Shown here piece after piece: positions 1-62,733 of a stretch of 62,733 nt of DNA. This DNA is from Candidatus Doudnabacteria bacterium. Its GTDB lineage: Bacteria > Patescibacteriota > Doudnabacteria > UBA920. Positions within the stretch are counted from its first letter, which is position 1. Every line of letters begins with the position of its first letter. Position numbers and translations under genes: made by a program. The stretch covers positions 182,930 through 245,662 of the forward strand of contig PLYC01000021.1 of the NCBI GenBank assembly GCA_003151625.1, in the 5' to 3' direction. The notes below the pieces were generated by a model. That model searched no databases and had not been told where the DNA came from. It worked only from the letters and a program-made list of their open reading frames with translations.

Positions 1-23
1 CTAACCAACTGAGCTAACCGCCC
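1..23 (-). tRNA. 5' fragment of a tRNA, truncated by the window edge (isotype not determinable)
   Basis: Reverse complement reads GGGCGGTTAGCTCAGTTGGTTAG, an acceptor stem plus D-arm start; the anticodon lies outside the window. Confidence 0.6.
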
Positions 24-72
24 TAAATTTTTAGTCTGACTTTAGATACTATACCAAAATCTGGGAATTTTT

Positions 73-369
73 TCAAGGGGCGTTGGCTAAAGAGATTATG
101 GCGTCAAAATTATCTGGTTTTACGGTCTTATTGCGTTTGGTTGCCCCGCAAATTTCGCAACGGTGAGTTAAGATATATTCTCCGTGGTCTAATTTCACGG
201 CCACTGGCTTCATCATGCCGCCGCAGGTTTCCGCGCGGTCCCCGGGGTTAATGTCCACGTGTTTGCTCCAAAGGCAAATCGGGCAATGGTTGGTGTAGCC
301 GTTGCCTTCCACCTTGGCGCCGCAGTGGCCGCAAACAAAGTCTTCAATTGTCCTGGTAAAGTTGCCCAT
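73..369 (-). CDS. RNHCP-domain zinc-binding protein
   Basis: F.C.HCG...YTNHCPICLWSKHVD..PGDRA..CGG.M.P and HRCEICG motifs typical of the RNHCP family. Confidence 0.8.
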   Translation of the reverse strand: MGNFTRTIEDFVCGHCGAKVEGNGYTNHCPICLWSKHVDINPGDRAETCGGMMKPVAVKLDHGEYILTHRCEICGATKRNKTVKPDNFDAIISLANAP

Positions 370-469
370 AGGAGTTTACGAAGTACCTGCCCGCCAAAGT
401 TAATTTTAAAAATTGAACTGACTGCAATTATCCACTATCTGTAATATGGGACTTGCTTTGGCAGGCGGG

Positions 470-541
470 CGAACAATTACGAACTTACGAAGAAGTCCGT
501 TGGTTATGTTTCGTACATTCGTATGGCTTCGTACTTCGTAA
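470..541. repeat. Imperfect hairpin built of short TACGAA/TTCGTA tandem units
   Basis: CGAACAATTACGAACTTACGAA...TTCGTACATTCGTATGGCTTCGTACTTCGTA; sister copy at 31227-31309. Confidence 0.6.
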
Positions 542-704
542 AATTATATATTAGCACAAACAGGCGTTTTTTGTTATTATGAAAATATAAAAGAAATCTT
601 CACCCACCAAAACTTTGCCCTTTTAATTGAAATGGGTGGATTGCCAAATAAAATTAATTAATCGAGTTTTTAAAACTCTACCGCAAAGTTTAGGCGGATA
701 AAAT

Positions 705-1589
705 ATGCCAAAGGCCATACATCTTATTTCTCCCAATTTTTCCGATATCTTTAGTCCTAATATTGAAATTGGCCAGTTCCCGGACGGTGATATTCATGTT
801 AGGGTTCCGCCAATTTTGGAATGCAGGGGGCAGGATGTGGTAATTTTTCACAGGCTTTATCCAAGACAAAATACTTCTTTGATGGGCCTGTTTTTAATTC
901 TGGATTCTTTAAAGGAGATTGGCGCAAAGCATGTTACCGTGGTAGCGCCGTATTTGCCGTACTCCCGCCAGGATAAAAAAAAGCTCAACGGCGAAGTGGC
1001 CAGCGCTTTTGTGGTTTGCAACATGCTGGCTCGTGCCGGGTGTGATAAGTTGATAACTTTTGACTGCCATTTTTTAAACAAGGAAGGTCCGGCGGAATTT
1101 GGCGAATTAAAAATAGAAAATATCTCTATGGGTAAAGCTTTGGTTGAATACGCCAAGGCCACGGCTTTTTTGGGAGAGCCTTGCGAGGTTATTACGCCGG
1201 ATATGGGTGCGAATTATTTAGTTAAGGAACACGGCGGTAAATCTTACAGTAAAGTCCGCAAAGAATACGAGGGCGATAAAATCGCTTACCGCGACGTAGG
1301 ACAAATGGACGGCGACTTTGATGTTAAAGATAAAAATGTTTTGCTTTTGGACGATATGATAAGTACAGGTGCTACAATGATTTGTGCTTTGGAAAAATTG
1401 ACCGAAGGCAGGGCAAAAAAAATTTGTTGCGCGGCCACTCACGGTTTGTTTTTGTATAATTGCGTGGACAAAATAAAAAAATTTACGCCTTACGTTTTTT
1501 CTTCCGATTCAATTATTAACGACAACGCCAAAGTTTCCATAAAAGAAAAGCTAGCGGATTTTGGCGTTAGTCAACCGACGTTATTTTAA
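705..1589 (+). CDS. prs: Ribose-phosphate pyrophosphokinase
   Basis: F.DG...VR, YLPYSRQDKK, ITPDMGA and PRPP-binding LLDDMISTGATM motifs. Confidence 0.9.
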   Translation: MPKAIHLISPNFSDIFSPNIEIGQFPDGDIHVRVPPILECRGQDVVIFHRLYPRQNTSLMGLFLILDSLKEIGAKHVTVVAPYLPYSRQDKKKLNGEVASAFVVCNMLARAGCDKLITFDCHFLNKEGPAEFGELKIENISMGKALVEYAKATAFLGEPCEVITPDMGANYLVKEHGGKSYSKVRKEYEGDKIAYRDVGQMDGDFDVKDKNVLLLDDMISTGATMICALEKLTEGRAKKICCAATHGLFLYNCVDKIKKFTPYVFSSDSIINDNAKVSIKEKLADFGVSQPTLF

Positions 1590-1594
1590 ATTTT

Positions 1595-2263
1595 ATGACC
1601 CAGGAAGAATCTATAGCAAAAATATTACTTGATGCCAAGGCGGTAAAGGTAAGCGTTAACCCGCCTTTTACTTGGAATACGGGTTTTTTGGCTCCCATTT
1701 ATTGTGATAACCGTTTATTGATTTCTTATCCAGAAGAACGCGGTTTGGTTATAAAAGGATTTAAAGATTTAATAGAGCAAAATAATTTGGAATTTGATGT
1801 GTTGGCCGGAACGGCAACTGCCGGAATTCCTTGGGCTTCTTTTTTAGCTCAAGAGTTAAATAAAGCCATGGTTTATGTTAGGGCGCAGCCTAAAGATTAT
1901 GGTAAAGCAAAGCAAGTAGAAGGTTTTATGCCTAATGGCGCGCGAGTATTAATAGTGGAAGACTTAATTTCTACCGGCAGGAGCTCTTTAACATCGGCCA
2001 AAGCTTGTCAGCGGGAATACGAGGCACAGATTGTGGCGGTGATAGCGATTTTTGATTATCAAATGGAATTAGCTAAGACGTCTTTTGCTGATGCCAATAT
2101 TAATTTATTGGCTTTGAGTAATTTTTCCTCGTTGGTCAAGGTTGCGGCAGAGCAGAGTTATTTGACCAAGGAAGAAAAGGATAATGCTTTATCCTGGGGT
2201 GCTAATCCGGAAGCTTGGCATAAAGCTCACGGAGGTAAAGAAATTTTGAAAGTTGTAAAATAA
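1595..2263 (+). CDS. pyrE: Orotate phosphoribosyltransferase
   Basis: PFTW.TG..APIYCDNR, AGTATAGIP, VEDLISTG; sits in a pyr operon. Confidence 0.92.
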   Translation: MTQEESIAKILLDAKAVKVSVNPPFTWNTGFLAPIYCDNRLLISYPEERGLVIKGFKDLIEQNNLEFDVLAGTATAGIPWASFLAQELNKAMVYVRAQPKDYGKAKQVEGFMPNGARVLIVEDLISTGRSSLTSAKACQREYEAQIVAVIAIFDYQMELAKTSFADANINLLALSNFSSLVKVAAEQSYLTKEEKDNALSWGANPEAWHKAHGGKEILKVVK

Positions 2264-2265
2264 TT

Positions 2266-3063
2266 ATGATAATAGACAAATACAATCAGCGGGTGGAAAA
2301 GGTGAATTCTCTGGTTTGCGTGGGGCTGGATTCGGACTTTGAAAAAATTCCGGAACGTTTTAAAAAATTGGAAAATCCGCAGTTTGAGTTTAATAAATGG
2401 ATTATAGACCAGACCGCGGAGTTTGCGGCGTGCTACAAACCAAACATCGCGTTTTACGAAGTCCGCGGCGATCAGGGAATAAAAGAACTTAAAATGACCA
2501 CGGAATATCTGGGCGAAAATCATCCGGATATTTTTACTATTTGCGATGCTAAGCGCGCGGATATTGGCAATACCAATAACGGCTATGTGGAAGAATTTTT
2601 TGATTGGTTCGGTTTTGACGCCATAACCCTGCATCCCTATTTGGGGAAAGAAGCCTTAAAGCCATTTTTGGATCGGGCTGACAAGGGTTCGGTTATCCTT
2701 TGTCGAACTTCCAATGCCGGCGCTGGAGAATTGCAGGACTTATTAGTGGATGGTAAGCCCGTGTGGCAGATTGTTGCCGAAAAAGTCCGCGATGAATGGA
2801 ATTACAACCATAATTGTATGCTGGTGGTTGGTGCAACATATCCTGAAGAAATGAAAAAGCTGCGTAATATTATGGGCAAGACAGCATTTTTGGTGCCGGG
2901 TATCGGCGCGCAGGGCGGCGATGTAAAAGCAACGGTGGAAGCGGGTATGAGCGAGGACAAACGTGGGATGATTATAAATTCCTCCCGCGGCATAATATTT
3001 TCGGAAGACCCGTCGGCAGAGGTAAGAAAGCTGAGGGATGAAATAAATAAATATCGAAGTTAA
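2266..3063 (+). CDS. pyrF: Orotidine-5'-phosphate decarboxylase (type 2 subfamily)
   Basis: VCVGLD, KPNIAFYE, DAKRADIGNT, LVPGIGAQGGD, INSSRGII. Confidence 0.92.
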   Translation: MIIDKYNQRVEKVNSLVCVGLDSDFEKIPERFKKLENPQFEFNKWIIDQTAEFAACYKPNIAFYEVRGDQGIKELKMTTEYLGENHPDIFTICDAKRADIGNTNNGYVEEFFDWFGFDAITLHPYLGKEALKPFLDRADKGSVILCRTSNAGAGELQDLLVDGKPVWQIVAEKVRDEWNYNHNCMLVVGATYPEEMKKLRNIMGKTAFLVPGIGAQGGDVKATVEAGMSEDKRGMIINSSRGIIFSEDPSAEVRKLRDEINKYRS

Positions 3064-3195
3064 ATCCGAAGCACGAAATCCGAAACAAATTCAAATATAT
3101 AAATTTTAAATTTAAAACTTTGTATATCCGTTTAGATATTAGATTTTTGGATTTAGATATTGTTTTGAATTTCGATATCCGAATTTCGAATTTAC
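3062..3195. repeat. Short-period (about 7 nt) imperfect inverted repeat
   Basis: AAATCCGAAGCACGAAATCCGAAACAAATTC...GAATTTCGATATCCGAATTTCGAATTT; related copy at 15508-15632. Confidence 0.6.
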
Positions 3196-3201
3196 TTTTT
3201 T

Positions 3202-4269
3202 ATGTATAAACTTATCCGTCCATTAATTTTTAAGGCTTCATCGGATCCCGAAACAACGCACAGGGCAATCATGAAGCTTTTACATATGGTTGGTAGTGTC
3301 CCTCCCCTTTCCTGGACAGAGCGGATGATTTTTAATTTTGCTGACGAACGGCTTGGTCAAAAAGTTTTTGGTTTGGATTTTAAAAATCCGGTTGGTTTGG
3401 CCGGAGGGTTCGACAAGCAAGCCGAAGCTGGTCCTGCTTTTGCCAATTTGGGTTTTGGATTTTTGGAAGTCGGGACAATTACCCGGCATGCCCAGCTGGG
3501 CAATCCTCGCCCGCGAATTTTTCGTTTGGAACAGGACGAAGCATTAATAAACAGAATGGGATTTAATAATGAAGGCGCGGATTTTATGGTCGGCAGCTTA
3601 TCTGTGGCACAAAAATTAAATATTCCTTTGGGCATTAATTTGGGTAAATCTAAAATAACAGAGCTGGCAAAAGCTCAAGAAGATTATTTATATTCTTTTT
3701 CTAAGCTGTATGAATACGGCGATTATTTTGTCGTAAACGTCAGTTCCCCTAACACACCTGGATTACGTCAATTACACAATAAAAGTTTTTTGGTGGATAT
3801 TTTGTCGGGTTTAAATAACCACAAATCAAAACAACAAATAAAAAAACCGATTTTGGTTAAAACAGTTGTTGACCTTTCTTTGGAAGAGATTGATGAAGTT
3901 TTGGAAGTTTGTAAAAACCAAAACGTTGACGGTTTAATTATCAGCAATACTCTATTGAGCCGCGACGGGTTAAAAATAAAAACAGTTGAGGCCGGTGGTA
4001 TGAGCGGCAAGCCCATTAGGCAAAAATCTACCGATTACATAAGGCATATCCATCACCGGCTCCCAACCTTGCCCATTGTCGGCGTAGGTGGAATTTTTAG
4101 TGCCGAGGATGCTTATGAAAAAATTAAAGCCGGCGCTAGCCTGGTTCAGGTTTACACGGGCTTGATTTATGAAGGCCCCGGCATAGTAAAAAATATTAAT
4201 CGTGGTTTGGTTAAACTTTTGCAGCAAGACGGATTTAAAAATATAAGTGAGGCTGTGGGTAAGCAATAA
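3202..4269 (+). CDS. pyrD: Dihydroorotate dehydrogenase (quinone), class 2
   Basis: NPVGLAGGFDK, EVGTIT...Q.GNPRPRIFRL, INRMGFNNEG, NVSSPNTPGLR, GGMSG, SLVQVYTGLIYEGP. Confidence 0.93.
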   Translation: MYKLIRPLIFKASSDPETTHRAIMKLLHMVGSVPPLSWTERMIFNFADERLGQKVFGLDFKNPVGLAGGFDKQAEAGPAFANLGFGFLEVGTITRHAQLGNPRPRIFRLEQDEALINRMGFNNEGADFMVGSLSVAQKLNIPLGINLGKSKITELAKAQEDYLYSFSKLYEYGDYFVVNVSSPNTPGLRQLHNKSFLVDILSGLNNHKSKQQIKKPILVKTVVDLSLEEIDEVLEVCKNQNVDGLIISNTLLSRDGLKIKTVEAGGMSGKPIRQKSTDYIRHIHHRLPTLPIVGVGGIFSAEDAYEKIKAGASLVQVYTGLIYEGPGIVKNINRGLVKLLQQDGFKNISEAVGKQ

Positions 4270-4311
4270 AACAATGGGCACCGTTGTGCTGCACAACGGT
4301 GCCCATTGTTT
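4269..4311. repeat. Palindromic element family A (CAATGGGCACC...GGTGCCCATTG)
   Basis: Perfect 21-bp arms AAACAATGGGCACCGTTGTGC-T-GCACAACGGTGCCCATTGTTT directly after the pyrD stop. Confidence 0.85.
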
Positions 4312-4319
4312 AGTAACAC

Positions 4320-4348
4320 TTGAAAATAAAGGCGGTTTTAGCTATAAT
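4320..4348 (+). promoter_or_regulatory. Sigma70-type promoter of tRNA-Leu
   Basis: TTGAAA-17 nt-TATAAT. Confidence 0.65.
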
Positions 4349-4371
4349 TGATAAGTTAATTTAGTTTTTAA

Positions 4372-4458
4372 GCCCAGGTGGCGGAATTGGTATACGCACT
4401 ACCTTGAGGTGGTAGCGGGAGCAATCCCGTGCAGGTTCGAGTCCTGTCCTGGGCACCA
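4372..4458 (+). tRNA. tRNA-Leu(GAG)
   Basis: GCCCAGG acceptor, anticodon arm CTACC-TTGAGGT-GGTAG, long variable arm, TTCGAGT loop, encoded CCA. Confidence 0.95.
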
Positions 4459-4566
4459 CGAACCACTCCCCCGCGGAGCGGGGTCGGGTACGTGGCGCAG
4501 CCACTAGCGCGACAGAGCGGTGAGTGCCCTGTACCGGAGCCAGGCGACTGGTATAGGGCAGTAAAA
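4459..4566 (+). repeat. Post-tRNA element, copy without nuclease
   Basis: CGAACCACT...TGAGTGCCCTGTACCGGAGCCAGGCGACTGGTATAGGGCAGTAAAA, near-identical to the sequence after tRNA-Ala(CGC). Confidence 0.75.
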
Positions 4567-4622
4567 AGACCCAAGAGGTCTTTTTTGTTATACTTTAACC
4601 AGAGTAATTAAACTATTATTTT

Positions 4623-5198
4623 ATGACATTAAACATCCCCATAATTTTAGGCTCCGTCCGTGAAGGCCGGAAGAGCGAGGCGCCGGCGAAATATATTTTG
4701 GAAAAGGTTAAATCCGCGGGGCATACAACACAGCTGGTTGATTTTAAGGAAATGCCTTTGCCGTTTTATAACGGATCAACCGTACCTGTTGTTTACTTTA
4801 AAACTAAGTATCCAAACGAAAATGCGGAGAGGTGGAGCCAAATTGCGCGCGCTGCGGACGCGTTTATTATAGTGAGTCCGGAGTACAATCATGGCTATCC
4901 CGCGGTCTTAAAAAACGCCCTTGATTGGGGTTATTTGGAATTTGAAAAAAAGCCGTTTGGACTGATTGGGGTTTCCAATGGTTCTACCGCCGGAGCAAGA
5001 ATGATTGAACACATAAGGCCAATTATTCAAAACTTTAACGCTATGTCCATCCGTGAGACTGTAATGATAGGTCCAATAGCAAAATATTTTGATGACAGCG
5101 GAAAGCTGCTTGATGACAGTTTAAATAAGAAGATAGATGGTTTATTAGCCAGCCTAACTTGGTGGGCAGAGGCATTAAAGAGAGCAAGGGTCAATTGA
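4623..5198 (+). CDS. NADPH-dependent FMN reductase (flavodoxin-like)
   Basis: ILGSVREGRKS, SPEYNHGYPAVLKNALDW, KPFGLIGVS.G..AGAR. Confidence 0.9.
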   Translation: MTLNIPIILGSVREGRKSEAPAKYILEKVKSAGHTTQLVDFKEMPLPFYNGSTVPVVYFKTKYPNENAERWSQIARAADAFIIVSPEYNHGYPAVLKNALDWGYLEFEKKPFGLIGVSNGSTAGARMIEHIRPIIQNFNAMSIRETVMIGPIAKYFDDSGKLLDDSLNKKIDGLLASLTWWAEALKRARVN

Positions 5199-5288
5199 CA
5201 AAATTGAGCATAGTTAAACAAAATTGACATAATTACCAGTTGGCAATTATGTCAATTTTTTTAAATTTTATTTAATTTTGCTCAATAC

Positions 5289-6275
5289 CTATACCACTTT
5301 CCACTTCCCAAGTTCGTCTTTCATAAGTTTTCCGGATACGGAAAACCCTGAAGCCAGTTTATGTCCGCCCCCGCCAAATATGTGGGCGATTTTAGATACG
5401 TCAATATTTTTAAATGTGTCACTGCGCAGGCTTCCCTTTATAATCCCGCCGTCCTGGCGCAGGAACATGGCAAATTTAGCCTCGGGCATTGTATTTAGTG
5501 TCTCTACAAACCCTTCAAATGCGGCTTGGGGCAAACTTGTAAACTCCGCCAAATCTTTGTCCGTCATTACGGAATAAATAATTTTATTTTTTTCATCGTA
5601 ATAGGAGTTTTCCATGGCCTTGCCCCAGGCCTTTAGGGTGAGTGGCGATTTATTTTTATAAGTTTGCTTTATAATTTTGTGGGTTTGTGCGCCTTTGCGC
5701 GTTAGTTCGGCCGCGGCTTTGAGCGTGGAGCTTTGGGTGTTACTGTGCATAAACCCCCCAGTGTCGGTAATAATTCCCGTTAAAAGGCAGGTAGCAATGT
5801 CTTTGGTAATAGGCCAGTGGTTAAATAAAAAAAAGTCATAAACCAGTTCGGCTACCGAAGATTTTTTTGGATCAACAACATTCACATGGCCGAAACCGGT
5901 GTTATCTGGATGATGGTCAATATTGATAATTTTCAATTTTAAATTTTCAATTTTCAATGAGCCGGTACGCTCGATTTCTGAACAGCCAAAGATTATCAGC
6001 AGGTCGAAATCTCCGCCAGAGGCGGATCCGCCTTTGGCGGAAAAATTTTGATAGTCAATATCATCAACTATTTTGTTTGCTCCAGGCAAGAAGCTTAAGT
6101 TTGGTGGTACGCCTTTTTTTATTGAGTAAGTAACCGATTTACCCATTTGTTCCAGCTGCTGACCCATTGCCAAAAGCGCGCCGCCATCATCGCCATCCAT
6201 GCGTTCGTGCATTGTCAGTAAGATATTGGCAGACCGGTCAATTAAATTTTTTGCTTGTTCAAAAGCTTGTTTCAT
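5289..6275 (-). CDS. nrnA: DHH/DHHA1 phosphoesterase (NrnA-like oligoribonuclease/pAp phosphatase) with a 10-aa in-frame insertion
   Basis: HERMDGD, IDHHPDN, GIITDTGGF, GSLRS, GGGGHKLASG; conserved infB-rbfA-DHH context. Confidence 0.85.
   Translation of the reverse strand: MKQAFEQAKNLIDRSANILLTMHERMDGDDGGALLAMGQQLEQMGKSVTYSIKKGVPPNLSFLPGANKIVDDIDYQNFSAKGGSASGGDFDLLIIFGCSEIERTGSLKIENLKLKIINIDHHPDNTGFGHVNVVDPKKSSVAELVYDFFLFNHWPITKDIATCLLTGIITDTGGFMHSNTQSSTLKAAAELTRKGAQTHKIIKQTYKNKSPLTLKAWGKAMENSYYDEKNKIIYSVMTDKDLAEFTSLPQAAFEGFVETLNTMPEAKFAMFLRQDGGIIKGSLRSDTFKNIDVSKIAHIFGGGGHKLASGFSVSGKLMKDELGKWKVV
6012..6041. repeat. 30-nt CCGCC-NNN-GGCGG double palindrome inserted in frame (SAKGGSASGG)
   Basis: TCCGCCAGAGGCGGATCCGCCTTTGGCGGA; on the coding strand 29/30 identical to 31920-31949 in ddl. 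Confidence 0.85.
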
Positions 6276-6358
6276 TTTTTTAAAAGATATTAAAGGTATT
6301 GGTTGATATTGGGATATTGCTCTGCGGAGCCAATATCTAATAATATCTCAATATCTAT

Positions 6359-6823
6359 TTAAGGTTTTTCCTCTGAATGTATTTTCCTCAGCACCTCGTC
6401 TATATGTTGTGCATACCGAGGGCTCGTGTCTAGGTGGAAACTAATGCGGGGAATAATTTTAGTGTGGAAGTGTTTGTTGACTTCGCCCTGGATGTCATAA
6501 ATATTGTCAGTCAGGAATTTTAAAATTTTATCGTCCAAAGTAGGGGCGGGATGGGTTTTTTTATAGGCCTTAATTAAACTTTTACCGTCTTTTCTTATGG
6601 GTAAGGGGCTGCTCGGTTCGTCTTCCGGTCGCTTAGCGTTTGGGTTAAATATGGAAATCCAAACTTTTGCCCATTTCATATCTTTACTCGTTTCCACTTT
6701 AGTAATGGTGACCAGTCCGTTTTGCCAATCCAAAAACTCATGCAAAATAGGCCCCAGCTCGTGCTGGATAAGCGAGTTAACTTTGGCTATTCGGTTGGTG
6801 TCTTTTTTAACCTCTGGTCTCAT
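6359..6823 (-). CDS. rbfA: Ribosome-binding factor A with an internal insertion
   Basis: RIAKVNSLIQHEL, VTITKVETSKD...AKVWIS, IPRISFHLD; downstream of infB. Confidence 0.85.
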   Translation of the reverse strand: MRPEVKKDTNRIAKVNSLIQHELGPILHEFLDWQNGLVTITKVETSKDMKWAKVWISIFNPNAKRPEDEPSSPLPIRKDGKSLIKAYKKTHPAPTLDDKILKFLTDNIYDIQGEVNKHFHTKIIPRISFHLDTSPRYAQHIDEVLRKIHSEEKP

Positions 6824-6942
6824 ATTTGTAGAGCTTGGTGGAAATTTTCTTGTCCTTTGAAGATTCCCGTAAAGGTTTGTCCAATTTAAAGTTAGCTTGT
6901 TATTCTAACCAAAAAACGCTCTCTTGGCAAGAGCGCTAAGAT

Positions 6943-7581
6943 TTAAATATCAAACGGCTTTAAAAGTTCGGGAGTGATAAAGTTTATTTTGTTTTCTTCG
7001 AGGATTTTTTTGGGCATGGCGTGGAACGGGCCGGGAAATTTTAACATTCCGTCGTGGACGGGAAATGCATAAGTCGGTTTTACTGCCAAAGCGTAATTAA
7101 TAGACTCTTTTATATGTAGCCATGGGCCGCAAACCGGCAATGCCAGGGTTGGGACGGTTCTCTCAATGGGGGTAAAAGCATCGCCGGCGTAAAAGAGTTT
7201 GTCGGCCAGCATAAAACCGGTATTTTGTACCTGGCCTAAGTCTTTATAAATTTCCGCGTGCTTGCTGCCAAAGGCTTCAATTTTTATTTCACCTAGTTTG
7301 GTGCTCTGGCCGTGCTCCACGACTTCGCAGTCAATGCCAAGTTCTTTTAATAGTTTGCTTACAGAGGTGTTGGAAATAAATTTAACCCGCGGATTTTTAT
7401 CAAGAATGTTTTTTATTGCCTTTGGGTCGTAATGGTCGGAGTGCTCATGGGTAATTAGCACGGCATCAATATTATTTAAATCAGCCAAAGACAAGTTGCT
7501 CCAAATACCCGGGTCGGTTAGTATTTTTGACCCGGCTTCTTCTATTATCATGCAACAATGTCCGATTTTGGTAATTTTCAT
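6943..7581 (-). CDS. Metallo-beta-lactamase-fold hydrolase (UlaG-like)
   Basis: KIGHCC, LTDPG, LITHEHSDH, FYAGD, AFPVHDG. Confidence 0.85.
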   Translation of the reverse strand: MKITKIGHCCMIIEEAGSKILTDPGIWSNLSLADLNNIDAVLITHEHSDHYDPKAIKNILDKNPRVKFISNTSVSKLLKELGIDCEVVEHGQSTKLGEIKIEAFGSKHAEIYKDLGQVQNTGFMLADKLFYAGDAFTPIERTVPTLALPVCGPWLHIKESINYALAVKPTYAFPVHDGMLKFPGPFHAMPKKILEENKINFITPELLKPFDI

Positions 7582-7673
7582 ATAATATTTCTACTAAACA
7601 CTAAAGAATCTAAAAGTACTAAAGAGGAAATTTTTAGTTTAGTATTTTTAGCAAATTTAGTATTTAGTAGAGA

Positions 7674-9599
7674 TTAAAGAGTTTTTTGTTTTATTTTTTC
7701 GTCAAAGCTTTCCAAGACGTCGCCGACTAAAATTTTAACCGGGGTTTTGATTTTCATTCCGAACTCCTCGCCCGCGTTTATGGATTTGGCCATAACTTTG
7801 CTTTGCTGGAGCTCGGCTATTTCCGCGCGGCCAAGATCTACCGCTTCCCGCCAAACGGTAATATGACTGTTTTTTTTAACTTCGCCTTCCTCAACCCGGC
7901 CGCCAATAATCATCTGCCCTTTTTCCGTCATAAAAATTGCCAGCACTTTGGCTTTGCCCAAAATAAACTTTTCCAGTTCAGGCGTAAACATTTTTATGAC
8001 CGCCGAGGTAATATCTTCCAAAAGTTCGTAAATTACATCGTAGCTGTCCACAATAACTTTTTTTTGTTTGGCTAAATTTATGGCTTTGGAATTTACTTTA
8101 GTTCGGAAACCAATAATAACCGCTTTGGAGCTTCCGGCCAGCAAGACATCGCTTTCATTGATTTCACCAACACCTTCGTGGAGTATGCTAATTTTAACTT
8201 CGTCGTTCTTAAGTTTGGCAATGGATTGCTTAATGGCTTCCAATGAGCCCGCGACATCGGTTTTTAAAATTAAGTTTAAAGTCTTATTTTCCAAGTCTCC
8301 TACTATGGCCTGTTTGCCGGAAAGTTTATGGCTATGGTTTTTGCGCTGGACTAAAACGGCAATGGTTTTTGCCTGGTCCAATGTTTCGGTGGTCTGTAAA
8401 ATATCCCCGGCTTGGGGAACTTCGCTAAGCCCCGATATTTGGGCGGCGGTGGAAGGAGTGGCTTCTTTAAGCTTTCGTCCGGTTTCATCTTCCAAACTGC
8501 GGATGCGCCCAAAAGCCGCACCCGCGGCAATAATATCGCCGACTTTAAGCGTGCCGTTTTGGACAATAACCGTGGCCGTGGCGCCTTTTCCTTGGCTCAC
8601 GCGGCTTTCTATAATAGTTCCGATGGTTTTGCCGTGAGGGTTGGCGCGCAGGTTCTCCACTTCCGCGGTCAATAAAATCATTTCCAGTAAGTTATCGATT
8701 CCAATGTTTTGTTTGGCGGAAATTTCGCAGGCAATAACTTTTCCTCCCCACTCTTCGGTTAAAACTCCCTGACCGGCTAATTCTTGTTTAACTTTTATAA
8801 TATTGGCCTCGGGTTTGTCCACTTTGTTTATAGCCACAATCATCGGAGTGTTGGTAAATTTGGCGCGGTTGATGACTTCCAAAGTCTGGGGCCTTACTCC
8901 ATCGTCCGCGGCAACTACAAGTACGATGATATCGGTAACATTGGCCCCGCGGGAACGCATTTCCGAAAAAGCTTCATGGCCAGGAGTGTCCAGAAAAGTT
9001 ATCCATTTGTCATTTTTCTTTACCTTATAAGCCCCAATATGCTGGGTAATGCCGCCGCTTTCGCCTTCGGCGACTTTGGTCTTCCGAATAGTATCCAAAA
9101 GGGTGGTTTTACCATGGTCTACGTGACCCATAATGGCAACAATGGGCGGACGGGATTTTAAGTTTTCTTCCTTTTCCGCTTTTAAAACTTCATGCAAAAA
9201 ACCCAGGCCGTATTCAGCTACGGTTTGGTCGGCTTCTGTTTCCACTTCGAATCCTAGTTCCTGCGCCACAATGCTGGCGGTGTCAAAATCCACTTCTTCG
9301 TTAATGGAAGCCATAACGCCGTTGTTTATTAAAACGGTAATAACTTTAGTCACAGGAAGTTTTAGTAAAAGGGCGAAATCGCGGACTTTGATAAACGAAG
9401 GCAACTTAACTTTTTTAACTTCCTGGGTTCCGGCCGCAACGGTTTTTACCGGAGTGCCAAAAGCTTCCAGCAATTTTCTGGCCACGTAATTGTCTACCTT
9501 GTTGGCTTTGGGCGAAATAAAATACCCTTTCTCCTTGGCTTTGAGACGGACGTCCTGGATTGACATATTCAGTTGGGAGGACAGGCTGGATAGATTCAT
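7674..9599 (-). CDS. infB: Translation initiation factor IF-2
   Basis: [47 protein letters not shown]. Confidence 0.97.
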
Positions 9600-9744
9600 A
9601 TTCCGCTGAGTGGTCGTTGATGAGTACGCTGATTGGTCGCTGAGCTGACAATGACATCTTAGCGTCTTATCAGCGTTGGTGTTTAGTTCAGCGTCTCTTC
9701 AGCGGTTAATAACTTATTGATTATACTCGTAAATCTTAATAAAA

Positions 9745-10497
9745 TCAAGGACTTTGTATGGGATCCGAGCTCCAAATAATATCAAAGTTTTTGCGTTCGC
9801 TTTCGGAGATATCGGGACTTTCTACAATAACTGTGATTAATTCTTTTTTTGAGCTGTAATATACAACCTTATTGGCAAAAATCAGTTTGGATGTGTTGTA
9901 TAAAAAATCTTCCGGCAAATATTTTACTTCGCGCAGAAGTTCAGCGTGGTTGGCTTTTAAAAAAGATTCGGGCATTTGAGACTTGAAGTATAAAGCTTTA
10001 AAGTTTATATGCCTTTTTAAGCGCGTGGGAATGTAATAATTTAAATCCCATTCTTCGCTTATAACATTGTGGATTTCACTTATGGAACCGATGTGCCTAA
10101 TTGTGGTATTGGATTGCTGTAATGATCCCTCCGAGGCAATAAAGTAACCTTCCTTGCCTTCGTAATAAGTAATTTTGGGTTTTTGATCCGGTTTTTGCGC
10201 CAAGCTGTTTAATTGAGGCAAAATATTTTTTAAATCCACAAGTTCTTTTTCTGTTTTTGAAACTAAAATATGCGGCGGCGTGGCCACAAATTTAAGCCCG
10301 CTTTTCATTTTAAAACTGCCCATCAGCCCTTTTCTCTCCAAAGCCTGAAAAATAACATAAGCCGAAGTCCTTTTTATTTGTGCTTCTCTTGCTAACTCCG
10401 ACATCCCCGCTTCTCCTAACTTTAAACTCGCTAAATACAAAGCTATCTCGCCATCGTCCAATCCGTTCTCTTTTAGTATTTGCTTGATGTTATCCAT
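9745..10497 (-). CDS. TrmB-family HTH transcriptional regulator
   Basis: GL...E..LYLA.LKLG...ELA...IKRTSAY N-terminal wHTH; PKITYYEGKEG effector-domain start. Confidence 0.8.
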   Translation of the reverse strand: MDNIKQILKENGLDDGEIALYLASLKLGEAGMSELAREAQIKRTSAYVIFQALERKGLMGSFKMKSGLKFVATPPHILVSKTEKELVDLKNILPQLNSLAQKPDQKPKITYYEGKEGYFIASEGSLQQSNTTIRHIGSISEIHNVISEEWDLNYYIPTRLKRHINFKALYFKSQMPESFLKANHAELLREVKYLPEDFLYNTSKLIFANKVVYYSSKKELITVIVESPDISESERKNFDIIWSSDPIQSP

Positions 10498-10509
10498 AAT
10501 TGCATATGT

Positions 10510-10562
10510 CCAATGGTGCCCATTGGTGTGAGAATATTCTTCTGACCAATGGGCACCATTGG
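10510..10562. repeat. Palindromic element family A, inverted-arm variant
   Basis: CCAATGGTGCCCATTGG-19 nt-CCAATGGGCACCATTGG. Confidence 0.7.
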
Positions 10563-10854
10563 CTCTAAATCTATAATTGACGCTTTTTACGTCAACAGTA
10601 TATCAAACCCAATAAAAATAAGCAAATAAAGGTAAAATTCACTATAAATTATGCCATAATTATTGACAGCATGTCAATTTTAATTTATAGTTGCTAGTTA
10701 CAAGCTATGTAACATGTTTTTATGAAAGAGGTGCTTTTTGCAGCGAAGGTTACAGCTCAAGGCCTTAAGTTTGAGTGATGCCGGATCGACCGGCTGGAGT
10801 TATCCGCAAAAAGAATTCCTTATTAGGAATAACCGTTTTAAGGGGGACGCATAT

Positions 10855-11223
10855 ATGCGGACGAGAATGTTAGCAGTTTTGCTGCCGCTGTTTTTACTAG
10901 GATGCGCCAAACAGCCGCTGGCTGAGCAACCGGCTGTGAGCCAAGAAACTGGAAAAGGCGATCAGTTTGTGGTTCAGCACTGGGCTTGGGTCGACATCAA
11001 GAACGATGCAATCAAGAACGGATCTTATGGCTGGGGTGAGTCATGCGTCATACAGACCGGCGGAACAATCACTGTGGTGAGCGTCGAGCATGGCCAACTT
11101 CACTTACAGTACTCCACAGTTGGGACCCACGCTGACAATAGCGTCGCTTGCCCCGACGGTGTAGTTTTCATCGTTCAGAAGGGAAAACTTAAAAGCGAGG
11201 CACTCAAGCGCAAGTCAAGGTAA
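10855..11223 (+). CDS. Hypothetical lipoprotein
   Basis: Start moved to the ATG after AAGGGGG; MRTRMLAVLLPLFLLG-C lipobox. Confidence 0.65.
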   Translation: MRTRMLAVLLPLFLLGCAKQPLAEQPAVSQETGKGDQFVVQHWAWVDIKNDAIKNGSYGWGESCVIQTGGTITVVSVEHGQLHLQYSTVGTHADNSVACPDGVVFIVQKGKLKSEALKRKSR

Positions 11224-11280
11224 AGTCATATGCGCCCGAGATGGCTGGACATCCCGGGCGCATAAATTAAATTATTTTTT

Positions 11281-13287
11281 ATGAACAAACGTTACAAATT
11301 ATATTTAGCTTCCGGCATCCGGCTTTGGAATTTATATTTTAAAGACCAATATTCGGCCAGCTTTAATAAAAAGCTGGATTTGTTCCAGCCTGCTTTAATA
11401 GATAACCAATACGCGCGCGAGCATAGGTTAATTCCCATTAAGATTGCCACTAAAGATTTAGGGGAAATTAATACATGCGACGCGGTTTTGGCTTACATGA
11501 AAAATTATGATACCCAGAATAACGGTCCGGCCGGCACGGACAGCTCTTGGGAATGCGGCTACGCCATTGGCCTCGAAAAGCCGACCATAATGTTGGTGGA
11601 AGACTTGGCGCATTTGGATTATTACACATCCCAATGGATGATTACTTTTAGCATTGGCGCCATACTAACCACGAGCAAAGAGGTGGCGGAAAAGGCAAAA
11701 AATAGCGACAAGTTTACCCATACACGGATTTTGTATTGTGAAAACAAAGACCAATTTGAAAATAAAATTATTGAATATTTGGATAGTTATTATAAGTCCA
11801 TATATGCCAGAGAAGGAATTGTAAATTTTTTTGTTGACAGTGAAATGAGAGCCTACGTGGATAGAAAAAAATTATTGAAGAGTTTAGGAACAGACGAGCC
11901 TGAATTTGGCATTTATGGAAGTTTTACAAAAAATTACGGCCGGTATTTTGATCAAGCTTTTCAAAAATCGAGAAAATTTTTGAACCGGAAAGATTATAGA
12001 ATCATTTGTCGTATGGAAACAGAAAGAGCGACAGCGGTGGCAAATATTATTTCCAATAATTACGATTTATTGCCGGGGTTCTTAGATTATTGCATTCGTC
12101 AAGCTGTTAGCAATTTTGAAGGCGGGGTTAAATTAGTTGATATTGCGGAGATGATTGAATATTGGCTGAGTATCCCGGCCAAAAAAATTAAGGGTCGCAA
12201 GCAAGGCAATAAAAAAACCCGACCAACCATATTTTATGAACTTTATGATTTAGTTAGTCACCACCTTGTGCAATCGCAAAAGTACTTTCCGGAAGATTTT
12301 GTTTATAAAATCGGGGGCATTATTGAAATTTATAACTGGTTAAATACTTACGCGATTGATGACGTTTTTGACAACTCCCAAACGCGCCAAGGCAATAAAA
12401 CTTTACATGCTCAATATAACAGCAGGAAAAACGCTTTATTATTAGGCTCCATTGGCCATTGTCTGGCTTTAAAGTTATTGTATTTAGAAACAAAACAAAA
12501 TATGGATATTGGCAAAGAGCTTGTTAAATCGTTAAACCAAGTCCAACGGCAAATGTACCAGGGACAGCTGGTAGATTTGGCTTTGACTATGGAGAACAAG
12601 GCTCAATTGAAAAGTTTTATCAAACAAAATAGTTTTATTTCCGCTTTGGGTTTATATTTTAAAAGGATTAATGGGATTTGCGGGGCGTTTTATGAAGGAA
12701 TTGGAAAAATGGCCATGCAGTCCACAAATGTCGGCACCCAATTTTACCATAAGGATGAGGTTGAAAGCTCTTGCGTTTACATTGCTAAGCTGTTTGGCTT
12801 AGTGCAAATGATTCGCAATGATTTAGGGGATTATATTTTTCCAGACATGCATTCAAAAATGAGCAAAGGGATGAAGCTGAGTTCGCATAACGATATTATG
12901 GAAGGTAAGCTGACTTTGCCGTTAATTTATATTTTATTTAATCCAAAAGTCTCTAAGTTAGATAAAAGACGACTTTCGTTTTTTATTGGAAGAAAAAATT
13001 TGTCCAAAATCGAAAAAATGGAAATTAGCAGAATCATTTGGGAAAACGGTGCCATTGAATTTTGCATGCAGTTTGTGGAAAATTTTTCCAAGCAGGTAAC
13101 CGAGCAGTATGTAAAATATATCCATGAAACTCCGACCAGGCTGAAATGGATAATTCGGCTTATGGATATTACTCCGTTAATAAATAAAACTTTTCGGCAG
13201 TTAGCGGAAGAAAAAAAATGGAAAAAATTAGAGCCAATGTCTTTGGAGGCCATAAACGCGGCAAAGCTTGCCGATTTTCAATTATAA
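11281..13287 (+). CDS. Fusion of a nucleoside 2-deoxyribosyltransferase/N-glycosidase-like domain and a trans-isoprenyl diphosphate synthase-fold domain
   Basis: N-terminal KLYLAS...DLGEINTCDAVLA...GTDSSWECGYAIGLEKP; C-terminal KKTRP, IDDVFDNSQTRQG, YQGQLVDL, QMIRNDLGDY, DIMEGKLTLPLI. Confidence 0.7.
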   Translation: MNKRYKLYLASGIRLWNLYFKDQYSASFNKKLDLFQPALIDNQYAREHRLIPIKIATKDLGEINTCDAVLAYMKNYDTQNNGPAGTDSSWECGYAIGLEKPTIMLVEDLAHLDYYTSQWMITFSIGAILTTSKEVAEKAKNSDKFTHTRILYCENKDQFENKIIEYLDSYYKSIYAREGIVNFFVDSEMRAYVDRKKLLKSLGTDEPEFGIYGSFTKNYGRYFDQAFQKSRKFLNRKDYRIICRMETERATAVANIISNNYDLLPGFLDYCIRQAVSNFEGGVKLVDIAEMIEYWLSIPAKKIKGRKQGNKKTRPTIFYELYDLVSHHLVQSQKYFPEDFVYKIGGIIEIYNWLNTYAIDDVFDNSQTRQGNKTLHAQYNSRKNALLLGSIGHCLALKLLYLETKQNMDIGKELVKSLNQVQRQMYQGQLVDLALTMENKAQLKSFIKQNSFISALGLYFKRINGICGAFYEGIGKMAMQSTNVGTQFYHKDEVESSCVYIAKLFGLVQMIRNDLGDYIFPDMHSKMSKGMKLSSHNDIMEGKLTLPLIYILFNPKVSKLDKRRLSFFIGRKNLSKIEKMEISRIIWENGAIEFCMQFVENFSKQVTEQYVKYIHETPTRLKWIIRLMDITPLINKTFRQLAEEKKWKKLEPMSLEAINAAKLADFQL

Positions 13288-13331
13288 AACCGACAACTTT
13301 TTACGATTGCCGGTTTTGTTTTGGGATAAAA

Positions 13332-13655
13332 TTATTTATTGCGGGCTAAGGTGGCAAATTGTAGAAAATATTTATTTAAACCTTCCGGGTTTTGGGGTTC
13401 ATTGGACAACTCCAAACAGGCGTTTTCCCGCAGACGGCAAAGTTCTTTTAAGCGGTGATTCTGCCAGCGCGGATCGGCGATGGTAGAATCCAAAAGTTCC
13501 AGCATGCGGTCATAGGCTTTTTGGAAATAGACAGGTTGGGCTTTTTGTTTCCAGTTTAAAGCCCGTCCGTATTCACTGCCCACATTTCCGAGCTGCTCGG
13601 CAAGGGAAAGTTTTTGCCACGAGCCATTATTCAGATTTTGATGCAAAGAGGTCAT
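13332..13655 (-). CDS. Hypothetical helical protein coupled to DUF5674
   Basis: Long ORF with a 4-nt overlap to the upstream gene; W..LSL.EQLGNVGSE..RA pattern. Confidence 0.65.
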   Translation of the reverse strand: MTSLHQNLNNGSWQKLSLAEQLGNVGSEYGRALNWKQKAQPVYFQKAYDRMLELLDSTIADPRWQNHRLKELCRLRENACLELSNEPQNPEGLNKYFLQFATLARNK

Positions 13656-13999
13656 AAAATAAGTTTGGAGACAATTTCTAAAATTTGTTTTTGAATTTCC
13701 GCGCTCTCCACCGAACGGGAGCGGTTATTTTGTCTTGGCCGGATGTTTATCATGGAATCAAATTCCAGCATGTCCGGCAGTTGCATATCGGGATAGAGGT
13801 TAATGCCCCAAAGATTTTCCTGTTTTGAGTCTTGTGCGAGCAAAAAAGCTTCTTCATCTGCATGTAAATCCCCGCCAGCAGCCAATATCTGTTTTTCCAA
13901 GTCCACAACAGCCTTAACCATATCGCCAAAGCGTTTTGAGGCAATATCTTTTAACTCTTTTTTGCTGATTGGTTTTGCTATTAAAATAATTTCTTCCAT
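13652..13999 (-). CDS. DUF5674-like protein
   Basis: MVKAVVD....AAGGDLHAD.E..LL...LWGINLYP...EFDSMINIRP.QNNRSR. Confidence 0.7.
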   Translation of the reverse strand: MEEIILIAKPISKKELKDIASKRFGDMVKAVVDLEKQILAAGGDLHADEEAFLLAQDSKQENLWGINLYPDMQLPDMLEFDSMINIRPRQNNRSRSVESAEIQKQILEIVSKLIL

Positions 14000-14014
14000 A
14001 CAGGTATTATACCA

Positions 14015-14857
14015 TTAAAATGTCCTGTTTTTGCCCACAATCATTCTTAATCTTTTTGGAATTATTTCTACGGTGCTGGGAAATTTTGCTACCACGCGGC
14101 CGAGCATGGTGAGGTTGGTACCGCGGGGCTCCAGGAATTCGATTTTTTTGCATTTTATAACTGTAGTATTGGGAACTTTTTCCAGCGTGCCTTCGGAAAT
14201 GGCATCGCGATATTTTAAAATTTGCAGTTTGCTTAGGCGTTCTAAAATAAGCAAATCCAGGTTGCCGTCCGTGGGGTCGGCGATTTTCTCGCCTTGGCCG
14301 GAAGTGGAACGAATGTTGGCCACCAGGCCGCCCAGGCCGTTAATGGTCACGTTGTAAGAATCGTCTACTCGAATAGTAAAACTTTTTGCTTCGGAAGACA
14401 GCAGTTTTAAGTTTTGCCAGAGTGAGGCGTTTTTAATGTTGTGGGACATAACGCCAAATTCCAAAAAGCTGATAAAATAATTGCCGGAAATTTTGGCAAG
14501 ATCAATTTTTTCTATTCTCCTGGCGGCTATGGTTTTTACCCCCAGGAAAATATTTTCAATACCCAAAATTTTTGCTAAGTTGGAATTTTCGTTAAAAGGG
14601 ATGAAGCCCAAAGTGAAATCCCTTCCTTTAAGCGCCGCCAGCATTAAGTTAAAGGTGTCGTCCGTACCGCAGGCGACCAAAGTTTTGGCGCCGCGCTGGC
14701 TGGCTGTGTCCACCAAATCTTGGATACTGCGCAAAGGCGTGACGCGTGCGGTTTCCCCGGAAATTTTAAACTCTGCCAAAAGCCCCTGCAGTTCTGTCTG
14801 CAGTTTTTCGAATTTTTCCATTGGCAAATTATGCTGGTCTACAATGTAGTAATACAA
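14015..14857 (-). CDS. Diacylglycerol-kinase-like protein (degenerate GGDG motif)
   Basis: LVACGTDDT in place of GGDGT, LGFIP...NLAKILGI, IDLAKI, DG.LDL. Confidence 0.65.
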   Translation of the reverse strand: MYYYIVDQHNLPMEKFEKLQTELQGLLAEFKISGETARVTPLRSIQDLVDTASQRGAKTLVACGTDDTFNLMLAALKGRDFTLGFIPFNENSNLAKILGIENIFLGVKTIAARRIEKIDLAKISGNYFISFLEFGVMSHNIKNASLWQNLKLLSSEAKSFTIRVDDSYNVTINGLGGLVANIRSTSGQGEKIADPTDGNLDLLILERLSKLQILKYRDAISEGTLEKVPNTTVIKCKKIEFLEPRGTNLTMLGRVVAKFPSTVEIIPKRLRMIVGKNRTF

Positions 14858-14954
14858 GGCGGTGTAATTAATAATTTATAATTAATAACCCATAACTGTA
14901 ACAGACAACTGAGTAGTTATCAGTTATCAATTATCAATTATGAGTTAGTTCAAG

Positions 14955-15368
14955 CTACTCTTCCGGTTCCAGTTCCGAACCACTTTTTTCCGATGCGATT
15001 TTTTTGCCGTTGCCAATCACGTTCCCGCCCATAGCGCATTTGCCGGAAAATTGCGCGCCGTCTTCCACCCTAAGAACAGTGCAGGCAATATCGCCTAAAA
15101 TTTTAGCCGTGCTTTGTAAAATTAAGTGTCCGGAAATTTTCAGGTTGCCGGAAATTTCCCCGCCAATAACGGCATTTCCCGCTAAAATATCGGCAGTTAT
15201 TTTTGCGCCGGGAATTACAAATACGCTTTGGCTGGTTTTAACTTTTCCGCTGACCTGGCCTTCTATTTTTATGTTGCCCTCACTGTTTAAATCGCCCTGA
15301 ATTTTAACGCTGGGGCCGACTACTGTTTCCGCCGGGCCATTAAGATTCTCATCTAATATTTTGTCCAT
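14955..15368 (-). CDS. Bactofilin (polymer-forming cytoskeletal protein)
   Basis: TVVGPSVKIQGDL.SEG.IKIEG.V.G...A.I.G.I.GNL...L...A...GDI...L.VEDGA.F.G.C.M. Confidence 0.9.
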   Translation of the reverse strand: MDKILDENLNGPAETVVGPSVKIQGDLNSEGNIKIEGQVSGKVKTSQSVFVIPGAKITADILAGNAVIGGEISGNLKISGHLILQSTAKILGDIACTVLRVEDGAQFSGKCAMGGNVIGNGKKIASEKSGSELEPEE

Positions 15369-15599
15369 AAATACTGCCTTTCTGATGGTTTCTCACCATG
15401 GTTAATTGATGACTTCTCGTACTTTTGTATGTATTTTTATTGAGCTGTGTAGAGCGAGTGAAAGTTATCCGCCTAAGGCGGATAACTTTCCGAGCCGAGG
15501 AGCTAATAAATTCGAAGCACGAAATACGAAATTCGAAACAAATTCTAATATCTAAATTTTAATTTATAACACCAAAAGCCCTGATTTATAATTTTTAAT

Positions 15600-16088
15600 T
15601 TAAAGTTTGGGTATTGTTTCGTATTTCGAATTTGCTTTGGCAACCGCCTGCTGTTCTTCCTCCGTGAGCTTGATTTCGCATTTTCCATTTTTAATTTTTT
15701 TGGTGTATATCCGGTTCTGTTCCCGACCGTACATTGAAGTAATTAGTACGCCTGTATTATGCTCGTCCAGTAAAGCTATGGAAAAACTAAAATTGCCGCC
15801 GCCGTCGTTAAACGGATTAAAACGCACCAGCCCCACCTTTTGTATGGCAAACGCCACTTGAGTTTTTAATTCGGTTAAGGATTGTCCCAAAATTGCTTCC
15901 TGTTCGCGGCTGTCCCGCAGTTCTTGTTTAAGGGAGTATATGACGCTTTCTAAACTTAAGGCTTTTTCGCCGGCAAAAAAAGTTTTTTTGAGTTTATTCA
16001 TGGCAGCAATTTGCCACAGGCAATATAGTCCCAATATAAAAGCCAGACCGGCTAAAATTAAAGTGATTGTTGATAATTGAAAGTTCAT
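15600..16088 (-). CDS. DUF4446-like membrane-anchored protein
   Basis: N-terminal TM, coiled coil, QKVGLVRFNPFNDGGGNFSFSIALLD...G...TS.YGR....Y.K.I..G. Confidence 0.8.
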   Translation of the reverse strand: MNFQLSTITLILAGLAFILGLYCLWQIAAMNKLKKTFFAGEKALSLESVIYSLKQELRDSREQEAILGQSLTELKTQVAFAIQKVGLVRFNPFNDGGGNFSFSIALLDEHNTGVLITSMYGREQNRIYTKKIKNGKCEIKLTEEEQQAVAKANSKYETIPKL

Positions 16089-16368
16089 AATTTGTGCACC
16101 TTAATTTATCTTGTGACCCTAAAGAATTCTGGCTTAATCCAAAGGCTTCTGCGATTAACGGTTTGCAAATAGTTTGGTTAAAATAATGTCACCCGAAACC
16201 ATTGTAGCATTAGTTACCGCTTGCATTCAAATGGGGCTAACTGGTATAATTTGGTAGATGTATTGATATTTCTCAATTTCAATCTATTTCCTAATTTCCT
16301 GATGAAAGTATAGAAATAGGAAAATTAAGAAATTGATGATAACTATAACAAATTTTAAACAATCAATT

Positions 16369-16578
16369 ATGTCCAAGAAGCACAAAAGAAGCGATTATCA
16401 ATTACAGCAGCAGCCAGGCAGTATGTCTCATGCGGCCGAATACCATATTATTAAATATGATTTAATAAAGGTTGTAGTTTTGAACCTAGTCTATTTAGCC
16501 GTTATTTTGTCTTTGTATTACGGCAACCAGCAATCGCATTTTTTGGATAATTGGTTTGCAAGACTGTTACATTTCTAA
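16369..16578 (+). CDS. Small hypothetical membrane protein
   Basis: ATG at 16369, one hydrophobic helix (IKVVVLNLVYLAVILSLYY). Confidence 0.55.
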   Translation: MSKKHKRSDYQLQQQPGSMSHAAEYHIIKYDLIKVVVLNLVYLAVILSLYYGNQQSHFLDNWFARLLHF

Positions 16579-16757
16579 CTCAGTAAAAAGTTATAGTTTG
16601 TTGAAATAGGTAGGGGGTATTAGATAAGGACATAGGGCTACTTAAAACCTAATACTTTTTTACCACACTACTCTCTATAACCTATAACTAAAAACCTTAA
16701 CCCCGCCTCTCGTGAGAGGCGGGGTTGTCATATGTGATATAAAGTGGATAATTTAGG

Positions 16758-16786
16758 TTGACTATTGCCTTAATTTATGATAAAAT
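16758..16786 (+). promoter_or_regulatory. Sigma70-type promoter of murA-mgtA
   Basis: TTGACT-17 nt-TAAAAT with an extended TG. Confidence 0.6.
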
Positions 16787-16816
16787 AGGAATACTTATAT
16801 CATATACGACAATATT

Positions 16817-18331
16817 ATGACAAAAGATCAACAACGTATAGGCCAGTTTATTGCGGAAGTCAGGCAACTAAAGGGTTTTAACCAGAGCGACTTTGCTAAG
16901 GCTTTAAAAACCAGTCAGTCGGCTGTGGCTAGAATGGAAAGTGGTCAGCAAAACCTGACTACGGAAATGCTGGCTAAAATTAGCGGAGTGCTAAACCATG
17001 AAATTATTACTTTGGCTGACAAGTCGGTAAATTTTAAAATTGAAGGCGGCAGAAAGTTATCCGGAAAAGTAGCGGTAAACACTTCCAAGAACGCGGCGGT
17101 TAGCCTTTTGTGCGCTTCTCTGCTTAACCAGGGTAAGACGGTTTTAAAAAATGTTCCTAAAATAGAGGAAGTCTACCGGGTAATAGAAGTTTTGGTGAGT
17201 ATTGGCATTTCGGTAAAGTGGCAGGGTACGGACGTGGAAATTCAGCCCGGGAAAAAGATAATTATAAGCAATATAGACAAAGAAGCCGCGGTGAAAACCC
17301 GAAGCGTGCTGATGCTTTTAGGGCCTTTGGCGCATCTCTTGCCCGCTTTTAGTCTGCCTTTGGCCGGAGGTTGCAAACTTGGCGAACGTACAGTAAGGCC
17401 TCATTTGTTTGCTTTGGAAAAATTGGGGGTAAACATAAAAACCCATCACGACCATTACGCGGTTTCCTCACACAAGCTTGCGCCGGCGGAGGTTGTGCTT
17501 TATGAAATGGGCGACACGGTTACGGAAAATGCGCTTATGGCCGCAGCCAAAATTAACGGGGTTACAACCATCAAGCTGGCCTCGTCCAATTATATGGTTC
17601 AGGATTTGTGCCATTTTTTACAGGGGTTGGGGGTAAAAATTGAAGGCATCGGCACTTCCACTTTAACTGTGCATGGAAAGACGCACATAAACCAAAAAAT
17701 CGTTTTTTTTCTGAGCGAGGATCCCATAGAAGCGATGCTGTTTTTGTCTTTGGCGGCAACCACTAATTCGTCTATAACCATTGAGCGCTGTCCCATAGAT
17801 TTTTTACTGCTTGAACTTTTAAAATTGGAGAAGATGGGTTTTAAATATAAAATTATTAGCCAATATCAAAGTCGCAACGGCGCTACCAGTTTGGTTGATA
17901 TAAAAACTTTTCCCTCCACGCTGGTTGCGCTGGAGGAGCAGATTCACCCTTTGCCTGGCGGTCCGGGGATAAATATAGATAACTTGCCCTTTTTTGTCCC
18001 CATTGCCACCCAGGCCAAAGGTATAACGTTGATTCATGACTGGGTTTATGAACATCGCGCGATTTACTATGTGGAATTGGAAAAACTCCGCGCCAATATT
18101 ATTATGGCCGATCCCCATCGGGTATACGTGGAAGGTCCAACCCAGCTTAAAGCCGGGGAAGTTATTTGCCCTCCTGCCCTGCGCCCCGCCGCAATAATCT
18201 TAATTGCCATGTTAGCCGCCAAAGGCACCTCCATTCTCCGAAACGTCTATTCCATAAACCGCGGCTACGAAAATCTCGTCCAGCGTCTCCAAAAATTAGG
18301 CGCGAAGATTGAGATGATACATAGTATGTAA
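16817..18331 (+). CDS. murA: UDP-N-acetylglucosamine 1-carboxyvinyltransferase with N-terminal XRE HTH
   Basis: HTH (NQSDFAKALKTSQSAVARMESG), then SKNAAV.LL, GGCKLG.R...PH catalytic Cys loop, DLRA-equivalent ALRPA. Confidence 0.9.
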   Translation: MTKDQQRIGQFIAEVRQLKGFNQSDFAKALKTSQSAVARMESGQQNLTTEMLAKISGVLNHEIITLADKSVNFKIEGGRKLSGKVAVNTSKNAAVSLLCASLLNQGKTVLKNVPKIEEVYRVIEVLVSIGISVKWQGTDVEIQPGKKIIISNIDKEAAVKTRSVLMLLGPLAHLLPAFSLPLAGGCKLGERTVRPHLFALEKLGVNIKTHHDHYAVSSHKLAPAEVVLYEMGDTVTENALMAAAKINGVTTIKLASSNYMVQDLCHFLQGLGVKIEGIGTSTLTVHGKTHINQKIVFFLSEDPIEAMLFLSLAATTNSSITIERCPIDFLLLELLKLEKMGFKYKIISQYQSRNGATSLVDIKTFPSTLVALEEQIHPLPGGPGINIDNLPFFVPIATQAKGITLIHDWVYEHRAIYYVELEKLRANIIMADPHRVYVEGPTQLKAGEVICPPALRPAAIILIAMLAAKGTSILRNVYSINRGYENLVQRLQKLGAKIEMIHSM

Positions 18332-18337
18332 TAAATT

Positions 18338-18366
18338 AGGCCTCGCTGACTGGCGAGGCTTTTTTC
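18338..18366 (+). terminator. Intrinsic terminator-like hairpin after murA
   Basis: AGGCCTCGC-TGACTG-GCGAGGCT followed by a T run. Confidence 0.55.
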
Positions 18367-18397
18367 TTTTTATGCTAAAATAAAGAAAAGTAAAACT

Positions 18398-20833
18398 ATG
18401 GCGGAAACAAATCAACAATTAGGGTTAAGTTCGGTGGAAGCTGCGAGGAGGATTAAACAGTACGGGCCGAATGCCATTGCGGAAAGCAGGCAGGTTTCGG
18501 GGCTTGTGGAGTTTTTGGTGCGGTTTAAAAACCCGCTGGTTTTAATATTGATTTTTGCGGCCGGGATTTCGGCTTTAACGGGCGACCCTGTTAGCGCGAC
18601 AATCATTATTTTAATAGTACTAATTAGCGTTTTGTTGGATTTTTTTAATACTTATAAGTCTCAGCGTGCGGCCGAAGAATTAAAGGAAAAAGTGCAGATT
18701 TTAGCCAGAGTTACCAGGGACGGTAAAATTCAGGAAATCCCCCTTTGGCAAATAGTGCCGGGCGATGTGGTGCATATGGAGGCTGGCGACCTGGTGCCGG
18801 CCGACGGCAAGGTTTTGGAAGGCAAAGATTTTTTTATAAACGAATCTTCCCTAACCGGTGAATCTTTTCCCGTGGAAAAAGAACCGGGCGCTCCCCTATT
18901 TTTGGGTACCAGCGGCGTGAGCGGAACGGCAGTAATGGAAGTGGAAATTACCGGACACAAAACCAAATATAGCCATATTGCGGAATCCATTGGCGGCGGA
19001 GAGCAACCTACGGAATTTGACCGCAATATTACAGATTTCAGTTATTTAATTATGAAGATTACTTTTGTTTTGGTAATCTTTATCTTTTTAATCAACGCTT
19101 TATTTAAAGCCGCCATACTGGAATCATTTTTATTCTCTGCGGCATTGGCTGTGGGGCTAACACCGGAACTTTTGCCCATGATAATTGCTCTTAATTTGTC
19201 CAAGGGCAGTTTAAATATGTCTAAGCACGGGGTAATAGTAAAAAAACTTTCCGCTATCCAAAATTTCGGTAGTATGGATGTCCTGTGTACGGATAAAACC
19301 GGCACGCTTACCGAAGACAGGATTGTGCTAATGAAGTATGTGGACGCCAAAGGCGAGACTGACGAGAAAATTTTCGACTACGCCTACATTTCCAGCACGT
19401 TCCGTAGCGGCTTCAACAATCCCCTCGATGCCGCCGTAAAAAATTATAAAAAAATTTCTACTTCTCATTTTTCCAAAATAGATGAAGTCCCGTTTGATTT
19501 TGAGCGCAGGCGTGACAGCGTGGTGGTTGAGTCATCGGCCGGGAAAGAAATAGTTTCCAAAGGCGCTCCGGAAGGGCTTTGGGAAATTTGCGACCATTAT
19601 AAAAGCACAAAGACCAAAATTACCCCGCATTTGTTAAAGGAGCTCGAAGAGGAATATAAATCCTTGAGCCAGGACGGGTTTAGGGTTTTGGGAGTGGCAA
19701 GTAAATCCATCGCGGAAAGCAAAAAAACTTATACCAAAGCTGATGAAAGCGGAATGATATTCCTGGGTTTTATAGCTTTTTTGGATCCACCCAAAAAAAC
19801 CGTGTCCGAAACATTAAAACTCCTTGAGAGTTACGGTATTACCATTAAAATTATTACCGGGGACAATGATTTAGTTACCAAAAAAATTGCCGATGAAATT
19901 CAGTTGCCCGTGGCAGGTATATTGCTGGGATCGGAAATTGAAAAAATGCACGACCATGAGTTGGCTTTAAAAGTGGAAAAGACCACAATTTTTTCCAGGG
20001 TAAATCCGGAGCAAAAAAAGCGTATTATTATTGCTCTGCAAAAAAATGGGCACACTGTTGGCTATATGGGCGACGGCATAAACGATGCGCCGAGCCTTAA
20101 AGCCGCGGACGTGGGCATTTCCGTGAACAACGCGGTCAACGTGGCTAAGGACTCCGCCGATCTTATTTTGATGCACAAAAGCCTGCACGATTTGGCCAAC
20201 GGAGTAATTCAGGGGCGCAGTACGTTTTCCAACACCATGAAGTATTTAATGATGGCTCTGTCCAGCAACTTCGGCAATATGTTTTCTATGGCCGGCGCTT
20301 CCCTGTTCTTTAATTTTTTACCCATGCTTCCCACACAAATTTTGCTGAACAATTTGTTGTATGATTCTTCGCAGTTTACCATTCCGTTGGACCAGGTTGA
20401 CATTGAAGACATTAAAAAACCGCGCAAAATGAATTTAAAATTCATTAAAGAATTTATGCTGGTCTTTGGTCCTTTGAGCAGCATATTTGATTTTGCCACT
20501 TTTTATTTGCTGTATTCGGTGTTCAAGTTTTCCGGCAGTCATTTTCAAACCGGATGGTTTATGGAAAGCCTGGCCACGCAGGCGCTGGTAATATTTATTA
20601 TTCGCACCAAAAAAATTCCATTTTTGCAAAGCAACCCCTCCAAGTATTTGGCGTTGTCGGTAGTTCTGGCCGTAGTACTTGGCTGGGTGGTAGCGCTTAG
20701 CGGCTTTGGCGCGGTGTTTAAGTTCACTTCCCTGCCGGTCTTGGCCTGTTTGGGAATAGTGCTGATTACTGCGGTGTACTTGGTGTTAGTCGAGTTTATC
20801 AAGCGGCGGTTTTACAGACGCTTCGCGGATTAA
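18398..20833 (+). CDS. mgtA: Mg2+-transporting P-type ATPase (P3B)
   Basis: TGES, PELLP, DKTGTLT, KGAPE, TGDN, MGDGINDAP, SSNFGNMFS. Confidence 0.9.
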   Translation: MAETNQQLGLSSVEAARRIKQYGPNAIAESRQVSGLVEFLVRFKNPLVLILIFAAGISALTGDPVSATIIILIVLISVLLDFFNTYKSQRAAEELKEKVQILARVTRDGKIQEIPLWQIVPGDVVHMEAGDLVPADGKVLEGKDFFINESSLTGESFPVEKEPGAPLFLGTSGVSGTAVMEVEITGHKTKYSHIAESIGGGEQPTEFDRNITDFSYLIMKITFVLVIFIFLINALFKAAILESFLFSAALAVGLTPELLPMIIALNLSKGSLNMSKHGVIVKKLSAIQNFGSMDVLCTDKTGTLTEDRIVLMKYVDAKGETDEKIFDYAYISSTFRSGFNNPLDAAVKNYKKISTSHFSKIDEVPFDFERRRDSVVVESSAGKEIVSKGAPEGLWEICDHYKSTKTKITPHLLKELEEEYKSLSQDGFRVLGVASKSIAESKKTYTKADESGMIFLGFIAFLDPPKKTVSETLKLLESYGITIKIITGDNDLVTKKIADEIQLPVAGILLGSEIEKMHDHELALKVEKTTIFSRVNPEQKKRIIIALQKNGHTVGYMGDGINDAPSLKAADVGISVNNAVNVAKDSADLILMHKSLHDLANGVIQGRSTFSNTMKYLMMALSSNFGNMFSMAGASLFFNFLPMLPTQILLNNLLYDSSQFTIPLDQVDIEDIKKPRKMNLKFIKEFMLVFGPLSSIFDFATFYLLYSVFKFSGSHFQTGWFMESLATQALVIFIIRTKKIPFLQSNPSKYLALSVVLAVVLGWVVALSGFGAVFKFTSLPVLACLGIVLITAVYLVLVEFIKRRFYRRFAD

Positions 20834-20874
20834 AACAATGGGCACCGTTGTGCAGCACAACGGTGCCCATTGTT
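20834..20874. repeat. Palindromic element family A
   Basis: AACAATGGGCACCGTTGTGC-A-GCACAACGGTGCCCATTGTT immediately after the mgtA stop. Confidence 0.85.
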
Positions 20875-20917
20875 GGCTATGTTATAAATAAAGCCGCCAT
20901 GCTCTAGCATAGCGGTT

Positions 20918-21169
20918 TTATTTTAGTTTCGATTTTTTTATAAGCTCCAGTTTTTTTATCCGGGGTAATTTTTTTACCGCCGCTTCCCTGCTCAGCGCCT
21001 TCCCCCATTTGCGGAACTTTTCACTGTAAACAATTCTCCCGCCGCCGTGGGCAATTACATATTTTGATCCCCTGCCTGAATTATGTTTTGCTTCCCTCTC
21101 CTTTAACTCCTTCGTACTTCCCGAATACAGCGTTCCGTCTTTGCATTTTAGAATGTAGAAATAAGCCAT
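20918..21169 (-). CDS. Stand-alone GIY-YIG nuclease
   Basis: MAYFYILKCKDGTLYSGST....R...HN.G.GSKY...Y.E......A..RE..VKK. Confidence 0.85.
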   Translation of the reverse strand: MAYFYILKCKDGTLYSGSTKELKEREAKHNSGRGSKYVIAHGGGRIVYSEKFRKWGKALSREAAVKKLPRIKKLELIKKSKLK

Positions 21170-21276
21170 ATTTTTACAGCCCTGTACCAGTCGTCTGACT
21201 CCGGTACAGGGCACTCACCACTCACTTCGACCGACAACATGGCTGTGCCATGAACCCGAACGAAGTGAGTGGTTCG
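21170..21276 (-). repeat. Post-tRNA element leading into the GIY-YIG gene
   Basis: CGAACCACT...TGAGTGCCCTGTACCGGAGTCAGACGACTGGTACAGGGCTGTAAAA; matches 4459-4566. Confidence 0.75.
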
Positions 21277-21350
21277 TGGTGGACCTGGGGGGAATCGAAC
21301 CCCCGCCTCGGCAATGCGAATGCCGCGTAATACCACTTTACTACAGGCCC
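21277..21350 (-). tRNA. tRNA-Ala(CGC)
   Basis: G3:U70 identity pair, anticodon arm CGGCA-TTCGCAT-TGCCG, encoded CCA. Confidence 0.93.
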
Positions 21351-21456
21351 TTATTAGATTTAAGATTGAAATCACTGCATAATTTTAGCTGATTATGCTA
21401 TAGTAGTAAAGCGTCGGGTAATCAGCAGGCGCATATACAATAATGACTCATTATAT

Positions 21457-21927
21457 ATGTTCAAGATAAAAATAATCGCGCTTGGAAAGTTCAAAGAAAA
21501 AGCTTACAGGGAACTGGAAGCCGAATTTTTGAAGCGCCTGTCCCCTTTCGCCAAGGTTAAGCTTGTGGAGCTGCCGGAAGTTGGTTATGGAAAAAATCAG
21601 GACGTGGAAAAAATTAAAGAGCAGGAAGCGAAAAAAGTAATAAAACAATTGCCGGAAAACGCGGTAATAATTTTGCTGGAAGAAAAAGGAACCCTAAGGA
21701 ACTCTAAGGATTTGGCGGTTTTTTTGGAAAGAGTTGGTGGGCTTGGAAAAGAGCTGGTGTTTGTAATTGGCAGCGGTATTGGACTACATCAATCGCTTCA
21801 TCAATACAGTAATTATTCTATTTCCCTATCCCCTCTTACATTTCCTCACAATATGGCAAGGGTTTTATTAGAGGAACAGATTTACCGGGCTTGTACGATT
21901 TTGGCAGGGAAAGAGTACCATAAGTAG
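21457..21927 (+). CDS. rlmH: 23S rRNA (pseudouridine-1915-N3)-methyltransferase
   Basis: IKIIALGK.KE, FVIGSG.GL, SLS.LTFPH.MARVLL.EQIYRA.TI..G..YHK. Confidence 0.92.
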   Translation: MFKIKIIALGKFKEKAYRELEAEFLKRLSPFAKVKLVELPEVGYGKNQDVEKIKEQEAKKVIKQLPENAVIILLEEKGTLRNSKDLAVFLERVGGLGKELVFVIGSGIGLHQSLHQYSNYSISLSPLTFPHNMARVLLEEQIYRACTILAGKEYHK

Positions 21928-21937
21928 AGTTTAAAAT

Positions 21938-22360
21938 TTAAAACCAAGTGGATTTTTTGTAAGAAATATATTCCTGCCCAAATTTATTGGTCAGGATTTT
22001 TTCTTCGGCCTTAGCTCTTATTACCTGCATAATAATCAACGCAAGCAAGACAAGATTTATCCAAAGTTTTTGATAAACCAAACACAATCCAAAAATTGTA
22101 ATAATGTCTGAAGTGTATATAGGGTGACGGATTTTTTTATATATTCCTGTTTGTACAATTTTTTTAGCTTTGGGAAATACTGAAAAAGCCTCCCCTAACT
22201 GATATCGAGCGGTAGTCCATAATATTGCCCCTGCCAAAGTAATTATATAGCCTAGCAGAGTTAATTGATTAAATCCAAATAGTTTAAAAGAGTATACAAA
22301 AAGAGCAAAAAATAAAAATATGTCAAAGTAGGTTCCTTTAAATTTTTGTAGCAGGTTCAT
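21938..22360 (-). CDS. Isoprenylcysteine carboxyl methyltransferase/PEMT-family membrane protein
   Basis: IVQTGIYKKIRHPIY, R...EE..L...FG.EY..YKK. Confidence 0.8.
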   Translation of the reverse strand: MNLLQKFKGTYFDIFLFFALFVYSFKLFGFNQLTLLGYIITLAGAILWTTARYQLGEAFSVFPKAKKIVQTGIYKKIRHPIYTSDIITIFGLCLVYQKLWINLVLLALIIMQVIRAKAEEKILTNKFGQEYISYKKSTWF

Positions 22361-23735
22361 TTTTTGTTTTTATTTCCGTTCCGATTAATGCTAATAAAAT
22401 CCAAAGAAGAAGTTGGGTTTGCTGGAGGGTGTAAAAGTAGTGGTCAAATTGCATTAGGAGCAAAAAAGACAGGAAAATAGAGAATAGAGACAAGAGATAA
22501 GGAGAGAAATTAGTCCGCAATTTTTTTGTTAGTCCCCAAAGATGGGATAAAAATATCCAGATTAAAACCAGCATTGCCGGGATGCCAAGTTCAGCGGCGG
22601 CGATAATAAAGTAGTTGTGCGGGGGTTGTTTGTCCCAGGGTGCTAATGATTTTCCACTGTACTGTTCCATGTGGAGCAACCCCTCCCCTAGCCCGACGCC
22701 AAATATAGGGTTTTTTTCTGCCATTTTGATTCCAGTTACATCATAAAATTTCCTGGCAATGGTTGATTGGTCGGAAAAGGTTGCGCGGGTGAGAAGGAAG
22801 GGTTTGAAGATGAAAAAAGATATGGCTATTGAAACAACTATTACCACTATTGGCGTCATTCTAAACCCGAATGCATTTGAGGGTAAAGAATCTTTGGTAT
22901 GAGATCCTTCACTCGGCTGCCCTCGTTCAGGATGACGCCGAATAAATAAACCTCCGAAGTAAATAATAAGCCCTGTGGCTAACGCAAGATATGCCTCACG
23001 TGAAAAGGTAACAGTAAGACCAAGAATGTTAATAAATAGCAGGGTTGAGTATAAAATGCGTGATTTATTGGTTATGGCATTCGTTAACAGGTAAATGGTA
23101 ATTGTAATTCCAGCTGCCAAGAAGGCTGAAAATGGATTTGGGTGTGGAAATAAGCCGTAACCGCGTATAAAAGTTGTTCCACCTGAAACAATTTTAGCTA
23201 CGCCCAGGATGCTTGGACTAAGATGTGACTCCCCTAACTTGAACAAACCGATTGACGATTGCCTGGCAAATTGGATTAGCGCAAGTATGGACTCAAGGCT
23301 GCATAACCAGACAAAAAGCTTCAAAAACAGCTTTTTTATGAGGTTTTGCTCAAAAAGAAGGCTAAATGTTCCATATGCAACAATTAGTTCGAGCCATTTT
23401 ATGAGCAAATAGCCATTAAGCCTTATATTTAAGCCAAAATGTGCAAGAAAAGCACAAAAAACCAATAGAATAAGCCATTTTAGGGGTTTTACCACGTGGC
23501 AGAAGTCTCTACCACGTGGTAAAATGACCAAAAACCACATAGTGAGAAGTAATATGTCGCTTAAATATAAGGAAAAAGAAGTAAAATCAGAATAATCTCC
23601 TGTTAAATAAGCTTCTTTTGAGAAAAAAGTGTGGTGAATAGGGCAAAATAGGGATAAGAGAAACAAAAAGGCAAAGATTCTCAGTCTTTTGTTATAAGTT
23701 TGACTATTTTTAAGATTTGTGATGTAATTAATCAT
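22338..23735 (-). CDS. O-antigen ligase-like (Wzy_C) membrane protein with a 28-aa palindrome-derived insertion
   Basis: Many TM helices, R..G.F.HPN, LTVTFSR, P.FGVG.G, PPHN...ELG; start reassigned to the ATG at 23735. Confidence 0.8.
   Translation of the reverse strand: MINYITNLKNSQTYNKRLRIFAFLFLLSLFCPIHHTFFSKEAYLTGDYSDFTSFSLYLSDILLLTMWFLVILPRGRDFCHVVKPLKWLILLVFCAFLAHFGLNIRLNGYLLIKWLELIVAYGTFSLLFEQNLIKKLFLKLFVWLCSLESILALIQFARQSSIGLFKLGESHLSPSILGVAKIVSGGTTFIRGYGLFPHPNPFSAFLAAGITITIYLLTNAITNKSRILYSTLLFINILGLTVTFSREAYLALATGLIIYFGGLFIRRHPERGQPSEGSHTKDSLPSNAFGFRMTPIVVIVVSIAISFFIFKPFLLTRATFSDQSTIARKFYDVTGIKMAEKNPIFGVGLGEGLLHMEQYSGKSLAPWDKQPPHNYFIIAAAELGIPAMLVLIWIFLSHLWGLTKKLRTNFSPYLLSLFSIFLSFLLLMQFDHYFYTLQQTQLLLWILLALIGTEIKTKNEPATKI
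22854..22937. repeat. 84-nt GTCAT...ATGAC composite palindrome (family B), in frame in the O-antigen ligase
   Basis: Coding strand CGTCATCCTGAACGAGGGCAGCCGAGTGAAGGATCT...AGATTCTT...GCATTCGGGTTTAGAATGACG; homologous to 29820-29913. Confidence 0.8.
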
Positions 23736-23753
23736 ATATAAATCTGTGGTAAA

Positions 23754-23792
23754 ACAATGGGCACCATTGTGCAGCACAATGGTGCCCATTGT
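23754..23792. repeat. Palindromic element family A
   Basis: ACAATGGGCACCATTGTGC-A-GCACAATGGTGCCCATTGT with compensatory changes relative to 4269. Confidence 0.85.
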
Positions 23793-23870
23793 AGAATGCA
23801 CTAATCTCTTTAACCATTCTATCATAGCTGGTTTTTGTGTTATACTTTTTGGAGCTGACAATGAATATTT

Positions 23871-23945
23871 GCCTTCGTAGCTCAATGGATAGAGCAAATC
23901 CGTCCTAAGGATGAGATGGGGGTTCGATTCCCTCCGAGGGCACCA
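23871..23945 (+). tRNA. tRNA-Arg(CCT)
   Basis: GCCTTCG/CGAGGGC acceptor, loop GT-CCT-AA (unusual G32), TTCGATT loop, CCA. Confidence 0.88.
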
Positions 23946-24017
23946 TTCGACTCGTCCCGCCCAGGCGGGATTTAATCATGGCCTCCGGCCAAGACAAAAA
24001 TTTGGTATAATAAAATC

Positions 24018-24425
24018 ATGATAGACCCGGATTTAAAAACGGAGTTAGACCAGTTAAATAAAAATCTAACCGAAATAAATAAAAAGACCGGCAAGACCGG
24101 GATTTGGCGTTCTTTTTTTAACGGCATGTTTGGCGCTTTGGGTTATATAGCTGGAGTTGCATTGGTAGTTGTTATTTTAGGGTGGTTTTTGCAGAAAACA
24201 GGGCTACTCAAGTCTTTTCAGGATCAAGTGAGTAACTTTACCGACTTGGTTGATTCAGCCAAAAAATTAATTACAACCGATTCAAGCTCTTCCAACAATA
24301 ATCTTAATAATTCCACAAATAATAGTGCTGCCAATCCGGCAAAAGTTAATCAATCAGCAACCGGAACCCCGACAATAGTAACTTTGCCCAATGGCCAACA
24401 GATTAAACTACTAATTCCGCAGTAG
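24018..24425 (+). CDS. Hypothetical membrane protein
   Basis: One TM segment (FFNGMFGALGYIAGVALVVVILGWFL) and a low-complexity N/S-rich tail. Confidence 0.7.
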   Translation: MIDPDLKTELDQLNKNLTEINKKTGKTGIWRSFFNGMFGALGYIAGVALVVVILGWFLQKTGLLKSFQDQVSNFTDLVDSAKKLITTDSSSSNNNLNNSTNNSAANPAKVNQSATGTPTIVTLPNGQQIKLLIPQ

Positions 24426-24541
24426 GGGACTCTTGCTAAAATAAGAAAAAACGAGTAGAATATCGGAGTTGCCATCCTTGATCCTTTCTCTTTTACCATC
24501 GATGGTAAAGGATAATGGATTAAGGATAACGGATAAAATAA

Positions 24542-24615
24542 GGGCCTGTAGTATAATGGTAATACGGATCCATGGCATGGATTAGTCGAGGGTTCGATTC
24601 CCTCCAGGTCCACCA
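24542..24615 (+). tRNA. tRNA-Ala(GGC)
   Basis: G3:U70, anticodon loop A-T-GGC-A-T with the A32-U38 pair typical of this isoacceptor, CCA. Confidence 0.93.
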
Positions 24616-24789
24616 AATAAAAAATATCCCAATGTGTGGGATATTTTTTATTTGTCCCGAGCGAATCTCGCGTAGCGGGACGAGTCGAGGGGCAATATTA
24701 AATGAGTCATTTATAAAAAGAAAAAACCCGGAACTCACATTCCGGGCGCCCATAGAAAAAGGGGCAATTTTGAATCACAGGTTTTGTGG

Positions 24790-26505
24790 TTAGCGGTCGA
24801 AAGGCATAAAGCGGTTAGTCAGTTTCGCCAACAGGCCTACCGGACCATTTGAGCCTTGGGGCAAGAGTGGGGAGGTAGCACACCGACCGAACGGAGCCAG
24901 ACCAACAATGACGGACAAATAGCTAAGGTTGGCCAGCCAGCGTTGCAGGCGGCGAGGATGGGTAAGCGGACTGCCGAGCGCGCAAATGTCGAGGTTATAA
25001 AACTGCTGCGGGTTAGCAGTCAGCTTTTCAGTATTTGCGGGCTGGATGTCCCAGCCGAGGTTGCCCGGAACAGCGGTCTTGGCCAGATAGGGTCTAAGCA
25101 CAGTATTGGGCCAGCGTTTGGTATAGCGATAACAATCACGCACTGTGGCCCAAAGTTGATGTGGTGTGTTGTTGGGGTAGCCCATAATCATCAATACTTC
25201 CGCACGGAGTCCCATTGTTTCCGACAGATCCAAACAGTCAACAATGTCTTTGGCATTGTTCTGCAGTTTGTTCTGTTGTTTCCATACTTCTTTGTTCGGT
25301 CCGTCTATCCCAAAACCAACACACCACAATCCTGACCTGTTGACCAGTTCAGAAAAATTTGGAATGGTTCGGGAGGCTTTTAGGAAAGTGCTCATGCAGG
25401 ACAGCGCGCGTATTTGAAGTTTGACACCGGTTGTATCAGCCGCATCCGCCGCCGCCTGCATATATTTGACTACGGTCTGAGGGTTTTGAAAGAAGTCCAG
25501 CGCGCTGGCGTAGCATTCAAGCCTGGGTATTCCAAACTGTTTGGCTTTCCCCATCAGGAACTGCAAATCCTGGGTAAACAGATCCAGGCGCTTGTGTTCT
25601 TCGTGCCGGTTTTTGTCCGCGAAGCAAAAGTGACAATTGTAAATGCAACCTTGGGAAAGAACCAGGGCAAACTCATGTTCAAGATATTGCCGCAAGCGAG
25701 TATCTCCCATCTGTTCCCAAACAGGGAAAAACGAAACTTCAAATACAGAGGGGAGTTTGCTCAACACGGGCTCTACGGTGCCTGGACTTGTGCCCTGAAC
25801 TGCGCGTTTCCCGAAAATTCTCCGAAACTCGCCATTGTCCAAGCCTCTAAGGACTTGTCCACCCAAGATAACTGTGGCATTCGGGTAGTTTTCGGCCGAG
25901 TATTGGCAAAAGGCGATAGTTGATGGGAAGTATGGACTGCCGACTACCGAAACGCCAATAACATCGGCGCGCGACAGCAGGTTTTTGACGCGTTCGTCGT
26001 GCCGATCGTCAATATTGAAATCTATGACGTCAACCTGATGGCCAGCGGCATGGCACTGCGCGGCAACGGACATTAGCGAACCGCTCATATAGATTTTCTT
26101 TTTCCCGTAGGGGTATTCAAGATCCACCAGAACAACCCGCTTGCGTTTTGTCAGGGAAAGCGTTGGCAGTATAGCCACCTCTTTAATAACTGGGATTTTG
26201 CGGAACACAAACGTGATTTGCGGTTTGGGCGCCAATGGAATGTGTTCATTTACCGTGTCCATAATCTGCTTAAAAACCGTAACAGGTTCGTAGAAAGTTC
26301 GACTTTCTCCGACAGGGACTTCTTCATTCTTGTGGCAAATACCGTCTTTGTCGGGTGAGAGGCATACCCAGGCTGCAACGTCGTTTCCGCTCGAATCCCA
26401 TCGGGAGAAATTCTTCCAGTTGACCGTCACCGCGCTTTTGACCTCGACGTTAAAAAGGCTTAGAGCGCAGAAAATCGCTAAAATACTTACTGTCCTGTGA
26501 TTCAT
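24790..26505 (-). CDS. Cobalamin-binding radical-SAM protein with an N-terminal signal-like extension
   Basis: B12-binding region (VDVIDFN...VIGVS...VILGG), SQGCIYNCHFC CxxxCxxC, VGFGID; AGGAGG Shine-Dalgarno 10 nt upstream. Confidence 0.8.
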   Translation of the reverse strand: MNHRTVSILAIFCALSLFNVEVKSAVTVNWKNFSRWDSSGNDVAAWVCLSPDKDGICHKNEEVPVGESRTFYEPVTVFKQIMDTVNEHIPLAPKPQITFVFRKIPVIKEVAILPTLSLTKRKRVVLVDLEYPYGKKKIYMSGSLMSVAAQCHAAGHQVDVIDFNIDDRHDERVKNLLSRADVIGVSVVGSPYFPSTIAFCQYSAENYPNATVILGGQVLRGLDNGEFRRIFGKRAVQGTSPGTVEPVLSKLPSVFEVSFFPVWEQMGDTRLRQYLEHEFALVLSQGCIYNCHFCFADKNRHEEHKRLDLFTQDLQFLMGKAKQFGIPRLECYASALDFFQNPQTVVKYMQAAADAADTTGVKLQIRALSCMSTFLKASRTIPNFSELVNRSGLWCVGFGIDGPNKEVWKQQNKLQNNAKDIVDCLDLSETMGLRAEVLMIMGYPNNTPHQLWATVRDCYRYTKRWPNTVLRPYLAKTAVPGNLGWDIQPANTEKLTANPQQFYNLDICALGSPLTHPRRLQRWLANLSYLSVIVGLAPFGRCATSPLLPQGSNGPVGLLAKLTNRFMPFDR

Positions 26506-26651
26506 CTTTATCAGCCCTCCTTTGAACTGTTAAAGAACTTACTATTGTATAGTAATAATATTAATTTGTCAATAGTTATTTACTTTAATTTATCTAAATA
26601 CTCTTATATATAAAAGTAAAATTGACAATAAAATAATTTTGTGAATAAAAA

Positions 26652-26680
26652 TTGACACAAATTTAAATATAAGTTATACT
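26652..26680 (+). promoter_or_regulatory. Sigma70-type promoter of the TrmB regulator
   Basis: TTGACA-17 nt-TATACT. Confidence 0.65.
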
Positions 26681-26706
26681 GAATTTAGCACAATTAACTT
26701 GACTTT

Positions 26707-27483
26707 ATGGTCCAACAAAATTTTGAATTTCAAAAGGCGCTCTTATCGTTAAATTTTACGGAAAAGGAAGCCAATGTATATTTGGCATTGCTGGAGCTAG
26801 GCCAGGGAACAGTATCCAAAATTGCCCTAAAGGCCGGAATTAATAGGACATATGGCTACAATATTTTATCGATATTGGCCAACAAAGGTTTGGTTAATGT
26901 CTCTGGCAAGGAGCCAAAACAGGAATATGCAGCGGAATCCCCGGACAAAATTCGGGATTTATTAAAAGCGGAGATTGCCAGGAATGAGGGATTTTTAAAA
27001 CAGGCCAATGGGGTAATTCCACTGTTAAAATCCATCCACAGCATTCGCGGCCGGCCGCAGGTACGTTTTTATGAAGGCAAAGAAGGCATCCAGCAGGTTT
27101 ATGAAGAAACTTTGACTTCTCACGAAACCATTTTGGCTTTTGCCAGCGTGGAAGACGTGCACCAAACCTTGCCTGATTATTTTCCGGATTATTATTTTCG
27201 CAGAGCCGGCAAAGGCATACCTATTAAGGCGATTTTTCCCGATTCTCCCGAGGCTGAAGATTTAGTAAAATTCAATAATATCCAAAAGAGAGAGACGGCA
27301 TTGGTTCCTCCGGGAGAATATTCATTCTCACCGGAGATTAATATTTACGACAACAAAGTTATGATTGCCTCCTGGAGGGAAAAGCTGGGCATAGTTATAG
27401 AAAGTGGGGAGATTGCGGATGCCATGAAGAAAATTTTTAAGTTGGCTTGGGCTGAGGCAAAGCGTTTGGAAAAACAAAGTTAG
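26707..27483 (+). CDS. TrmB-family HTH transcriptional regulator
   Basis: FTEKEANVYLALLELG.GTVS.IA..AGINRT..Y; PQVRFYEGKEG; PEINIYDNKVMI. Confidence 0.82.
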   Translation: MVQQNFEFQKALLSLNFTEKEANVYLALLELGQGTVSKIALKAGINRTYGYNILSILANKGLVNVSGKEPKQEYAAESPDKIRDLLKAEIARNEGFLKQANGVIPLLKSIHSIRGRPQVRFYEGKEGIQQVYEETLTSHETILAFASVEDVHQTLPDYFPDYYFRRAGKGIPIKAIFPDSPEAEDLVKFNNIQKRETALVPPGEYSFSPEINIYDNKVMIASWREKLGIVIESGEIADAMKKIFKLAWAEAKRLEKQS

Positions 27484-27521
27484 GCAATAAAAAAAGCCTT
27501 CGATAAATCGAAAGCTTTTTT

Positions 27522-27595
27522 TGGTCGGGATGCTGGGAATCGAACCCAGTCTCCACGCACCCGAAGCGTGTGTACTACCGGTATACTACATCCCG
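27522..27595 (-). tRNA. tRNA-Pro(CGG)
   Basis: CGGGATG acceptor, anticodon arm CACGC-TTCGGGT-GCGTG, CCA. Confidence 0.93.
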
Positions 27596-27683
27596 ATAAA
27601 AACCGATTTTAAAAAGATTGGCGCGGGTAAATCCCATATATTATATACTGTTAAATTGGTTTGAGCAATGCTATTATATACTT

Positions 27684-28442
27684 ATGGTTAAGCAGGTTGT
27701 GGTAAATAATTTATTAGTATCATATAGCGAACAAACAGGGGGCGGCGAACAGTCCCTGTTGTTTTTGCATGGGTGGAGGAGTAATAAGGAGGTGTGGGCC
27801 AATATCATTCAGAAATTAGGAAATTTGGAAATTGGGAAATTGGCTATTGATTTGCCGGGGTTTGGGCAATCGCAAATTCCGCCTGAACCGATGACAGTGG
27901 GGGATTATGCAAATATTGTGGCGGAGTTTATTAAAAAATTGGAATTAAAGAATGTTATTATAGTGGGGCATTCGTTTGGCGGCAGGGTGGGGATTAAATT
28001 GTCATCGGTACATCCGGAATTAATCAGCAAACTAGTTTTAGTGGATAGCGCCGGGTTCCCGATGCCGGCCGGTAAAAAGAGTTTAATGAAAGCTGGAGCT
28101 AAAATAGCCAAGCCATTTTTTAAACCGCAATTTATGCGCGGCCTGCGGAAAAAAATTTACAAACAAATTGGCGCGGAAGACTACTTGGCCACGCCAGAAT
28201 TACAAAAGACATTTGTTAACGTTACCAGCGAAGATTTGTCGGAAGATATGAAAAAAATCCAGGCGCCGACCCTCATCGTAAACGGCGAAAATGATAAAGT
28301 TACGCCTGTGGAATACGGCGAGCTGATGAAATTCCTGATCCCAAACTCTCAGTACAAAACCATAACCGGCGCCGGTCATTTTAGTTTTTTGGATAAACCG
28401 GAGGAGTTTGCGGAAGCGTTAAAAAAATTTATTGAAGTGTAG
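27684..28442 (+). CDS. Alpha/beta-fold hydrolase
   Basis: FLHGW, DLPGFGQS, GHSFGG nucleophile elbow, GEND, GAGHF. Confidence 0.9.
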   Translation: MVKQVVVNNLLVSYSEQTGGGEQSLLFLHGWRSNKEVWANIIQKLGNLEIGKLAIDLPGFGQSQIPPEPMTVGDYANIVAEFIKKLELKNVIIVGHSFGGRVGIKLSSVHPELISKLVLVDSAGFPMPAGKKSLMKAGAKIAKPFFKPQFMRGLRKKIYKQIGAEDYLATPELQKTFVNVTSEDLSEDMKKIQAPTLIVNGENDKVTPVEYGELMKFLIPNSQYKTITGAGHFSFLDKPEEFAEALKKFIEV

Positions 28443-28490
28443 TTGCCCAATTCATTGGGCTTGAAGAGCCTGATAAATCAGGCAACTACA
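28438..28490. repeat. GTAG-type REP-like doublet (family C) supplying the TAG stop
   Basis: TGTAGTTGCCCAATTCATTGGGC...CCTGATAAATCAGGCAACTACA; sister at 32515-32568. Confidence 0.8.
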
Positions 28491-28505
28491 GAGCGGGTAA
28501 TATCT

Positions 28506-30038
28506 ATGGACATATTTGTTCCAAAATTTATTCAATATCAATTATATCTTCTCCAGCTGGAAAACTATGAGCTGCGGAGATATTGGAAACTTTTGTTTAA
28601 AAAAGGTTTTTGGCCAAAGAAAAAACAGCCTCAAAGGAAAGAGCTGGTTTGGACCGCAAAAGCCAAGGCAATTATGTTAATGGCTTGGGCTTTGCACGGT
28701 CTTGTTATTGTCTTGGCCGGATTAATAACACTTACCGTAATGCCCGGAATAGACAATTTTTTTACCACTGTAATTTTTGCTGTATTAATTTTGTTGCCGT
28801 TTTATTTTATTCTGTTCAGTTTGGTATTAATTGTCTTAAAACCCCTCGATGCCTTGGCAAAAAAGAACCTCGTTTCCCGGGCAAAATTTAAAATCTTAAA
28901 TCTTCAATCTGAAATCACAATTATTGGAGTGGCTGGCAGTTACGGGAAGACGACAATGAAGGAAGTGCTGTCAGAGGTGCTAGGTTCAAGGTTTAAGGTT
29001 CAAGCAACTCCGGAGAGCGTAAATACGCCGGTGGGGATTGCCAGGTGGGTGTTAAATAAAGTGACTGATGACACCCGGATTATCATCGTGGAAATGGGGG
29101 AGCATTACCAAAATGATATTAAGGATATTTGTGATATTGCTTCGCCAGATATTGCCGTAGTCACCGGTATTAACGAATCCCATTTGGAGCGGATGAAAAA
29201 TATGGAAACTGTGGTCGCTACGGTTTTTGAAATTGTGGGCGGTTCCAAACAAGGCGCGACTGTGGTACTTAACTCTGAAGACCGAAATGTTATGCAAAAT
29301 TATCAAAAGTTTGTTTGGCCGGACCATAAAATAGAAAGATATGAGATTTCAGATTTAAGATTAAGGAATTTTAATTCTGAAAAATTATGCTGGGATGCGG
29401 AGATTGACGGCATTGGAAAAATTGAAATTAATTTGTTGGGCGAATATGCGCTGGCGGACGTATCGGCCACGGTAAAAATCGCAAAAAGTTTGGGGATGAG
29501 CTACGGGGAAATTAAGAATGGGATTGCAAATATTAAGCCGGTGGAGCACCGCTTACAGCCTATGCCGTCGCCTGGGAATGTCTTGGTAATAGACGACAGT
29601 TACAATGGCAATCCTGACGGCGTTAGGGAAGCCATAAAAGTTTTATCCCGATTCACTAATCGCCGAAAATTGGTAATTACGCCGGGCTTGGTGGAAATGG
29701 GAAAATCGTCCCAGGAAGTCCATCGTGAAATTGGACGGGAGCTGGCAAGCACGGTAGACGTTGTAATTTTGGTTAAGAATAGTGTAACGGGGTTTATAGA
29801 AGAAGGCCTTCTTTCTCGGCGTCATTCTGAGGGAGTGCAGCCGACCGAAGAATCTCAAACAAAGGTTAAAGAGATCCTTCACCCCTCAGAGGCATTCGGG
29901 GTTCAGGATGACGCCGCTAAAAAACCCCAAATTATTTGGTTTGATTCCGCTTTGGAGGCTCACGCGGCGTTGAAAAATATTTTAAAACCAGGGGACGTCA
30001 TTTTATTCCAGAATGATTGGGGAGACCAGTATATTTAG
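28506..30038 (+). CDS. murF: UDP-N-acetylmuramoyl-tripeptide--D-alanyl-D-alanine ligase with an in-frame insertion
   Basis: GVAGSYGKTTMKE, SVNTPVG, VEMG, IDDSYNGNP; lies next to alr and ddl. Confidence 0.85.
   Translation: MDIFVPKFIQYQLYLLQLENYELRRYWKLLFKKGFWPKKKQPQRKELVWTAKAKAIMLMAWALHGLVIVLAGLITLTVMPGIDNFFTTVIFAVLILLPFYFILFSLVLIVLKPLDALAKKNLVSRAKFKILNLQSEITIIGVAGSYGKTTMKEVLSEVLGSRFKVQATPESVNTPVGIARWVLNKVTDDTRIIIVEMGEHYQNDIKDICDIASPDIAVVTGINESHLERMKNMETVVATVFEIVGGSKQGATVVLNSEDRNVMQNYQKFVWPDHKIERYEISDLRLRNFNSEKLCWDAEIDGIGKIEINLLGEYALADVSATVKIAKSLGMSYGEIKNGIANIKPVEHRLQPMPSPGNVLVIDDSYNGNPDGVREAIKVLSRFTNRRKLVITPGLVEMGKSSQEVHREIGRELASTVDVVILVKNSVTGFIEEGLLSRRHSEGVQPTEESQTKVKEILHPSEAFGVQDDAAKKPQIIWFDSALEAHAALKNILKPGDVILFQNDWGDQYI
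29820..29913. repeat. Family B composite palindrome, in frame in murF
   Basis: CGTCATTCTGAGGGAGTGCAGCCGACCGAAGAATCT...GAGATCCTTC...GCATTCGGGGTTCAGGATGACG. Confidence 0.8.
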
Positions 30039-30070
30039 AATTGACCAAAATTAAATAAAATTAAGTAAAA

Positions 30071-31225
30071 TTGACAAAATTGGGGAACATCAGAAAAGTT
30101 TTAAATAAGGTATTAAGACCTAATGTAGATTACCAGCCGCTGATTGAGGTTAGGGTTTTTAAGGACGCACTGCTGCATAACTTAAACGAGTATCGGGATA
30201 AGTATCCAAAGTTACAATTCGCGCCGGTGGTAAAGAGCAATGCTTACGGACACGGCATGGTGGAGGTGGCGAAGCTTTTGGACGGACAGCAGGTACCGTT
30301 TTTTATGGTGGACTCATTTTATGAAGCGCTGGTCTTGCGCAGGGCGGCTATTAAGACCAAAATTTTGGTTTTGGGGTATTGCAGGCAGGAACAATTATTA
30401 TCAGCCAAACTTAAAGATGTTAGTTTTGGCATTATAGATTTGCAGATATTAAAAAATTTATCAGCTAAGCTTAACAGGCCGCTAAATATTCATTTAAAAA
30501 TCGATACCGGAATGCACAGGCAGGGGATTATGATATCGGAAATTCCCGATGCCATTGCCGCGATTAAAAGCAATAAGAATATTATTATAGAGGGAGTATG
30601 CAGTCATTTTGCCGATGCCGACAGCAGCCAAAAAGATTTTACCAATAAGCAAATTGAGGCCTGGAATAATGTTGCCAAAACTTTTCGCGCCGCCTTTCCG
30701 GAAATTAAATATTTTCACACGTCCGCCACTGCCGGAATGTATTTTGCGGGCGAGATTGATGTTAATGTCGGCAGACTGGGCATTGGGCTTTATGGAATTA
30801 ACCAATCCCCCCACAAGCCTTTAAATTTAAAACCCGCGATGGAAATGGTTTCTTTGGTAAGTTCTATTCGCAATATTTCTGCCGGGGAGAAGGTTGGATA
30901 TGGTATTAGCTTTGAATCGCCACAGCCGATGAAAATTGCAACGGTGCCCGTGGGCTACAACGAAGGCGTGGACCGGCGGCTTTCCAATAAAGGCTCCTAC
31001 AAAATTGGCAACACATTCTGCCCGCTTGTTGGCCGGGTGAGTATGAATATTAGTAGTGTCGATGTTAGTGCCATAAAAGATGTAAACTTAGAACAGGAAG
31101 TAATTGTCATCAGCACAAACAAAACTGATAAAAATTCCGTGGAAAATATGGCAAAGATTTGCGAGTGCATACCATATGAAATTTTAGTGCATATACCGCA
31201 ACATTTAAGAAGAATATTAATCTGA
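30071..31225 (+). CDS. alr: Alanine racemase
   Basis: VVKSNAYGHG PLP-lysine motif, HLKIDTGMHRQG, SHFADAD, VGYG, VGRVSMN, YE.L. Confidence 0.95.
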   Translation: MTKLGNIRKVLNKVLRPNVDYQPLIEVRVFKDALLHNLNEYRDKYPKLQFAPVVKSNAYGHGMVEVAKLLDGQQVPFFMVDSFYEALVLRRAAIKTKILVLGYCRQEQLLSAKLKDVSFGIIDLQILKNLSAKLNRPLNIHLKIDTGMHRQGIMISEIPDAIAAIKSNKNIIIEGVCSHFADADSSQKDFTNKQIEAWNNVAKTFRAAFPEIKYFHTSATAGMYFAGEIDVNVGRLGIGLYGINQSPHKPLNLKPAMEMVSLVSSIRNISAGEKVGYGISFESPQPMKIATVPVGYNEGVDRRLSNKGSYKIGNTFCPLVGRVSMNISSVDVSAIKDVNLEQEVIVISTNKTDKNSVENMAKICECIPYEILVHIPQHLRRILI

Positions 31226-31313
31226 TTTTACGAAGTACGAACAAGCACGAACTTACGAAAGAAAGTTTGTGCAAGATTCGTAAGTTCGTAAAGTTTCGTA
31301 CTTCGTAAACTAT

Positions 31314-32519
31314 ATGAAAAACATCGGCGTATTTTTTGGCAGCGGGTCAACAGAGCATGACATTTCCATAATTACCGCCCAACTTATCATCGCGGGGTTA
31401 AAAGGCTTGGACTACCAAGTCACACCGGTTTATATTACCAAGGCGGGGAAGTGGATGCCGGGGGAGGAGTTGGGGAATTTAAAAATGTTTACCGATGAAA
31501 CCCTCACCCCGTCCCTCTCCCAGAGGGAGAGGGGGCGCTGGTATTTGGATATGGAAGAATCGGACGGTAAAATGGTCTTTAAGAAAAAGGGTTTTAGGGG
31601 TGAAGTTGTTACAATCGACTTGGCTTTCCCGGCTCTTCACGGAACCTTTGGGGAAGACGGAACCATTCAGGGGATGTTTGAGATGCTCGGCGTGCCTTAT
31701 ATAGGCTGCGATGTGCCGGCTTCGGCAGTGGCGATGGACAAAGCGCTGACTAAGATTGTGATGAAAGACGCGGAAATTCCAACTACCAAATTTATTTATT
31801 TTTATAAAACTGATTGGCAGAGTGGCAAATCGGGAATAATCGAAAAAGTTAAAGGAATGAGCTGGCCGGTGTTTGTGAAGCCGGTTCATTTGGGATCTTC
31901 CATTGGAATTGGAAAGGTTTCCGCCGAAGGCGGATCCGCCTCTGGCGGAAAAGACTTAAAGGATTTGGAAAATAAGATAGAGGTAGCCCTGCATTATGAC
32001 GACAAAGTTTTGGTGGAAGAGGGCGTGGAAAATTTAATGGATGTGACTTGCTGTATAATCGGCAACAACGAGCTTCGGGCTTCGTTGCTCCAGGAGTCCG
32101 TGTTCAGCAGCGACCTGTTTAATTTTGAAGAGAAATACATTAGCGAGGGAGGAGCACAGACCGGCAAAGCGGCTAATAAACTGATTATTCCCGCGAGGCT
32201 GGACGAAGCCACAACATTGGCAATTCAAAATACAGCCAAACAAGTTTATCGATCGTTGGGCTGTAGCGGCATTGCGCGCGTGGATTTTTTGTACAACAAA
32301 CAAACAAAGGAATTTTTTGCCAACGAAGTTAACCCTCTTCCCGGTACTTTGTATCACCATTTATGGAAAGCTTCGGGTTTGGAACTGGATGAGTTGTTAA
32401 AAGAGTTGATAAGGTTAGCCGAAGATAAGTTTGAGCAAAAACAACAAATTAATTTTACTTTTGAAAGCAGTGTGTTAACCAACTTGGGTAAGGGGAAATT
32501 GGCGGGTAATAAGTTGTAG
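31314..32519 (+). CDS. ddl: D-alanine--D-alanine ligase with two repeat-derived insertions
   Basis: S.EHDIS, LHGTFGEDGTIQG, MDK..TK, VKP..LGSSIGI, KY omega loop, ARVDF, NEVNPLPG. Confidence 0.93.
   Translation: MKNIGVFFGSGSTEHDISIITAQLIIAGLKGLDYQVTPVYITKAGKWMPGEELGNLKMFTDETLTPSLSQRERGRWYLDMEESDGKMVFKKKGFRGEVVTIDLAFPALHGTFGEDGTIQGMFEMLGVPYIGCDVPASAVAMDKALTKIVMKDAEIPTTKFIYFYKTDWQSGKSGIIEKVKGMSWPVFVKPVHLGSSIGIGKVSAEGGSASGGKDLKDLENKIEVALHYDDKVLVEEGVENLMDVTCCIIGNNELRASLLQESVFSSDLFNFEEKYISEGGAQTGKAANKLIIPARLDEATTLAIQNTAKQVYRSLGCSGIARVDFLYNKQTKEFFANEVNPLPGTLYHHLWKASGLELDELLKELIRLAEDKFEQKQQINFTFESSVLTNLGKGKLAGNKL
31501..31533. repeat. CCCTCACCCC...GGGAGAGGG palindromic element in frame in ddl (TLTPSLSQRERG)
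   Basis: CCCTCACCCCGTCCCTCTCCCAGAGGGAGAGGG. Confidence 0.7.
31920..31949. repeat. 30-nt double palindrome in frame in ddl (SAEGGSASGG)
   Basis: TCCGCCGAAGGCGGATCCGCCTCTGGCGGA. Confidence 0.85.
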
Positions 32520-32568
32520 TTGCTCGATTTATCGAGCTCGTTGAGGCCTGATAAATCAGGCAACTACA
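32515..32568. repeat. GTAG-type REP-like doublet (family C) supplying the ddl TAG stop
   Basis: TGTAGTTGCTCGATTTATCGAGC...CCTGATAAATCAGGCAACTACA. Confidence 0.8.
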
Positions 32569-32674
32569 AACTAAAAAATTGTGTTTCATTAACAGCTCTC
32601 ACATAGTTAAGCCACAAGGTGGTGGAACTACTTTTGCCAGAAGTGTGTTTGATGTAGAACTTATTTTGAACCAT

Positions 32675-32768
32675 TGTCATTGCGAGGGAGTGCATCCGAC
32701 CGAAGCAATCTTTTTTCATGAAAAGATTGCTTCGTCGTCCCACCTAGGCGGGACTCCTCGCAATGACA
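32675..32768. repeat. Family B composite palindrome, intergenic copy
   Basis: TGTCATTGCGAGGGAGTGCATCCGACCGAAGCAATCT...AGATTGCTTCG...CTCGCAATGACA. Confidence 0.8.
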
Positions 32769-32775
32769 TGCAATT

Positions 32776-33426
32776 ATGAATCTAAAATACGAAAACCAAA
32801 AACGCAAACAAGGCTACACTCATGTCATTGGCTGTGATGAAGTCGGTCGCGGATGTCTAGCCGGTCCGGTTGTTGCCGGAGCGGTTATGTTCCCCGTGCA
32901 ATTTCTAAATCGTAAATCTTTAATCTCTAATCTTAAATCCGTAAAGGACAGTAAACTCCTAACTGCCGACAAGCGCGAAAAATTATCAAAAGTAATTAAA
33001 CAAAACGCCCTATGGAGCATTGGAGTTGTTTCGCAAGAGGTTATTGATGAAATAAATATCCATAATGCCACATTGCTGGCAATGAAAAAAGCCGTGGAAA
33101 AGATGTGTAGTGCTAATTCGCACGAATTAGCCCATGATGGGAATTTTTTTGTAACGGTAGACGGCAAGTTCGTTATTCCGGGCTTGAAGATGGAACAGGA
33201 GGCCGTGGTAGGAGGTGACAATAAAATCCTTTCCATAGCCGCGGCATCCATAATCGCCAAAGTTTACCGAGACGAACTTATGATAAAACTACACAAGCAA
33301 TACCCAATCTACAACTTTGCCCAGCATAAAGGCTATGGCACGCTGCTTCATCGAACAATGATCCTGCAAAATGGTCTATCGCCAATACACCGGAAAAGTT
33401 TTTGCAAAAATTTAACCTCAATTTAA
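32776..33426 (+). CDS. rnhB: Ribonuclease HII
   Basis: GCDEVGRGCLAGPVVA, DSKLL, VDG, GD....SIAAASIIAKV.RD, HKGYGT..H. Confidence 0.95.
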   Translation: MNLKYENQKRKQGYTHVIGCDEVGRGCLAGPVVAGAVMFPVQFLNRKSLISNLKSVKDSKLLTADKREKLSKVIKQNALWSIGVVSQEVIDEINIHNATLLAMKKAVEKMCSANSHELAHDGNFFVTVDGKFVIPGLKMEQEAVVGGDNKILSIAAASIIAKVYRDELMIKLHKQYPIYNFAQHKGYGTLLHRTMILQNGLSPIHRKSFCKNLTSI

Positions 33427-33458
33427 CAATGGGCACCATTGTCAACGGTGCCCATTGT
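33426..33458. repeat. Palindromic element family A, short-loop copy
   Basis: ACAATGGGCACCATTG-T-CAACGGTGCCCATTGT at the rnhB stop. Confidence 0.8.
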
Positions 33459-33558
33459 AGAAGTCCAGGCCGCTAACAAACAGCGGTTTTTGTTTAACCC
33501 AGAAGGGAAGTCTTGCAGAGCCGTTGATGTATTACTTATCGTGTGGTAGAATTTAATC

Positions 33559-34563
33559 ATGAGGGTTAAACTAAAAAAGAATGAATTAGACGAATTATTT
33601 GAAGCGGTAGCCAAACAAAAAATAAGGTGGCCGGATTTAGCGTTGGCATTAAAAATTTCAGAAAGAAATTTAAGAGACTGGCGGCGAGGAAAAGTTTCTA
33701 TGCCTCAAACGGCCTATTTAAAGTGTCTAACAATTGCAAAATTTAAAACAAACAATTTTAAACCGGTAGTATTAAAAGAGTATTGGCACATTAAAGAAGC
33801 TGCTAAAAAAGGCGGTCTTGCGCGTTTAAAATTATATGGGAATTTGGGAACTGCGGAAGGACGAAGGAGAGGGGGTTTAGCCTCGGTTAAAAGTAACTTT
33901 TTAAGAGGTACAAATTTTAAAAAGTTGCGGCCAATTGTTGAGCCGGCCATTTCTGAAGACCTGACGGAATTATTGGGGATTTTAATGGGTGATGGGCACT
34001 TATCCGATTATCAAATTAAGGTTACGACTAATTCCATAACCGACCGCCAGCATGCGCAGTTTGTTAAACAATTGTTTGTTAAACAATTTAATTTGCCAGT
34101 GGCTTTAAGTTTTAGAAAATATGAAAATGCCGTAAATGTGGTTGTGTCATCAAAAAATACGGTTAAATTTTTTTCTCGCGTTGGCATGCCCATCGGCCAT
34201 AAAATAAATAATAATATTTCCGTTCCTGCTTGGGTAATGACTAAGCCAGAGTACCAAAAAGCTTTTTTACGTGGCTTGTTCGACACTGACGGCTGTATTT
34301 ATTTGGACAAACACTTAATAAAAGGCAAATTATATAAACATATGGGTTGGACAATTACTAGTTATGCTGGTAAATTAATAGAAGGAATCATTAAAATTTT
34401 GCGGGATTTAGGCTTTAATCCAACCTATCGCGTGTCCCAGAGGTCTATTTATTTAAGAAGACAAAGTGAAATAAAGAAATATTTTACCGAAATCGGGACG
34501 CATAACAATAAACACCAAGAAAGATACAATAAATTTTGTGGAGAGGTACCGAAGTGGTCATAA
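33559..34563 (+). CDS. HTH plus double-motif LAGLIDADG endonuclease-like protein overlapping tRNA-Ser
   Basis: N-terminal HTH (LALALKISERNLRDWRRG), LTELLGILMGDGHL and FLRGLFDTDGCIY motifs. Confidence 0.8.
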   Translation: MRVKLKKNELDELFEAVAKQKIRWPDLALALKISERNLRDWRRGKVSMPQTAYLKCLTIAKFKTNNFKPVVLKEYWHIKEAAKKGGLARLKLYGNLGTAEGRRRGGLASVKSNFLRGTNFKKLRPIVEPAISEDLTELLGILMGDGHLSDYQIKVTTNSITDRQHAQFVKQLFVKQFNLPVALSFRKYENAVNVVVSSKNTVKFFSRVGMPIGHKINNNISVPAWVMTKPEYQKAFLRGLFDTDGCIYLDKHLIKGKLYKHMGWTITSYAGKLIEGIIKILRDLGFNPTYRVSQRSIYLRRQSEIKKYFTEIGTHNNKHQERYNKFCGEVPKWS

Positions 34564-34631
34564 CGGGACGGTCTCGAAAACCGTTAGCCCCTTACCGGGG
34601 CCCGAGGGTTCGAATCCCTCCCTCTCCGCCA
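34540..34631 (+). tRNA. tRNA-Ser(CGA)
   Basis: GGAGAGG acceptor, anticodon arm ACGGT-CTCGAAA-ACCGT, long variable arm, GCCA end. Confidence 0.93.
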
Positions 34632-34638
34632 AAAAAAT

Positions 34639-35256
34639 ATGTCAGAACGAATAATTCATCCACAGCCAGAAAAAGGGACAAAAGCAGAAGACTTTTTTGC
34701 TAATAGTATTGAAGTGGTGCTGGTATCTAAGGACGAGTTTTTGGAACGGGTTAAATTAAAATTTCTAAAACAAGACGACGCAGACATTCTACAAACTAAG
34801 GGTATTAATTTTGATCAGGACGGAAAGACTATTATTTTGTTGCGTACTGATATTTTTCCTGAACAGTATATGCCTTATTTAGAAACCCATGAAAAATGGG
34901 AGGCATATGTTGCTAGAAAGCCAGGATATAATTTGTTTAAAAAGTCTGCTGGTGATTATAAAAAGGACAAAAAAGCCGACTTTACAAAGGATGAAGATTT
35001 ACAAGATTTTTATCGGGATATCGGAATTTATAATTATGACTTTAGACACGAGTACGCTATTTATAAAGAATACCAGCAGGCTATGGTAGACGGAAAATTA
35101 GATGAATATCACGCTTGGATGATGAATTTGCGCACACAAGAAAAACTCGGAGCTAATAATGCAAATTTAGAACTTATAGAGAATGACACAAAAATCAGAG
35201 AATCCATTTATGGGAAGCTAAAACAAAACACTAAACACTCTTTTTTAAAAAAATAG
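34639..35256 (+). CDS. Hypothetical protein
   Basis: 205-aa ORF with host-like composition; no recognised motif. Confidence 0.65.
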   Translation: MSERIIHPQPEKGTKAEDFFANSIEVVLVSKDEFLERVKLKFLKQDDADILQTKGINFDQDGKTIILLRTDIFPEQYMPYLETHEKWEAYVARKPGYNLFKKSAGDYKKDKKADFTKDEDLQDFYRDIGIYNYDFRHEYAIYKEYQQAMVDGKLDEYHAWMMNLRTQEKLGANNANLELIENDTKIRESIYGKLKQNTKHSFLKK

Positions 35257-35283
35257 TTTGGGATTTATTTTTTAAAAATAACT

Positions 35284-35763
35284 ATGTATCCAACCTCCAG
35301 TGAAGGCCTAAATAAGGAAACGAGTGATGCGGTGTATTTTTTTACTCCGGCGTTTCATCCGTTTGACAGTTTCTCGGCTCATAGGGTAAAAATTTGGGAG
35401 TTAGAGTTCCCGACAGCAGAGCACGCGTTCCAGTGGAAAAAGTTTTCGGTAGTAAGACCGGACATTAGCGCTTTAATTTTAGAAGCGTCGAACCCGGAAG
35501 CGGCAAAGCAAATTTCTATCGATTACAAACAGGACATGCCCGAAGGCTGGCATAAGGAAAAAGTTGCGGTTATGGAAGAAATATTTACAGCTAAAGCCGA
35601 GCAGAATCTTGACGTACAGGAAGCGTTAAAAAGATCCGGCAACAGGCAAATTATAGAGAACTCCCCGGTAGACAGTTTCTGGGGAATTGGCCCAAACGGC
35701 GACGGGCAGAATATGGTGGGAAAACTTTGGATGAAAATCCGCGACAAATTATTCAACAATTAA
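35284..35763 (+). CDS. NADAR (YbiA-like) N-glycosidase
   Basis: FPTAEHAFQ..KF, W...KV.VM......K..Q...L..SG.R.IIENSP.D.FWG.G..G.GQN..GK..MKIR. Confidence 0.88.
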   Translation: MYPTSSEGLNKETSDAVYFFTPAFHPFDSFSAHRVKIWELEFPTAEHAFQWKKFSVVRPDISALILEASNPEAAKQISIDYKQDMPEGWHKEKVAVMEEIFTAKAEQNLDVQEALKRSGNRQIIENSPVDSFWGIGPNGDGQNMVGKLWMKIRDKLFNN

Positions 35764-35779
35764 AAATTATTAATTTTAT

Positions 35780-37105
35780 ATGCCAAAAAAATATTATGGT
35801 GTCCAGACAGAAAAGGCAATTAAGAACTTTCCGTTTAGTTTCAGGAAAACCCCAATGGAGTTTATGCTGGCCATTGTTGAAACCAAGAAGGCCGCGGCTA
35901 CAGCTCATTTTAAAGTGGGCGAATTGGATCGCAAAAGAAAAGAAGCAATTATTCGAGCCTGCGATGAAATTTTAGCTGGTAAGCTATGGGAGCAGTTTGT
36001 TTTGCCTGCTTTTCAGGGCGGGGCAGGGACGTCTAATCATATGAATGTCAACGAGGTAATAGCGGGGAGAGCTACGGAGATTTTAGCCGCAGCGGGAAAA
36101 AAAATTACGGTTCATCCCAATGACCATGTAAATATGTCGCATTCTACAAACGATGTTATGCCCTCGGCGTTTAAAATTACCGTTTATAGATTATCAGCGG
36201 AATTGTTAAAGACCATGGACGTTTTGGCGGAAAGTTTGGAAAAGAAATCGCGCGAATTTAAAACGATAGTCAAACTTGGCCGCACGCATTTGCAGGACGC
36301 CGTGCCAATAACGTTGGGCAGTGAATTCACGGCTTACGCGGAATATGTTAAGCGCGGGCAACAGAGAATTCAAATGGCCATGGTAAATCTTTTGGAATTA
36401 AATTTGGGCGGCACCGCGGTTGGTAATTCCATTAACGCCAGTCCGAAATATATTAAACAATTGTATCTTGAATTGCCAAAAATTTTAAAGTTAAAAGTCA
36501 AACCTGCCGGCAATTTTATGCCGCAAACCAGCAGTGACACCGATTTTGTCTGGCTGTCGCAAAGCCTGGTGGCATTTTGCGTGGATCTTTCCAAAATTTC
36601 CAATGATTTGCGCTGGCTGTCCGCCGGGCCAAAAGGCGGACTTGGAGAAATTAGTATCCCGGAACTTCAAGCCGGTTCTTCCATAATGCCAGGCAAGGTG
36701 AATCCGGTATTAATGGAAGCAGTAAGCCAATTATATTTTTTGGTTTCCGGAAATAATTTAACCATACAGCACGGTGCCGAAGGAGCGCAGCTGGAATTAG
36801 GAGTGATGCTTCCGGTAATGATAGACCGTTTGATGGAATCGTTAAAATTAATGGATGAAGTTTTGTTGCAGTTTTCCCAAAAGTGCATAGACGGCATAAA
36901 AGTTAACCGCGCCCGCTGTAAAGAACTCCTGGAAAAGTCCGCGGCGTACGCCACATTGCTTAGCCCAAAATTTGGTTACGATGCCACCAGCGAACTGGTG
37001 AAAGAATCCGTCAAAGGGGGAAAAACCATCCGCGAACTTGTGCTGGAAAAAAAGTTGATGACCAATAAAGAATTTGACGCGATAGTAAATTCATTTAAGC
37101 CTTAA
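35780..37105 (+). CDS. Class II fumarase / aspartate ammonia-lyase family lyase
   Basis: YYGVQT.KA..NF, QGGAGTS..MNVNEV, HPNDHVN, GRTHLQDAVP, GSSIMPGKVNP. Confidence 0.88.
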   Translation: MPKKYYGVQTEKAIKNFPFSFRKTPMEFMLAIVETKKAAATAHFKVGELDRKRKEAIIRACDEILAGKLWEQFVLPAFQGGAGTSNHMNVNEVIAGRATEILAAAGKKITVHPNDHVNMSHSTNDVMPSAFKITVYRLSAELLKTMDVLAESLEKKSREFKTIVKLGRTHLQDAVPITLGSEFTAYAEYVKRGQQRIQMAMVNLLELNLGGTAVGNSINASPKYIKQLYLELPKILKLKVKPAGNFMPQTSSDTDFVWLSQSLVAFCVDLSKISNDLRWLSAGPKGGLGEISIPELQAGSSIMPGKVNPVLMEAVSQLYFLVSGNNLTIQHGAEGAQLELGVMLPVMIDRLMESLKLMDEVLLQFSQKCIDGIKVNRARCKELLEKSAAYATLLSPKFGYDATSELVKESVKGGKTIRELVLEKKLMTNKEFDAIVNSFKP

Positions 37106-37698
37106 TGCACATTCTTCAAAATTTGGTTTTTGTTGGTGCCGCCGCTCAAGTCTTTGGGATATATCTGTACATAAAAGATATTTTTTATGGGCAAACAAAA
37201 CCTAATTTAGCTACTTGGACATTGTGGTTTGTAGCTCCAATGGTAGCTACCGCCGCCGCGCTATCCAAAGGAGTAAGGTGGTCGGTTTTGCCGCTATTTT
37301 TAGCCGGCCTTGGACCCTTTGTGGTCATTGTTGCCTCAATTTTCAATAAAAAATCTTATTGGCGCTTAAGAAAGGTTGACTACATTTGCGCGGCACTTTC
37401 TGTCGCGGCTTTGCTGCTTTGGGTGGCGACTAAAGACGCGAATTTAGCCATTATTTTTGCGCTTTTAAGCGATGGTCTGGCCGGTCTGCCGACAGTAATA
37501 AAATCGTATCATTACCCGGAGACGGAGACGACCTTAACTTATCAATTAGGAATTTTTAGCGCCGTTTTAAGTTTTTTTGCCATAAAACAATGGGTGTTTG
37601 CCGCGTATTCGCTTCCAATCTATTTAATTTTAATGAACGGGTCGCTAACCGCCTCGGCTTTTTTTGGAAAAAGAAAAATAACTAAACATATTATCTGA
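37105..37698 (+). CDS. Hypothetical multi-pass membrane protein
   Basis: About six hydrophobic helices; TKPN..TW..W and PT..K.Y..P..E repeats. Confidence 0.7.
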   Translation: MHILQNLVFVGAAAQVFGIYLYIKDIFYGQTKPNLATWTLWFVAPMVATAAALSKGVRWSVLPLFLAGLGPFVVIVASIFNKKSYWRLRKVDYICAALSVAALLLWVATKDANLAIIFALLSDGLAGLPTVIKSYHYPETETTLTYQLGIFSAVLSFFAIKQWVFAAYSLPIYLILMNGSLTASAFFGKRKITKHII

Positions 37699-38786
37699 TG
37701 CAAAAAATTTTAATCCTTCACACCTCCGTTGGCCTTGGGCACAAGAGTATTGCCGAGAATATTGGCTTTTATTTGGAGCTGGCGGGCTACACTGTGAGGC
37801 TGGCGGATATCGGAAGTGTGCAAAAGGGCAGGTTTGAAAAAGTTGTTGTAGAAGTTCATCGATTTATTAACAAAAACCTGCCGTTTGTCTGGGGCTGGCT
37901 TTATCGGTGGGGGCATTATGCTGTTTTGCCGTTTAGGGTTTTTATTGCCGGGTTTAATTATAAGTTCGCTAAAAGTTATATTGACGACTTCCGGCCCGAT
38001 GTCATTATTACCACCCAGACCACGGCCTCGGCTGTCGTGGCCTATTTAAAAAAACAAAAATTATATAAGGGCTTATTCGGCATCGCGTTTTCCGATTTCC
38101 ACTTGCACAAGTATTGGTTATACGGTGAAGCCGATTTTTATTTGGCCAATACCGAGGAGCAAAAACAGGAGATGGCGGCTCAAAAAATATCAGCTGACAA
38201 AATTTTTGTTTGCGGGATAACTTTAAAGCCGCAGGCAAAAGTTGATACGGCATCAGTAAAACAAAAACTAGGCATCCGGTTTGAAGAAAAGGTGGTGTTG
38301 GTTGGTACTGGTTCACTGGGTGTGGGCTTTAGGGAAGGGGGTTTGGAGGAACTGACAAAATTGGAGAATACAAAAATAATATTTGTTTGCGGAAAAAATG
38401 AAGAGCTGTACAAAAAAATTAAAGGTTTAAATTATAGGAATGTCATCCTGCTTGGTTTTTATCAGCCAATGGATGAACTTTATTCCATTGCAAATATTTT
38501 TGTGGGCAAGCCCGGAGGATTAAGCACCGCGGAATCGTTTAGATTGAATTTGCCGTTGATTGTAAGTTTTACACTGCCAGGGCAGGAAGAAAAAAATCTT
38601 AAATTTTTGTATGACAAAAACTTGGTTTTAACCCGAACAAAAAATTTAGTCTTGGCGGTAAAACAAGAACTTAAAACAGGCTCATTTAGGGAATCATTAA
38701 AAAATAATCCGGAAAAAGTTAAGCTTTTGGGCAACGGCGCTGAACTTATTTTGGCTGTAAACCGGGCGCTAACCAGGCCTGTTTAA
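37698..38786 (+). CDS. GT28 / MGDG-synthase-like glycosyltransferase (UgtP-like)
   Basis: SVGLGHKSIA, D...H..W, VCGKNEEL, GF...M.EL, GKPGGLS..E, PGQEE.N. Confidence 0.82.
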   Translation: MQKILILHTSVGLGHKSIAENIGFYLELAGYTVRLADIGSVQKGRFEKVVVEVHRFINKNLPFVWGWLYRWGHYAVLPFRVFIAGFNYKFAKSYIDDFRPDVIITTQTTASAVVAYLKKQKLYKGLFGIAFSDFHLHKYWLYGEADFYLANTEEQKQEMAAQKISADKIFVCGITLKPQAKVDTASVKQKLGIRFEEKVVLVGTGSLGVGFREGGLEELTKLENTKIIFVCGKNEELYKKIKGLNYRNVILLGFYQPMDELYSIANIFVGKPGGLSTAESFRLNLPLIVSFTLPGQEEKNLKFLYDKNLVLTRTKNLVLAVKQELKTGSFRESLKNNPEKVKLLGNGAELILAVNRALTRPV

Positions 38787-38902
38787 TAGCTATTGACTTG
38801 TTGCACAGGGGGGTTTGACGTAATTTTACCAATGGTTTATTATTAAGATAACTTAGAGAGAATAGTTACAAAGTTTTTCAAGAATTCATTAACTTCAAAT
38901 TT

Positions 38903-39487
38903 ATGGCGAAGAGAGAAAAAACATCGTTTTTTGGGAAGATAATGGGGGGCAGTGTTACAGACGACACAGTTATAACGCAGCCTGTTTCACAAATGCAGGA
39001 AGAAAGCTTAGCCGAAGAATTGGCTTCGGATGACGAAGAAGTCGTGGATCAGGAAATGGTCATAGAGGAAGACGTTGTTCAACCCGTGGCGGCGGCTCCC
39101 AGGCAGGCGCAAAACAGCGAAGCAAAGGAAGGCAACGAAGAGTGGCTTAATGACTTTGAAGGCCAACTGAACATAGATATGTATCAGACCAAGGACAATG
39201 TTATTATCAAATCCACTATTGCCGGAGTCCGCCCGGAAGACATAGACATTACCGTGGCCAACGACATGGTCACCATAAAAGGCGCCCGCCGCAAAGACGA
39301 AAGCGTGCCGCAGGACGACTACTTCTACCAGGAATGCTACTGGGGAAATTTCTCTCGCTCGGTAATTATTCCCGTAGACATTGAAAGCGAAGAAATCGAA
39401 GCCGACTTAAAAGATGGAATTCTTACCGTAATAATTCCGAAGGCCGCTAAGGCAAAGACTAAGAAGGTAAAAGTAAAAGGCTTGTAG
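38903..39487 (+). CDS. Small heat-shock protein (Hsp20) with an acidic N-terminus
   Basis: IDMYQT, AGV.PEDIDI, YWGNFSRS...P, A.LKDG.L...IPK. Confidence 0.9.
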   Translation: MAKREKTSFFGKIMGGSVTDDTVITQPVSQMQEESLAEELASDDEEVVDQEMVIEEDVVQPVAAAPRQAQNSEAKEGNEEWLNDFEGQLNIDMYQTKDNVIIKSTIAGVRPEDIDITVANDMVTIKGARRKDESVPQDDYFYQECYWGNFSRSVIIPVDIESEEIEADLKDGILTVIIPKAAKAKTKKVKVKGL

Positions 39488-39531
39488 ACAAACAGATAGG
39501 TACGGATATTGCAAATGGATTAACACGCATA

Positions 39532-39564
39532 TAAAATCCCTCCCGATTTTCGGGAGGGATTTTA
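39532..39564. terminator. Bidirectional terminator between hsp20 and the PIN gene
   Basis: TAAAATCCCTCCCG-ATTTT-CGGGAGGGATTTTA. Confidence 0.75.
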
Positions 39565-39572
39565 TATAGTAT

Positions 39573-39938
39573 TTAAATTTCAATGACCGTTATTTCCCTT
39601 ATCTTCTTAAATTGTTGATCTTGAGTAACAAGAGGCAATCTCCTCAAGATTGCTGTAGCCGCGATGCCCGCATCGGGAAGTTCTAAACCATACAACCTGC
39701 GGCAGTAGGCGGCCATATCGGCAATACTTTCGTCAAACGGCACAGAGACAAATGTTTCTAAAAAGTTTTTAATATCCTGGATATCTTTCTCGTTTAGCCT
39801 CTTTAGCGACAATATTTCAGCTGTGGTAATGGATGAAATAACAAAAACCCGGCCTTCCCAACGCCAGGTTTTAAGCTGTTCTACAATTTTTGCTTCGCCA
39901 TTAAGGTAGCGAATTAAGATGTTGGTATCAAAAAGCAT
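39573..39938 (-). CDS. vapC: PIN-domain (VapC-like) toxin
   Basis: LFDTNILI, IS.IT.AE, L.LPDA.IAATA, LVTQD..F. Confidence 0.88.
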   Translation of the reverse strand: MLFDTNILIRYLNGEAKIVEQLKTWRWEGRVFVISSITTAEILSLKRLNEKDIQDIKNFLETFVSVPFDESIADMAAYCRRLYGLELPDAGIAATAILRRLPLVTQDQQFKKIREITVIEI

Positions 39939-40139
39939 TTATTTGGATATTTTCTCCAATTTAGCCATCCTGGCCGCCCAGCCTTTACGGATTTGTTTCT
40001 GGTAGCTTAAGGCGTTAACTTTCTTTTTACCTTTTAGAATTCCGGCAACTCTAATCCAGCTTTGCGGCAAAGGATAGCGCAAAGTTTTTAGTTCCAGAGG
40101 AGTAATAATTTTTGCTTGTACTAAAGCTTTAATAGGCAT
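39939..40139 (-). CDS. Putative antitoxin
   Basis: 66-aa gene abutting and upstream of the PIN gene; W...AGIL.G...AL.YQK.IR..W tail. Confidence 0.65.
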   Translation of the reverse strand: MPIKALVQAKIITPLELKTLRYPLPQSWIRVAGILKGKKKVNALSYQKQIRKGWAARMAKLEKISK

Positions 40140-40617
40140 ATATTTTTTTATATGCTTGTCTTCGGCTTATATCTAGCCGAATAGGGCTGACGCCCCGCAA
40201 GCACACTTTAATATTATGGAATTGCTAATATAATGTCAAGGATTTGCCAGCTATTAGTAATTGTTTTCTGTCCCGATGTCTTATGCGCTGTTTGCTATTG
40301 CCCATCCTTCGCAATGGGTTGCATAAGGAACAGTAGGCTTTTCGGCGTGTATATTTTCTTTTGTAATGCATAATATTAAAGACGATATAGATTCTTTATT
40401 TGTTACACTTTTAAATAAAATAAAAAACACCCTGGAACCATTCGCGCGAATGATCCCAGGTCAGAATAAAAGAAACTGCCGGAGCGTTTAGCCACGTCGT
40501 TCGCGAACGACGTGGTGTGATGCGCTCCGGCAGTTTTGATTTGGCTGGCCATCGTATTTTGATGCGGATGCCGGCAGTTAGTCCTCCTTTGCCTTGAACG
40601 ATTAGATAAATCCCGCA

Positions 40618-40911
40618 CTATCTCGACATTCTAGCGAGAAATTTTTCGTGGCAATCATCCGCACATCTTCGGCTACAATACGGGTAGTAATAGTCGCGGG
40701 GTTTCACTTGATTTGGGATCCTGTCGCAACCTTCATTTTTACATCTACTTCCTTCATCAGCATCCAATAAACCATCTCCACATTGAGGACAGTGCTTAGG
40801 ATCTTTGCCTAGAGGTTGTTTTGAAGCGGATGCATTGTAATCGTAGGTAAACTTGCAACGAAGGCAAACTAGGTGCTTGATTTTGTGTGCTTTTTTTAGT
40901 TCCTTTTCCAT
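40618..40911 (-). CDS. Cys-rich putative zinc-binding orphan
   Basis: CLRC, CPQC, C..EGC, CSRRC; AGGAGG Shine-Dalgarno at 40918-40923. Confidence 0.65.
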   Translation of the reverse strand: MEKELKKAHKIKHLVCLRCKFTYDYNASASKQPLGKDPKHCPQCGDGLLDADEGSRCKNEGCDRIPNQVKPRDYYYPYCSRRCADDCHEKFLARMSR

Positions 40912-41033
40912 GAAAATCCTCCTTCAACAGATTATACTGTCAGAAATAAAAATATAAGTCAAAATAAATTGACTGAATTTTAAATACTTGACAATTATCA
41001 CTGTAATTGTTATAGTTTATTGTTATAATATGG

Positions 41034-41053
41034 TTGTCAAATTTTATTGACAA
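41034..41053. promoter_or_regulatory. Candidate operator TTGTCAA-N6-TTGACAA
   Basis: Perfect arms upstream of TrmB 41096; weaker copies at 40957-40974 and 48467-48486. Confidence 0.4.
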
Positions 41054-41095
41054 AGTTAAGAATATTTTCGATAAAGTCAGTAATGGGATGCTAAT

Positions 41096-41854
41096 ATGGA
41101 AGAAGAGCTGCTAAAATTAGGCTTAAATAAAAATGAGGCCAAAATTTATTTGGCCGGTTTGAGTATAGGGCCGGCTACGGCGCATAATTTAGCAGAATAT
41201 ACTAAAATCAAGCGCCCCACGGTGTATTTTGCCTTAAGTCGTTTGGAGGAATTTGGACTGGTGTCGGAAACTCGCGCAAACAAAAAAACGCTTTTTCAAA
41301 CAGAACCTCCGGAAAAGTTGGAAAGGCTGACTAAAAGAATGCGCCGCAAAGTTATTGACGCGGAGCTGATGTTGGAGATTTTAATTCCGAATATGAAAAA
41401 ATTACCACAAGTTTCGACAGAGGAATCTAATGTGTTCGTTTTTCATGGCAATAACGGCGTAAAAAATATATTGCTTGATGTTTCGGCTTCTACTTCTTCC
41501 TGGTACGTTTTTGGCTCAGCAACGAAAATCTTAACACAGATAGCGCATTTGGATTTAAGGGAAATTCTGGAAGAAGGTGAAAAACTGCGGCAAAAGTCGG
41601 GCCGGCCAAAAATTTATTTTATCACCGACTCCGGGATACTTGCTTTAAAAGAATTTCAGGAATATAAGCCGGAACGCAGGGAAATTAAAATTTTACCTTT
41701 AACAATAAAAAATAGTTCAATTTTTATTATTTATCAGGATAAGTTGGCAATCATCAATTTAGGAACTCAAGCAATGGCTACGGTTATCCAAAACAGAGAA
41801 GCTGTGGAAGTGGTTAAGGTGATGTATCAGTTGATCTGGAAAAGTTTGCCGTAG
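41096..41854 (+). CDS. TrmB-family HTH transcriptional regulator (paralog of 48490)
   Basis: LGLNKNEAKIYLAGL..GP.T...LA..TKIKRPTVY; long identical blocks shared with 48490-49254. Confidence 0.82.
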   Translation: MEEELLKLGLNKNEAKIYLAGLSIGPATAHNLAEYTKIKRPTVYFALSRLEEFGLVSETRANKKTLFQTEPPEKLERLTKRMRRKVIDAELMLEILIPNMKKLPQVSTEESNVFVFHGNNGVKNILLDVSASTSSWYVFGSATKILTQIAHLDLREILEEGEKLRQKSGRPKIYFITDSGILALKEFQEYKPERREIKILPLTIKNSSIFIIYQDKLAIINLGTQAMATVIQNREAVEVVKVMYQLIWKSLP

Positions 41855-42104
41855 GAAGAATGTTGGATTTTCAACCTCTCTGTCGTTCGGGTGCACTCAC
41901 GCCATCTCTCCTCGCCAGGGGAGAAGGGGAACACGGGAAGGGGAGTTTTAAGTTCGGCGAAAAAATGGTAGAATAAGGTGGCGAAATCAAATTAACTTAT
42001 TTAACACACCCTCTCTGCCCCTCGGAAGCACTCGGGGCATCTCCCCCATCCGCCTTCGCTAAAGCTATGGCGGACAAGAAGGGGAAGAAGGGGGACACGA
42101 AATT

Positions 42105-44390
42105 ATGGCTAAAAGAAAAAAAGACAAAATAGAGAAGGAAGAAAGAAAATTTCCCAAACCTAAATTAAATTTGGCGCCGGAGACCAAGCGCGGCATTGTG
42201 GTGGTTGTTTTTGTGGCTGTGGCTTTGCTCGTGGTTTTAAGTTTGGCCGGTTTGGCCGGCTCTTTGGGCCAGCAATTATTCAGATTTTTAACTTTGGCTT
42301 TTGGCGTTTTAAGCTACGCGGTACCGGTAATTTTATTGGCCGTAACCGTATCCCTTTATAATCAGGATTTGGAAAAGCAGGGACGCGGCAGCAGTTTTTA
42401 TTGGCGGACTTATTTGGGCGCCATGCTGTTGACCGGAAGCATTGGCGGGCTTATACATATGTTTTTTATTACTCCCCAGCAAACCGCTTTTGCCTTGGCC
42501 GACCAGGGCAGCGGCGGCGGGTATTTTGGCGCGCTGTTTGCCCAGCCAAGCTTTAACTATTTGGGTTTTTGGGCCGGCAGTCTGGTCTTATTTGCTTTGG
42601 CGATAATTAGCATTTTAATTACTTTTGATATTTCCATAAAAGCCTTGTGGCCAAAATCGGAAGAGGAAGATAACAAATCGGAAGACAAAGAACAAACCAT
42701 AAAGCCAGTCCAGCTTAAAATAAACTCCATGGGTAAAGAAGGTTTTATTAAAGAACCGGTCATGGATAAAAACCCCAGAGTTAACGATAACCCTTCGACA
42801 AACTCAGGGCCTAACGGCGATAGCATCAAAGTAAAACCGCAAACTATCCAGCCGACTAAAGTTGTAAACGCCGGCAAGAATGACGGGCTGAAACTCGAAG
42901 CCATAACCTTGGAAGACCGCAAAGACTGGAAACTGCCGAATTTTGATTTGTTGGACGACAGCCACGCGACCGTGGACAGCGGTAATATTGAAATTAACGT
43001 TTCCATTATAAAAAAGACTTTAATGGATTTTGGCATAGACGTGGAAATGGGCGAGGTTAATGTTGGACCTACCGTAACACAATATACTTTAAGGCCGGCT
43101 GTGGGGGTGAAGCTTTCGCAAATTGCGGCGCTGCAGAACGATTTAGCCCTGGCATTGTCCGCGCATAGTATCCGTATGGAACTGCCGATTCCGGGCAAAG
43201 CGCTGGTTGGAATTGAAGTCCCCAATAAGTCCACGGCCATTGTCCGTTTGCGCGAGGTTATGCAAACCAATGAATTTGTTAATTATAAAAGCAAACTGGC
43301 CATTGCTTTGGGTCGCGACGTTGCCGGGCATCCCGTGGTGGCGGATTTGGCCAAAATGCCGCACATGTTAATTGCCGGCGCCACGGGTACGGGCAAGAGC
43401 GTGGCAATAAACAGTTTGTTTATTTCACTTCTTTATCGTAATACTCCGCAGGACGTAAAGTTTATTGTGATAGATCCAAAAAGAGTGGAGCTGAATTTAT
43501 ATAACGGCATCCCGCATTTGCTGACGCCGGTTATTATAGAAAATGAAAAAGCCGTGAACGCGTTAAAGTGGGCGGTCGCGGAAATGGATCGCCGCTACAA
43601 ATTGCTTTCTGAAGCCGGGAAAAGAAATATTTTGGAATACAATGAAGCTTCCGCCTCGGATCGACCGAGTCGAGACGGGTCAGGCTTGCCGCTGCCCTAC
43701 ATTGTAATTTTGGTGGATGAGTTGGCAGACTTGATGGCTGTGGCGCAGGCCGACGTGGAATCGGCCATTGTTCGTTTGGCGCAAATGGCGCGCGCTGTGG
43801 GGATTCACTTGGTGCTTGCCACCCAGCGTCCGTCCGTCGATATTATTACCGGATTAATTAAGGCCAACATTACTTCCAGAATCGCGTTTGCCGTGGCCAG
43901 CCAAATAGACAGCCGCACAATTTTGGACAGCGGCGGGGCGGAAAAACTTTTGGGCAACGGGGACATGCTTTATGTTTCGGCGGAGTTCAACAAACCAAAA
44001 AGAATCCAAGGAGCGTTCATTGGCGAGAAAGAAGTCAGAAAAGTTGTGGATTTCTTTAAAGTTCAAACCGGTGCGGTAATTTATAACGAGGAGATTTTGG
44101 AAAAGCCAAAAAGACCCCTGGGAATTCCTGGCATGGAAGAGGGCGGCGGCGATGACGATGATCCTCTTTTGCAGGAAGCCACCGATGAAGTTAAACGGGC
44201 CGGTAAAGCTTCGGCCAGTTTGCTTCAGCGCCGTCTGCGGGTTGGTTACGCGCGCGCGGCCAGGCTCTTGGATATTTTAGAGAGCCGGGGGATTATTGGT
44301 CCGGGCGAAGGCGCAAAACCGCGCGAAGTCTATGGAGTAATTCCGCCGGATGAGAAGGCGGAGTATGGAATAGAAGATATACAGGAATAA
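42105..44390 (+). CDS. ftsK: DNA translocase FtsK/SpoIIIE
   Basis: 4TM N-terminus, GP.VT.Y, PIPGK..VGIEVPN, AGATGTGKS, IDPKRVEL, DELADLM, LATQRP, gamma domain LQRRLRVGYARAA. Confidence 0.97.
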   Translation: MAKRKKDKIEKEERKFPKPKLNLAPETKRGIVVVVFVAVALLVVLSLAGLAGSLGQQLFRFLTLAFGVLSYAVPVILLAVTVSLYNQDLEKQGRGSSFYWRTYLGAMLLTGSIGGLIHMFFITPQQTAFALADQGSGGGYFGALFAQPSFNYLGFWAGSLVLFALAIISILITFDISIKALWPKSEEEDNKSEDKEQTIKPVQLKINSMGKEGFIKEPVMDKNPRVNDNPSTNSGPNGDSIKVKPQTIQPTKVVNAGKNDGLKLEAITLEDRKDWKLPNFDLLDDSHATVDSGNIEINVSIIKKTLMDFGIDVEMGEVNVGPTVTQYTLRPAVGVKLSQIAALQNDLALALSAHSIRMELPIPGKALVGIEVPNKSTAIVRLREVMQTNEFVNYKSKLAIALGRDVAGHPVVADLAKMPHMLIAGATGTGKSVAINSLFISLLYRNTPQDVKFIVIDPKRVELNLYNGIPHLLTPVIIENEKAVNALKWAVAEMDRRYKLLSEAGKRNILEYNEASASDRPSRDGSGLPLPYIVILVDELADLMAVAQADVESAIVRLAQMARAVGIHLVLATQRPSVDIITGLIKANITSRIAFAVASQIDSRTILDSGGAEKLLGNGDMLYVSAEFNKPKRIQGAFIGEKEVRKVVDFFKVQTGAVIYNEEILEKPKRPLGIPGMEEGGGDDDDPLLQEATDEVKRAGKASASLLQRRLRVGYARAARLLDILESRGIIGPGEGAKPREVYGVIPPDEKAEYGIEDIQE

Positions 44391-44454
44391 TTCTTGAGAT
44401 ATTGACAAAAATAAAAAAATTGACAAAACGGTAAACACTATTTTTTATAAATAG

Positions 44455-44512
44455 TTGCCGTCCCGAGCCGCTTTTAGCGGAGAGGGATCCCTCACTTCGT
44501 TCGGGACGGCAG
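44455..44512. repeat. Palindromic element related to family B
   Basis: TTGCCGTCCCGAGC...GAGGGATCCCTC...TCGGGACGGCAG. Confidence 0.55.
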
Positions 44513-44553
44513 TAAAACTGCCGTTTTGTTAATTTTTTAAATTTTGATCAATT

Positions 44554-45525
44554 TTGTCATTACTAATTATGATTTTTGAACAGAAAAAAATCCATATAGA
44601 GACTTTGAGCGAATACCTGGCTTCGGTCAGGAATAATTTAAATTTATCCCTGGAAGAAGTCAGTAAAAAAACCGGGATTATTGTAAAATTTTTGCAGAGC
44701 CTGGAAAATGGAGATTTCAGACCTTTGCCCGCCGACGTTTATGTAATAGGATTTTTGCGGCAGTTGGCTGAACTTTATTCGGTAGATGCCGGTGAGTTGA
44801 TTCTACAGTATAAAAAAGAAAAAAACATTCAAAAGCAGGTTTCAAAACAGGGTCAAGTTTTTGCCTCGGGCTGGCACAAAAAATATTTAGGTAAACTGGT
44901 TATTACCCCGAAAGTCCTTAGCGTAATTTTGGGATTGTTGTTTGTCTCCCTGACTTTGGGATACATAATTTGGCAATTGTGGTCCATAAACAGAATGCCG
45001 TTTTTGTCCGTGGCCGAGCCACAAAATAATTCTGTCATTTCCGGAAGCGTGGTTAGTGTGTCGGGTGTTACCGATCCGGGCGCTGACGTAAGCGTAAATG
45101 GCCAGGATATTTTTGTGGACAGCAAAGGGGGTTTCCAAACCCAGGTGGCTTTAAGCCCGGGACCGGAAGAAATAACTATTACATCGGCCAACCGCTTTGG
45201 GAAATCCGCCAGCCGAGTTATAAATATAACCGGCGCCGGCAGTGCGGCTTCTGTCGCAAGCCCTTTGCAGTTAACGTTAAGTTTTACCGGAGCAGTTATT
45301 ATTACCTTTAATATAGACGACCAGTCTCCTCAAACCGTGAATTTTAGCGCGGGTGATAATAAAACTTTTTCTGCTAATCAGAAAATTTTAATTTCCACCT
45401 CCGATGCCGGAGCCACCAAAGTTAGCTTAAACGGGCAGAACCTGGGCGCAATGGGTCGGCCAAAAGAACAGTTAAGCAATGTGCCGTTTTTTGCCCAGGC
45501 AACTAGTACCCCTGTAGGTAAATAA
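44554..45525 (+). CDS. RodZ-like protein (HTH, TM, Ig-like, DUF4115-like)
   Basis: L.E.L...R....LSLEEVS..T.I....L..LE.G.F..LPA.VY..GFLR; TM; DAGA.KV.LNG..LG.MG C-terminus; ftsK-rodZ-recA synteny. Confidence 0.8.
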   Translation: MSLLIMIFEQKKIHIETLSEYLASVRNNLNLSLEEVSKKTGIIVKFLQSLENGDFRPLPADVYVIGFLRQLAELYSVDAGELILQYKKEKNIQKQVSKQGQVFASGWHKKYLGKLVITPKVLSVILGLLFVSLTLGYIIWQLWSINRMPFLSVAEPQNNSVISGSVVSVSGVTDPGADVSVNGQDIFVDSKGGFQTQVALSPGPEEITITSANRFGKSASRVINITGAGSAASVASPLQLTLSFTGAVIITFNIDDQSPQTVNFSAGDNKTFSANQKILISTSDAGATKVSLNGQNLGAMGRPKEQLSNVPFFAQATSTPVGK

Positions 45526-45629
45526 TTAAAAGTTATCCACAATTTATATTGGGTTCAATTGGAAAATGTTGTGCATATCTGTAAGTAGTATGCCGCATTT
45601 CGTCAGTGTTTATTGGCATTTTAACAGAA

Positions 45630-45658
45630 TTGACAATAGGTGAACGTTCGTATATTAT
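45630..45658 (+). promoter_or_regulatory. Sigma70-type promoter upstream of recA
   Basis: TTGACA-17 nt-TATTAT. Confidence 0.55.
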
Positions 45659-45846
45659 TAGATTACAGATTCAAGATTTTAGATTAAAGTCAGATGAAAG
45701 TAGAAGATCTAAACGTATATAATAAAATTATTAATTTTTATTAACCAATATGAAGAATGTCCAAAAATGCTTTATGGTTTAGAAAAATCTTTACACAGTA
45801 AAAAGAAATCTTAAATCTTTCAACTTAATTTTTTAATCTAACATCT

Positions 45847-46926
45847 ATGACAAAACAAACAGCAAAAACCACAACCGCGGATTCCGGTAAATGGAAAGCG
45901 GTAATCAGCGCAATGGATCAAATCCAGGAGAAATTCGGCGCCGGGAGCATTATGAAACTATCTGATTCCAAAACTATGGACGTAGAATCCATTCCCACTG
46001 GAAGCATTAGTTTGGATTTGGCTTTAGGCGTGGGCGGAATACCCAAGGGGCGCGTTATTGAAATTTACGGCCCGGAGAGTTCGGGTAAAACAACTTTAAC
46101 TTTGCATATGATTGCCGAAGTACAAAAACGCGGCGGTCTGGCGGCGTTTATAGACGCCGAGCACGCGCTGGATCCGGAGTATGCCAAACGCATTGGCGTC
46201 AAACTGGAAGATTTGTTAATTAGCCAGCCGGACAATGGCGAGCAGGCTTTGGATATTTGCGAAACTTTGGTTCGTTCAAACGGTCTTGATTTAATTGTTA
46301 TAGATTCCGTGGCCGCTTTAACACCGCGCAACGAGATAGAAGGCGAAATGGGCGACAGTCATATGGGGCTTCATGCGCGGCTTATGAGTCAGGCTTTAAG
46401 GAAACTTACGGCAATTATTTCTAAGACCCAGACCACGGTAATTTTTATAAACCAAATCAGAATGAAAATCGGGGTAATGTTCGGCAACCCCGAAACCACC
46501 ACCGGCGGCAACGCGTTAAAATTTTACGCTTCCATCCGTATTGAAGTTCGCCGCAACGCCCAAATAAAAAACGGCGACAAAATTATTGGTAACCGCGTTA
46601 AGGCAAAAATTGTAAAAAATAAAGTCGCGGCGCCGTTTAAAATTGCCGAGTTCGACATTATGTATAACGAGGGAATATCAGCCTCGGGTGATTTGCTGGA
46701 CACAGGAGTATTAATGGGAGTAATTGAAAAAAGCGGCAACACCTACAGCTTTGGCGACGTAAAATTCGGCGTGGGCAAAGAAACCGCCAAGAACTTCCTA
46801 AAGGAAAATGTTAAAGTCTTTAAAGACGTAGACAAAGCCGTCCGCGAAAAAGTAAAAGCCGGCGACCTGCCCGTGGCTCAAAAGCCGGCGGAAGAGGAAA
46901 GGGAAGAAGGAGAGAGCGAGAAATAA
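45847..46926 (+). CDS. recA: Recombinase A
   Basis: [50 protein letters not shown]. Confidence 0.98.
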
Positions 46927-46930
46927 AATT

Positions 46931-47296
46931 TGATATTGCAAATTGCAATATCAAGCCTAAGGTCACAATTTGTAACCTTAGAGAACCAGTCACAGTTTGT
47001 GACCGGTTTGATGGACGGCAATATGAAAAATGAAAAACAAAATTTACTTATAAATCTACCTGTCCCTTCAAAAATGATTGAACGACGAATTTATTTTATC
47101 CGTGAACAAAAAGTTATGCTGGATGCAGATTTGGCAGAGTTGTACGAAGTATTAACAAAAAATTTAAATCTTGCTGTGCGTCGGAATAAGGATCGCTTTC
47201 CGCAAGATTTTATGTTTCAGCTGAATGAAGATGAATTTGAAAACTTGAGGTTGCAAATTGCAACCTCAAGTTTAAGGTTCCAATTTGGAACCTTAA
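46931..47296. repeat. Five CAA(A/T)TTG-centred palindromes upstream of and inside the ORF6N gene
   Basis: 46931-46953, 46959-46979, 46984-47008, 47241-47273, 47272-47296. Confidence 0.75.
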
Positions 47297-47595
47297 AGCA
47301 TGGTGGACGCCGTTATTTTCCATATGCATTTACCGAACAAGGTGTAGCAATGTTGTCCTCAGTCTTAAACAGCAAGCGCGCTATTGCCGTAAATATTGCA
47401 ATTATGAGGGCGTTTGTAAAGTTAAGACAGCTTTTGCCTAAACACAAGAGCTTAGAAAAAGAGATGGAAAAACTCAAAACCGGCCAAAAGCGCTTGCAAT
47501 TGGACGTCGCGGTAATTTTCCACGTAATAAAAAAGCTAATACAAGACCAACCCCAACCGCAAAAATTGCGTGATAAAATTGGGTTTAGAACCTAA
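47023..47595 (+). CDS. ORF6N-domain DNA-binding protein (phage antirepressor-like)
   Basis: IY.IR.QKVMLD.DLA.LY.V.TK.LN.AV.RN..RFP.DFMFQL, PYAFTEQGVAMLSSVL.S. Confidence 0.88.
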   Translation: MKNEKQNLLINLPVPSKMIERRIYFIREQKVMLDADLAELYEVLTKNLNLAVRRNKDRFPQDFMFQLNEDEFENLRLQIATSSLRFQFGTLKHGGRRYFPYAFTEQGVAMLSSVLNSKRAIAVNIAIMRAFVKLRQLLPKHKSLEKEMEKLKTGQKRLQLDVAVIFHVIKKLIQDQPQPQKLRDKIGFRT

Positions 47596-47779
47596 AATAA
47601 AAAAATCAACCGCCCTTCGCATTCTTCCTCCATATAAAGCTTCGGAGGACAGGTTGCTTTGGGCGGTTTTAAAATGATAAAGGCAGGTTTGCGAAAGTCT
47701 GACTTTATGTGGAAAGATGTCGCTCTTCGTTGGCGCCACGGTTGCCCACAAGGGCAAACCAAGTGCCTAGTATCCTGGG

Positions 47780-48346
47780 CTACTTTGAGACGGCGGCAGC
47801 ACGAGAGCATGCAGGCCACCCGATGTCGTCTGGCGAGTGATTGCGGTGGACAGACATATCACAGTCGTTGAGGACGAGATTCCAAAGCTGGTCGGTGCGG
47901 GGTGATTTCCAAATCGTAAAGATCAGACCCTCTCGCAGTTCGGCCTTGGTATTTTTATCGTAGCCGATGGCCAGCACCTTTAATGGGTGTGCGAACTTAG
48001 CTTTGCTGTTGTCTAGAATCTCCAGCCACGCCTGCGTTGTCGTATACTCAGCCTGCTGGCGAAGATTAATTTCAGGACTTCGTTTGTCATTGCGGAGGAA
48101 CCACGGCAGGTCTTCGGCGGTAAATTCGGGGCTGATGCGTTTATTGACATGACCCGTCTCTTTCAACGCATCCGTCCATCCGAAAATATTAGACTTCATT
48201 TGTACCAGCAAGTTGCCGAGCAATCTATTGTGGAGGCGAAACACTCTTTCCTCCGACAGGCTCCCTTCGCGAACCCGCTGAAAAACCTCGTTCTGTAGCT
48301 GAGCCAATTTGCCCAGCACGTCGTCCGGCATCGGGACTCTCTTCAT
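47780..48346 (-). CDS. Hypothetical orphan divergent from TrmB 48490
   Basis: AGGAGG at 48352-48357 before the ATG at 48346; no recognised domain. Confidence 0.65.
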   Translation of the reverse strand: MKRVPMPDDVLGKLAQLQNEVFQRVREGSLSEERVFRLHNRLLGNLLVQMKSNIFGWTDALKETGHVNKRISPEFTAEDLPWFLRNDKRSPEINLRQQAEYTTTQAWLEILDNSKAKFAHPLKVLAIGYDKNTKAELREGLIFTIWKSPRTDQLWNLVLNDCDMSVHRNHSPDDIGWPACSRAAAVSK

Positions 48347-48489
48347 AACAACCTCCTTAGCTAGCAATTATTTCATAGCCCTTTGTATTTGTCCATTTAT
48401 TATGGATTATTTAGTATAAATTTGACATTAGCCTTTTATTTAAGTAATCTTTTGATAGATTAAATGTTGTCAAAAAATAATGGCAAAAT

Positions 48490-49254
48490 ATGGAAGAATA
48501 TCTTAAACAATTGGGATTGAATGAGAACGAGGCTAAAATCTATTTGGCTGGTTTGGCTTTGGGTCCGACGACGGTGCAGTTTTTGGCCGTAGAGAGCAAA
48601 ATCAAGCGATCCACGGCTTACGTGGCGATAAATTATTTGATAGAGGTTGGGTTGTTTTTAGAAACTTATTCCAACAAGAAAAAACTTTTTCAGGCTGAAC
48701 GGCCTGAAAAGCTGGAAAAACTGACTAAGCGGATGCGCCGCAAGGCCATGGACGCGGAATTGATGCTGCAAAGTTTGATCCCGACCCTAAAACAGATTCC
48801 GCGCAGCGGCGGAGTTGAGCCAAAAATCTTTTTTTACCAGGGTATCAACGGTCTGAAAAACGTGTTGCTCGACGTGTCGGGCAGCCGAACTTCGTGGTAT
48901 GTGTTCGGGTCCACCACAGAAATCTTGAAACGGCTGGCTAATTTTGACCTGCGTGAAATTCTGGAAGAGGGGGAGAAGCTGCGGCAGCAATCCGACCGGC
49001 CCAAAATTTTTTTCATTACCGACTCCGGCATTTTGGCCCTGAAGGAATTTCAGGAATATCAGCCGGAGCGACGCGAAATAAAAATTCTGCCGCACACCAT
49101 AAAAAGCGGCACGGCATTCATAGTTTATCAGGACAAGGTAGTGATTTTGGATTTAGTTTCTCAACCTACCGCGACTGTTATCCAAAGCGCCGGTTTTGTG
49201 GAAATTATGAAAACCGTCTACAAATTAATTTGGAACAGTTTGCCGGAGAAATAA
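48490..49254 (+). CDS. TrmB-family HTH transcriptional regulator (paralog of 41096)
   Basis: Same N-terminal wHTH pattern; shared DLREILEEGEKLRQ and FITDSGILALKEFQEY blocks. Confidence 0.82.
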   Translation: MEEYLKQLGLNENEAKIYLAGLALGPTTVQFLAVESKIKRSTAYVAINYLIEVGLFLETYSNKKKLFQAERPEKLEKLTKRMRRKAMDAELMLQSLIPTLKQIPRSGGVEPKIFFYQGINGLKNVLLDVSGSRTSWYVFGSTTEILKRLANFDLREILEEGEKLRQQSDRPKIFFITDSGILALKEFQEYQPERREIKILPHTIKSGTAFIVYQDKVVILDLVSQPTATVIQSAGFVEIMKTVYKLIWNSLPEK

Positions 49255-49295
49255 AAATCGCAAAGTCTTGTGGCTTATGTTAAACTGAAAAAGTT

Positions 49296-51638
49296 ATGAA
49301 AAAACAGGAAAAATTATATTGCAGTTTGGATATTGAGACCAGCGGATTTGATCCGTTAAAGAACGAAGTCCTGGAAATAGGGTTTCTGTTTTTTGAGGCG
49401 GTTAAGAGCGGCTTTAAAATTACGGAAGAATATACCAGGGTGTTCAAGCCGAATGGGAAAGTTGAGGCTAATATTTTAGGTTTGACCGGCATTAGCCAAG
49501 AGGAATTGGATTGCGCCGATCCTTTTTCCGAGCATAAAGCTGGTCTCCAGAAAAAACTTGAGACGGCGGTTATTGTGGGGCATAATATTGCTTTTGATAT
49601 AAAATTTTTGGAAAGCACCGGTTTAAAATTTTCCGGCGACGTAATTGATACTTTGGATTTAGTGCAATGGATTTTACCGACGCATCACAGTTACAACCTG
49701 GAAAATTTAATGCATACTTTTGGCATTAGCCATAAGGCGGCCCATCGAGCCCTGGCGGACAGCAAGGCAACTTTAAAATTATTGGAAAAGTTGTTGCAGG
49801 TTTATTGCGGTTTTCCGGAAAAATTGCGGCTTGATATTCAAAAGCTCATAAAGCCGTATGATTTTCTATGGCAGAATTTTTTGCAATTAGGTTTGCCGCC
49901 ATTAGTGTTTTCTGAAGTCACCGGGAAAAACTCGAAGAGTAAACAAAAAAAGGACACTCCACTGTTAAAAGTAGAACAGAACAAATTGTATAATTTTTCT
50001 TTGGGCGAAAATTACCTTCCGGTTTTGGCTCGGGCGGAGCATGAAGGAAAAAATTTGCTGGTGGTTTCAAAAACCCAAACCGTATTGGATTTATATAAAC
50101 AAAAAGTGGTCGGCGCGGCGGTATTTTTACCCCAACAGCAATTTGATAAAAAAAAGTTTGCCAAACTCTTAAAGAAACCAGACCTGTCTTTGGACGAGTT
50201 GAAGTTTATTTTAAAAATACTCGTTTGGAGCCAAACCAACTGGCAAACGGAAACTTATTTGGATTTAAACCTGTCGTTTTTTGGCGGCCAGTTTAGAAAT
50301 CTTATTAGTGGCGGAGAGGTCGCAAAAAATCAGTCAGCCAAGGATGCGATTTGCGACTTAGAAACATTTTTTTATTTGTCGGACAACAACTTGTACAAAA
50401 CCAGCCGGGCGGTTGTATGTGGTCTGCCGGAATTTGAATCTGGGGTGACTGCCAACATTGGAAGCAAAACAAGCTGGGGATACATTAGCTATTTACTGAA
50501 ATCATTTTATAATCCGGAGCTTGGCAGCGGTAATCTAAAATTCAAGGAGGCAGTAACTCAAAGTTTGCTGGCCGGTGATTTATTTTTTGGTCTTTCTAAC
50601 GCCCTGCTTCAAACCGACCCGCCGGGTTTTGTTTATTTTAAAATTGATTCCCAAACTGAATTTGATGAAAAATATCAAAAAATAAAAACGGCGGCCGAAA
50701 GTTATGTCTATAAGCTGTTGGAATTAAACAAAGTTTTAAAGTCCGGGGAAGTGGAAAAATTCGCAAGCAGTCTGGAAGATTTTTTTCAAGCGCAAGAAAA
50801 CCGGGTTAAGTGGATAGAACTTTCGGAGAGCCGTTGCGCCTTTTTAAGCATGCCGCTAAATATAACTTCCTTAGTACAAAATATTTTTGGGAATTTTACA
50901 GCAATTGCCTTAGCAGATACTTTAGGTTCCCCGACTTTGCCAAGTTTTTTTCTTAAACGATTAGGTCTGGATGGTTTTGAAATTAAAAATGTTGTTTTGC
51001 AAAGGGACGGCAAATCAAAACAGGGGGATTTATTTTCCAGACTAAAGACATTGGGGAGCAAAGCAAGCAAAATAAATTATCATTGTCTGCCGCAGACTTA
51101 CGATCCCGCGGAGCTTTTACATATTGTTAAAGAGAGCCCATCTTTGCCAGCTGCGGTACTATTAGCCAGCAGCCTTCAGGTAAGACAGTTTTATGAACAA
51201 AATTATCAAGAATTAAAACAGCGCGCGGCTGTGCTGGCTCAAAATAACTCCGGTGGTAGTAATAAAATTTTCCGGAATTTTGGTATTAACCCAAAAAGTC
51301 TGCTTTTGGTAACGGACAAGTTTATCTTAAAGCATTTAAACGGAAAATCAGCCGTGGAACCTGTGAATCAACTGCCTGTGAAGACTTTGATTGTTTGCCG
51401 TCTGCCTTTTGAGCAGTTTACGCACCCATACCAAGAGGCGGTTTCCGCGGCACTGCCAAATGCTTTTGAGGATTATGCCCTGCCCAGGGCGCTTTATAAT
51501 TTTCACAGTCTAATAAAGTTTTTTTACACTCCGGAATTAAAAGACATTTATATAATAGATTCCAAATTGGCCAAAGGATACGCTAAGGTATTTAAGGATT
51601 ATTATAAATTTATTCCGGGAGCGGAAATGAAGGACTAA
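49296..51638 (+). CDS. DEDDh 3'-5' exonuclease fused to a degenerate DinG-like helicase scaffold
   Basis: LDIETSG, VGHNIAFD, HRALADS; C-terminal RLPF...P..Q and IID.K; no recognisable Walker A or DEAH. Confidence 0.75.
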   Translation: MKKQEKLYCSLDIETSGFDPLKNEVLEIGFLFFEAVKSGFKITEEYTRVFKPNGKVEANILGLTGISQEELDCADPFSEHKAGLQKKLETAVIVGHNIAFDIKFLESTGLKFSGDVIDTLDLVQWILPTHHSYNLENLMHTFGISHKAAHRALADSKATLKLLEKLLQVYCGFPEKLRLDIQKLIKPYDFLWQNFLQLGLPPLVFSEVTGKNSKSKQKKDTPLLKVEQNKLYNFSLGENYLPVLARAEHEGKNLLVVSKTQTVLDLYKQKVVGAAVFLPQQQFDKKKFAKLLKKPDLSLDELKFILKILVWSQTNWQTETYLDLNLSFFGGQFRNLISGGEVAKNQSAKDAICDLETFFYLSDNNLYKTSRAVVCGLPEFESGVTANIGSKTSWGYISYLLKSFYNPELGSGNLKFKEAVTQSLLAGDLFFGLSNALLQTDPPGFVYFKIDSQTEFDEKYQKIKTAAESYVYKLLELNKVLKSGEVEKFASSLEDFFQAQENRVKWIELSESRCAFLSMPLNITSLVQNIFGNFTAIALADTLGSPTLPSFFLKRLGLDGFEIKNVVLQRDGKSKQGDLFSRLKTLGSKASKINYHCLPQTYDPAELLHIVKESPSLPAAVLLASSLQVRQFYEQNYQELKQRAAVLAQNNSGGSNKIFRNFGINPKSLLLVTDKFILKHLNGKSAVEPVNQLPVKTLIVCRLPFEQFTHPYQEAVSAALPNAFEDYALPRALYNFHSLIKFFYTPELKDIYIIDSKLAKGYAKVFKDYYKFIPGAEMKD

Positions 51639-52151
51639 TTTTGTATTTGAGATAAACCTGAAGGCACCGTTGATGGTTCGCATCAAGGGAATCCATTGAA
51701 GCGAGTTTTAATTATTATTTCACCACTTATCCACATATTATCCATAGGTTAAAAAATGACTTTTTTAGTAATTTTTCACAAAAAAAATCAAAACTCTTTT
51801 TAAATAAGAGATAAAACTTCAAAAAATTACCCGACAGTTGACAAAGCCATATAAGCTTGTTATGATGAATATACATTAAGAGTGTGGACAACCCAAAGAA
51901 ATAAAAGCACCTTAAAAATTCATCCGACTTCGTCCGCCTGAGGCGGACTTCGTCGGACAACGAACTCACTGAAGGAAATCTGCTTTTAAAAGGTTAAAAT
52001 CAGTTTTCCTTTAAACTTCTCGTCATAGCCTGTCCAATCCAGGCTGTTTGCAAAACAAAAATAAAAATGAAGGTTAGTTGTTCTCCCCGAGCAACTGGCA
52101 GATTATATTCAAAATAAATATAGTCAATTGTTAGGTGTTAAATCACCATAA

Positions 52152-52374
52152 GAGAAGTTTGAAGTGTAGTTTGACATTAGATTGGAATTCAGACGCTTCT
52201 CCGGGCTGTTAAGCCTGGAAGACTCGTCTTCGACAGAGTAGCAACCTTTGTACTAGGTTTAGGGCTTAAACATTTAAGCCCTGCAACTAGTACGAAGCTT
52301 GTTCGATCGAAGGAGAGTATAAGCGCCCACACGGCCCTTTAATTTAATTTATCGGCCCAGTATGGGCGCTTTTT
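52152..52374. ncRNA. Candidate structured RNA of unknown class
   Basis: Consecutive helices GAGAAG/CTTCTC, CCGGGCT/AGCCTGG, GAAGAC/GTCTTC, GTACTAG/CTAGTAC enclosing GGGCTTAAA/TTTAAGCCC, then GCGCCCA/TGGGCGC plus a T run. Confidence 0.4.
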
Positions 52375-52497
52375 CAATTGTTAAACACGGATCCAAACGC
52401 TGATTACTACGCGGATAGCACGCGGAGCGCGAACAATTGACTTGCGTTGCTAAATTAGGTTAACTGGTTTATAATTTAGTTAATTAAATATTTTTTT

Positions 52498-52803
52498 ATG
52501 TTACCACAATCATTTATAGAAGAAATGAAGCAGAGACTTGTAGAGGCAAAACAAAAGCTTGAGGCCGATTTGGCAGGACTGACTCCCCATGAAGAACTGG
52601 GCGGTGATATAGACTCCAATGTCCAGGAAGTGGAAGACGATGAGGTTAGTCAGGATATGATAGCGAGGATAAACGCCGACCTGGAAAAAATCAACAATGC
52701 ATTGCAAAAAATAGATAAGGGAACTTACGGTACCGATAATGAAGGCAAAGAAATCCCCCAGGAACGTTTAAGCGTTTTGCCCTGGGCAGACAAAGCCCTT
52801 TAA
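52498..52803 (+). CDS. TraR/DksA-like protein lacking zinc-finger cysteines
   Basis: Coiled coil, L.KI..AL.KI.KGTYG......I..ERL..LP.A; adjacent to lspA. Confidence 0.75.
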   Translation: MLPQSFIEEMKQRLVEAKQKLEADLAGLTPHEELGGDIDSNVQEVEDDEVSQDMIARINADLEKINNALQKIDKGTYGTDNEGKEIPQERLSVLPWADKAL

Positions 52804-52975
52804 GATTTATTCGCGACGTAGAGCGAGATGCCGCCCTGGCGGGACGAGCCCAAGGAGTCTTAATACGGGTTCAAGACCTCGGAGCCTGCCTGCCGGTAGG
52901 CAGGCTCTGCTCCGAAATGATAGTTGTTCCCTTGCAGTAATACCTCGTCAGCTCTGCTGCGAGGAACCTTTATTC

Positions 52976-53440
52976 ATGGATGACGTAGCTAACAATATAG
53001 AAGCCAAATCACCAAAACCAAAAGAGAGTGATCATTATTGGTCATTCTTTTTTTTGTGCGTGGCTTTTTTGGTTTTGTTGCTGCTCGACCAATTGGTTAA
53101 ACATTTTGTTGCCAGCCCATTTTTAAGTTATAATTTTGCCTTTAGTTTGCCGGTTCCGGTTTTGCTAATGTATATAATTTATTTTGTGGTCATCGCGGCA
53201 ATCGTTTACTACGTTAGTAAAAACCACAAAGTTTTTTCTTTTTTTTCCAAATTCGCTTGGACGCTAATTTTTGCCGGAGCCGCTTCCAACATTGGCGAAA
53301 GAATAATTTTGAGTCACGTCCGGGACTTTATCTACATTAGTTTTTACAAATGGACGGGAGTGTATAATTTGGCGGACGGATACATTATTTTAGGCATTTT
53401 GATTTTATTATTATCCTCAAGAAAAAATTATTCTAATTAA
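52976..53440 (+). CDS. lspA: Lipoprotein signal peptidase (signal peptidase II)
   Basis: LDQLVK, N..FAFS, GA.SN..ER, VRDFI, YNLAD. Confidence 0.8.
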   Translation: MDDVANNIEAKSPKPKESDHYWSFFFLCVAFLVLLLLDQLVKHFVASPFLSYNFAFSLPVPVLLMYIIYFVVIAAIVYYVSKNHKVFSFFSKFAWTLIFAGAASNIGERIILSHVRDFIYISFYKWTGVYNLADGYIILGILILLLSSRKNYSN

Positions 53441-53677
53441 CCTAATTGTTCTAATTATTCCCCGCCTGCCAACGGTAGTGTTTATAGAACAGATAGCAAT
53501 TATTTATCATCAGCGGCGACTACAAGTATTGTCTTTGGCGGGCAGGTAAACAAGCACCAAAATCCAATGTCTAATGAGCGATAGTTGGCGTTGGTGCAGT
53601 AATCGAAAATTAGACATTAATCATTCTTTAGAATAATTAGGCAAATTAGAACAATTAGAATAATTTACCAAATTCGT

Positions 53678-54367
53678 ATGATTTCCAAAGTTTTTTCTGC
53701 AGCGGTAATCGGCCTTGATGCTGAACTTATAGAAGTAGAAGCGGATGTCACCAATGGCCTTCCCGCGACAATTGTTGTGGGCTTGCCCGACACCGCTGTT
53801 CAGGAAAGCCGCGAGCGGGTTAAAACCGCGATAAAAAATTCCGGATGCAGTTATCCGCAAACAAGAGTCAGTGTGAATTTGGCTCCGGCGGACGTGCCTA
53901 AACTGGGCACGCATTTTGATTTGCCTATAGCTTTGGCTATAGTTATGGCTTCCGATCAGGTGGAATTGGATATGGCTGGCAAAATGTTCTTGGGGGAGCT
54001 GTCTTTAGATGGACAGTTGCGGCCGGTGTCGGGTATTTTGGCCGCGGCATTAAAGGCAAAAAATTTGGGCATTAAGGAAATTTTTGTGCCAAAACAAAAT
54101 GCCAAGGAAGCGGCTTTGGTTGACGGAATAAAAGTTTATCCTTTAAATGATTTAAAGCAACTACTAGGGCATTTAATGGGGTTGAGTCCGCTGGTTCGGC
54201 AGAAAACAGTAGTTGCCTCAGAAATTTTAAAAAATTTTCAACCTTCTTTGGACATGAAAGACGTGGCTGGCCAGGAATTGGCCAAGCGCGCTTTGGAAAT
54301 CGCGGCGGCCGGGAGTCACAACATTCTGGCATTGTGGTCCCAATCCAGCACGCCGCATCGGGCCTGA
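53678..54367 (+). pseudogene. comM: 5' part of the ComM/YifB Mg-chelatase-family ATPase, interrupted at ~54328
   Basis: V.VEAD...GLP...VGLPD.AVQESRERV, NLAPADVPK.G..FDLPIA, GELSLDG, D..DV.GQ..AKRALEIAAAGSHNIL, then homology stops before the Walker A. Confidence 0.9.
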
Positions 54368-54394
54368 TCCATTTGCCGACGAGCGTGGCGGGTG

Positions 54395-54569
54395 TATACC
54401 AGCAGAAACAGATCCGGGACCCCTGACTTCACCCCTCCTTTTGGAGCTTAACGGCCGTTTCCCATTGTCGATGACCACCATTGGGAATCGCATGAAGCAA
54501 GCGCAACTGTGGGAATTGAGGCAGCATCAGCGCGGCCCAAGCCACAACGGCCTTTTGTTCCTCGTGTTC
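54395..54569 (-). pseudogene. Phage VRR-NUC nuclease remnant (upstream in-frame stop plus a frameshift)
   Basis: Hand translation: EHEEQKAVVAWAALMLPQFPQLRLLHAIPNGGHRQWETAVKLQKEG, shift, VKSGVPDLFLLV. Confidence 0.7.
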
Positions 54570-54756
54570 TCAGCGAGCCAAGGCTCGCGGTTTTAGGGTC
54601 GGCGCCGCTGAAAAGCGCACGGCAACAGTTTGCTTGAAGAGCAAGAACAAAACTGCGGTAAAATGAACAACTTGGCCGCTATATCGATTCTGCCCAGCTC
54701 CGGCCGGGATCTTTGCTGGGATTGCGTGACGCATGACGATTTTCTCAGACCTTTGA

Positions 54757-55935
54757 ATGACAATGGCAAGCAGCCCAACCTTTCCGACCATTGAGGCGTC
54801 TGCACACCGCCCTGCGCTTCTGACGTGCAACTGGTCTGGAAGCGCGCTGAAGATTGAAACTACGCTCCATCAGCTCTCGCCGTATATTGGCAAACTGAAG
54901 TCGTCTATCGCCGGTTCCCTCATCTCGCAGTTCACGCAGGTAGGCGATGTCGTATACGATCCGTTCTCGGGTTCCGGGACGGTGGCGCTAGAGGCATGGG
55001 CAGCGGGGCGCAATGTTCTCGCCAATGATCTCAGTCCGTATGCGGCATTGCTGACGCGTGCCAAGCTCTTTCCGTACCGATCCCTCGAAGACGCGCTCAA
55101 TGACATCGAACGTCTATCAGGAGAAGCCGACCAAGAACAGGGCGACATTGATCTCAGGAGCGTCCCGGCTTGGGTGCGGCAGTTCTTCCACACAGAAACG
55201 CTAAGGGAAACGCTTGCATGGACGCGCGTTCTCAAACGACGCCGGCGCTGGTTCATGCTAGCTGCCCTCTTGGGAATTCTGCATCACCAGCGCCCTGGAT
55301 TCTTGTCATTTCCAAGCAGCCACACAGTACCATACCTCCGCGTCAAAGCGTTTCCTCGCGCGAAGTTTCCTGATCTCTACGAATACCGCTCCCTACGGGA
55401 TCGCCTGGAAGCCAAAGTCAAACGGGCCTTCCGCCGGGTGCCCGAGCTGGACTTCAATCTCGACCGGCGGTGCTTCTTGAAATCGGCGCATCTACTCACA
55501 CCGGAAGCGACGGTTGACGCCATTGTCACTAGCCCACCCTACATGAGGCAGCTTGACTACGCGCGAGACAATCGCCTCAGACTCTGGTTTCTCGGGATAG
55601 ATGACCACCGTTCGCTCGACAGGAAGATCTCTCCGCGCGAAGACGCCTTTTTAAAGCTGATGCGTCAATGCTTCATCAAATGGAAGACGATTCTTAGACC
55701 GCAAAAGTACTGCGTTCTCGTGATCGGTGATGCCAGCAGGCAGGTTGAAGACGGCAACTTGCCAGAGATAATCTCCCGGATCGCGACTCATGAAGTCGGC
55801 GGCTATTCTCACGTTCACGATTACACCGAAACGATTCCAAACGAACGCCGCGTCCGTCGCGGCCTCACGGGAAGCACTTCGGAAACCATCGTCATACTGC
55901 GCAACAACGCTTCGCGCGCAAAATCGACCGCCTAG
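54757..55935 (+). CDS. Amino-methyltransferase (N4-cytosine/N6-adenine DNA MTase, motif I before motif IV)
   Basis: PYIGK, VYDPFSGSGT SAM motif, NDLSP, IVTSPPY catalytic motif. Confidence 0.85.
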   Translation: MTMASSPTFPTIEASAHRPALLTCNWSGSALKIETTLHQLSPYIGKLKSSIAGSLISQFTQVGDVVYDPFSGSGTVALEAWAAGRNVLANDLSPYAALLTRAKLFPYRSLEDALNDIERLSGEADQEQGDIDLRSVPAWVRQFFHTETLRETLAWTRVLKRRRRWFMLAALLGILHHQRPGFLSFPSSHTVPYLRVKAFPRAKFPDLYEYRSLRDRLEAKVKRAFRRVPELDFNLDRRCFLKSAHLLTPEATVDAIVTSPPYMRQLDYARDNRLRLWFLGIDDHRSLDRKISPREDAFLKLMRQCFIKWKTILRPQKYCVLVIGDASRQVEDGNLPEIISRIATHEVGGYSHVHDYTETIPNERRVRRGLTGSTSETIVILRNNASRAKSTA

Positions 55936-55957
55936 CCAGAGAGAAACGGGAGGGCAT

Positions 55958-57043
55958 ATGCAGCAACTCTTCAACACGAGGAACTACAGCATCCGCGACT
56001 TTGAGGAATGGAACCAGCGAAATGAGCTCGTTCTCCAGCCGAAATTTCAGCGTCGCGACGTTTGGAGCGATAAGGCGCGCTCCTATCTGATGGACACGAT
56101 CATTCGTGGCAAGCCAATCCCCAAAATATACATGCGGCAAGATGTCAACCCCGAGACCCGTCGGACTCGGCGGGAGATTGTTGACGGGCAACAGCGGTTG
56201 CATACAGTCCTCAATTTCATCAAGGACGGCTTCAAAATCAGCAAGGCCCACCACGAGACGCTTGGCGGCAAGTCCTTTAGCGGACTGGACACGGCCACGC
56301 AGCGTGATATTTTGAAATATGAGTTCGTCGTCGATCTCTTGCAGGACATGCCAGACAACGAGGTCTACGATCTCTTTGCCCGGATTAATACCTATTCGGA
56401 GAAGCTCAAGCCCCAAGAGTTGCGCAACGCGAAGTGGTTTGGAGATTTCAAATCCTCCGTTTACCTGCTTTCCAAGGAGTTCTCGACTTTCTTCGTCGAG
56501 AACAAAATCTTCACGCCGAAGCTCATCCTTCGGATGGCAGAAGCCGAGTACATCTCTGAGCTGCTCTTGGCTATGCAAGAGGGAATCCGTCAAGGAGATA
56601 GGCGCACCCTCGATAATTGTTATAAAACATACGACGACGACTTCCCCTCGCGGAAGACTCACGAGAAGAGATTCAGAGAGACAATCGACACGATCAAGGG
56701 AATCTTCGGCGATGATTTGCCTCAATCAGAATTTTCAGCAATCCGTCTTCTCTACCCGCTATTCTGCGCGATTTACCACCTCAAATACGGTCTTCCTAGA
56801 CTGAGGTCCACGAGAAAAGTCTTTCGGGCCACCGACAATCCGAGGCTCAAATCCGCATTGGAAACTCTGGACGATCTGATCACGAGAATCAAGGAAGCCG
56901 AAGCAGATCACGAGGAAATATCGCTCTCCTCCGACGACCGCAAATTCTACGATGCATACAGTGTGCACTGGGTTCACGCTGACAAGCGGACAACATTGAC
57001 CGAGCATATCTGCAAGAAGCTCACCAAGGCCCTGGACGAGTGA
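55958..57043 (+). CDS. DUF262 (GmrS/ParB-Srx-like NTPase) protein
   Basis: LQPKFQRRDVW, G.PIP, EIVDGQQRL, LFARIN...L.PQELRNA; GGAGGG Shine-Dalgarno before the ATG at 55958. Confidence 0.88.
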   Translation: MQQLFNTRNYSIRDFEEWNQRNELVLQPKFQRRDVWSDKARSYLMDTIIRGKPIPKIYMRQDVNPETRRTRREIVDGQQRLHTVLNFIKDGFKISKAHHETLGGKSFSGLDTATQRDILKYEFVVDLLQDMPDNEVYDLFARINTYSEKLKPQELRNAKWFGDFKSSVYLLSKEFSTFFVENKIFTPKLILRMAEAEYISELLLAMQEGIRQGDRRTLDNCYKTYDDDFPSRKTHEKRFRETIDTIKGIFGDDLPQSEFSAIRLLYPLFCAIYHLKYGLPRLRSTRKVFRATDNPRLKSALETLDDLITRIKEAEADHEEISLSSDDRKFYDAYSVHWVHADKRTTLTEHICKKLTKALDE

Positions 57044-57053
57044 TGGGTGAACC

Positions 57054-57689
57054 GTGGCGCGCCGGCTTATAACGGTCATAACGGAGTTTTCGCGATGCGT
57101 GCAGGACGCCAGAACTCTTGCGGCCGATGCATACGATTGGTCCCTAGCGTCGGCGGGTACACGTCCCCGGATTTCCGCGAAGCGATGCGATTCGATTACC
57201 GAATTGGCATTCTTCCGGGTTTTCAGCGGCTGGGAAGCATTCTTGGAAGAAACGTTCATTCTCTATTTGCTTGGCCAGCAGGCGCCACGCGGTCGTAAGA
57301 CCCAAAGATATGGATTCCCGCCCGGCGAAAGGGCCGCGTATGAGTGGGTCGCAGAGGGTCGCGATTATGCCAAGTGGACCGCTACCGAGGTTCGCAAGAG
57401 AGCCGAGCGTTTATTCCGTGACGGAAAGCCATTCAGCCCCGTCATCAGCAGTCACCATAATCTTTTGTTTCAGGTTAAGACAATCAGAAACGCAATCGCA
57501 CATGACTCGCTGGATGCGCGCCAGAAATTCGAGGAGCTGGTACGCAATGAGCTGCAGGCTCTTCCTCCAAATACTACCATCGGCAGCTTTCTCCTCAAGA
57601 TCAAGCCCAGATCCAATCCCCCTGTTTCATTCTTAGAGTTCTATCTCGACAAGATTGAAATCGCCGCCCGAAAGATTGTCCCTATTTGA
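57054..57689 (+). CDS. HEPN-domain putative RNase
   Basis: N-terminal W-E-x-F-L-E helix and the R-N-A-I-A-H (Rx4H) motif. Confidence 0.78.
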   Translation: MARRLITVITEFSRCVQDARTLAADAYDWSLASAGTRPRISAKRCDSITELAFFRVFSGWEAFLEETFILYLLGQQAPRGRKTQRYGFPPGERAAYEWVAEGRDYAKWTATEVRKRAERLFRDGKPFSPVISSHHNLLFQVKTIRNAIAHDSLDARQKFEELVRNELQALPPNTTIGSFLLKIKPRSNPPVSFLEFYLDKIEIAARKIVPI

Positions 57690-57700
57690 AGAGCCTCCAT

Positions 57701-57742
57701 ATGCGCGTCAGCGAGGCCCTGCATCTGCGAGTCTCTTCGTAG
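57701..57742 (+). pseudogene. Possible tyrosine-recombinase box I fragment
   Basis: MRVSEALHLRV resembles the G(L/M)RxSExxxL motif; only 13 codons. Confidence 0.3.
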
Positions 57743-58015
57743 CTGGCCCAGTTCAATATACCCCATGGGAGCGCCCCGGGCAGACGCGGGCGGGGTGTGC
57801 CGCCGCAGCGACCTCGACGAACCGGATGTGGCGCCGATCAGCCCGCAGTAGAGCTTGACCGGCCACTTCTACGAAAGCTTTCACGAGGAGTTGGGGCCGA
57901 CTGGACCGACCGTCTCGGCGGCCTGGAGCGCCCTTCGGTGAAGCCGAGACGTTGAACTTGAGATCTCGGAACGAGGTATGATTGAAAACTGAGAACTTTT
58001 CGCCGGCTTTCTGCC

Positions 58016-58279
58016 ATGCTTGTTGGTCCGATGGCCCGACTCTGTGAAAGAGGCTTGGCCAGGGATGGGCGATGTGTGCTGGTAGTCGGGGAGTCAGTCA
58101 GTCGGAGCCAAACCGTGCATCCAGCGCAACACCCTATCGCGATCTTTGAGGCTCACGCGCCATCTTTGGTCCTTGAGAACATGATTGTTGATTCGGTCCC
58201 CGACGTTCGAAGGGCGCACCGTGACTACCGAGGCGTGAAGACGGAGCAAATAATTGTGTTCCGAAATGCTCAAGATTGA
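58016..58279 (+). pseudogene. C-terminal remnant of a second methyltransferase paralog
   Basis: CVLVVGE...DSVPDVRRAHRDYRGVKTEQIIVFRN aligns with CVLVIGD...ETIPNERRVRRGLTGSTSETIVILRN of 54757; ATGA overlap with the kinase gene. Confidence 0.65.
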
Positions 58280-60978
58280 TGAAACGACGCCGCAATTCCA
58301 CGCAATCCGATTTCACTTGGCTCGCGAGCCTGGAGGGCCAGCAGGTCGGCGACTATGAACTCGACAACTACATCGGCAGCGGAAAGATCGGTTACGTTTA
58401 TCGAGCTCATCGTCGTGACATTCCCGACATCGAACATGCTGTCAAGTTAATACCTAATCTTAAGAAAGGATGGGAAACGGAACTAAAGAAAGTTGCGAAG
58501 TTATCGAAGGTTTCTAACGTTGTTCATTTCCATCATCTCGGCAAAGCCACTGTGTCATTTGGAGAGCACTCTGCCTCTGTTCAATACACTGTTTGGGACT
58601 ATATTCATCCCGGACGCAATCTGAATTCGATCTTGAATAAGCCGACCTTCCTTCCGGTAAGCTTCGTGGTTGCAATTGTGGAAACAGTTCTTCGAGTTCT
58701 ACATGCATGCCAGAGCCAAGGCATCCCCCGCCACGGGGACCTCCACCCAGGTAACATCCTCATAGGTGAGAAAGACGAATCTCAGCTTGATTCAAGTCTT
58801 CGGCCTGTTGAGCCGGTTTACGTATCCGATTTCGGATACGGTGCGACCTGCGGCGGACCGAAACCCAAAGACGACTATCATGGCCTCGCGTCGATCACCG
58901 ATGCGTTGACAAAAAAGATAGACTGGGCGACAGCCAATGGCAGCGACAAGCAGCTTTTGGAAGGGACGGTCTCCGTGCTCCGGAAGGTACTGTCGGAAGA
59001 TACCCAGAGCGAGCGAACGGTTCCCAAGGACATCCTTGAAGCCCTGTTGAGGGTCCGAAGTCAGGCAGGCCGGGTCAGGGAAGGCTCCCAACAGCCGCAG
59101 CCGCCGATCGGGCCGCAGGAACCCCGAAGATTCTCAGTCGGCTCCTATCAAGTCAGCGAGATGTTGGGTGATGACTGGGGGCTCTGGCAGTCGCTATTTG
59201 TCCCAACGGTTCCCGCCAGATCTCGAATTCTTGAACGTGACATTACCTCCGTAGTCACTGGACCACGGGGTTGTGGGAAGACAATGCTCTTCCGGCGGCT
59301 GAGTGAGCGGCTAATTGTCGAGTGCGGGCCAATTGACGACACCCCGACCTCCTTTGTTGGGATCTACGTCAACGCCAATGATATTTCAGATGCCTTTTCG
59401 GTCTTTTCGGACGCGCCGGATGAAAGCGCAATCGCCGATCTCTTTTGCTATACCCACCTCTGCATTTTGTCCGATTTTCTCGCGGTGGAGGCGGCACAGG
59501 CGCGGCTCGGGGGGGTACAGTCCTCGCCGGAGCTCATCCAACTCCTGACGGACTGGTTAGGCAGGCCCATGCATACCGCACCGGTCATTGCTGAGGAGAA
59601 CCAACTGGAACGGCATCGTGCCGTGCTGGAGCAAATCAAGAATTCCTTCATCACTCGGGCTGGAATCGATGGCTTCCCTGGTCGATCAGATTTCGGGCAT
59701 CATGCGTGGCTCAAGCGCTTGGTCCCGTTGATGCGGGGAGCTTGCCCATGGATGGAACAGAGAATAGTCTTCTTTTTCGTTGATGACTATACAACGCCCC
59801 GTCTTTCACTAAGCATGCAACGCGCGCTCAATCGAGTCTTATTCCAGCGTTCCCATGAGTTCGTTTTCAAGATTGCGACAGAAGCGGCCACCACTTTCTT
59901 GTCCGAGGACCTCACAGGCAAGGCGTTGCAGGACGGCGACGACTACAGGCTTGTTGATTTGGGTGAAGAAGCACTGTTCATGACTGACGCCGAGCGCGGC
60001 GCATTTCTCAGGGAGGTATTTGCGAAGCGCCTTGCTTCCGATCAACGAATCGCAATGGAGGGCCGGACCCTGGCCGGACTTCTCGGCTCGTTGGGCAAAT
60101 CGAAAACTGCGTTTGCGCGGCTGTTGCGTTCCGAAGAGCGGGAACCGCCTGAAGCAACCAAGGCCGGATCACTTCGGGGAGCAACGAAAAGAAGGGCACT
60201 CTACCACGGTCAGGATGTCTTTTGCTGTCTATGGTCTGGTGACACCCGAATCATGATTCAGCTGATGCAGGACGTTGTAGATGCCGGCACGAACGCTGAC
60301 AAGGGCGTTCTGACGAAACGGGTCGGCGAAGAAGATCAAGATCGAGCTTTCAGAAATCGAGGTAGCCAATGGCTGGACATGCAGACGCGCAACCAACCAA
60401 GCGACCCAAAGCTCGTGAAATCACTGCTTCAGATCCCCGATGCTTTGAAGGGCGTCCGCCAACTGGCTGGCGGCTCGTACGGAAGCCACCTGAAGGCCGT
60501 TGTGGAGGCTTTTAAGGATGCCGCCCGCCTGGAGCTATTGGGACCAGTCTACATAATGAAGGAAAACGGTCGGGCGCGTGAAGTTCCAAAGATGGCTTTC
60601 AGAATTGAAATAACAGATGAGTTCAGGCTCGACACCCTGGCGACGGAAATCTATCGCGACTTGATTCGATACGGGCTGTTCATGCGCGATGCACGTGGAA
60701 AGAGTGTACGCGGCGCGATGGTCCCCCGCTTATACCTCCGTCGTCTGCTTTTGCCATACTGCGTGCTCGCACTGTCAAAACGAGACAGCGTCGCGATGTC
60801 CTGCGAGTGGTTCCGTAGCCTCTTGTTGCATCCCGACAGATTCATGGAGTCCTGGCAGAAGCACCGGCAGCCCGAGCTCGCCGTCAGCCGCGACCAGACA
60901 CGCTTGGACTTCGATGGCGCTGAGCAACGCGCCCTCGACCTTGATCCGAAGTACGACGACCTGGGAGATGAGGATTGA
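58276..60978 (+). CDS. Ser/Thr-type protein kinase fused to an ORC/CDC6-like P-loop ATPase
   Basis: IGSGKIGYVY, AVK, HGDLHPGNIL, SDFG; GPRGCGKT Walker A, FFFVDDY Walker B; C-terminal helical/wHTH-like region (LIRYGLF...PRLYLRRLLLPY). Confidence 0.8.
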   Translation: MMKRRRNSTQSDFTWLASLEGQQVGDYELDNYIGSGKIGYVYRAHRRDIPDIEHAVKLIPNLKKGWETELKKVAKLSKVSNVVHFHHLGKATVSFGEHSASVQYTVWDYIHPGRNLNSILNKPTFLPVSFVVAIVETVLRVLHACQSQGIPRHGDLHPGNILIGEKDESQLDSSLRPVEPVYVSDFGYGATCGGPKPKDDYHGLASITDALTKKIDWATANGSDKQLLEGTVSVLRKVLSEDTQSERTVPKDILEALLRVRSQAGRVREGSQQPQPPIGPQEPRRFSVGSYQVSEMLGDDWGLWQSLFVPTVPARSRILERDITSVVTGPRGCGKTMLFRRLSERLIVECGPIDDTPTSFVGIYVNANDISDAFSVFSDAPDESAIADLFCYTHLCILSDFLAVEAAQARLGGVQSSPELIQLLTDWLGRPMHTAPVIAEENQLERHRAVLEQIKNSFITRAGIDGFPGRSDFGHHAWLKRLVPLMRGACPWMEQRIVFFFVDDYTTPRLSLSMQRALNRVLFQRSHEFVFKIATEAATTFLSEDLTGKALQDGDDYRLVDLGEEALFMTDAERGAFLREVFAKRLASDQRIAMEGRTLAGLLGSLGKSKTAFARLLRSEEREPPEATKAGSLRGATKRRALYHGQDVFCCLWSGDTRIMIQLMQDVVDAGTNADKGVLTKRVGEEDQDRAFRNRGSQWLDMQTRNQPSDPKLVKSLLQIPDALKGVRQLAGGSYGSHLKAVVEAFKDAARLELLGPVYIMKENGRAREVPKMAFRIEITDEFRLDTLATEIYRDLIRYGLFMRDARGKSVRGAMVPRLYLRRLLLPYCVLALSKRDSVAMSCEWFRSLLLHPDRFMESWQKHRQPELAVSRDQTRLDFDGAEQRALDLDPKYDDLGDED

Positions 60979-62099
60979 CGCTCTTGGACAACATTATGTT
61001 GAACATCCGAACGGAAGACGGAATTGACCTCCCGCGAGTCCTTGCCTGCCCCGAAAGATTGGATGTGGATCACACCGCGATTATCGCGGCCGCGGGGTTC
61101 GAAGACCGAACATTGGCGCTCGCGCCTATGCTTAGTCAGGCAGATTGTGCGCTTGGTCTAGTTGTCTACAAAGATTGGGGGAAGGAAAACCGGGTAGAAG
61201 CCCTACTTAAATCATATGCTACGACGGGCATTGGGCCATTAGCCAGGAAGTCTCTAGACTATGACCGATACGACCCCGACAGTCTCGGAAACGCCCTGAG
61301 AGATTGGTTGAAGGAGGTCGGTCACCCGCGGGTTCTTTTGGATATCTCAACGATGTCGCGGCTTGCCATTATGGTGGTTCTCGACGTCTGCCGTGAGCTG
61401 GAAAAGTGTGTCACCGTCTTCTATGCCGAGGCCGAGGAATACGGCCCTTCGGAAGCGGAGTATGTACGGGCGAAGGCTGGAGTTTACCCCCGGCCGAGTA
61501 TCCAGGTTTATAGCGGCGTCGGCGGCGTTGTCCGCTCGCGGCGTCTGTCCAGCGTTGCGCTTCAGGGAGAGCCGACGGCTTTGATAGCATTTATGTCGAT
61601 GAATGAAGGGTTGACTCAGGCGCTGATCAACTGCATCTCTCCAAGTCGTCTATTTTTGGTCAACGGACAACCTCCTCTCCACTCGTGGCGGGAGCGTGCG
61701 ACGGCTTGGATTCACGAAGAGTTGCGACTTGAATGGCCCGAGCGAGATAATCCTTGCCTAATGACAGAGGACGGAATTGCTTTACCCGAGCGAGCAACGT
61801 CCACGCTTGACTATACGGAGACTGTCAACGTGCTGCTCCATCTCTACTGGAGTAATGCTGCCGAGTACCGGGTCGTTCTGGCTCCGACTGGTAGTAAGAT
61901 GCAGACGGTGGGGTGTTACGTGGCAAAGGGAGTCCACACCGACATTCACGTTGAGTACCCGACTCCGGAGAGCTTCTTGCCCACCTACAGCAAGGGCATT
62001 GGAAAGCGCTGGATGGTTGATTTCGGCTTGCTCGATTCGCTGCTGCGCGGCTTGCGATCTAGGATCATGACGGATCGCTTGATGGTGCTTCGTGCGTGA
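60975..62099 (+). CDS. Conserved hypothetical with two CARF-like Rossmann halves
   Basis: 4-nt overlap with the kinase stop; AGFEDRT, VLLDISTMSR, VFYAEAEEY, VVLAPTGSKMQT, VEYP...YSKGIG. Confidence 0.6.
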   Translation: MTLLDNIMLNIRTEDGIDLPRVLACPERLDVDHTAIIAAAGFEDRTLALAPMLSQADCALGLVVYKDWGKENRVEALLKSYATTGIGPLARKSLDYDRYDPDSLGNALRDWLKEVGHPRVLLDISTMSRLAIMVVLDVCRELEKCVTVFYAEAEEYGPSEAEYVRAKAGVYPRPSIQVYSGVGGVVRSRRLSSVALQGEPTALIAFMSMNEGLTQALINCISPSRLFLVNGQPPLHSWRERATAWIHEELRLEWPERDNPCLMTEDGIALPERATSTLDYTETVNVLLHLYWSNAAEYRVVLAPTGSKMQTVGCYVAKGVHTDIHVEYPTPESFLPTYSKGIGKRWMVDFGLLDSLLRGLRSRIMTDRLMVLRA

Positions 62100-62295
62100 A
62101 GTGTGACAGCCGAGCGACTTGGGCCAGTGGGGTGTGGCGCTATATTGGAGAAGTCGCCCTAAAGGTCGAGGGGCGTTCAGGAACATCAGCCCTCTGAAGT
62201 CGCGGTCACGTTAATTGTGAGTATTTGATGAACACCAGTAATTCGCTCGTCGCTATCCAGGACGCGTAAAAGAAATAAGTCAAGCGATTGGCGAT

Positions 62296-62422
62296 TGCCC
62301 ATCGATGCGGCAGGAGCTCGTCAGGCCTGGCAATTAGTATAGTCGGCGATCCGTCCCAGCGCGGCGCGGAACCAGGCGAAGGGATCGATCTTGACGAGTT
62401 CGCGGGAGGTGACCAAGCTGCG
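62296..62422 (-). mobile_element. IS66-family transposase C-terminal remnant (frameshifted)
   Basis: RSLVTSRELVKIDPFAWFRAALGRIADY, shift, RPDELLPHRWA, matching the IS66 C-terminal DPxxWL.D.L.RI...I.ELLP..W pattern. Confidence 0.7.
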
Positions 62423-62698
62423 GAGCTGTGCGTAGACAGAAGCGCATTACAGCATGAAATCAACGGTTTACCGGAGCCTATAAGAGTTCACCAGCTAAGA
62501 CGGCGATGAGTCGCCCGTGGAGCGAGTCGCAGCGGTCACGATGGAGGAGGCCATTGCCTGCGAAGGCGGTACGCCGATTTTGAAATCGTCCGGGTTGAGT
62601 ATATGGGGGTTGGTCCGTTTGCTTTCTGCATCCTCGGCCGACTGAGCGGCGCCGTTCGGTTGCCCGGCTCGGTAGGCTTTGGATCAGCGCAGGCGGAC

Positions 62699-62733
62699 CT
62701 CTGACATTCCGCCACTGTGGCGGAATGTCAGAG
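62699..62733. repeat. Perfect 17-bp-arm hairpin ending at the last base of the window
   Basis: CTCTGACATTCCGCCAC-T-GTGGCGGAATGTCAGAG. Confidence 0.8.

Follow-up and report, generated by a model that had tools for sequence, protein, structure and literature searches.

In the genome of a Candidatus Doudnabacteria bacterium, two different tRNA genes are each followed, from the first base after their encoded CCA, by one and the same short hairpin-forming sequence, and behind one of the two copies lies a gene for a very small GIY-YIG nuclease. What is this sequence, how did it come to stand at the ends of tRNA genes, and does the nuclease gene belong to it? An initial annotation of the window (the 62,733-nt stretch of contig PLYC01000021.1 analysed here) had read the arrangement as a minimal mobile unit that targets tRNA 3′ ends and has no integrase, with the copy behind tRNA-Ala(CGC), the Ala copy, as its autonomous form and the copy behind tRNA-Leu(GAG), the Leu copy, as its non-autonomous form.

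Two copies of one hairpin element in the window

The tRNA calls and an alignment of the two flanks bear out that the same element stands directly 3′ of both tRNAs (Table 1), and the terminal hairpin quoted in the initial annotation, with its variable positions, recurs exactly in both copies. Each copy is about 107–108 nt long, takes as its first base the one 3′ of the tRNA CCA and begins with CGAACCACT. The two copies have a 21-mer in common, GGTGAGTGCCCTGTACCGGAG, which the window contains two times and 100 shuffles contained 0 times, the folding of the two copies relative to shuffles gave z values of −4.3 and −8.8, and a covariance model run with filters off matched the window at the Leu and Ala copies only. 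At the Ala locus, 9 nt separate the end of the hairpin from the ATG of an 83-aa open reading frame on the same strand, which has a Pfam GIY-YIG match, whereas the Leu copy is followed by a terminator and then an FMN-reductase gene, and no GIY-YIG remnant was found downstream of it; a nuclease gene thus does follow the Ala copy and not the Leu copy, as had been noticed.

Promoter-like and terminator-like sites predict that the tRNA-Ala gene, the element and the GIY-YIG gene form one unit. Because the element lies inside a tRNA transcription unit, it should be co-transcribed with the tRNA, and co-transcription would in turn require the element to be compatible with tRNA 3′ maturation.

Table 1. 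Features of the two element-bearing loci in the window
Feature	Position (nt)	Strand	Basis or remark
Promoter-like site of the tRNA-Leu unit, TTGAAA-17-TATAAT	4320–4348	+	Consensus scan, 11/12; consensus match only
tRNA-Leu(GAG), encoded CCA	4372–4458	+	ARAGORN (gag); Rfam tRNA, 54 bits; consensus structure
Hairpin element at tRNA end, gene-less, CGAACC subtype (Leu copy)	4459–4566	+	Covariance model, 94.8 bits, E 2e-18
Leu copy, P1 5′ strand	4457–4468	+
Leu copy, small hairpin	4469–4483	+
Leu copy, inner motif B, GGTACGTGG	4487–4495	+	Inside hairpin GTGGC-GCA-GCCAC, 4492–4504
Leu copy, P1 3′ strand	4515–4526	+
Leu copy, 3′ hairpin	4527–4558	+
Intrinsic-terminator-like hairpin and T run closing the tRNA-Leu/element unit	4563–4586	+
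Promoter-like site upstream of tRNA-Ala(CGC), TTTACT-17-TAAAAT	21382–21410	−	9/12 matches; weak, consensus only
tRNA-Ala(CGC), encoded CCA	21277–21350	−	ARAGORN (cgc); Rfam tRNA, 68 bits; 100% identical to the gene in relative G011
Second element copy (Ala copy)	21170–21276	−	Covariance model, 106.2 bits, E 8e-21
Ala copy, P1 5′ strand	21278–21261	−
Ala copy, motif B, GGTTCATGG	21256–21248	−
Ala copy, inner hairpin	21252–21238	−
Ala copy, P1 3′ strand	21229–21212	−
Ala copy, 3′ hairpin	21211–21180	−
83-aa single-domain GIY-YIG (Slx1/UPF0213-like) gene	20918–21169	−	Pfam PF01541, E 8e-15
Terminator-like hairpin downstream of the 83-aa GIY-YIG gene	20894–20915	−	Consensus match only

An array of inverted motifs completed by the tRNA CCA

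The consensus fold of the element, built on 39 copies from 19 genomes, is 92.8% paired, with 20 pairs changed on both sides; slid alignments pair at 30–36%, and none of 500 shuffles reached the observed values. Its long outer helix, P1, takes in the terminal CA of the tRNA and a downstream UG, so that in the consensus structure the last two bases of tRNA-Leu(GAG), CA at 4457–4458, are drawn into the helix. P1 of the CGAACC subtype found in the window contains a tandem G-A mismatch, where other subtypes have Watson-Crick pairs, and conserved unpaired G-A motifs recur in the structured element. The stem sequences are themselves conserved (ACCAYTC with GARTGGT, GCCCTGYACC with GGTWCAGGGC) beyond what pairing needs, as in repeats that are recognised by proteins.

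One motif of about 9 nt, repeated in inverted orientation, makes up the element, and the tRNA CCA completes the first of its copies (CCA/YGWACC, the slash marking the junction). In 50 of 55 elements the inner motif, motif B (GGTWCRTGG), is the reverse complement, with 0–1 mismatch, of the CCA and the six bases that follow it, and the two covary, with at least eight variants; the CCA region therefore has two mutually exclusive, covarying partners. The 3′ strand of the inner hairpin, GCCA/YG, repeats the tRNA/element junction, and the 3′ hairpin has the consensus GCCCTGTACC..GGTACAGGGC. The outermost motifs, CCATGTACC and GGTACAGGG, are inverted relative to each other, imperfectly so in the TGTACC subtype and with a poor match in the window's CGAACC subtype. 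All 55 copies tabulated have C or U at position +1. A tree of 39 copies, built to look for clustering by genome or by tRNA, was poorly resolved. In 28 of 40 copies folding slightly favours the sense over the antisense strand, and G-U mismatches outnumber A-C mismatches by 55 to 34 (ratio 1.6), which amounts to little strand bias; these asymmetry tests, with their weak bias, do not separate selection at the RNA level from selection at the DNA level.

A family at many tRNA ends in this and other genomes

The genome (1.5 Mb in 34 contigs, 43% G+C) carries 43 tRNA genes, all with an encoded CCA. A BLAST query consisting of the element without the tRNA end identified seven places in the genome, and a covariance model with six copies as input identified at least 14 good copies: ten at annotated tRNAs, one at an unannotated tRNA-like 3′ end on contig C16, and three orphans whose start is still preceded by CACCA. 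The full element is thus carried by 10/43 annotated tRNAs, namely Leu gag, Ala cgc, Arg tct, Leu caa, Val gac, Leu tag, Ile gat, Tyr gta, Ser gga and Pro tgg, with the Ile gat copy lying inside an rRNA operon spacer. A short form, in which a simple stem replaces P1, is found at four further tRNA-like ends; three of them (Arg tcg, Thr tgt with a variant hairpin, and an unannotated tRNA on contig C32) also have the 3′ hairpin. Solo 3′ hairpins occur away from tRNAs as well.

Searching other genomes, in line with the check that the initial annotation had suggested, returned both the motif and linked GIY-YIG genes. The element is present in 17/41 relatives at 0–7 copies per relative, and its copy number runs from 0 to at least 11 within one genus. 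Across the phylum, 18 of 401 sampled genomes have it, including at three tmRNA ends. A tRNA or tmRNA called by ARAGORN adjoins 19/26 matches in the relatives and 12/23 phylum-wide, and most of the others adjoin T-arm-like ends. Three metagenome-assembled genomes labelled Omnitrophota also contain the element, with binning error possible there. When all GTDB genomes were scanned with a 17-mer pattern, the matches were mostly a conserved coding stretch of Bacteroidales and chance sites, and the real ones were confined to Patescibacteria-type loci and the three Omnitrophota-labelled loci.

Rfam searches of the window at gathering thresholds, and of the Leu locus at E values up to 10, returned tRNAs only and no family for the element, and no description of such an element was found in the full-text literature searched. 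We are apparently dealing with a so far undescribed family of small selfish DNA elements in ultra-small Patescibacteria. Had the motif occurred only at the two tRNAs of the window, vertically conserved as a processing signal and unconnected with GIY-YIG genes, the idea of a mobile unit would have fallen; instead, numerous tRNA genes carry it, it shows no vertical fixation and GIY-YIG genes are linked to it.

Empty sites, turnover and discrete units

The locus running from tRNA-Leu(gag) to the FMN-reductase gene is conserved in the genus and offers a direct comparison. Two close relatives, G014 and G007, are empty, with the terminator directly 3′ of the CCA; in this genome the element separates the two. 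The tRNA genes at the empty sites are 100% and 98% identical to the one here. Other relatives have other sequences at this position: a 'TTCGACT..CATGGCC' family is present in G010 and G008 and recurs at the tRNA-Leu(gag) of G003, a 'GCCTTCG..CGRCTGG' hairpin stands in G015, and the hairpin of G001 is short. Within this genome, a single nucleotide distinguishes the copy at tRNA-Val(gac) from that at tRNA-Ile(gat), and their identity is confined to the stretch from the CCA to the end of the 3′ hairpin, which delimits a discrete unit of about 115 nt without a nuclease gene.

A further comparison is provided by the tRNA-Leu(tag)/tRNA-Val(gac) pair, which is syntenic in four species that differ in the subtypes or families present; in G011, the copies at the two tRNAs are more like each other than like their positional counterparts. 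Such subtype swaps, together with the likeness of the G011 copies, indicate turnover and homogenisation within genomes. The recurrence of the Val(gac) and Ile(gat) copies in several species and genera could reflect long retention.

No target-site duplication, of the kind that marks a classical transposon or MITE, was found at filled relative to empty sites or around the Val/Ile unit. The marks of an integrase-mediated tRNA island are missing as well: there was no integrase and no displaced tRNA 3′ copy, and the sole open reading frame in the 108–450 bp unit is the GIY-YIG gene. The earlier description of a small mobile unit at tRNA 3′ ends that has no integrase agrees with this evidence and with the many tRNA ends occupied.

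The most serious competitor to a selfish DNA element, to which we nonetheless give only a minor share of the probability, is that the element acts in cis at the RNA level, as a trailer that directs or times tRNA 3′ maturation or as a stabilising or regulatory leader for the nuclease mRNA, its spread being a by-product. In one variant, the CCA is first sequestered by inner motif B and then handed to the outer helix. Functional RNAs derived from tRNA 3′ trailers (3′ETS RNAs) are known in E. coli, and much in the anatomy is compatible with this reading: the position between tRNA and terminator, hence co-transcription; the strong covariation; the two exclusive pairings of the CCA; the slight bias towards the sense strand; and, at the orphan copy C32a, a promoter-like consensus match that ends 7 nt upstream of its CACCA, a spacing suited to a transcription start at the element. 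Against it, close relatives process the same tRNA, from genes 100% and 98% identical, without any element, subtypes are swapped at syntenic sites, copy number varies widely within one genus, the G-U to A-C ratio is just 1.6, and the stems are conserved far beyond the needs of pairing. Our preferred reading is selfish DNA.

One GIY-YIG lineage travels with the element

We examined 62 element copies for downstream genes and found a small GIY-YIG gene on the same strand within about 20–150 nt in 20 of them. In 19/62 copies this gene belongs to one lineage of about 86 aa, 'MPIKFHYVYVLRS...', hereafter the cognate lineage, and the Ala copy of the window alone is followed by the 83-aa lineage. Nuclease-bearing and gene-less forms thus both exist, as had been proposed, and two thirds of the copies have no adjacent nuclease gene. 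The cognate lineage is marked by the signature 'MPIKFHYVYVLRSLKDGLFYIGYS..KNRRPLELIFYEAF..DALRRE.YFKTTKGK', spans 48–100% protein identity and sits behind many different tRNAs and a tmRNA. It is broken by stop codons or an insert in 4/10 of a genus-level sample, and eight relatives have 1–2 element copies but no close cognate gene. This genome contains three cognate genes, all outside the window: one intact after tRNA-Tyr on contig C3 (G000:C3:34334-34597), and two decayed, after tRNA-Arg(tct) and at the orphan on contig C24. No conserved right end or hairpin was found 3′ of the cognate gene, similarity ceasing approximately at its stop codon, with the exception of the tRNA-Arg(tct) locus of this genome and the tRNA-Ala(cgc) locus of G015, which share about 150 nt more beyond the gene.

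Proteins of the cognate and 83-aa lineages are 83–88 aa long and consist of the GIY-YIG domain alone, with no DNA-binding domain; they score 68.1 bits (cognate type) and 55.4 bits (83-aa protein) against Pfam PF01541, for which the gathering cut-off is 22.6, and NCBIfam gave no family-level match for them. The best PDB matches of both lineages are 1ywl and 1zg2 (E 3.5e-13 to 2.6e-9; for the 83-aa protein, E 3.5e-13 and 5.9e-12, respectively), followed by SLX1 7wme (E 0.0036), and the catalytic core residues Y5, Y15, G17, R25, H29 and E50 are invariant in 14 sequences. On these similarities, we assign both lineages to the Slx1/UPF0213 branch of the GIY-YIG superfamily. A bacterial Slx1-like branch was defined in a 2006 survey of the superfamily, where its members were treated as vertically inherited repair factors (PMC1564403). 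Small GIY-YIG genes number 1–11 per genome in these tiny genomes, and many have internal stops.

The nuclease gene beside the Ala copy is probably a resident neighbour

The 83-aa protein is about 30–34% identical to the cognate lineage and has a different distribution. Homologues are present in 33/41 relatives, mostly one per genome, including genomes that are free of the element. Their arrangement varies. In G002, G018 and G012 the gene and tRNA-Ala(cgc) are divergent; in G009, G017 and G015 the gene lies downstream of that tRNA, at distances that differ; in G027 it comes straight after tRNA-Glu; and in other relatives its neighbours are unrelated genes. The closest comparison comes from G011, whose tRNA-Ala(cgc) is 100% identical to the one here and whose 3′ hairpin is nearly identical. 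There the order is tRNA-Ala(cgc), element, cognate GIY-YIG gene and 83-aa GIY-YIG gene, and this genome is without exactly the 292-nt cognate cassette that lies in G011 between the hairpin and the 83-aa ATG.

Given the distribution of the 83-aa lineage and the G011 cassette, the Ala copy is best read as a gene-less copy standing before a resident gene. The 83-aa gene is accordingly a probable neighbour and not the element's own nuclease, and both copies in the window most likely represent the non-autonomous form. The opposite reading, in which the Ala copy with the 83-aa gene is the autonomous element and the Leu copy its non-autonomous derivative, was the one originally put forward, and we now regard it as improbable. 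It draws on the 9-nt distance between hairpin and ATG, on the single promoter-like and single terminator-like sites that bracket tRNA, element and gene, on the catalytic residues kept in the 83-aa protein and on the tendency of this gene to adjoin tRNA genes in relatives too. It has to contend with the presence of the 83-aa lineage at only one of 62 copies, with its mostly single-copy residence in relatives even where the element is missing, with its divergent orientation from tRNA-Ala(cgc) or its place beside other genes in several of them, and with the cognate nuclease that separates element and 83-aa gene in G011.

A proposed mode of spread

These comparisons establish the family and its placement, the discreteness of the unit, its presence or absence at a given locus, its turnover and its linkage to one nuclease lineage. 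From here we favour, with somewhat better than even confidence, the explanation that the element is selfish DNA whose nuclease-bearing form supplies its activity in trans to gene-less copies too. The nuclease activity, its substrate and the copying route are what we infer. Several observations weigh against this explanation: the lack of a target-site duplication, the imperfection of any terminal inverted repeat, the two thirds of copies with no nuclease gene beside them, the eight relatives that have element copies but no close cognate gene, the recurrence of the Val(gac) and Ile(gat) copies across species and genera, and the features that suit a role at the RNA level. Elements of about 105–150 bp would insert 3′ of the encoded CCA of tRNA or tmRNA genes, upstream of the terminator, and the autonomous form would carry a gene for an Slx1/UPF0213-like GIY-YIG protein of about 86 aa directly behind the 3′ hairpin. 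The putative nuclease would read the hairpins or motifs when the DNA is single-stranded or extruded, and would nick the CCA junction, as kinship with the structure-specific nucleases of Slx1 type and the precedent of the Ssn nucleases lead us to suppose. GIY-YIG enzymes hydrolyse DNA and do not rejoin ends, and host repair would therefore be needed; it would copy the element from another locus, which would yield both spread and homogenised copies. Gene-less copies would be served in trans by the nuclease, the fold of the element probably also has to permit tRNA 3′ maturation, and at the Ala locus the element would have come to lie in front of the resident 83-aa GIY-YIG gene. Nicking and copying of this kind would account for the precision of the left junction, for subtypes being exchanged between tRNA end and shared 3′ hairpin, for the homogenisation within genomes and for the absence of target duplications.

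A broader claim, which we put slightly below an even chance, is that the element represents an unrecognised class of bacterial mobile element. Its sole protein would be an Slx1-like GIY-YIG enzyme of about 86 aa, and the CCA that all tRNA and tmRNA genes share would complete its recognition motif, making any tRNA gene end a landing site. It would spread with gene-less riders across Patescibacteria and other phyla with no transposase or integrase, and the hairpin array would serve both as the DNA substrate of the nuclease and as an RNA fold that allows tRNA maturation.

It is also conceivable, with perhaps the same low probability as an autonomous Ala copy, that the system has been domesticated, in the manner of REP/RAYT or NTS/Ssn, such that a resident single-copy GIY-YIG enzyme, possibly the product of the 83-aa gene, serves a host purpose by acting in trans on scattered hairpins, for example in the control of recombination or of incoming single-stranded DNA. 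The conservation and mostly single-copy state of the 83-aa gene would fit, as would the solo 3′ hairpins away from tRNAs and the example of Ssn, GIY-YIG enzymes that are small, have a single domain and are linked to hairpin repeats (PMC11893778). The published SRM pattern, HGTCWYN(0-2)YYVSBRHN(0-5)WNVSBRGN(0-2)RNCYNB, however, matched 0/40 elements on either strand and had 1 match in the whole genome; the 83-aa gene is also found in element-free genomes, there are about 20 copies as against hundreds, and the element is tied to tRNA ends, which REP and NTS repeats are not.

Cleavage by a ribozyme would leave a 2′,3′-cyclic phosphate on the CCA, which counts against a self-cleaving ribozyme that releases the tRNA 3′ end in the style of theta (minimal HDV-like) or hatchet ribozymes. 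We consider this very unlikely: the element is structured, has conserved unpaired G-A motifs and, as in theta ribozymes, begins where the tRNA ends, but it matches no Rfam ribozyme model even at E values up to 10 (Leu locus), has C or U and never G at +1, has an anatomy on which an HDV-like fold was rejected, lacks in several copies the region needed for P3/L3, and follows tRNAs that encode CCA, which 95% of theta-associated tRNAs do not (PMC10879173).

What the element would mean

New here are the separation of two GIY-YIG lineages, by which the supposedly autonomous Ala copy becomes a probably gene-less one, the description of an array of motifs that the CCA completes, and clean comparisons of empty with filled sites and of cassette presence with absence. 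If selfish spread by nicking and copying is correct, the element would be among the smallest self-propagating DNA elements known, with about 0.4 kb and one 86-aa protein, and its targeting would be simple, the invariant CCA end of tRNA genes forming part of its own site. The mechanism would also assign a role to some members of the bacterial Slx1/UPF0213 GIY-YIG proteins, a large and uncharacterised family, would explain the hairpin-crowded tRNA 3′ flanks of ultra-small bacteria, and could yield compact structure- or sequence-specific nucleases like those for which Ssn is now the starting point. Annotators should avoid taking these elements for parts of tRNA genes, terminators or new small RNAs.

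Comparison with known systems

Among known systems, the Seg family of phage T4 comprises free-standing GIY-YIG homing endonuclease genes, and SegB lies in the T4 tRNA gene cluster (PMC2330249). The element shares with it a GIY-YIG gene without intron or integrase among or beside tRNA genes, and a presence/absence polymorphism between relatives that suggests spread by break repair; we see this polymorphism in the 292-nt cassette at tRNA-Ala(cgc), present in G011 and absent here, and in the element itself at the tRNA-Leu(gag) locus. The proteins, however, are 83–88 aa long and belong to the Slx1/UPF0213 branch and not to the I-TevI/Seg branch, and they lack the sequence-reading DNA-binding domain that a homing-type nuclease combines with its catalytic domain. 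The element is moreover a conserved multi-hairpin module found at many different tRNAs, with many gene-less copies.

A second likeness is to the Ssn nucleases and their NTS/SRM hairpin repeats (Chenal et al. 2025), Ssn being defined as CDD cd10448 (GIY-YIG_unchar_3) and by site-specific cleavage that is limited to single-stranded DNA (PMC11893778). In both cases a very small single-domain GIY-YIG protein is genetically linked to sequence-specific hairpin repeats, and Ssn is an earlier case in which hairpins in single-stranded DNA are recognised and cut (PMC11893778). Here, by contrast, the best solved relatives are UPF0213 proteins, whereas the Ssn repeats are dispersed, number in the hundreds and are not tied to tRNAs; the SRM hairpin motif was seen in 0/40 elements.

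REP/BIME-RAYT and IS200/IS605 systems resemble the element in their hairpin units with conserved stems, in gene-less copies that outnumber the gene and in a defined cleavage position beside a short sequence, which is putative here. They differ in using an HUH tyrosine transposase, whereas the enzyme here would be a hydrolytic GIY-YIG nuclease; the element, moreover, is directed at the CCA end of tRNAs and has few copies. Theta ribozymes downstream of phage tRNAs (PMC10879173) are alike in presenting an RNA-like structure that starts exactly at the tRNA 3′ end; the element has no HDV-like fold, no +1 G and no Rfam match, and it stands in bacterial chromosomes, behind tRNAs with encoded CCA and in linkage with a nuclease gene. 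Integrase-borne islands (Islander, PMC4383910) use the same target class, the 3′ ends of tRNA and tmRNA genes, but the element has no integrase, duplicated tRNA 3′ fragment or att repeats, measures 0.1–0.45 kb and is inserted after the gene and not inside it. By these comparisons, the element does not fully fit the homing-gene, the REP/RAYT or the NTS/Ssn kind. In its proposed way of working, it stands closest to a hybrid that unites a free-standing homing endonuclease gene with a hairpin family of the REP/RAYT or NTS/Ssn type.

Nuclease-bearing units and a possible second GIY-YIG architecture

In the nuclease-bearing copies of the element at L002 and L013, which follow different tRNAs in different species (tRNA-Arg(tct) in the genome under study, G000, and tRNA-Ala(cgc) in the related genome G015, respectively), ~150 nt past the GIY-YIG stop codon are common to both. 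A small reverse-strand ORF (M[SP]DLIREL[RK]QRQKKV..) begins within this shared stretch, so on its right side the mobile unit may in some cases reach beyond the stop codon. Behind an orphan copy, one away from annotated tRNAs (G000:C24:5154-5470), an insert of ~70 nt splits 'DGLFF' from 'IGYS' in the cognate GIY-YIG gene and folds as a hairpin (..CGACG..GGGAAATAAAAAAGT/ACTTTTTTATTTCC..GAGTCGAGG); this nuclease gene has, to judge from its sequence, been invaded by a hairpin repeat.

Elsewhere in G000, outside the window, three tRNAs, among them tRNA-Gln(ttg) and tRNA-Asn(gtt), have another small GIY-YIG gene immediately upstream. In all three cases a second copy of the 5' part of that same tRNA precedes the gene; it spans the acceptor, D arm and 5' anticodon stem, and a GC-rich hairpin interrupts its D loop. 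The arrangement looks like a second architecture of a tRNA-gene-targeting GIY-YIG cassette.

Element copies and hairpins away from tRNAs

The two orphan copies on contig C32 differ in subtype, and the same ~100-nt repeat precedes both, ending TTGC(T/C)A-N17-TAAAAT-AAGGTGCACCA. Within this ending, TTGC(T/C)A-N17-TAAAAT forms a promoter-like site, positioned for transcription to start at the element, and the repeat as a whole could represent a small RNA gene, so far unrecognised, with a CCA end, or a target mimic. The 3' hairpin of the element (GCCCTGYACCGGA..CTGGTWCAGGGY) is also present alone in G000, at sites away from tRNAs; the solo hairpin at C5:34422 has nearly the same sequence as that of the copy after tRNA-Ala(CGC).

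Locations of element copies, repeats and GIY-YIG genes
Feature	Location	Strand
Orphan element copies	G000:C32:14130-14400; G000:C32:16846-17080	
Solo 3' hairpins	G000:C5:34422-34451; C5:85037-85068; C13:91321-91350; C16:78283-78317; C32:51800-51829	
GIY-YIG genes upstream of tRNAs	G000:C16:152600-153190; G000:C21:22300-22810; G000:C27:6283-6513	
TTCGACTCGTCCCGCC hairpin after tRNA-Arg(cct)	window 23946-23993	+
GTCCCGAGCGA..hairpin..CGAGTCGAGGGGC repeat	window 24654-24693	
AAACAATGGGCACCGTTGTGCWGCACAACGGTGCCCATTGTTT palindromes	window 4269-4311, 20833-20874, 23752-23792	

Other repeats at tRNA 3' ends and gene ends

Another hairpin family, TTCGACTCGTCCCGCC..GGCGGGA..CATGGCC-TCC-GGCCAAG, begins on the base following the CCA of tRNA-Arg(cct); the tRNA-Thr(cgt) end in G000 likewise holds it, as does the tRNA-Leu(gag) end in the related genomes G010, G008 and G003. 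Several related hairpin families seem to use the tRNA 3' ends of this lineage as a general landing zone. Past the terminators of several tRNA genes lies a further repeat, GTCCCGAGCGA..hairpin..CGAGTCGAGGGGC, found elsewhere in G000 behind tRNA-Ser(gct), Glu(ctc), Ala(tgc) and Ser(gga).

A 43-nt near-perfect palindrome, AAACAATGGGCACCGTTGTGCWGCACAACGGTGCCCATTGTTT, occurs in at least 16 copies in G000, two of which adjoin the tRNA-Leu(GAG) and tRNA-Ala(CGC) element loci; it is placed at gene ends, in the manner of a bidirectional terminator.

Follow-up and report, generated by a model that had tools for sequence, protein, structure and literature searches.

Enzymes of the nucleoside 2-deoxyribosyltransferase (NDT) family work through a covalent glycosyl-Glu intermediate, from which the glycosyl group can be transferred to an acceptor. 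In canonical isoprenyl diphosphate synthases (IPPS), the diphosphate of IPP is bound by motif I, and established work on FPPS regards the Lys and Thr of the KT motif, the leading Asp of the second Asp-rich motif (SARM), and the second Arg of RRG as near-essential for elongation. Prenylated nucleobases and nucleosides serve elsewhere as hormones (cytokinins) or as host-manipulating lipids (1-TbAd). Several unrelated folds are used to make them: IPT is a P-loop enzyme, acting together with LOG proteins that carry PGGxGTxxE, and Rv3378c has a cis-prenyltransferase fold. A bifunctional cytokinin synthase, in which a prenyltransferase and an N-glycosidase are fused, is known from Claviceps purpurea (IPT-LOG, PMC5521058), and the tuberculosinyl-adenosine synthase Rv3378c of M. 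tuberculosis provides a bacterial precedent for placing a terpenyl group on a nucleoside (PMC11476799). Enzymes with the IPPS fold are not confined to chain building. ComQ requires NDxxx or GDxxx at the second motif, DDxx(D) being unsuited to Trp prenylation (PMC5331326), and the all-alpha-helical indole prenyltransferase Ord1 acts without IPP condensation (PMC12510300).

Here we describe a gene of a Candidatus Doudnabacteria bacterium, found in a window (the whole stretch of DNA analyzed) of 62,733 nucleotides, that combines an NDT-like domain with an IPPS-like domain. The two-part enzyme is real, conserved and uncharacterized, and occurs in ultra-small symbiotic bacteria and archaea. The first-pass annotation could not place this fusion in any characterized pathway, and our survey agreed: no paper in the searchable literature contains both domain names together, nor did we find anything relevant there on the isoprenoid metabolism of Patescibacteria. 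The fusion suggests an undescribed link of nucleotide to isoprenoid chemistry.

The fusion gene and its locus

The fusion is encoded by a single open reading frame of 668 amino acids (Table 1). The protein is one soluble polypeptide, and AlphaFold2 gave a confident full-length model (pLDDT 86.9, pTM 0.85). More than 60 full-length homologues, with identities of 33-70%, were found across numerous Patescibacteria lineages as well as DPANN-type archaea, on long contigs that in some cases exceed 1 Mb. An assembly join of two normally separate genes, which the first-pass annotation had named as the finding that would overturn its reading, is therefore ruled out, as is a frameshift artefact. The gene is rare, being present in only 2 of 301 sampled Patescibacteria genomes, and it is an accessory, laterally moving gene common to CPR bacteria and DPANN-type archaea. 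In the genome under study it lies within a 4.4-kb block that is missing from the same-genus genome G200 and from G321, in both of which the interval from infB to a DAGK-like gene is found without it; homology ends at 9598 and restarts at 14015. No convincing repeats flank the insert, the sole pair being a 38-nt, 71%-identical, AT-rich one around the fusion gene.

Table 1. Positions of the fusion gene, its parts and its surroundings in the window
Feature	Position	Strand	Basis
4.4-kb accessory block with the fusion gene	9600..14014	.	Synteny comparison with G200 (same genus) and G321
TrmB-family regulator, divergent from lipoprotein and fusion genes	9745..10497	-	PF01978
Back-to-back sigma-70-like promoters in TrmB/lipoprotein spacer	10648..10691	.	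Consensus scan, 11/12 matches each (consensus match only)
Predicted lipoprotein of small size with signal peptide and lipobox (LLGC); TTG at 10738 as alternative start	10855..11223	+	ORF, sequence
15-bp GC-rich inverted repeat followed by a T-run, between lipoprotein stop and fusion start	11229..11264	+	Inverted-repeat search
Fusion gene: NDT-like domain, helical linker, IPPS-like domain	11281..13287	+	ORF, Pfam, homologues, AF2 model
N-domain, residues 1-170, nucleoside 2-deoxyribosyltransferase/DNPH1/MilB fold	11281..11790	+	PF05014, profile against PDB, model, Foldseek
Glu91 codon, predicted nucleophile in GTDSSWECGYA	11551..11553	+	Invariant in alignments A1 and A2
Helical linker/extension, residues 171-300	11791..12180	+	Alignment A1, AF2 helices
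IPPS-fold domain, residues 301-668	12181..13284	+	PF00348, Foldseek, profile against PDB
First Asp-rich motif DDVFD, D360-D364, intact	12358..12372	+	Alignment with 3rmg, 1wy0 and canonical CPR/archaeal IPPS (DDxxD..RRG)
Ile466-Cys467 replacing catalytic Lys-Thr (KT)	12676..12681	+	Alignment with 3rmg, 1wy0 and canonical IPPS (KT)
NDLGD, N513-D517, replacing second motif DDxxD	12817..12831	+	Aligned to DDxxD of three templates and three canonical IPPS
Terminator-like hairpin at 3' end of fusion gene	13259..13273	+	Consensus scan

All-against-all clustering of the neighbours at 27 loci revealed no recurring enzyme, glycosyltransferase, flippase or defence partner beside the fusion. Recurrent neighbours are regulators only, namely TrmB in 4 of about 24 loci and regulators of AsnC/HTH type in 3. 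The gene had been placed downstream of a lipoprotein in a TrmB-divergent locus; the placement is right, but a conserved operon is not seen. The lipoprotein matches no Pfam family and is not conserved beside the fusion elsewhere. TrmB adjoins the fusion or its split form at three further loci (L001, L005, and L019), and the window TrmB and that of L001 are reciprocal best matches. This genome has many TrmB genes, however, and those of L005 and L019 are nearer to a window paralogue at 26707 than to the one adjoining the fusion. These relationships weakly support a role for TrmB as a co-inherited, dedicated regulator.

Conserved and altered residues of the two domains

Similarity of the N-domain to known families is borderline at the sequence level: PF05014 (Nuc_deoxyrib_tr) matched residues 25-112 with 30.8 bits against a cut-off of 28.8, and the best profile match in the PDB had E=3e-4. 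A model of this domain alone (pLDDT 89.4) was more informative, its top 33 PDB matches by Foldseek all being NDT, DNPH1, MilB or BcmB structures, with TM of about 0.45-0.58. In profile alignments against the PDB, E91 pairs with the catalytic Glu residues of 2a0k, 7m5h, 6qai, and MilB, and the supporting Tyr (Y8, in strand 1) and Asp of NDT catalysis are kept alongside it in alignments A1 and A2. Among 25 homologues with identities of 34-70%, Y8, D67, D87, W90, E91, and G93 are invariant, together with the clade-specific residues W16, F20, Y24, P37, H48, and W119-M120. By sequence and model, the N-domain has the NDT/DNPH1/MilB fold, with the predicted catalytic Glu and the supporting Tyr and Asp invariant, and the NDT/Rcl/MilB pattern with a catalytic Glu that had been read in residues ~1-170 is thus borne out.

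The helical linker that follows contains its own invariant residues in alignment A1 (S173, R177, G179, N182, V185, D186, E246, and P299). It is part of the C-terminal unit when the two halves are split, as the split C protein P0069 begins with the linker motif. The IPPS-like domain is recognized clearly, with PF00348 (polyprenyl_synt) matching residues 307-570 at 58.3 bits against a cut-off of 27, and with Foldseek matching the C-half to trans-IPPS structures (GGPPS, DPPS, and FPPS) at target-normalized TM values of 0.63-0.78. Both halves of the protein thus passed their Pfam thresholds, and Foldseek of the AlphaFold models confirmed both folds.

To place the motif changes of the C-domain, we used three solved structures of IPPS together with three canonical genes. 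Four sites of elongation are changed, and in the family alignment each change is invariant or nearly so: RRG to RQ, KT to IC, FQ to QM, and DDxxD to NDLGD. In the first-motif region (AIDDVFDNSQTRQG), Ile replaces the usual His ahead of DD, and R369-Q370 stand after DDVFD where canonical IPPS have RR(G); D360, D361, D364, and R369 are invariant among the 25 homologues. So are I466 and C467 as well as N513, D514, L515, and G516, with the last Asp of NDLGD largely kept, and QM precedes this motif where canonical IPPS have FQ. The altered IPPS landmarks reported for residues ~300-668, with Ile for His before DD and an NDLGD whose ND is invariant, were therefore all found. The further statement that a KT motif is absent holds for the central Lys-Thr, now Ile466-Cys467, but not for the C-terminal GK..D..GKxT block, which is kept (SKGMK...NDIMEGKLTLP). 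Also kept are the first Asp-rich motif (FARM), which binds Mg2+ and diphosphate, GQxxD, and the Lys/Arg residues of motif I, which reads KKTRP in the fusion and fits GKRxRP. The combination that marks ComQ-type enzymes, a retained FARM with (N/G)Dxxx as the second motif, is present as DDVFD and NDLGD. Judged from these residues, both catalytic centres look meaningful, the prenyl half being altered in a conserved fashion, and the acceptor that the C-domain prenylates is probably not the usual building unit of prenyl chains.

Relatives of the N-domain outside the fusion were also found beside prenyl enzymes. At locus L001, which holds the split form, the N-domain gene adjoins an IPPS-like gene, and stand-alone N-domain relatives adjoin UbiA prenyltransferase genes in all four informative loci (L002, L034, L038, and L044, with 1-3 UbiA genes each). 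The clade is thus always accompanied by a prenyl enzyme, whether fused, split-adjacent, or UbiA-adjacent. The best NCBIfam matches of the neighbouring UbiA proteins are generic 'prenyltransferase' models, below cut-offs. UbiA is missing from this genome and from 11 others among the 18 fusion genomes.

Prenyl supply and possible functions

A search for markers of the MEP and MVA pathways found neither IspH nor HMG-CoA reductase in this genome, which is scored as 100% complete. Its sole GHMP kinase is a sugar kinase in a nucleotide-sugar cluster, and a candidate isoprenoid GHMP kinase is absent in 14 of the 18 fusion genomes, this one included. This sharpens a wider puzzle: prenyl diphosphate synthases are missing from most sampled Patescibacteria, and a genome without such markers yet keeps both UppS and the fusion enzyme. 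The prenyl donors are therefore probably host-derived. Across the family, too, the donor probably comes from outside the cell, because most of the organisms carrying the fusion have none of the tested markers of isoprenoid-precursor pathways. Synthesis of IPP from a C5 nucleotide sugar by the fusion itself was considered and dropped, since two such domains provide no carbon-skeleton rearrangement and reduction.

The best single explanation, which we put forward tentatively, is that of a bifunctional enzyme in which N-glycosidic cleavage is coupled to non-elongating prenyl transfer. The C-domain would bind a prenyl diphosphate and, like ComQ, PalQ, and Ord1, prenylate a nucleophile that is not IPP, and the N-domain would act on a nucleoside or nucleotide by cleaving or swapping its N-glycosidic bond. 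Coupling may run in either order: a released nucleobase could be prenylated, or a nucleotide could be prenylated first and the prenylated base then released. The latter would parallel the IPT-LOG route to cytokinins, whose folds are unrelated. A prenylated nucleobase or nucleoside would be formed. Release and prenylation of a nucleobase had already been suggested in the first-pass annotation; the suggestion gains from the parallel with the ComQ pseudo-SARM and from the UbiA-adjacent N-domains, although the activity and the product are predictions. The predicted catalytic residues invariant in both halves among the 25 homologues, and the constant pairing of the N-domain clade with prenyl enzymes, would be consistent with such coupling, and the rarity of the fusion and its position on an island also speak for it. 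By analogy, the fungal IPT-LOG may be taken as a functional precedent for joining a prenyltransferase to an N-glycosidase. Against this explanation, no prenyl diphosphate source was found in this genome, and no closer kinship of the C-domain to ComQ or Ord1 than to ordinary IPPS was detectable; in rankings that involve no direct pairwise comparison, ComQ, PalQ, and Ord1 are not among its best 50 Foldseek or 25 HMM matches to the PDB. Because motif I is kept, the C-domain may also accept an IPP-like second substrate.

A more far-reaching version, possible but doubtful, takes the IPPS-fold half to prenylate nucleobases or nucleotides in fixed partnership with an N-glycosidase of NDT type, so that a single accessory protein would yield a free prenylated base. 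The gene would be exchanged laterally among CPR bacteria and DPANN archaea that lack the tested isoprenoid-precursor markers; the enzyme would therefore depend on prenyl diphosphates from the host, and its product could act where symbiont and host meet. The UbiA-linked N-domains would represent a membrane-bound version of this two-step system.

The main rival, which we consider unlikely, is that the C-domain is an atypical but active chain-elongating synthase supplying the FPP or GGPP primer for the cis-prenyltransferase UppS, with the N-domain being regulatory or belonging to unrelated salvage. It applies to genomes without a canonical IPPS, and there it draws on the retained FARM, motif I, GQxxD, and last GK..D..GKxT block, as well as on gene content. 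No second PF00348 gene accompanies the fusion in this genome, which has UppS, or in 13 of the 17 other fusion genomes. Among relatives, UppS and canonical IPPS are both present or both absent, and UppS was found in 8/14 fusion-only genomes but in 2/14 IPPS-less relatives (p=0.046, not phylogeny-corrected), an enrichment that fits a primer synthase and counts against the coupled prenylation proposed above. However, no member retains the Lys and Thr of KT, the first Asp of the SARM, or the second Arg of RRG, UppS is missing from six fusion-only genomes, and the fusion coexists with a canonical IPPS of ~350 aa in four genomes and therefore is not just a replacement for it. The missing MEP and MVA markers in this genome and the missing GHMP kinases in most other fusion genomes are also difficult to reconcile with primer synthesis, which also leaves the invariant NDT catalytic residues and the UbiA-adjacent stand-alone N-domains unexplained. 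UppS enters differently into a less probable proposal, in which the N-domain would become (deoxy)ribosylated by a nucleotide and then transfer the sugar onto a polyprenyl phosphate, giving a lipid-linked sugar like decaprenyl-phospho-ribose. The lipid would be held by the IPPS-like domain or, in the unfused form, by the neighbouring UbiA enzyme. The transferable glycosyl-Glu intermediate of NDT enzymes and the frequent presence of UppS in fusion genomes would suit this route, and DPPR synthase, which joins phosphoribose to polyprenyl phosphate, is a UbiA subfamily, the family that flanks the stand-alone N-domains. These UbiA neighbours, however, match DPPR synthase models marginally (one match at 1.7e-4) and generic archaeal prenyltransferase models better; glycosyltransferase or flippase partners do not recur near the fusion; UppS is missing in six fusion genomes; and we know of no NDT-family enzyme that uses a phosphate acceptor.

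The nucleotide-depleting conflict effector also envisaged in the first-pass annotation, here considered with the IPPS-like domain as a sensor or regulator, now appears very improbable. An accessory, island-borne, and laterally moving gene would fit such a role, and some copies have toxin-antitoxin genes (HEPN/MNT, PIN/MazE) in their vicinity. PADLOC, however, assigned no family to the fusion or its two downstream neighbours and gave one weak, unrelated match for the lipoprotein; no relatives were found on viral contigs, and no defence partner is recurrent. The strictly conserved IPPS catalytic metal motif would be needless in a sensor domain, and the consistent pairing with prenyl enzymes speaks for a metabolic role. 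The futalosine route to menaquinone joins a nucleosidase with a polyprenyl diphosphate synthase, a methyltransferase, and a prenyltransferase of UbiA type, and L038 has an O-methyltransferase gene and three UbiA genes around its N-domain gene, with weak MqnP matches among the neighbouring UbiA proteins. A part in this pathway, with MqnP as the prenyltransferase and the fusion as nucleosidase and side-chain synthase, is nevertheless contradicted and has next to no probability, as MqnA/MqnD (PF02621) is missing in 18/18 fusion genomes, UbiA is absent from most of them, and the elongation residues are lost.

Comparison with known systems

If coupled cleavage and prenylation proves true, the fusion would represent an undescribed enzyme class at the junction of nucleotide and isoprenoid metabolism, one confined to ultra-small episymbionts among both bacteria and archaea. 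Prenylated nucleobases or nucleosides would then also be reached by an IPPS-fold route, a further fold for nucleobase or nucleotide prenylation after the P-loop IPT and the cis-prenyltransferase-fold Rv3378c.

The N-domain shares with NDT, DNPH1/Rcl, MilB, and BcmB the fold, the Glu at the start of the ..WE.GYA helix, the strand-1 Tyr, and the Asp after strand 3. It differs from them in its borderline similarity, in its own clade-specific invariant residues, and in being always linked to a prenyl enzyme. The C-domain has the fold (target-normalized TM about 0.7-0.78), FARM, the motif I Lys/Arg, GQxxD, and GK..D..GKxT in common with chain-elongating trans-IPPS such as GGPPS of P. horikoshii (1wy0) and octaprenyl diphosphate synthase (3rmg). 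Unlike these, it carries RQ, IC, QM, and NDLGD at the elongation sites, it coexists with a canonical IPPS in four genomes, and it resides here in a genome without IPP pathway markers and elsewhere mostly in hosts without GHMP kinases.

Rv3378c, although it modifies a nucleoside, has no glycosidase domain, is partnered with a class II diterpene cyclase, and has no homology to the fusion. IPT-LOG likewise unites a prenyltransferase and a base-freeing N-glycosidase in one polypeptide; the analogy is functional only, since the folds are unrelated, the fusion has the motif GTDSSWE, and neither the IPT nor the LOG family is among its Pfam matches. The indole or tryptophan prenyltransferases ComQ, PalQ, StheQ, and Ord1 share the IPPS fold and the retained first Asp-rich motif with the fusion, and the ND of NDLGD corresponds to the "pseudo-SARM" signature of ComQ, which prenylates tryptophan and does not add IPP. 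No ComX-like peptide gene was seen beside the fusion in the neighbour clustering. In contrast to these enzymes, the fusion family largely keeps the last Asp of NDLGD, and its IPPS-like domain is preceded by an NDT-like domain and a helical extension of ~130 residues.

Domain architecture and altered prenyl synthase motifs

Pfam assigns residues 25-112 of the fusion to PF05014 (nucleoside 2-deoxyribosyltransferase, NDT; 30.8 bits, cut-off 28.8) and residues 307-570 to PF00348 (polyprenyl synthetase; 58.3 bits, cut-off 27), and NCBIfam solanesyl, GGPP and heptaprenyl synthases were matched only far below threshold. The full-length AlphaFold2 model, built on 25 homologues, reached pLDDT 86.9 and pTM 0.85, which suggests that the domains are held in a fixed arrangement. 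In Foldseek searches, the C-half resembled trans-isoprenyl diphosphate synthase (IPPS) structures (target-normalised TM ~0.63-0.78), and the top 33 PDB matches of a separate N-domain model (pLDDT 89.4) were all NDT, DNPH1/Rcl, MilB or BcmB. The first-pass annotation had read the gene as an NDT-like and prenyltransferase-fold fusion with altered motifs; both folds were matched, and every sequence detail that it described was borne out by the ORF, Pfam, AlphaFold2 and Foldseek results.

A 25-sequence alignment showed Y8, D67, D87, W90, E91, G93 and Y94 of the N-domain to be invariant. In a profile made from fused and stand-alone N-domains, E91 aligned with the catalytic Glu of T. brucei NDT, E. 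faecalis 7m5h, L. mexicana NDT and MilB. The C-domain keeps KKTRP (counterpart of GGKRxRP), the first Asp-rich motif (FARM; DDVFD..R369), GQxxD and SKGMK..ND..EGKLTLP. Four changes, placed on structures 3rmg, 1wy0 and 4jxy and on canonical IPPS genes of one sister genus and two fusion-bearing archaea, are found in every member: RRG is replaced by RQ(G), GKT by GIC (I466-C467), FQ by QM, and the DDxxD of the second Asp-rich motif (SARM) by NDLGD (N513). In FPPS, the Lys and Thr of the KT motif, the first Asp of SARM and the second Arg touch the diphosphates and the carbocation, and their mutation lowers kcat by orders of magnitude. Because the KT, SARM and RRG replacements are concerted and conserved, this joint loss of elongation residues speaks for a different reaction and against decay. 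In the helix preceding FARM (E-x-Y-N-W-x-N-T-Y), Y351, N352, W353, N355, T356 and Y357 are invariant; judged by sequence, this helix seems richer in polar and aromatic residues than is usual at a site which, in canonical enzymes, lines the hydrocarbon pocket.

Family distribution and the accessory block

The first-pass annotation had allowed for two separate genes joined by an assembly error. A word-indexed search returned 60 relatives, more than 50 of them full-length (33-70% identity) and some on contigs as long as 1 Mb, from sources including Buchananbacteria, Vogelbacteria, Paceibacterota, Parcubacteria and Kuenenbacteria, and the fusion is thus a family and no artefact. When 1.8 billion representatives were scanned exhaustively with HMMER, full-length proteins formed just three clusters at 50% identity, and stand-alone N-domain proteins (163-193 aa) and a 510-aa C-unit were also recovered; with each GTDB species represented by a single genome, 18 loci were obtained. 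The origin of two loci with archaeal labels was checked: one contig carries GatD (L013) and the other Cdc48/VAT, ribosomal L7Ae and DUF7343 (L025), all archaeal genes, so that the family is common to CPR bacteria and DPANN-type archaea. These two copies are 41-48% identical to bacterial ones, and transfer of the gene between the two groups is implied. On Buchananbacteria contig CAIOLF010000046.1, two copies at about 31.0 kb and 77.4 kb lie on opposite strands, inverted relative to each other, with identical scores and a common flanking gene; the cause is either inverted duplication of a large segment or misassembly.

Among 301 evenly sampled Patescibacteria genomes, 178 had no PF00348 gene, 121 had a canonical one, mostly of ~350 aa, and two had the ~675-aa fusion. 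In G200, a genome of the same genus (IF2 85% identical), and in G321, infB adjoins a DAGK-like gene; here, a 4.4-kb block containing TrmB, a lipoprotein gene, the fusion, a 107-aa ORF and DUF5674 lies between them. The fusion has 36.8% GC, where the median gene has 42.0% (sd 4.2). No family match was found for the 107-aa ORF. Each arm of the 18-nt repeat is palindromic in itself, and the pair is a candidate TrmB operator. The 38-nt repeat, which brackets the fusion gene almost exactly, could be due to chance.

Features of the fusion gene and its surroundings (window positions)
Feature	Position	Strand	Remark
4.4-kb block	9600-14014		
Perfect 18-nt inverted repeat pair, CCAATGGTGCCCATTGGT / ACCAATGGGCACCATTGG	10510-10562		TrmB/lipoprotein spacer; pattern match only
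Back-to-back promoter-like sites	10648-10691		TrmB/lipoprotein spacer; 11/12 matches each; pattern match only
GC-rich hairpin	11229-11264		upstream of fusion; pattern match only
AT-rich 38-nt direct repeat	11266-11303 and 13326-13363		imperfect (71% identical)
Fusion gene	11281-13287	+	668 aa
Terminator-like hairpin	13259-13273		closes fusion gene; pattern match only
Overlapping 107-aa ORF and DUF5674	13332-13999	-	DUF5674 at 124 bits

Partner genes and isoprenoid supply

The N-domain clade was never alone in informative genomic context. At locus L001, which carries a split form (L001:1092-3099) adjoined by a divergent TrmB gene, a 166-aa N-domain gene overlaps by 26 nt a 510-aa IPPS-like gene that opens with the linker motif YYxRS..N..VD. 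With RT at the KT site and NDLKD as second motif, this distant form falls between canonical IPPS and the fusions. The overlap falls exactly at the linker motif.

Stand-alone N-domain genes lay beside UbiA in all four non-redundant loci long enough to judge: N-domain, UbiA (4-nt overlap) and second UbiA (L034, found in four samples); O-methyltransferase, UbiA, N-domain, UbiA, UbiA (L038); UbiA, then N-domain (L044); and an abutting, convergent pair (L002). The best NCBIfam matches of these UbiA neighbours were generic prenyltransferase models, below cut-off, which gave no subfamily assignment. Since UbiA is absent from the Doudnabacteria genome and 11 other fusion genomes, UbiA and the fused IPPS-like domain look like alternative partners. 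A comparison of the neighbours of fused loci gave no recurring enzyme; only regulators recur. The small clusters at L038:3443-6854 and L034:4992-7237, with two or three tandem UbiA paralogues, a stand-alone N-domain gene and an O-methyltransferase, resemble a compact pathway to an aromatic product that is both prenylated and methylated; an Lnt-like gene lies upstream at L034.

Neither IspH nor HMG-CoA reductase was found in the Doudnabacteria genome (1.5 Mb, 100% complete), whose sole GHMP kinase is taken to be a sugar kinase because its two neighbours are a sugar-phosphate nucleotidyltransferase and an SDR. The MEP pathway needs IspE, and the lack of a candidate isoprenoid GHMP kinase in 14 of 18 fusion genomes, this one included, speaks against both the MEP and MVA pathways. 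Here, as in 13 of the other 17 fusion genomes, no further PF00348 gene accompanies the fusion; the remaining four (G305, G312, G313 and G315) also have a canonical IPPS, and three of these have GHMP-kinase genes. UppS is nevertheless present in the Doudnabacteria genome, with prenyl donors probably taken from the host. It is divergent (118 bits versus about 160-290 bits in other genomes), lies at C2:2183-2836 (locus L009), is absent from G200 and could, like the fusion, belong to the acquired accessory genes.

Proposed reaction and comparison with known systems

We tentatively propose a bifunctional enzyme, a reading we hold as possible rather than probable. The N-domain would cleave or swap an N-glycosidic bond; the C-domain would ionise or activate a prenyl diphosphate at its FARM/Mg2+ site and pass its prenyl group on to a nucleophile that is not IPP and is tied to the nucleotide chemistry of the N-domain, yielding, with either order of steps, a prenylated base or nucleoside.

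It is unlikely that the fusion is an atypical enzyme that makes the primer for UppS, although UppS occurs in 8/14 fusion-only genomes versus 2/14 relatives that lack IPPS (Fisher p=0.046, uncorrected for phylogeny), and UppS and canonical IPPS are both present or both absent among close relatives. A polyprenyl-phospho-(deoxy)ribose synthase seems less likely again, and a nucleotide-depleting conflict effector would be very surprising; PADLOC matched neither the fusion nor the 107-aa ORF and DUF5674, and no fusion relatives were found on viral contigs. A futalosine-type pathway was rejected, as MqnA/MqnD (PF02621) was absent from all 18 fusion genomes. Some of the probability falls on none of these readings.

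None of the literature searched names both domains together. The parts belong to known superfamilies and a mechanistic precedent exists in ComQ-type enzymes; the fusion may nonetheless have real potential to define a new enzyme activity. ComQ, an IPPS homologue that prenylates the ComX tryptophan, retains FARM and requires NDxxx or GDxxx as its "pseudo-SARM", where DDxx(D) was reported not to suit prenylation of Trp (PMC5331326). The fusion C-domain likewise keeps FARM and has ND in its second motif. With Ord1, an all-alpha-helical indole prenyltransferase, IPP condensation was not obtained (PMC12510300); neither ComQ nor Ord1 was among the top PDB matches of the C-domain (Foldseek and profile searches). 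In function, the closest analogue is the Claviceps IPT-LOG fusion (PMC5521058), whose folds are unrelated.

Follow-up and report, generated by a model that had tools for sequence, protein, structure and literature searches.

A probable serine recombinase island, most likely of recent Acidobacteriota origin, in comM of a Candidatus Doudnabacteria genome

Large serine recombinases (LSRs) act by an established mechanism of cutting, rotation and religation, on which the integration steps proposed below are based. In Bacillus subtilis, the LSR elements SPbeta (SprA) and skin (SpoIVCA) interrupt the host genes spsM and sigK, respectively; excision, which is developmentally regulated in both cases, rebuilds the gene precisely. 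A 2-bp core within a palindromic attP is a hallmark of LSRs (PMC3556126, PMC10083194), and Mg chelatases and competence proteins were reported as overrepresented among LSR targets in a computational survey (Durrant et al. 2022, PMC10083194, Supplementary Note 1). Moreover, comM is a hotspot for defence-carrying elements in Acinetobacter baumannii, the AbaR/AbGRI islands (Tn6022-type, Tn7-like), and elements that insert in comM have been argued to be shielded from removal by transformation (PMC11472951). LSR targeting of Mg-chelatase and competence genes is already published, and the notable part of the locus described here is its probable cross-phylum origin. Gene flow into lineages of the candidate phyla radiation (CPR) and the host associations of those lineages are poorly known, and a literature search for comM with a serine recombinase, or for mobile elements of CPR bacteria (Patescibacteria, Doudnabacteria), found no paper on this case.

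Two comM halves at two junctions

The window, a stretch of 62,733 nucleotides, corresponds to positions 182930 to 245662 of contig C5 in a 1.5-Mb Candidatus Doudnabacteria genome of 34 contigs (G000), and its end is the end of that contig. Pfam domain matches indicated that ComM homology ends at position 54327, after the residues ...AAAGSHNIL, where LSGPPGSGKT follows HNIL directly in the ComM of relatives. Instead, the open reading frame continues for 13 unrelated codons (ALWSQSSTPHRA) and then stops (Table 1). The part of comM that is present was 88% identical to the intact 504-aa ComM of a congener (G018). GC content was 0.418 up to position 54327 and 0.553 thereafter, and the step was sharp, with 300-bp bins of 0.427 at 54000 and 0.587 at 54300. 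Windows of 8.4 kb across the genome had a mean GC of 0.430 with a standard deviation of 0.024, and 0.08% of them reached 0.55. Contig C5 has one more stretch of comparable GC, up to 0.60, at C5:85000-94000.

Table 1. Positions of features at and beyond the comM break, numbered from the first nucleotide of the window
Feature	Position	Strand	Details
comM 5' fragment	53678..54327	+	Codons 1-216 plus CT (first two bases of Leu217); ORF continues through island DNA to a stop at 54367; Pfam ChlI 4e-45, Mg_chelatase positions 1-27
attL	54306..54358	+	B arm 54306-54325; crossover CT 54326-54327; P' spacer GGCATTG 54328-54334; P' arm TGGTCCCAAT 54335-54344; conserved P' flank to 54358
Left 8.4 kb of inserted island	54328..62733	.	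GC 0.553; island extends past window end
N6/N4 DNA methyltransferase	54757..55935	+	Pfam N6_N4_Mtase; PADLOC MTase_II
DUF262/GmrSD_N-type protein (PADLOC NsnA-like)	55955..57043	+	Pfam GmrSD_N 1.2e-22; PADLOC NsnA 2e-38
211-aa ORF	57054..57689	+	No match in Pfam or PADLOC
Stump of second methyltransferase gene (last ~82 codons)	58016..58279	+	Directly upstream of kinase gene; 68% identity to C-terminus of the methylase preceding the kinase gene in Acidobacteriaceae locus L040
Ser/Thr kinase fused to ORC/Cdc6-like AAA ATPase	58276..60978	+	Pfam Pkinase, ORC-CDC6-like; PADLOC CARF6--CARF_STK_AAA
CARF-like partner protein (HFX_2341-like)	60975..62099	+	PADLOC CARF6--CARF_CARF_CARF 3.9e-12
Perfect 18+18-nt palindrome	62698..62733	.	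Cut by window end; overlaps LSR stop codon; kept in Bryobacteraceae locus L034
LSR gene, stop and last codon	62728..62733	-	Stop 62728-62730; other 273 known codons lie beyond the window in k141_694420, which ends inside the gene

A preliminary description of this sequence had placed the loss of comM just before the Walker A motif, at an abrupt switch to high-GC DNA, and had found both the 3' half of comM and an intact integrase to be missing from the window, all of which was borne out. It had also claimed that palindromes disappear in the high-GC part, but perfect hairpins with a stem of at least 9 nt occurred there at 0.24 per kb, a figure that represents only 2 hairpins, against 0.37 per kb in host DNA, which is no real difference. 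A further remark, that genes led by Shine-Dalgarno (SD) sequences dominate the high-GC part, was likewise weakly supported: SD-like words were twice as dense in the island, but that density is confounded by GC and a clear SD preceded some island genes only.

The preliminary description had proposed to look for the comM 3' half elsewhere in the assembly. A search of the whole genome located it at positions 22715-23569 (minus strand) of contig C18, with matches to Mg_chelatase positions 22-206 and to Mg_chelatase_C, and no second copy of comM was found in the genome. On C18 the reading frame picks up again at LLSGPPGSGKT, the right junction (attR) lies at C18:23556/23557, and the DNA beyond the gene has a GC of 0.549 up to the contig end. 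Thus, the genome contains two junctions, at each of which one comM half abuts high-GC DNA. When the two comM flanks were joined at the dinucleotide CT, an uninterrupted ComM of 501 aa resulted, reading ...AAAGSHNILLSGPPGSGKT... across the join. The island ends of C5 and C18 overlapped neither each other nor any other contig of the metagenome-assembled genome (MAG). At least 23 kb of island was seen, and its full size is probably greater than 34 kb.

Attachment sites in comM and in related genomes

The attachment sites were resolved by comparison with intact relatives and with a congener, G012, that carries an insert of its own. The left junction reads CACAACATT-CT-GGCATTG-TGGTCCCAAT and the right junction, on the comM strand, reads ATTGCGACCA-CGACGCC-CT-TCTTTCCGG. 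Exchange of partners at CT gives an attB of CACAACATT-CT-TCTTTCCGG, which is CAC AAC ATT CTT CTT TCC GG in frame and encodes HNILLSG, and the reconstructed empty join contains ...CACAACATTCTTCTTTCCGG... Intact congeners read CAT AAT ATT TTG CTT TCC GGT (HNILLSG) across the same position. The same exchange gives an attP of ATTGCGACCA-CGACGCC-CT-GGCATTG-TGGTCCCAAT, an inverted repeat centred on CT with arms 7 nt from CT on both sides, and the reconstructed circular join contains ...CGACGCCCTGGCATTG... attB and attP have different bases on both sides of CT, which places the crossover within the 2-bp CT itself, the sole sequence that attL and attR have in common. Neither local alignment nor inspection detected a direct repeat longer than 2 bp at the two junctions. 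As judged from sequence, an attB and attP that share only a central CT are the signature of an LSR.

Occupation of the same site was found elsewhere in the order. The N-terminal half of comM was present in 135 of the 146 genomes, in all but a handful of which the gene is uninterrupted (about 500-540 aa), and an insert after residue 217 was found in three only: G000, G012 and a member of another family, G041. In G012 (DAIMCS010000001.1), an insert of 3.1 kb occupies the same CT inside a single 496-kb contig, carries the arms ATTGCGACCA and TGGTCTCAAT, and encodes a GajA/OLD-like ATPase and a C-terminal LSR remnant. The P' arm of attL recurs in G012 and also in intact attP sites beside near-identical LSR genes. 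In G041, an 11.7-kb insert of low GC (0.33-0.44) lies at the same CT and encodes an intact 577-aa LSR (Resolvase, Recombinase and Zn ribbon domains); its arms have diverged (ATTAGGAACA and TATTCCTAAT), but the 7+2+7 geometry is kept. In the G041 island, a tyrosine recombinase and the LSR lie at opposite ends (locus L052, 1346-2254 and 11233-12966; contig C13 of G041), and a methylase and a probable restriction gene are also present. A short comM frame in G063, a genome of the same family as G000, was considered as a fourth insert and rejected, as it contains a 2-nt deletion within the GPPGSGKT codons and no insert (G063 contig C18, about 22440-22480; L053); the deletion marks either a pseudogene or an assembly error. 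We conclude that insertion at this comM site is common and that the only unusual part of the present case is the apparent jump between distant phyla.

Joins of this type could also arise if, during assembly or binning, a Doudnabacteria contig were misjoined at comM to the DNA of a high-GC organism, and such a chimera was one of two readings offered by the preliminary description. The high-GC DNA does lie at the ends of two MAG contigs, and the interior of the island is missing. However, an exact-protein look-up identified the source assembly (ENA ERZ27254241), which contains a primary contig, k141_694420, that is 100% identical to the window and 821 bp longer, and another, k141_1255778, that is 100% identical to C18 and at least 7.8 kb longer. 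Both junctions are internal to these primary contigs, which measure 246,769 and 48,439 bp and are 100% identical to the MAG contigs. Host and foreign DNA have only 2 bp in common at each join, far too few for a de Bruijn join at k=141, and two independent misjoins would not both fall on the exact midpoint of a single attP, each taking one of its halves, and on the same comM codon. Moreover, the same site is occupied inside single long contigs of two other genomes (G012 and G041). The 229-aa product that spans the junction is on record on three long contigs, which may not be independent of one another. We consider a chimera very improbable and the junction very probably real.

The primary contigs reach farther into the island than the MAG contigs do, by 821 bp for C5 and by about 18.5 kb for C18, and all of the extra sequence is foreign high-GC DNA. 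Some form of curation, or trimming of suspected contamination, appears to have removed this part of the island from the MAG. The odd contig ends are very probably biology and not contamination, and automated trimming of "foreign" DNA would erase such evidence.

Recombinase, cargo and probable source

A search for a recombinase elsewhere in the assembly had been proposed as well, and the source contig contains, just past the end of the window, a 274-codon fragment of an LSR gene (locus L054, 11754-12578, minus strand). Only the C-terminal 274 aa were assembled, with a match to Zn_ribbon_recom, and the catalytic N-terminal half would lie past the contig end. The fragment was 91.6% identical in protein and 92.3% in DNA to residues 286-559 of an open frame in locus L034 (JBEKYD010000059.1), which holds a 554-aa LSR with all three domains (Resolvase, Recombinase and Zn ribbon); the Bryobacteraceae label of this closest named relative comes from MAG binning of a 29.6-kb contig. 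DNA identity rose to 97.8% and 98.2% against two metagenome contigs, and protein identity was 53% to an LSR of Terriglobia on a 309-kb contig. All of the close LSR relatives have an unrecombined attP, the P side of which resembles the attR side of the present island almost base for base over about 60 nt.

No LSR of the comM-island family was found elsewhere in the MAG, where the six or seven other LSR genes are at most 26% identical. Further LSR genes in G000 lie at C5:12083-13770, C5:40411-41715, C1:86695-87483, C3:93384-94502, C9:22866-23630, C21:22865-24262 and C26:3421-3870, which suggests that many other LSR elements are present in this genome. Across the 146 genomes of the order, no member of the comM-island LSR family was found beyond the remnant in G012 and the distant LSR of G041.

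The LSR gene lies 8.3 kb from attL, with cargo between, whereas 0.1-2 kb separates the LSR gene from attP in relatives. The stop codon is overlapped by a 37-bp palindrome (L054 11724-11760; L034 961-997) that is cut by the end of the window. Nucleotide similarity to Bryobacteraceae locus L034 stops 14 nt past the P' arm and resumes exactly at this palindrome. The palindrome also marks the start of the cargo, which varies in length (0.1, 2 or 8.3 kb), and might act as a terminator or as a further site for protein binding.

The attP geometry (arm-N7-CT-N7-arm) was found in G012, in G041 and in the intact sites of 14 genome loci and about 10 metagenome loci. The 14 genome loci were returned when the pattern ATTGCGACCA-N16-TGGTCNCAAT was searched in about 185,000 species genomes, and 11 of them are in Acidobacteriota (Bryobacterales, Terriglobia, Granulicella, Solibacteraceae). 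Their consensus is GCCGGATTGCGACCACAATGnC-CT-ATCATnGTGGTCGCAATCCGGC, with CT at the centre in most. In five loci that have a near-complete LSR copy, the end of the LSR gene lies 16-240 bp from attP, and four more have partial LSR matches. The attP pattern had no match in viral contigs. A pattern of the attR type (P arm, CT and comM Walker A) matched G012 only among about 185,000 genomes, with none in Acidobacteriota or otherwise outside Patescibacteria; a candidate hybrid P-CT-comM site, L063, was rejected as a degenerate attP without comM behind it.

Six Acidobacteriota genomes that have both the LSR and attP carry comM without an insert, and the gene is whole in five. The comM match of G150, likewise free of an insert, covers model positions 1-162 only and contains a TGA. 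A similar attB-like site with a CT core, CATAACGTG-CT-CATGATCGG, is present in the comM of the Bryobacteraceae MAG. The element may exist mostly as an episome in the phylum presumed to be its home. Two DNA methylases and a type IV coupling protein adjoin the LSR in relatives, and because of this the LSR element family is probably conjugative or mobilisable.

Several LSR-adjacent att regions on Acidobacteriota-type contigs contain two full attP-like sites side by side (L035 4587-4676; L064 7644-7707; L079 2001-2081; L060 4196-4250; L065 7593-7700; L069 3817-7040). Most of the difference within a pair lies at the central dinucleotide, read as AC and AG in L035, for instance, and such pairs could direct one integrase to targets with different cores. 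In the Bryobacteraceae relative (L034 700-916), attP is embedded in an imperfect inverted repeat whose arms measure about 100 nt each, and the attR flank of the present island keeps the corresponding arm (75% identity over 109 nt). LSRs usually need about 50 bp, and the L034 repeat is much longer.

Cargo genes occupy the space between attL and the LSR gene (Table 1). In loci L040-L047, a cassette of a kinase/ORC-ATPase and a CARF-like protein normally opens with a methylase of its own; here only a stump of that methylase precedes the kinase gene, and a different cassette, of a methylase and a DUF262 protein, lies ahead of it. The kinase/ORC protein and its CARF-like partner are 76% and 72% identical, respectively, to proteins encoded in synteny in L040, a locus on a 3.06-Mb Acidobacteriaceae contig, and six of the eight loci related to the cassette belong to Acidobacteriota. 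The right arm of the island encodes a TIR protein and a HAD hydrolase, together with a PGK-like protein, for which an exact look-up returned no record, and a kinase longer than 2,190 aa. With its methylase and DUF262 protein, kinase/ORC-ATPase and CARF-like pair, TIR protein and giant kinase, the cargo appears to be of the defence type.

A different class of element might also have entered comM, either a Tn7-like (AbaR-type) transposon or a tyrosine-integrase island. The gene is a classic target of Tn7-like AbaR islands in Acinetobacter (PMC11472951), and the unseen interior of the island could hold other mobility genes. A Tn7-like origin is opposed by a 2-bp core in place of a 5-bp target duplication and by the lack of tnsABC/tniQ genes in the 23 kb of island seen, that is, within 8.4 kb and 14 kb of the two ends. 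A tyrosine-integrase island is opposed by the lack of PF00589 genes among the island ORFs seen and by junctions that repeat no more than 2 bp. Moreover, the two island ends each correspond to one half of a palindrome associated with LSRs, and the island has an LSR gene; either of these other mechanisms is therefore scarcely credible.

Near-identical LSR copies beside an unrecombined attP were found on high-GC contigs from soil and peat, one of them binned as Bryobacteraceae. Because the island combines a GC of 0.55 with kinship to Acidobacteriota in its LSR and attP and in its cargo, Acidobacteriota are the group to which sequence comparison points as the source. The near-identity of the LSR with copies on high-GC, Acidobacteriota-type contigs would imply a recent cross-phylum move into the CPR genome. 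The converse reading is that the island is real but native to Patescibacteria, that it is GC-rich there, and that its Acidobacteriota relatives are mis-binned or received it by transfer in the opposite direction. LSR elements native to Patescibacteria do occupy this comM site, the low-GC element of G041 with its intact LSR being one; the named LSR relative nearest in sequence comes from a short contig assigned by binning; and no insert was found in comM of the Acidobacteriota genomes examined. Against this reading, the GC of 0.55 exceeds both that of the host (0.43) and that of the G041 island; more distant LSR relatives with the same attP lie on Acidobacteriota contigs of 184-381 kb; and relatives of the cargo lie on Acidobacteriota contigs of 0.35-7 Mb. 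In addition, the 146 genomes of the order hold the LSR family only as the G012 remnant and the distant G041 LSR. We regard a native origin as unlikely; the direction and route of transfer are inferred.

The other reading in the preliminary description, an attL whose island came from a distant high-GC donor, is supported by the two junctions, the attB and attP pair, the intact empty site of relatives and an LSR and cargo closest to Acidobacteriota. We conclude that window positions 54326-54327 are very probably the attL crossover point of an integrative island that was put into comM of Candidatus Doudnabacteria (Patescibacteria/CPR) by an LSR and for which a recent Acidobacteriota origin is most likely. 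More tentatively, the island could have arrived from a Bryobacteraceae-like member of the Acidobacteriota, by conjugation or by uptake of DNA from a cell on which the Doudnabacterium lives, with the near-universal Walker A stretch of comM serving as a cross-phylum landing pad for this LSR family. If so, comM islands could be used to link uncultured CPR lineages with the bacteria that are their hosts or neighbours.

Proposed integration and comparison with known elements

In the proposed mechanism, LSR dimers would bind the palindromic attP of the element and also attB in comM, CAC AAC ATT CT|T CTT TCC GGT (HNIL|LSG), two codons before the Walker A motif GPPGSGKT. Staggered cuts at the common CT, followed by rotation and religation, would then produce attL on C5 and attR on C18. 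Integration is attributed to an LSR because attP and attB share only the CT core, attP is palindromic and an LSR gene is present. The enzyme was presumably the LSR of the island itself, although another recombinase could have carried out the reaction, given that the LSR gene is farther from attL here than it is from attP in relatives.

Insertion splits ComM between a Lon/ChlI-like N-domain and the AAA+ ATPase, which would leave the host without a functional ComM helicase. Helicase-assisted integration of heterologous transforming DNA should then be impaired, and, by analogy with other elements in comM, impaired transformation would protect the island from transformation-mediated removal. The locus offers a testable case, resolved to the base, of a mobile element that has probably crossed from a high-GC soil phylum into a CPR bacterium, and the reconstructed attP and attB pair, together with a near-identical full-length LSR, is directly usable in a recombination assay.

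The island shares with SPbeta and skin the interruption of a host gene by an LSR element, and developmental regulation is a feature of those two. It resembles the surveyed LSR elements in its LSR gene, its 2-bp core, its insertion in the coding sequence of a Mg-chelatase-family (ComM) protein and the expected disruption of a competence function, but differs from them in its CPR host, in an LSR and cargo closest to Acidobacteriota (LSR DNA up to 98%) and in the 8.3 kb of defence cargo between attP' and the LSR gene (PMC10083194). Like the AbaR/AbGRI islands, it targets comM, breaks the Mg-chelatase domain, carries the defence cargo that is often found in those islands and is expected to lower transformation; those islands, however, move by transposition with a 5-bp duplication and tni/tns genes, in contrast to conservative serine recombination at a 2-bp core (PMC11472951). 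In Listeria phages A118 and phi10403S, a serine integrase likewise splits a competence gene, comK, at a short core, and attP and attB are little alike beyond that core (PMC3556126). Those elements are prophages of a Firmicute and comK encodes a regulator, whereas the element described here is an island with defence cargo, its target is the ComM helicase, and its relatives carry a type IV coupling protein.

What the first reader, a model, noticed from the sequence alone, without database searches (positions are those of the whole stretch)
54757..62099. Candidate undescribed anti-phage locus: MTase - DUF262 - HEPN - (MTase remnant) - kinase/ATPase - tandem CARF-like
Seen: six co-oriented ORFs with short gaps or overlaps (22 nt, 10 nt, ATGA, TTGA), apart from ~330 bp of debris after the HEPN gene, bounded by phage and IS66 remnants. 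Established: amino-MTases, DUF262/GmrS NTPases, HEPN RNases, Ser/Thr kinases, STAND/ORC-like ATPases and CARF folds are each recurrent in prokaryotic immunity. This combination lacks PglZ, a restriction endonuclease subunit, and any nucleotide cyclase, so it does not fit BREX/Pgl, classical RM, CBASS or type III CRISPR as I know them. Inference: a modification-based self mark guarded by a DUF262-gated HEPN abortive RNase, plus a kinase-ATPase checkpoint.
Basis: partly seen in the sequence, partly recalled or inferred. Interest (0 to 1): 0.86.

Follow-up and report, generated by a model that had tools for sequence, protein, structure and literature searches.

The report
Two methylase-led defence cassettes fused
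The six genes are real, but they are two separately mobile, already catalogued anti-phage-type cassettes (methylase + DUF262 sensor + HEPN RNase; methylase + kinase/ATPase + CARF sensor) joined on a foreign island, where the second cassette has lost its own methylase and probably relies on the first one.

Summary
Observation confirmed: six co-oriented ORFs sit at 54757-62099, and all named motifs are present.

The stretch belongs to a 56% GC island inserted in comM of a 43% GC, 1.5 Mb genome. The other comM half lies on a second contig, so this is not a chimera.

The locus is not one undescribed system. It is two three-gene cassettes built on the same SPPY amino-methylase family.

- **Cassette 1: MTase - DUF262/ParB-like NTPase - HEPN.** It recurs alone: DUF262 stands upstream of the HEPN gene in 59/59 metagenome groups, the MTase in 29/33. 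The operon type was predicted in 2013. Its DUF262+HEPN pairing resembles the validated PD-T4-2.
- **Cassette 2: MTase - Hanks kinase/ORC-Cdc6-like AAA+ - 2xCARF.** It recurs alone in about 48 species and also occurs as one fused protein. That fusion was described in 2014 and is catalogued as CARF6.

In the window only an 82-residue C-terminal remnant of cassette 2's methylase survives.

New here:
- The cassettes lie adjacent in about 9% of cassette-1 loci, in tandem or convergent.
- No composite keeps a second methylase (0/4, against 20/21 stand-alone).
- Methylases have swapped between the two effector pairs repeatedly.

This points to a shared methyl mark. It is a new variant of known kinds, of moderate interest, and experimentally untested.

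The parts
53678..54328 (+). 5' fragment of comM (ChlI + start of the Mg_chelatase domain). It is broken after ...AAAGSHNIL, just before the Walker A motif, and marks the left junction of the island.
   Evidence: Pfam ChlI 4e-45. The GC content jumps from 40% to 56% here. The 3' part of comM is on G000 contig C18, also abutting high-GC DNA. Relatives carry an intact comM frame of 503-530 aa.
54329..54756 (.). Left end of the island, with no recognisable gene.
   Evidence: No Pfam hit for its ORFs. There are only short tblastx matches to regions upstream of homologous methylases. The first ~13 nt after the junction resemble the same junction in relative G012.
54757..55935 (+). MTase1: an amino-methyltransferase with motif I (DPFSGSGT) placed before motif IV (TSPPY). 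It is the self-marking enzyme of cassette 1.
   Evidence: PF01555 2e-12, PF02086 4e-6, PADLOC MTase_II 3e-25. DPFxGxG, SPPY and HHQRPGFLSxPSSHxVPYLR are near-invariant to invariant (>=55 of 58) in 58 relatives. It is 73-83% identical to the methylases of other trios.
55955..57043 (+). DUF262 (ParB-like NTPase) with an NsnA-type C-terminal domain; the predicted DNA sensor.
   Evidence: PF03235 1e-22; PADLOC NsnA 2e-38, PD-T4-2_A 5e-19. A homologue lies directly upstream of the HEPN gene in 59 of 59 metagenome groups.
57054..57689 (+). HEPN-fold protein with an RNxxxH motif (R145, N146, H150); the predicted RNase effector.
   Evidence: The motif is invariant in 33 homologues. 26 of 33 hit PF18735 HEPN_RiboL-PSP. 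The model has pLDDT 93 and its top PDB hits are HEPN toxins, at probability 0.94 but E 0.3.
57690..58030 (.). Debris left by the deletion of most of MTase2.
   Evidence: No protein homology to MTase2 or to any fetched locus. One 46-nt DNA match to the equivalent spacer of L011 and L089.
58031..58279 (+). C-terminal 82-codon remnant of MTase2, the decayed methylase of cassette 2.
   Evidence: 68% identical to residues 327-408 of the intact MTase of L015 (E 1e-37). 75% identical to that of L150.
58276..60978 (+). Hanks-type Ser/Thr kinase fused to an ORC/Cdc6-like AAA+ ATPase (P-loop GPRGCGKT), followed by a highly conserved C-terminal region.
   Evidence: PF00069 9e-10, PF24389 4e-26, PADLOC CARF6--CARF_STK_AAA 5e-22. 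K57, N160, DFG, the P-loop and D503/D504 are invariant and D155 is nearly invariant (>=90%) in 34 homologues. The kinase part matches solved kinases.
60975..62099 (+). Protein with two CARF-like Rossmannoid lobes (about residues 34-151 and 201-331); the predicted ligand sensor.
   Evidence: PADLOC CARF6--CARF_CARF_CARF 4e-12. The model has pLDDT 90 and matches Csm6, Csa3, Cam1 and Csx1. A homologue lies directly downstream of the kinase/AAA gene in every locus with sequence there, and is fused to it in 4 loci.
62100..62733 (.). Unassigned DNA up to the contig end.
   Evidence: No Pfam hit and no tblastx hit. The last 35 nt are an inverted copy of themselves, probably an assembly artefact.

Best explanation
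The stretch is a composite defence locus on a foreign island integrated in comM. Two paralogous three-gene cassettes, each led by a methylase, stand in tandem.

**Cassette 1: MTase1 - DUF262/ParB-like NTPase - HEPN**
- Inferred: the methylase marks the cell's own DNA.
- Inferred: the DUF262 NTPase reads DNA and its modification state, as DUF262 does in GmrSD, BrxU and SspE.
- Inferred: on meeting unmarked DNA, or when interfered with, it releases the HEPN RNase and stops translation (abortive-type immunity).

**Cassette 2: [MTase2] - kinase/ORC-like AAA+ - 2xCARF**
- Inferred: the ORC/Cdc6-like ATPase binds DNA.
- Inferred: the 2xCARF partner binds a small nucleotide-type ligand.
- Inferred: the Hanks kinase is the output and phosphorylates host or phage proteins.

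**How the two relate in this window**
- Shown: MTase2 has decayed to an 82-codon stub.
- Inferred: MTase1, from the same family (46% identical to an intact MTase2), supplies the mark, or the DNA-recognition subunit, for both effector pairs.

**Shown by comparative data**
- Each cassette is autonomous.
- The kinase/AAA and CARF genes are fused in some lineages.
- The composite recurs, and each time the second methylase is lost.
- Methylases have been exchanged between the two effector pairs.

Every biochemical step remains inference.
For: **The island is real**
- Both comM halves abut high-GC DNA on two contigs.
- Relatives have an intact comM, and one has another insert at the same codon.

**Cassette 1 recurs alone**
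- Seen in L005, L007 and L009.
- In 64 metagenome groups, DUF262 is upstream in 59/59 and an MTase1-family gene in 29/33.

**Cassette 2 recurs alone**
- 48 loci from many phyla carry the CARF gene directly downstream.
- Single-ORF fusions occur in L045, L048, L051 and L056.
- A same-family MTase is adjacent in 20 of 21 stand-alone close relatives.
- The closest relative (85% identical, L150) has it intact.

**The remnant** matches intact MTase2 proteins.

**Composite loci**
- They are the window, L011/L089 (tandem), L013/14 and L065-68 (convergent). None has a second intact MTase.
- L011 keeps a different, N-terminal stub.
- Fisher p is 4e-4 counting four events and 0.012 counting two.

**Hand-over of the methylase**
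- L030 carries a trio-clade MTase, a 70-aa DUF262 stub, then the kinase/AAA and CARF genes.
- On the MTase tree, well-supported branches force at least 9 (trio label) and 5 (kinase label) partner changes.

**Catalytic residues** are conserved in all five intact proteins.

**Literature:**
Against: - Composites are a minority: 3 of 35 cassette-1 groups with room downstream, and none of the 48 species-representative kinase loci.
- The independent origins of the composite may be only two, one tandem and one convergent. That weakens the statistics.
- Many distant kinase/AAA-CARF loci have no methylase at all and carry DruA instead. The pair therefore does not strictly need a methylase.
- Some trios use an unrelated methylase (L009).
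- The window HEPN protein itself hits no Pfam HEPN model at E below 0.1, and no family member hits PADLOC PD-T4-2_B.
- The substrate of the methylase (DNA, RNA or protein) was not determined.
- Nothing has been tested experimentally for this family.
Confidence: 0.6

Rival explanations
1. The two cassettes are independent defence systems that sit side by side only because defence genes cluster on mobile islands. The decay of MTase2 is incidental, and cassette 2 is either dead or does not need a methylase.
For: - Both cassettes are usually found apart.
- Neighbouring loci hold other defence genes: BREX in L011, GmrSD in L009, and a TIR protein on the other island contig.
- Distant kinase/AAA-CARF loci lack a methylase.
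Against: - 20 of 21 stand-alone close relatives keep a methylase, while 0 of 4 composites keep a second one.
- The kinase/AAA and CARF genes of the window are full-length with all invariant residues, so they are not decaying.
- The L030 intermediate and the repeated methylase swaps point to a link.
- Adjacency reaches about 9% with a partner found in only 48 of 185,579 species genomes.
Confidence: 0.27
2. The cassettes act mainly as addiction (post-segregational killing) modules that stabilise the island or the conjugative element or phage that carries them, like many restriction-modification systems. They are not primarily phage defence.
For: The cassettes ride on mobile elements:
- a comM island here;
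- conjugative elements with TrwC, a coupling protein and ArdC (L013, L015, L066);
- a phage contig with a capsid gene (L150);
- next to a terminase (L007).

A toxin-like effector paired with a protective methylase fits the logic of addiction.
Against: - The architecture-level relative PD-T4-2 protects against T4 in its native strain.
- Addiction and defence are not exclusive.
- No stability data exist.
Confidence: 0.08
3. The high-GC stretch is an assembly or binning chimera and does not belong to this genome.
For: - The GC content jumps abruptly at 54328.
- The proteins are 75-90% identical to ones from Acidobacteriota-rich soil and peat metagenomes.
- The stretch runs to a contig end.
Against: - The two comM halves are each joined to non-comM high-GC DNA on two contigs of the same genome.
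- A same-genus genome has another insert at the same codon with similar junction sequences.
- Read mapping could not be done.
Confidence: 0.03

Closest known systems
HEPN - ParB/DUF262 - DNA methylase operons (RiboL-PSP-HEPN and MAE_28990 families; Anantharaman, Makarova, Burroughs, Koonin, Aravind 2013, PMC3710099)
   Same: The same three components in one operon. The HEPN has the Rx4H motif. Most family members hit PF18735 RiboL-PSP-HEPN.
   Different: That description is computational only, and it does not mention a link to a kinase/AAA-CARF pair. Only 1 of 33 members touches the MAE_28990 model, which is the family for which the methylase link was stated.
PD-T4-2 (Vassallo et al. 2022, PMC9519451): a two-gene DUF262 + HEPN system that protects E. 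coli against T4
   Same: A DUF262 protein (PADLOC PD-T4-2_A 5e-19) paired with a PF18735-type HEPN protein.
   Different: The HEPN family here does not hit the PD-T4-2_B model. Here a methylase is nearly always attached. The DUF262 protein scores higher with NsnA of Menshen (2e-38).
Kinase - AAA+ (arginine in the P-loop) - CARF proteins (Makarova et al. 2014, PMC4012209; PADLOC-DB models 'CARF6--CARF_STK_AAA' and 'CARF6--CARF_CARF_CARF', which I take from memory to come from the Makarova et al. 2020 census)
   Same: Kinase, AAA+ with GPRGCGKT, and CARF domains. Both window proteins hit the CARF6 models. Fused relatives of 1122-1226 aa exist.
   Different: Here the architecture is split into two genes. 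No N-terminal Zn ribbon or C-terminal wHTH was detected. The links to an SPPY methylase, thymidylate synthase or DruA are not mentioned in the text I could read; the 2020 paper was not available.
Menshen (NsnABC; Li et al. 2025, PMC12065111)
   Same: The DUF262 protein is NsnA-like, with ParB-DUF262 plus a C-terminal DNA-binding-type domain.
   Different: There is no NsnB ABC ATPase and no NsnC. A methylase and a HEPN protein stand in their place.
Pgl / BREX type 2 (PglW kinase with a degenerate ORC/Cdc6-like domain, PglX methylase, PglY, PglZ; bioRxiv 10.1101/2025.10.09.681413, also published as PMC12839542)
   Same: A methylase working with a Ser/Thr kinase joined to an ORC/Cdc6-like module.
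   Different: No PglZ, PglY or NERD nuclease. The ATPase here has intact Walker motifs. A CARF partner is present.

Membership tests
HEPN-ParB-methylase operon (Anantharaman 2013) | HEPN protein with a conserved Rx4-6H motif | tested here: met
   RNAIAH is present. R145, N146 and H150 are invariant in 33 homologues. 26 of 33 hit PF18735. The fold hits are to HEPN toxins.
HEPN-ParB-methylase operon (Anantharaman 2013) | Adjacent ParB/DUF262 gene and DNA methylase gene | tested here: met
   Both are present in the window. DUF262 is upstream in 59/59 groups and an MTase1-family gene in 29/33.
PD-T4-2 | Component A: DUF262/GmrSD_N protein | tested here: met
   PADLOC PD-T4-2_A 4.7e-19; PF03235 1.2e-22.
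PD-T4-2 | Component B matches the PD-T4-2_B model | tested here: not met
   Neither the window protein nor any of its 32 aligned homologues hits PD-T4-2_B at E <= 1.
PD-T4-2 | Protection against phage | not testable with these tools
   This needs cloning and plaque assays.
Menshen (NsnABC) | NsnA-like DUF262 protein | tested here: met
   PADLOC NsnA 2e-38.
Menshen (NsnABC) | NsnB ABC ATPase and NsnC effector downstream | tested here: not met
   The downstream gene is a HEPN protein and the upstream gene a methylase. No AAA_15/DUF3696 protein is present.
CARF6 kinase-AAA-CARF family | Ser/Thr kinase domain with catalytic residues | tested here: met
   PF00069 9e-10. K57, N160 and D185 are invariant; D155 is >=90% conserved.
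CARF6 kinase-AAA-CARF family | AAA+ ATPase with an arginine inside the P-loop | tested here: met
   GPRGCGKT is invariant in 34 homologues. This matches the description in PMC4012209.
CARF6 kinase-AAA-CARF family | CARF domain(s) linked to the kinase/AAA part | tested here: met
   PADLOC CARF6 models. Fold matches to Csm6, Csa3 and Cam1. Always adjacent, and fused in 4 loci.
CARF6 kinase-AAA-CARF family | N-terminal Zn ribbon and C-terminal wHTH, as in the 2014 description | tested here: inconclusive
   No such Pfam hit. The kinase starts at about residue 13, and the CARF protein ends in one long helix. The conserved C-terminal 300 aa of the kinase/AAA protein were not modelled.
Type III CRISPR / CBASS signalling | A nucleotide cyclase (Cas10 or CD-NTase) that makes the CARF ligand | tested here: not met
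   None is in the window. None appears among the top 25 of 90 matched families for 117 neighbour ORFs of 21 related loci.
BREX / Pgl | PglZ phosphatase and BrxC/PglY ATPase | tested here: not met
   Absent from the window. The BREX genes near L011 form a separate, oppositely oriented block.
MADS | MAD6 kinase equivalog | tested here: not met
   NF047741 scores 37.9 bits against a cut-off of 460.
Classical type II restriction-modification | A cognate DNA endonuclease | tested here: inconclusive
   One PADLOC REase_II model hits the DUF262 protein (9e-16). No nuclease domain (DUF1524, PD-(D/E)xK, HNH) was detected.

The most novel reading that the evidence does not exclude
The two cassettes would form a two-tier relay that needs no cyclase. 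One methylase defines self. When the DUF262 sensor meets unmarked DNA it fires the HEPN RNase. [quoted passage not shown] That protein would then switch on the ORC-like ATPase/kinase as a second, phosphorylation-based shutdown.

A parallel islet noted elsewhere in this scan fits the idea but does not test it. There, a MORC-HEPN protein and a CARF-kinase giant sit around one cytosine methylase.
Probability: 0.12. Interest if true: 0.85.

Novelty: new variant of a known kind. Interest (0 to 1): 0.55.

Why it matters
Both cassettes are widespread: the CARF partner alone has 2585 representatives of 50%-identity clusters. Neither has a known mechanism.

The comparative pattern found here has three elements:
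- the same methylase family serves two unrelated effector pairs;
- the methylase is handed over between the pairs;
- it is lost when redundant.

This gives a concrete, cheap experiment: cross-complementation of the methylases. It also suggests that the methylase is the common recognition or self-marking part, as Mod is in type III systems. If so, a protein kinase and an RNase would both be 'restriction' outputs keyed to DNA methylation.

The further partners of the kinase/AAA-CARF pair are thymidylate synthase in 13 of 22 close relatives and DruA in distant ones. They offer a way into the unknown CARF ligand and into the function of DruA.

Tried and rejected
**Rejected after testing**
- Menshen: rejected as a family for the DUF262 gene, because NsnB and NsnC are absent.
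- MADS: far below the cut-off.
- BREX/Pgl: no PglZ.
- CBASS / type III CRISPR: no cyclase in the window, and none in the listed top 25 families from 117 neighbour ORFs of relatives.
- Chimeric contig: rejected because both comM halves are present and a relative has an insert at the same codon.

**Checks that led nowhere**
- 'Phage and IS66 remnants' at the borders: no family hit.
- Promoter/terminator scan: promoter-like sites were within about one SD of the shuffled mean and terminator-like sites were fewer than in shuffles.
- PDB sequence search: nothing for the DUF262 protein; only motif-level hits for the methylase.
- HEPN family in IMG/VR: no hit.

**Could not be done**
- The 2020 CARF census (PMC7498327) could not be read. 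Its treatment of CARF6 is inferred only from PADLOC model names.

**A slip of my own**
My first guesses at which neighbour ORFs were ThyA were wrong. They were corrected by clustering.
Full report
**1. What is in the sequence**

Six co-oriented ORFs lie at 54757-62099.

- **Methylase, 54757-55935.** Pfam and PADLOC call it an N6/N4 amino-methylase with motifs DPFSGSGT and TSPPY.
- **DUF262/GmrSD_N protein, 55955-57043.** It carries QRxxxW, DGQQR and FxxxN. Its best PADLOC hit is NsnA (2e-38), then PD-T4-2_A (5e-19).
- **Unannotated 211-aa protein with RNAIAH, 57054-57689.**
- **87-aa ORF, 58016-58279.**
- **900-aa Hanks kinase + ORC-CDC6-like AAA+ protein, 58276-60978.** It hits PADLOC CARF6--CARF_STK_AAA at 5e-22.
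- **374-aa protein, 60975-62099.** It hits PADLOC CARF6--CARF_CARF_CARF at 4e-12.

Two calls rest on more than one line of evidence:

- **HEPN.** The RNxxxH motif is invariant in 33 homologues. 26 of 33 homologues hit PF18735 HEPN_RiboL-PSP, and the other hits are further HEPN families. A confident model (pLDDT 93) has HEPN toxins as its best, if weak, PDB matches.
- **CARF.** A pLDDT-90 model shows two Rossmannoid lobes. It matches Csm6, Csa3, Cam1, Csx1 and the ring nuclease Sso2081 at probability 0.93-1.0.

**2. Setting**

The window is the end of contig C5 of a 1.5-Mb, 43% GC genome in 34 contigs.

- GC rises from about 40% to 56% at about 54328, inside comM. The gene breaks after AAAGSHNIL, just before its Walker A motif.
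- The rest of comM is on contig C18, again followed by high-GC DNA to the contig end. That DNA encodes a TIR protein, a HAD hydrolase and a PGK-like protein.
- Same-genus and same-order relatives have an intact comM frame of 503-530 aa.
- One relative, G012, has a 3.1-kb insert at the same codon with similar junction sequences. It carries an OLD-family ATPase and a recombinase-like remnant.

The island is therefore genuinely integrated and is at least about 14.7 kb long. Its middle, and any integrase, are missing from the assembly. The claimed phage and IS66 remnants at the borders were not confirmed.

**3. Cassette 1 is autonomous**

The HEPN protein has at least 136 homologues.

- In three long contigs the order MTase-DUF262-HEPN is kept with unrelated neighbours.
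- In an unbiased sample of 80 metagenome loci (64 groups), DUF262 lies directly upstream in 59 of 59 groups with room for it.
- An MTase1-family gene lies upstream of that in 29 of 33 groups. A few trios use another methylase family (L009).

Prior literature already covers this kind:

- Anantharaman et al. [quoted passage not shown]
- DUF262 + PF18735 HEPN is the architecture of PD-T4-2, which protects E. coli against T4 in its native strain.
- The HEPN family here does not hit the PD-T4-2_B model. The match is therefore at the level of architecture, not orthology.
- Menshen is excluded because NsnB and NsnC are absent.

**4. Cassette 2 is autonomous too, and normally has its own methylase**

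The kinase/AAA protein has hundreds of full-length homologues. A scan of one genome per species gave 48 loci from Acidobacteriota, Gemmatimonadota, Latescibacterota, Pseudomonadota, Spirochaetota, Planctomycetota, a methanogen and others.

- The CARF gene follows directly in every locus that has sequence there.
- In four loci the two genes are one ORF of 1122-1226 aa. That fusion is what Makarova et al. [quoted passage not shown] The window has GPRGCGKT, invariant in the family.
- In 20 of 21 stand-alone close relatives a methylase of the same family as MTase1 lies next to the pair, usually with overlapping stop and start.
- The window's 87-aa ORF is the C-terminal 82 residues of such a methylase. 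It is 68% identical to that of L015 (E 1e-37). It is 75% identical to that of L150, the closest relative, which is 85% identical in the kinase and sits on a predicted phage contig with a capsid gene.

**5. The link between the cassettes**

Composite loci exist in several forms:

- the window and L011/L089, in tandem, with a kinase 78% identical;
- L013/14 and L065-68, convergent, on conjugative-element backgrounds;
- L071 and L141, which show a convergent CARF gene at a contig end.

Among cassette-1 groups with at least 1.3 kb downstream, 3 of 35 are composite.

No composite has a second intact methylase:

- The window keeps a C-terminal stub.
- L011 keeps a different, N-terminal stub.
- The convergent loci have none.
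- This is 0/4 against 20/21. Fisher p is 4e-4, or 0.012 if only two origins are counted.

Two further observations point the same way:

- L030 looks like a later stage. It has a trio-clade methylase, a 70-aa DUF262 stub, then kinase/AAA and CARF.
- On the methylase tree, well-supported branches force at least 9 (trio label) and 5 (kinase label) partner changes. Six kinase-linked methylases sit inside the trio clade, and the four composites are not monophyletic.

Across 58 methylases, motif I and a long middle segment (HHQRPGFLSxPSSHxVPYLR) are conserved in at least 55 sequences, and SPPY is invariant. This hints at a common substrate. I read all of this as one interchangeable methylase family serving two effector pairs, with redundancy removed when they meet.

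The caveats are real:

- Composites are rare.
- Distant kinase/AAA-CARF loci have no methylase.
- Some contigs labelled 'trio only' are short.

**6. Mechanism (inference)**

- **Cassette 1.** A methyl mark defines self, a ParB-like NTPase senses DNA, and a HEPN RNase is the output. This is the PrrC-like logic proposed in 2013.
- **Cassette 2.** An ORC-like ATPase sits on DNA, the 2xCARF protein senses a ligand, and the kinase is the output.
- **No cyclase.** None is in the window. None is among the top 25 families listed (of 90 matched) for 117 neighbour ORFs of 21 relatives. The CARF ligand is therefore unlikely to be made by a locus-encoded Cas10 or CD-NTase.
- **A speculative link.** HEPN cleavage products with cyclic phosphate ends might feed the CARF sensor. 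This borrows the RtcR analogy discussed for CoCoNuTs. I give it about 12%.

**7. Other partners of the kinase/AAA-CARF pair**

- A thymidylate synthase follows the CARF gene in 13 of 22 close relatives. It is ThyX in 11 and ThyA in 2.
- In the distant clade the neighbour is DruA.
- The CARF family has 2585 cluster representatives at E <= 1e-3.

**8. Verdict**

The parts are known kinds: one has a validated architectural relative, the other is catalogued but untested. The new points are the recurring fusion, the loss and hand-over of the methylase, and the additional partners. I class it as a new variant of a known kind, interest 0.55.

Limits:
- The 2020 CARF paper could not be read.
- No experiment exists for this family.

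Noticed in passing
window 53678-54367; L004 (G000 C18:20000-29870) 2701-3582: comM is split by a high-GC island of at least ~14.7 kb, which lies on two contig ends. The C18 part carries a TIR-domain protein with an alpha/alpha-toroid-like tail, an unannotated 400-aa ORF, a HAD hydrolase and a 586-aa phosphoglycerate-kinase-like protein. No integrase is visible in the assembled parts.
   Followed up: partly
L148 (G012 C1:164500-184400) about 16000-19000: A same-genus genome has a 3.1-kb insert at the same comM codon, with similar junction sequences. It carries an OLD-family ATPase (AAA_15 + OLD TOPRIM) and a coiled-coil ORF resembling the C-terminal part of a large serine recombinase. In this genus the site looks like an integration hot spot for defence cargo.
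   Followed up: partly
L013 11839-12825; L021-L027, L031-L033 just after the CARF gene; L019 6066-6857; L020 13823-14617: A thymidylate synthase sits directly after the CARF gene in 13 of 22 close relatives of cassette 2. It is ThyX in 11 loci and the non-homologous ThyA in 2. The window's own sub-clade lacks it. This suggests a link to pyrimidine nucleotide metabolism.
   Followed up: partly
L047, L049, L050, L052, L055, L058, L060, L062 next to the kinase/AAA-CARF pair: In the distant clade (22-24% identity) the conserved neighbour is DruA (DUF4338, Druantia) rather than a methylase. Several of these loci also have an unannotated ORF of about 190 aa upstream.
   Followed up: partly
L045 9953-13588, L048 5138-8818, L051 9374-12742, L056 2441-6100: Kinase, AAA+ and CARF are fused in one ORF of 1122-1226 aa. 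In L045 a beta-class N6_N4 methylase of another family follows.
   Followed up: partly
L150 (IMG/VR contig) 5341-10518: The closest relative of cassette 2 (85% identity) has an intact methylase and lies on a predicted phage contig that has a major capsid gene.
   Followed up: partly
L009 and L032 (same 3,776,135-bp Acidobacteriota chromosome): The one stand-alone close relative without a methylase (L032) lies about 35 kb from a DUF262-HEPN trio. That trio uses an unrelated 338-aa methylase and sits next to a full-length GmrSD.
   Followed up: no
window 62699-62733: The last 35 nt of the contig are an inverted copy of themselves. This is probably an assembler artefact at the contig end.
   Followed up: no
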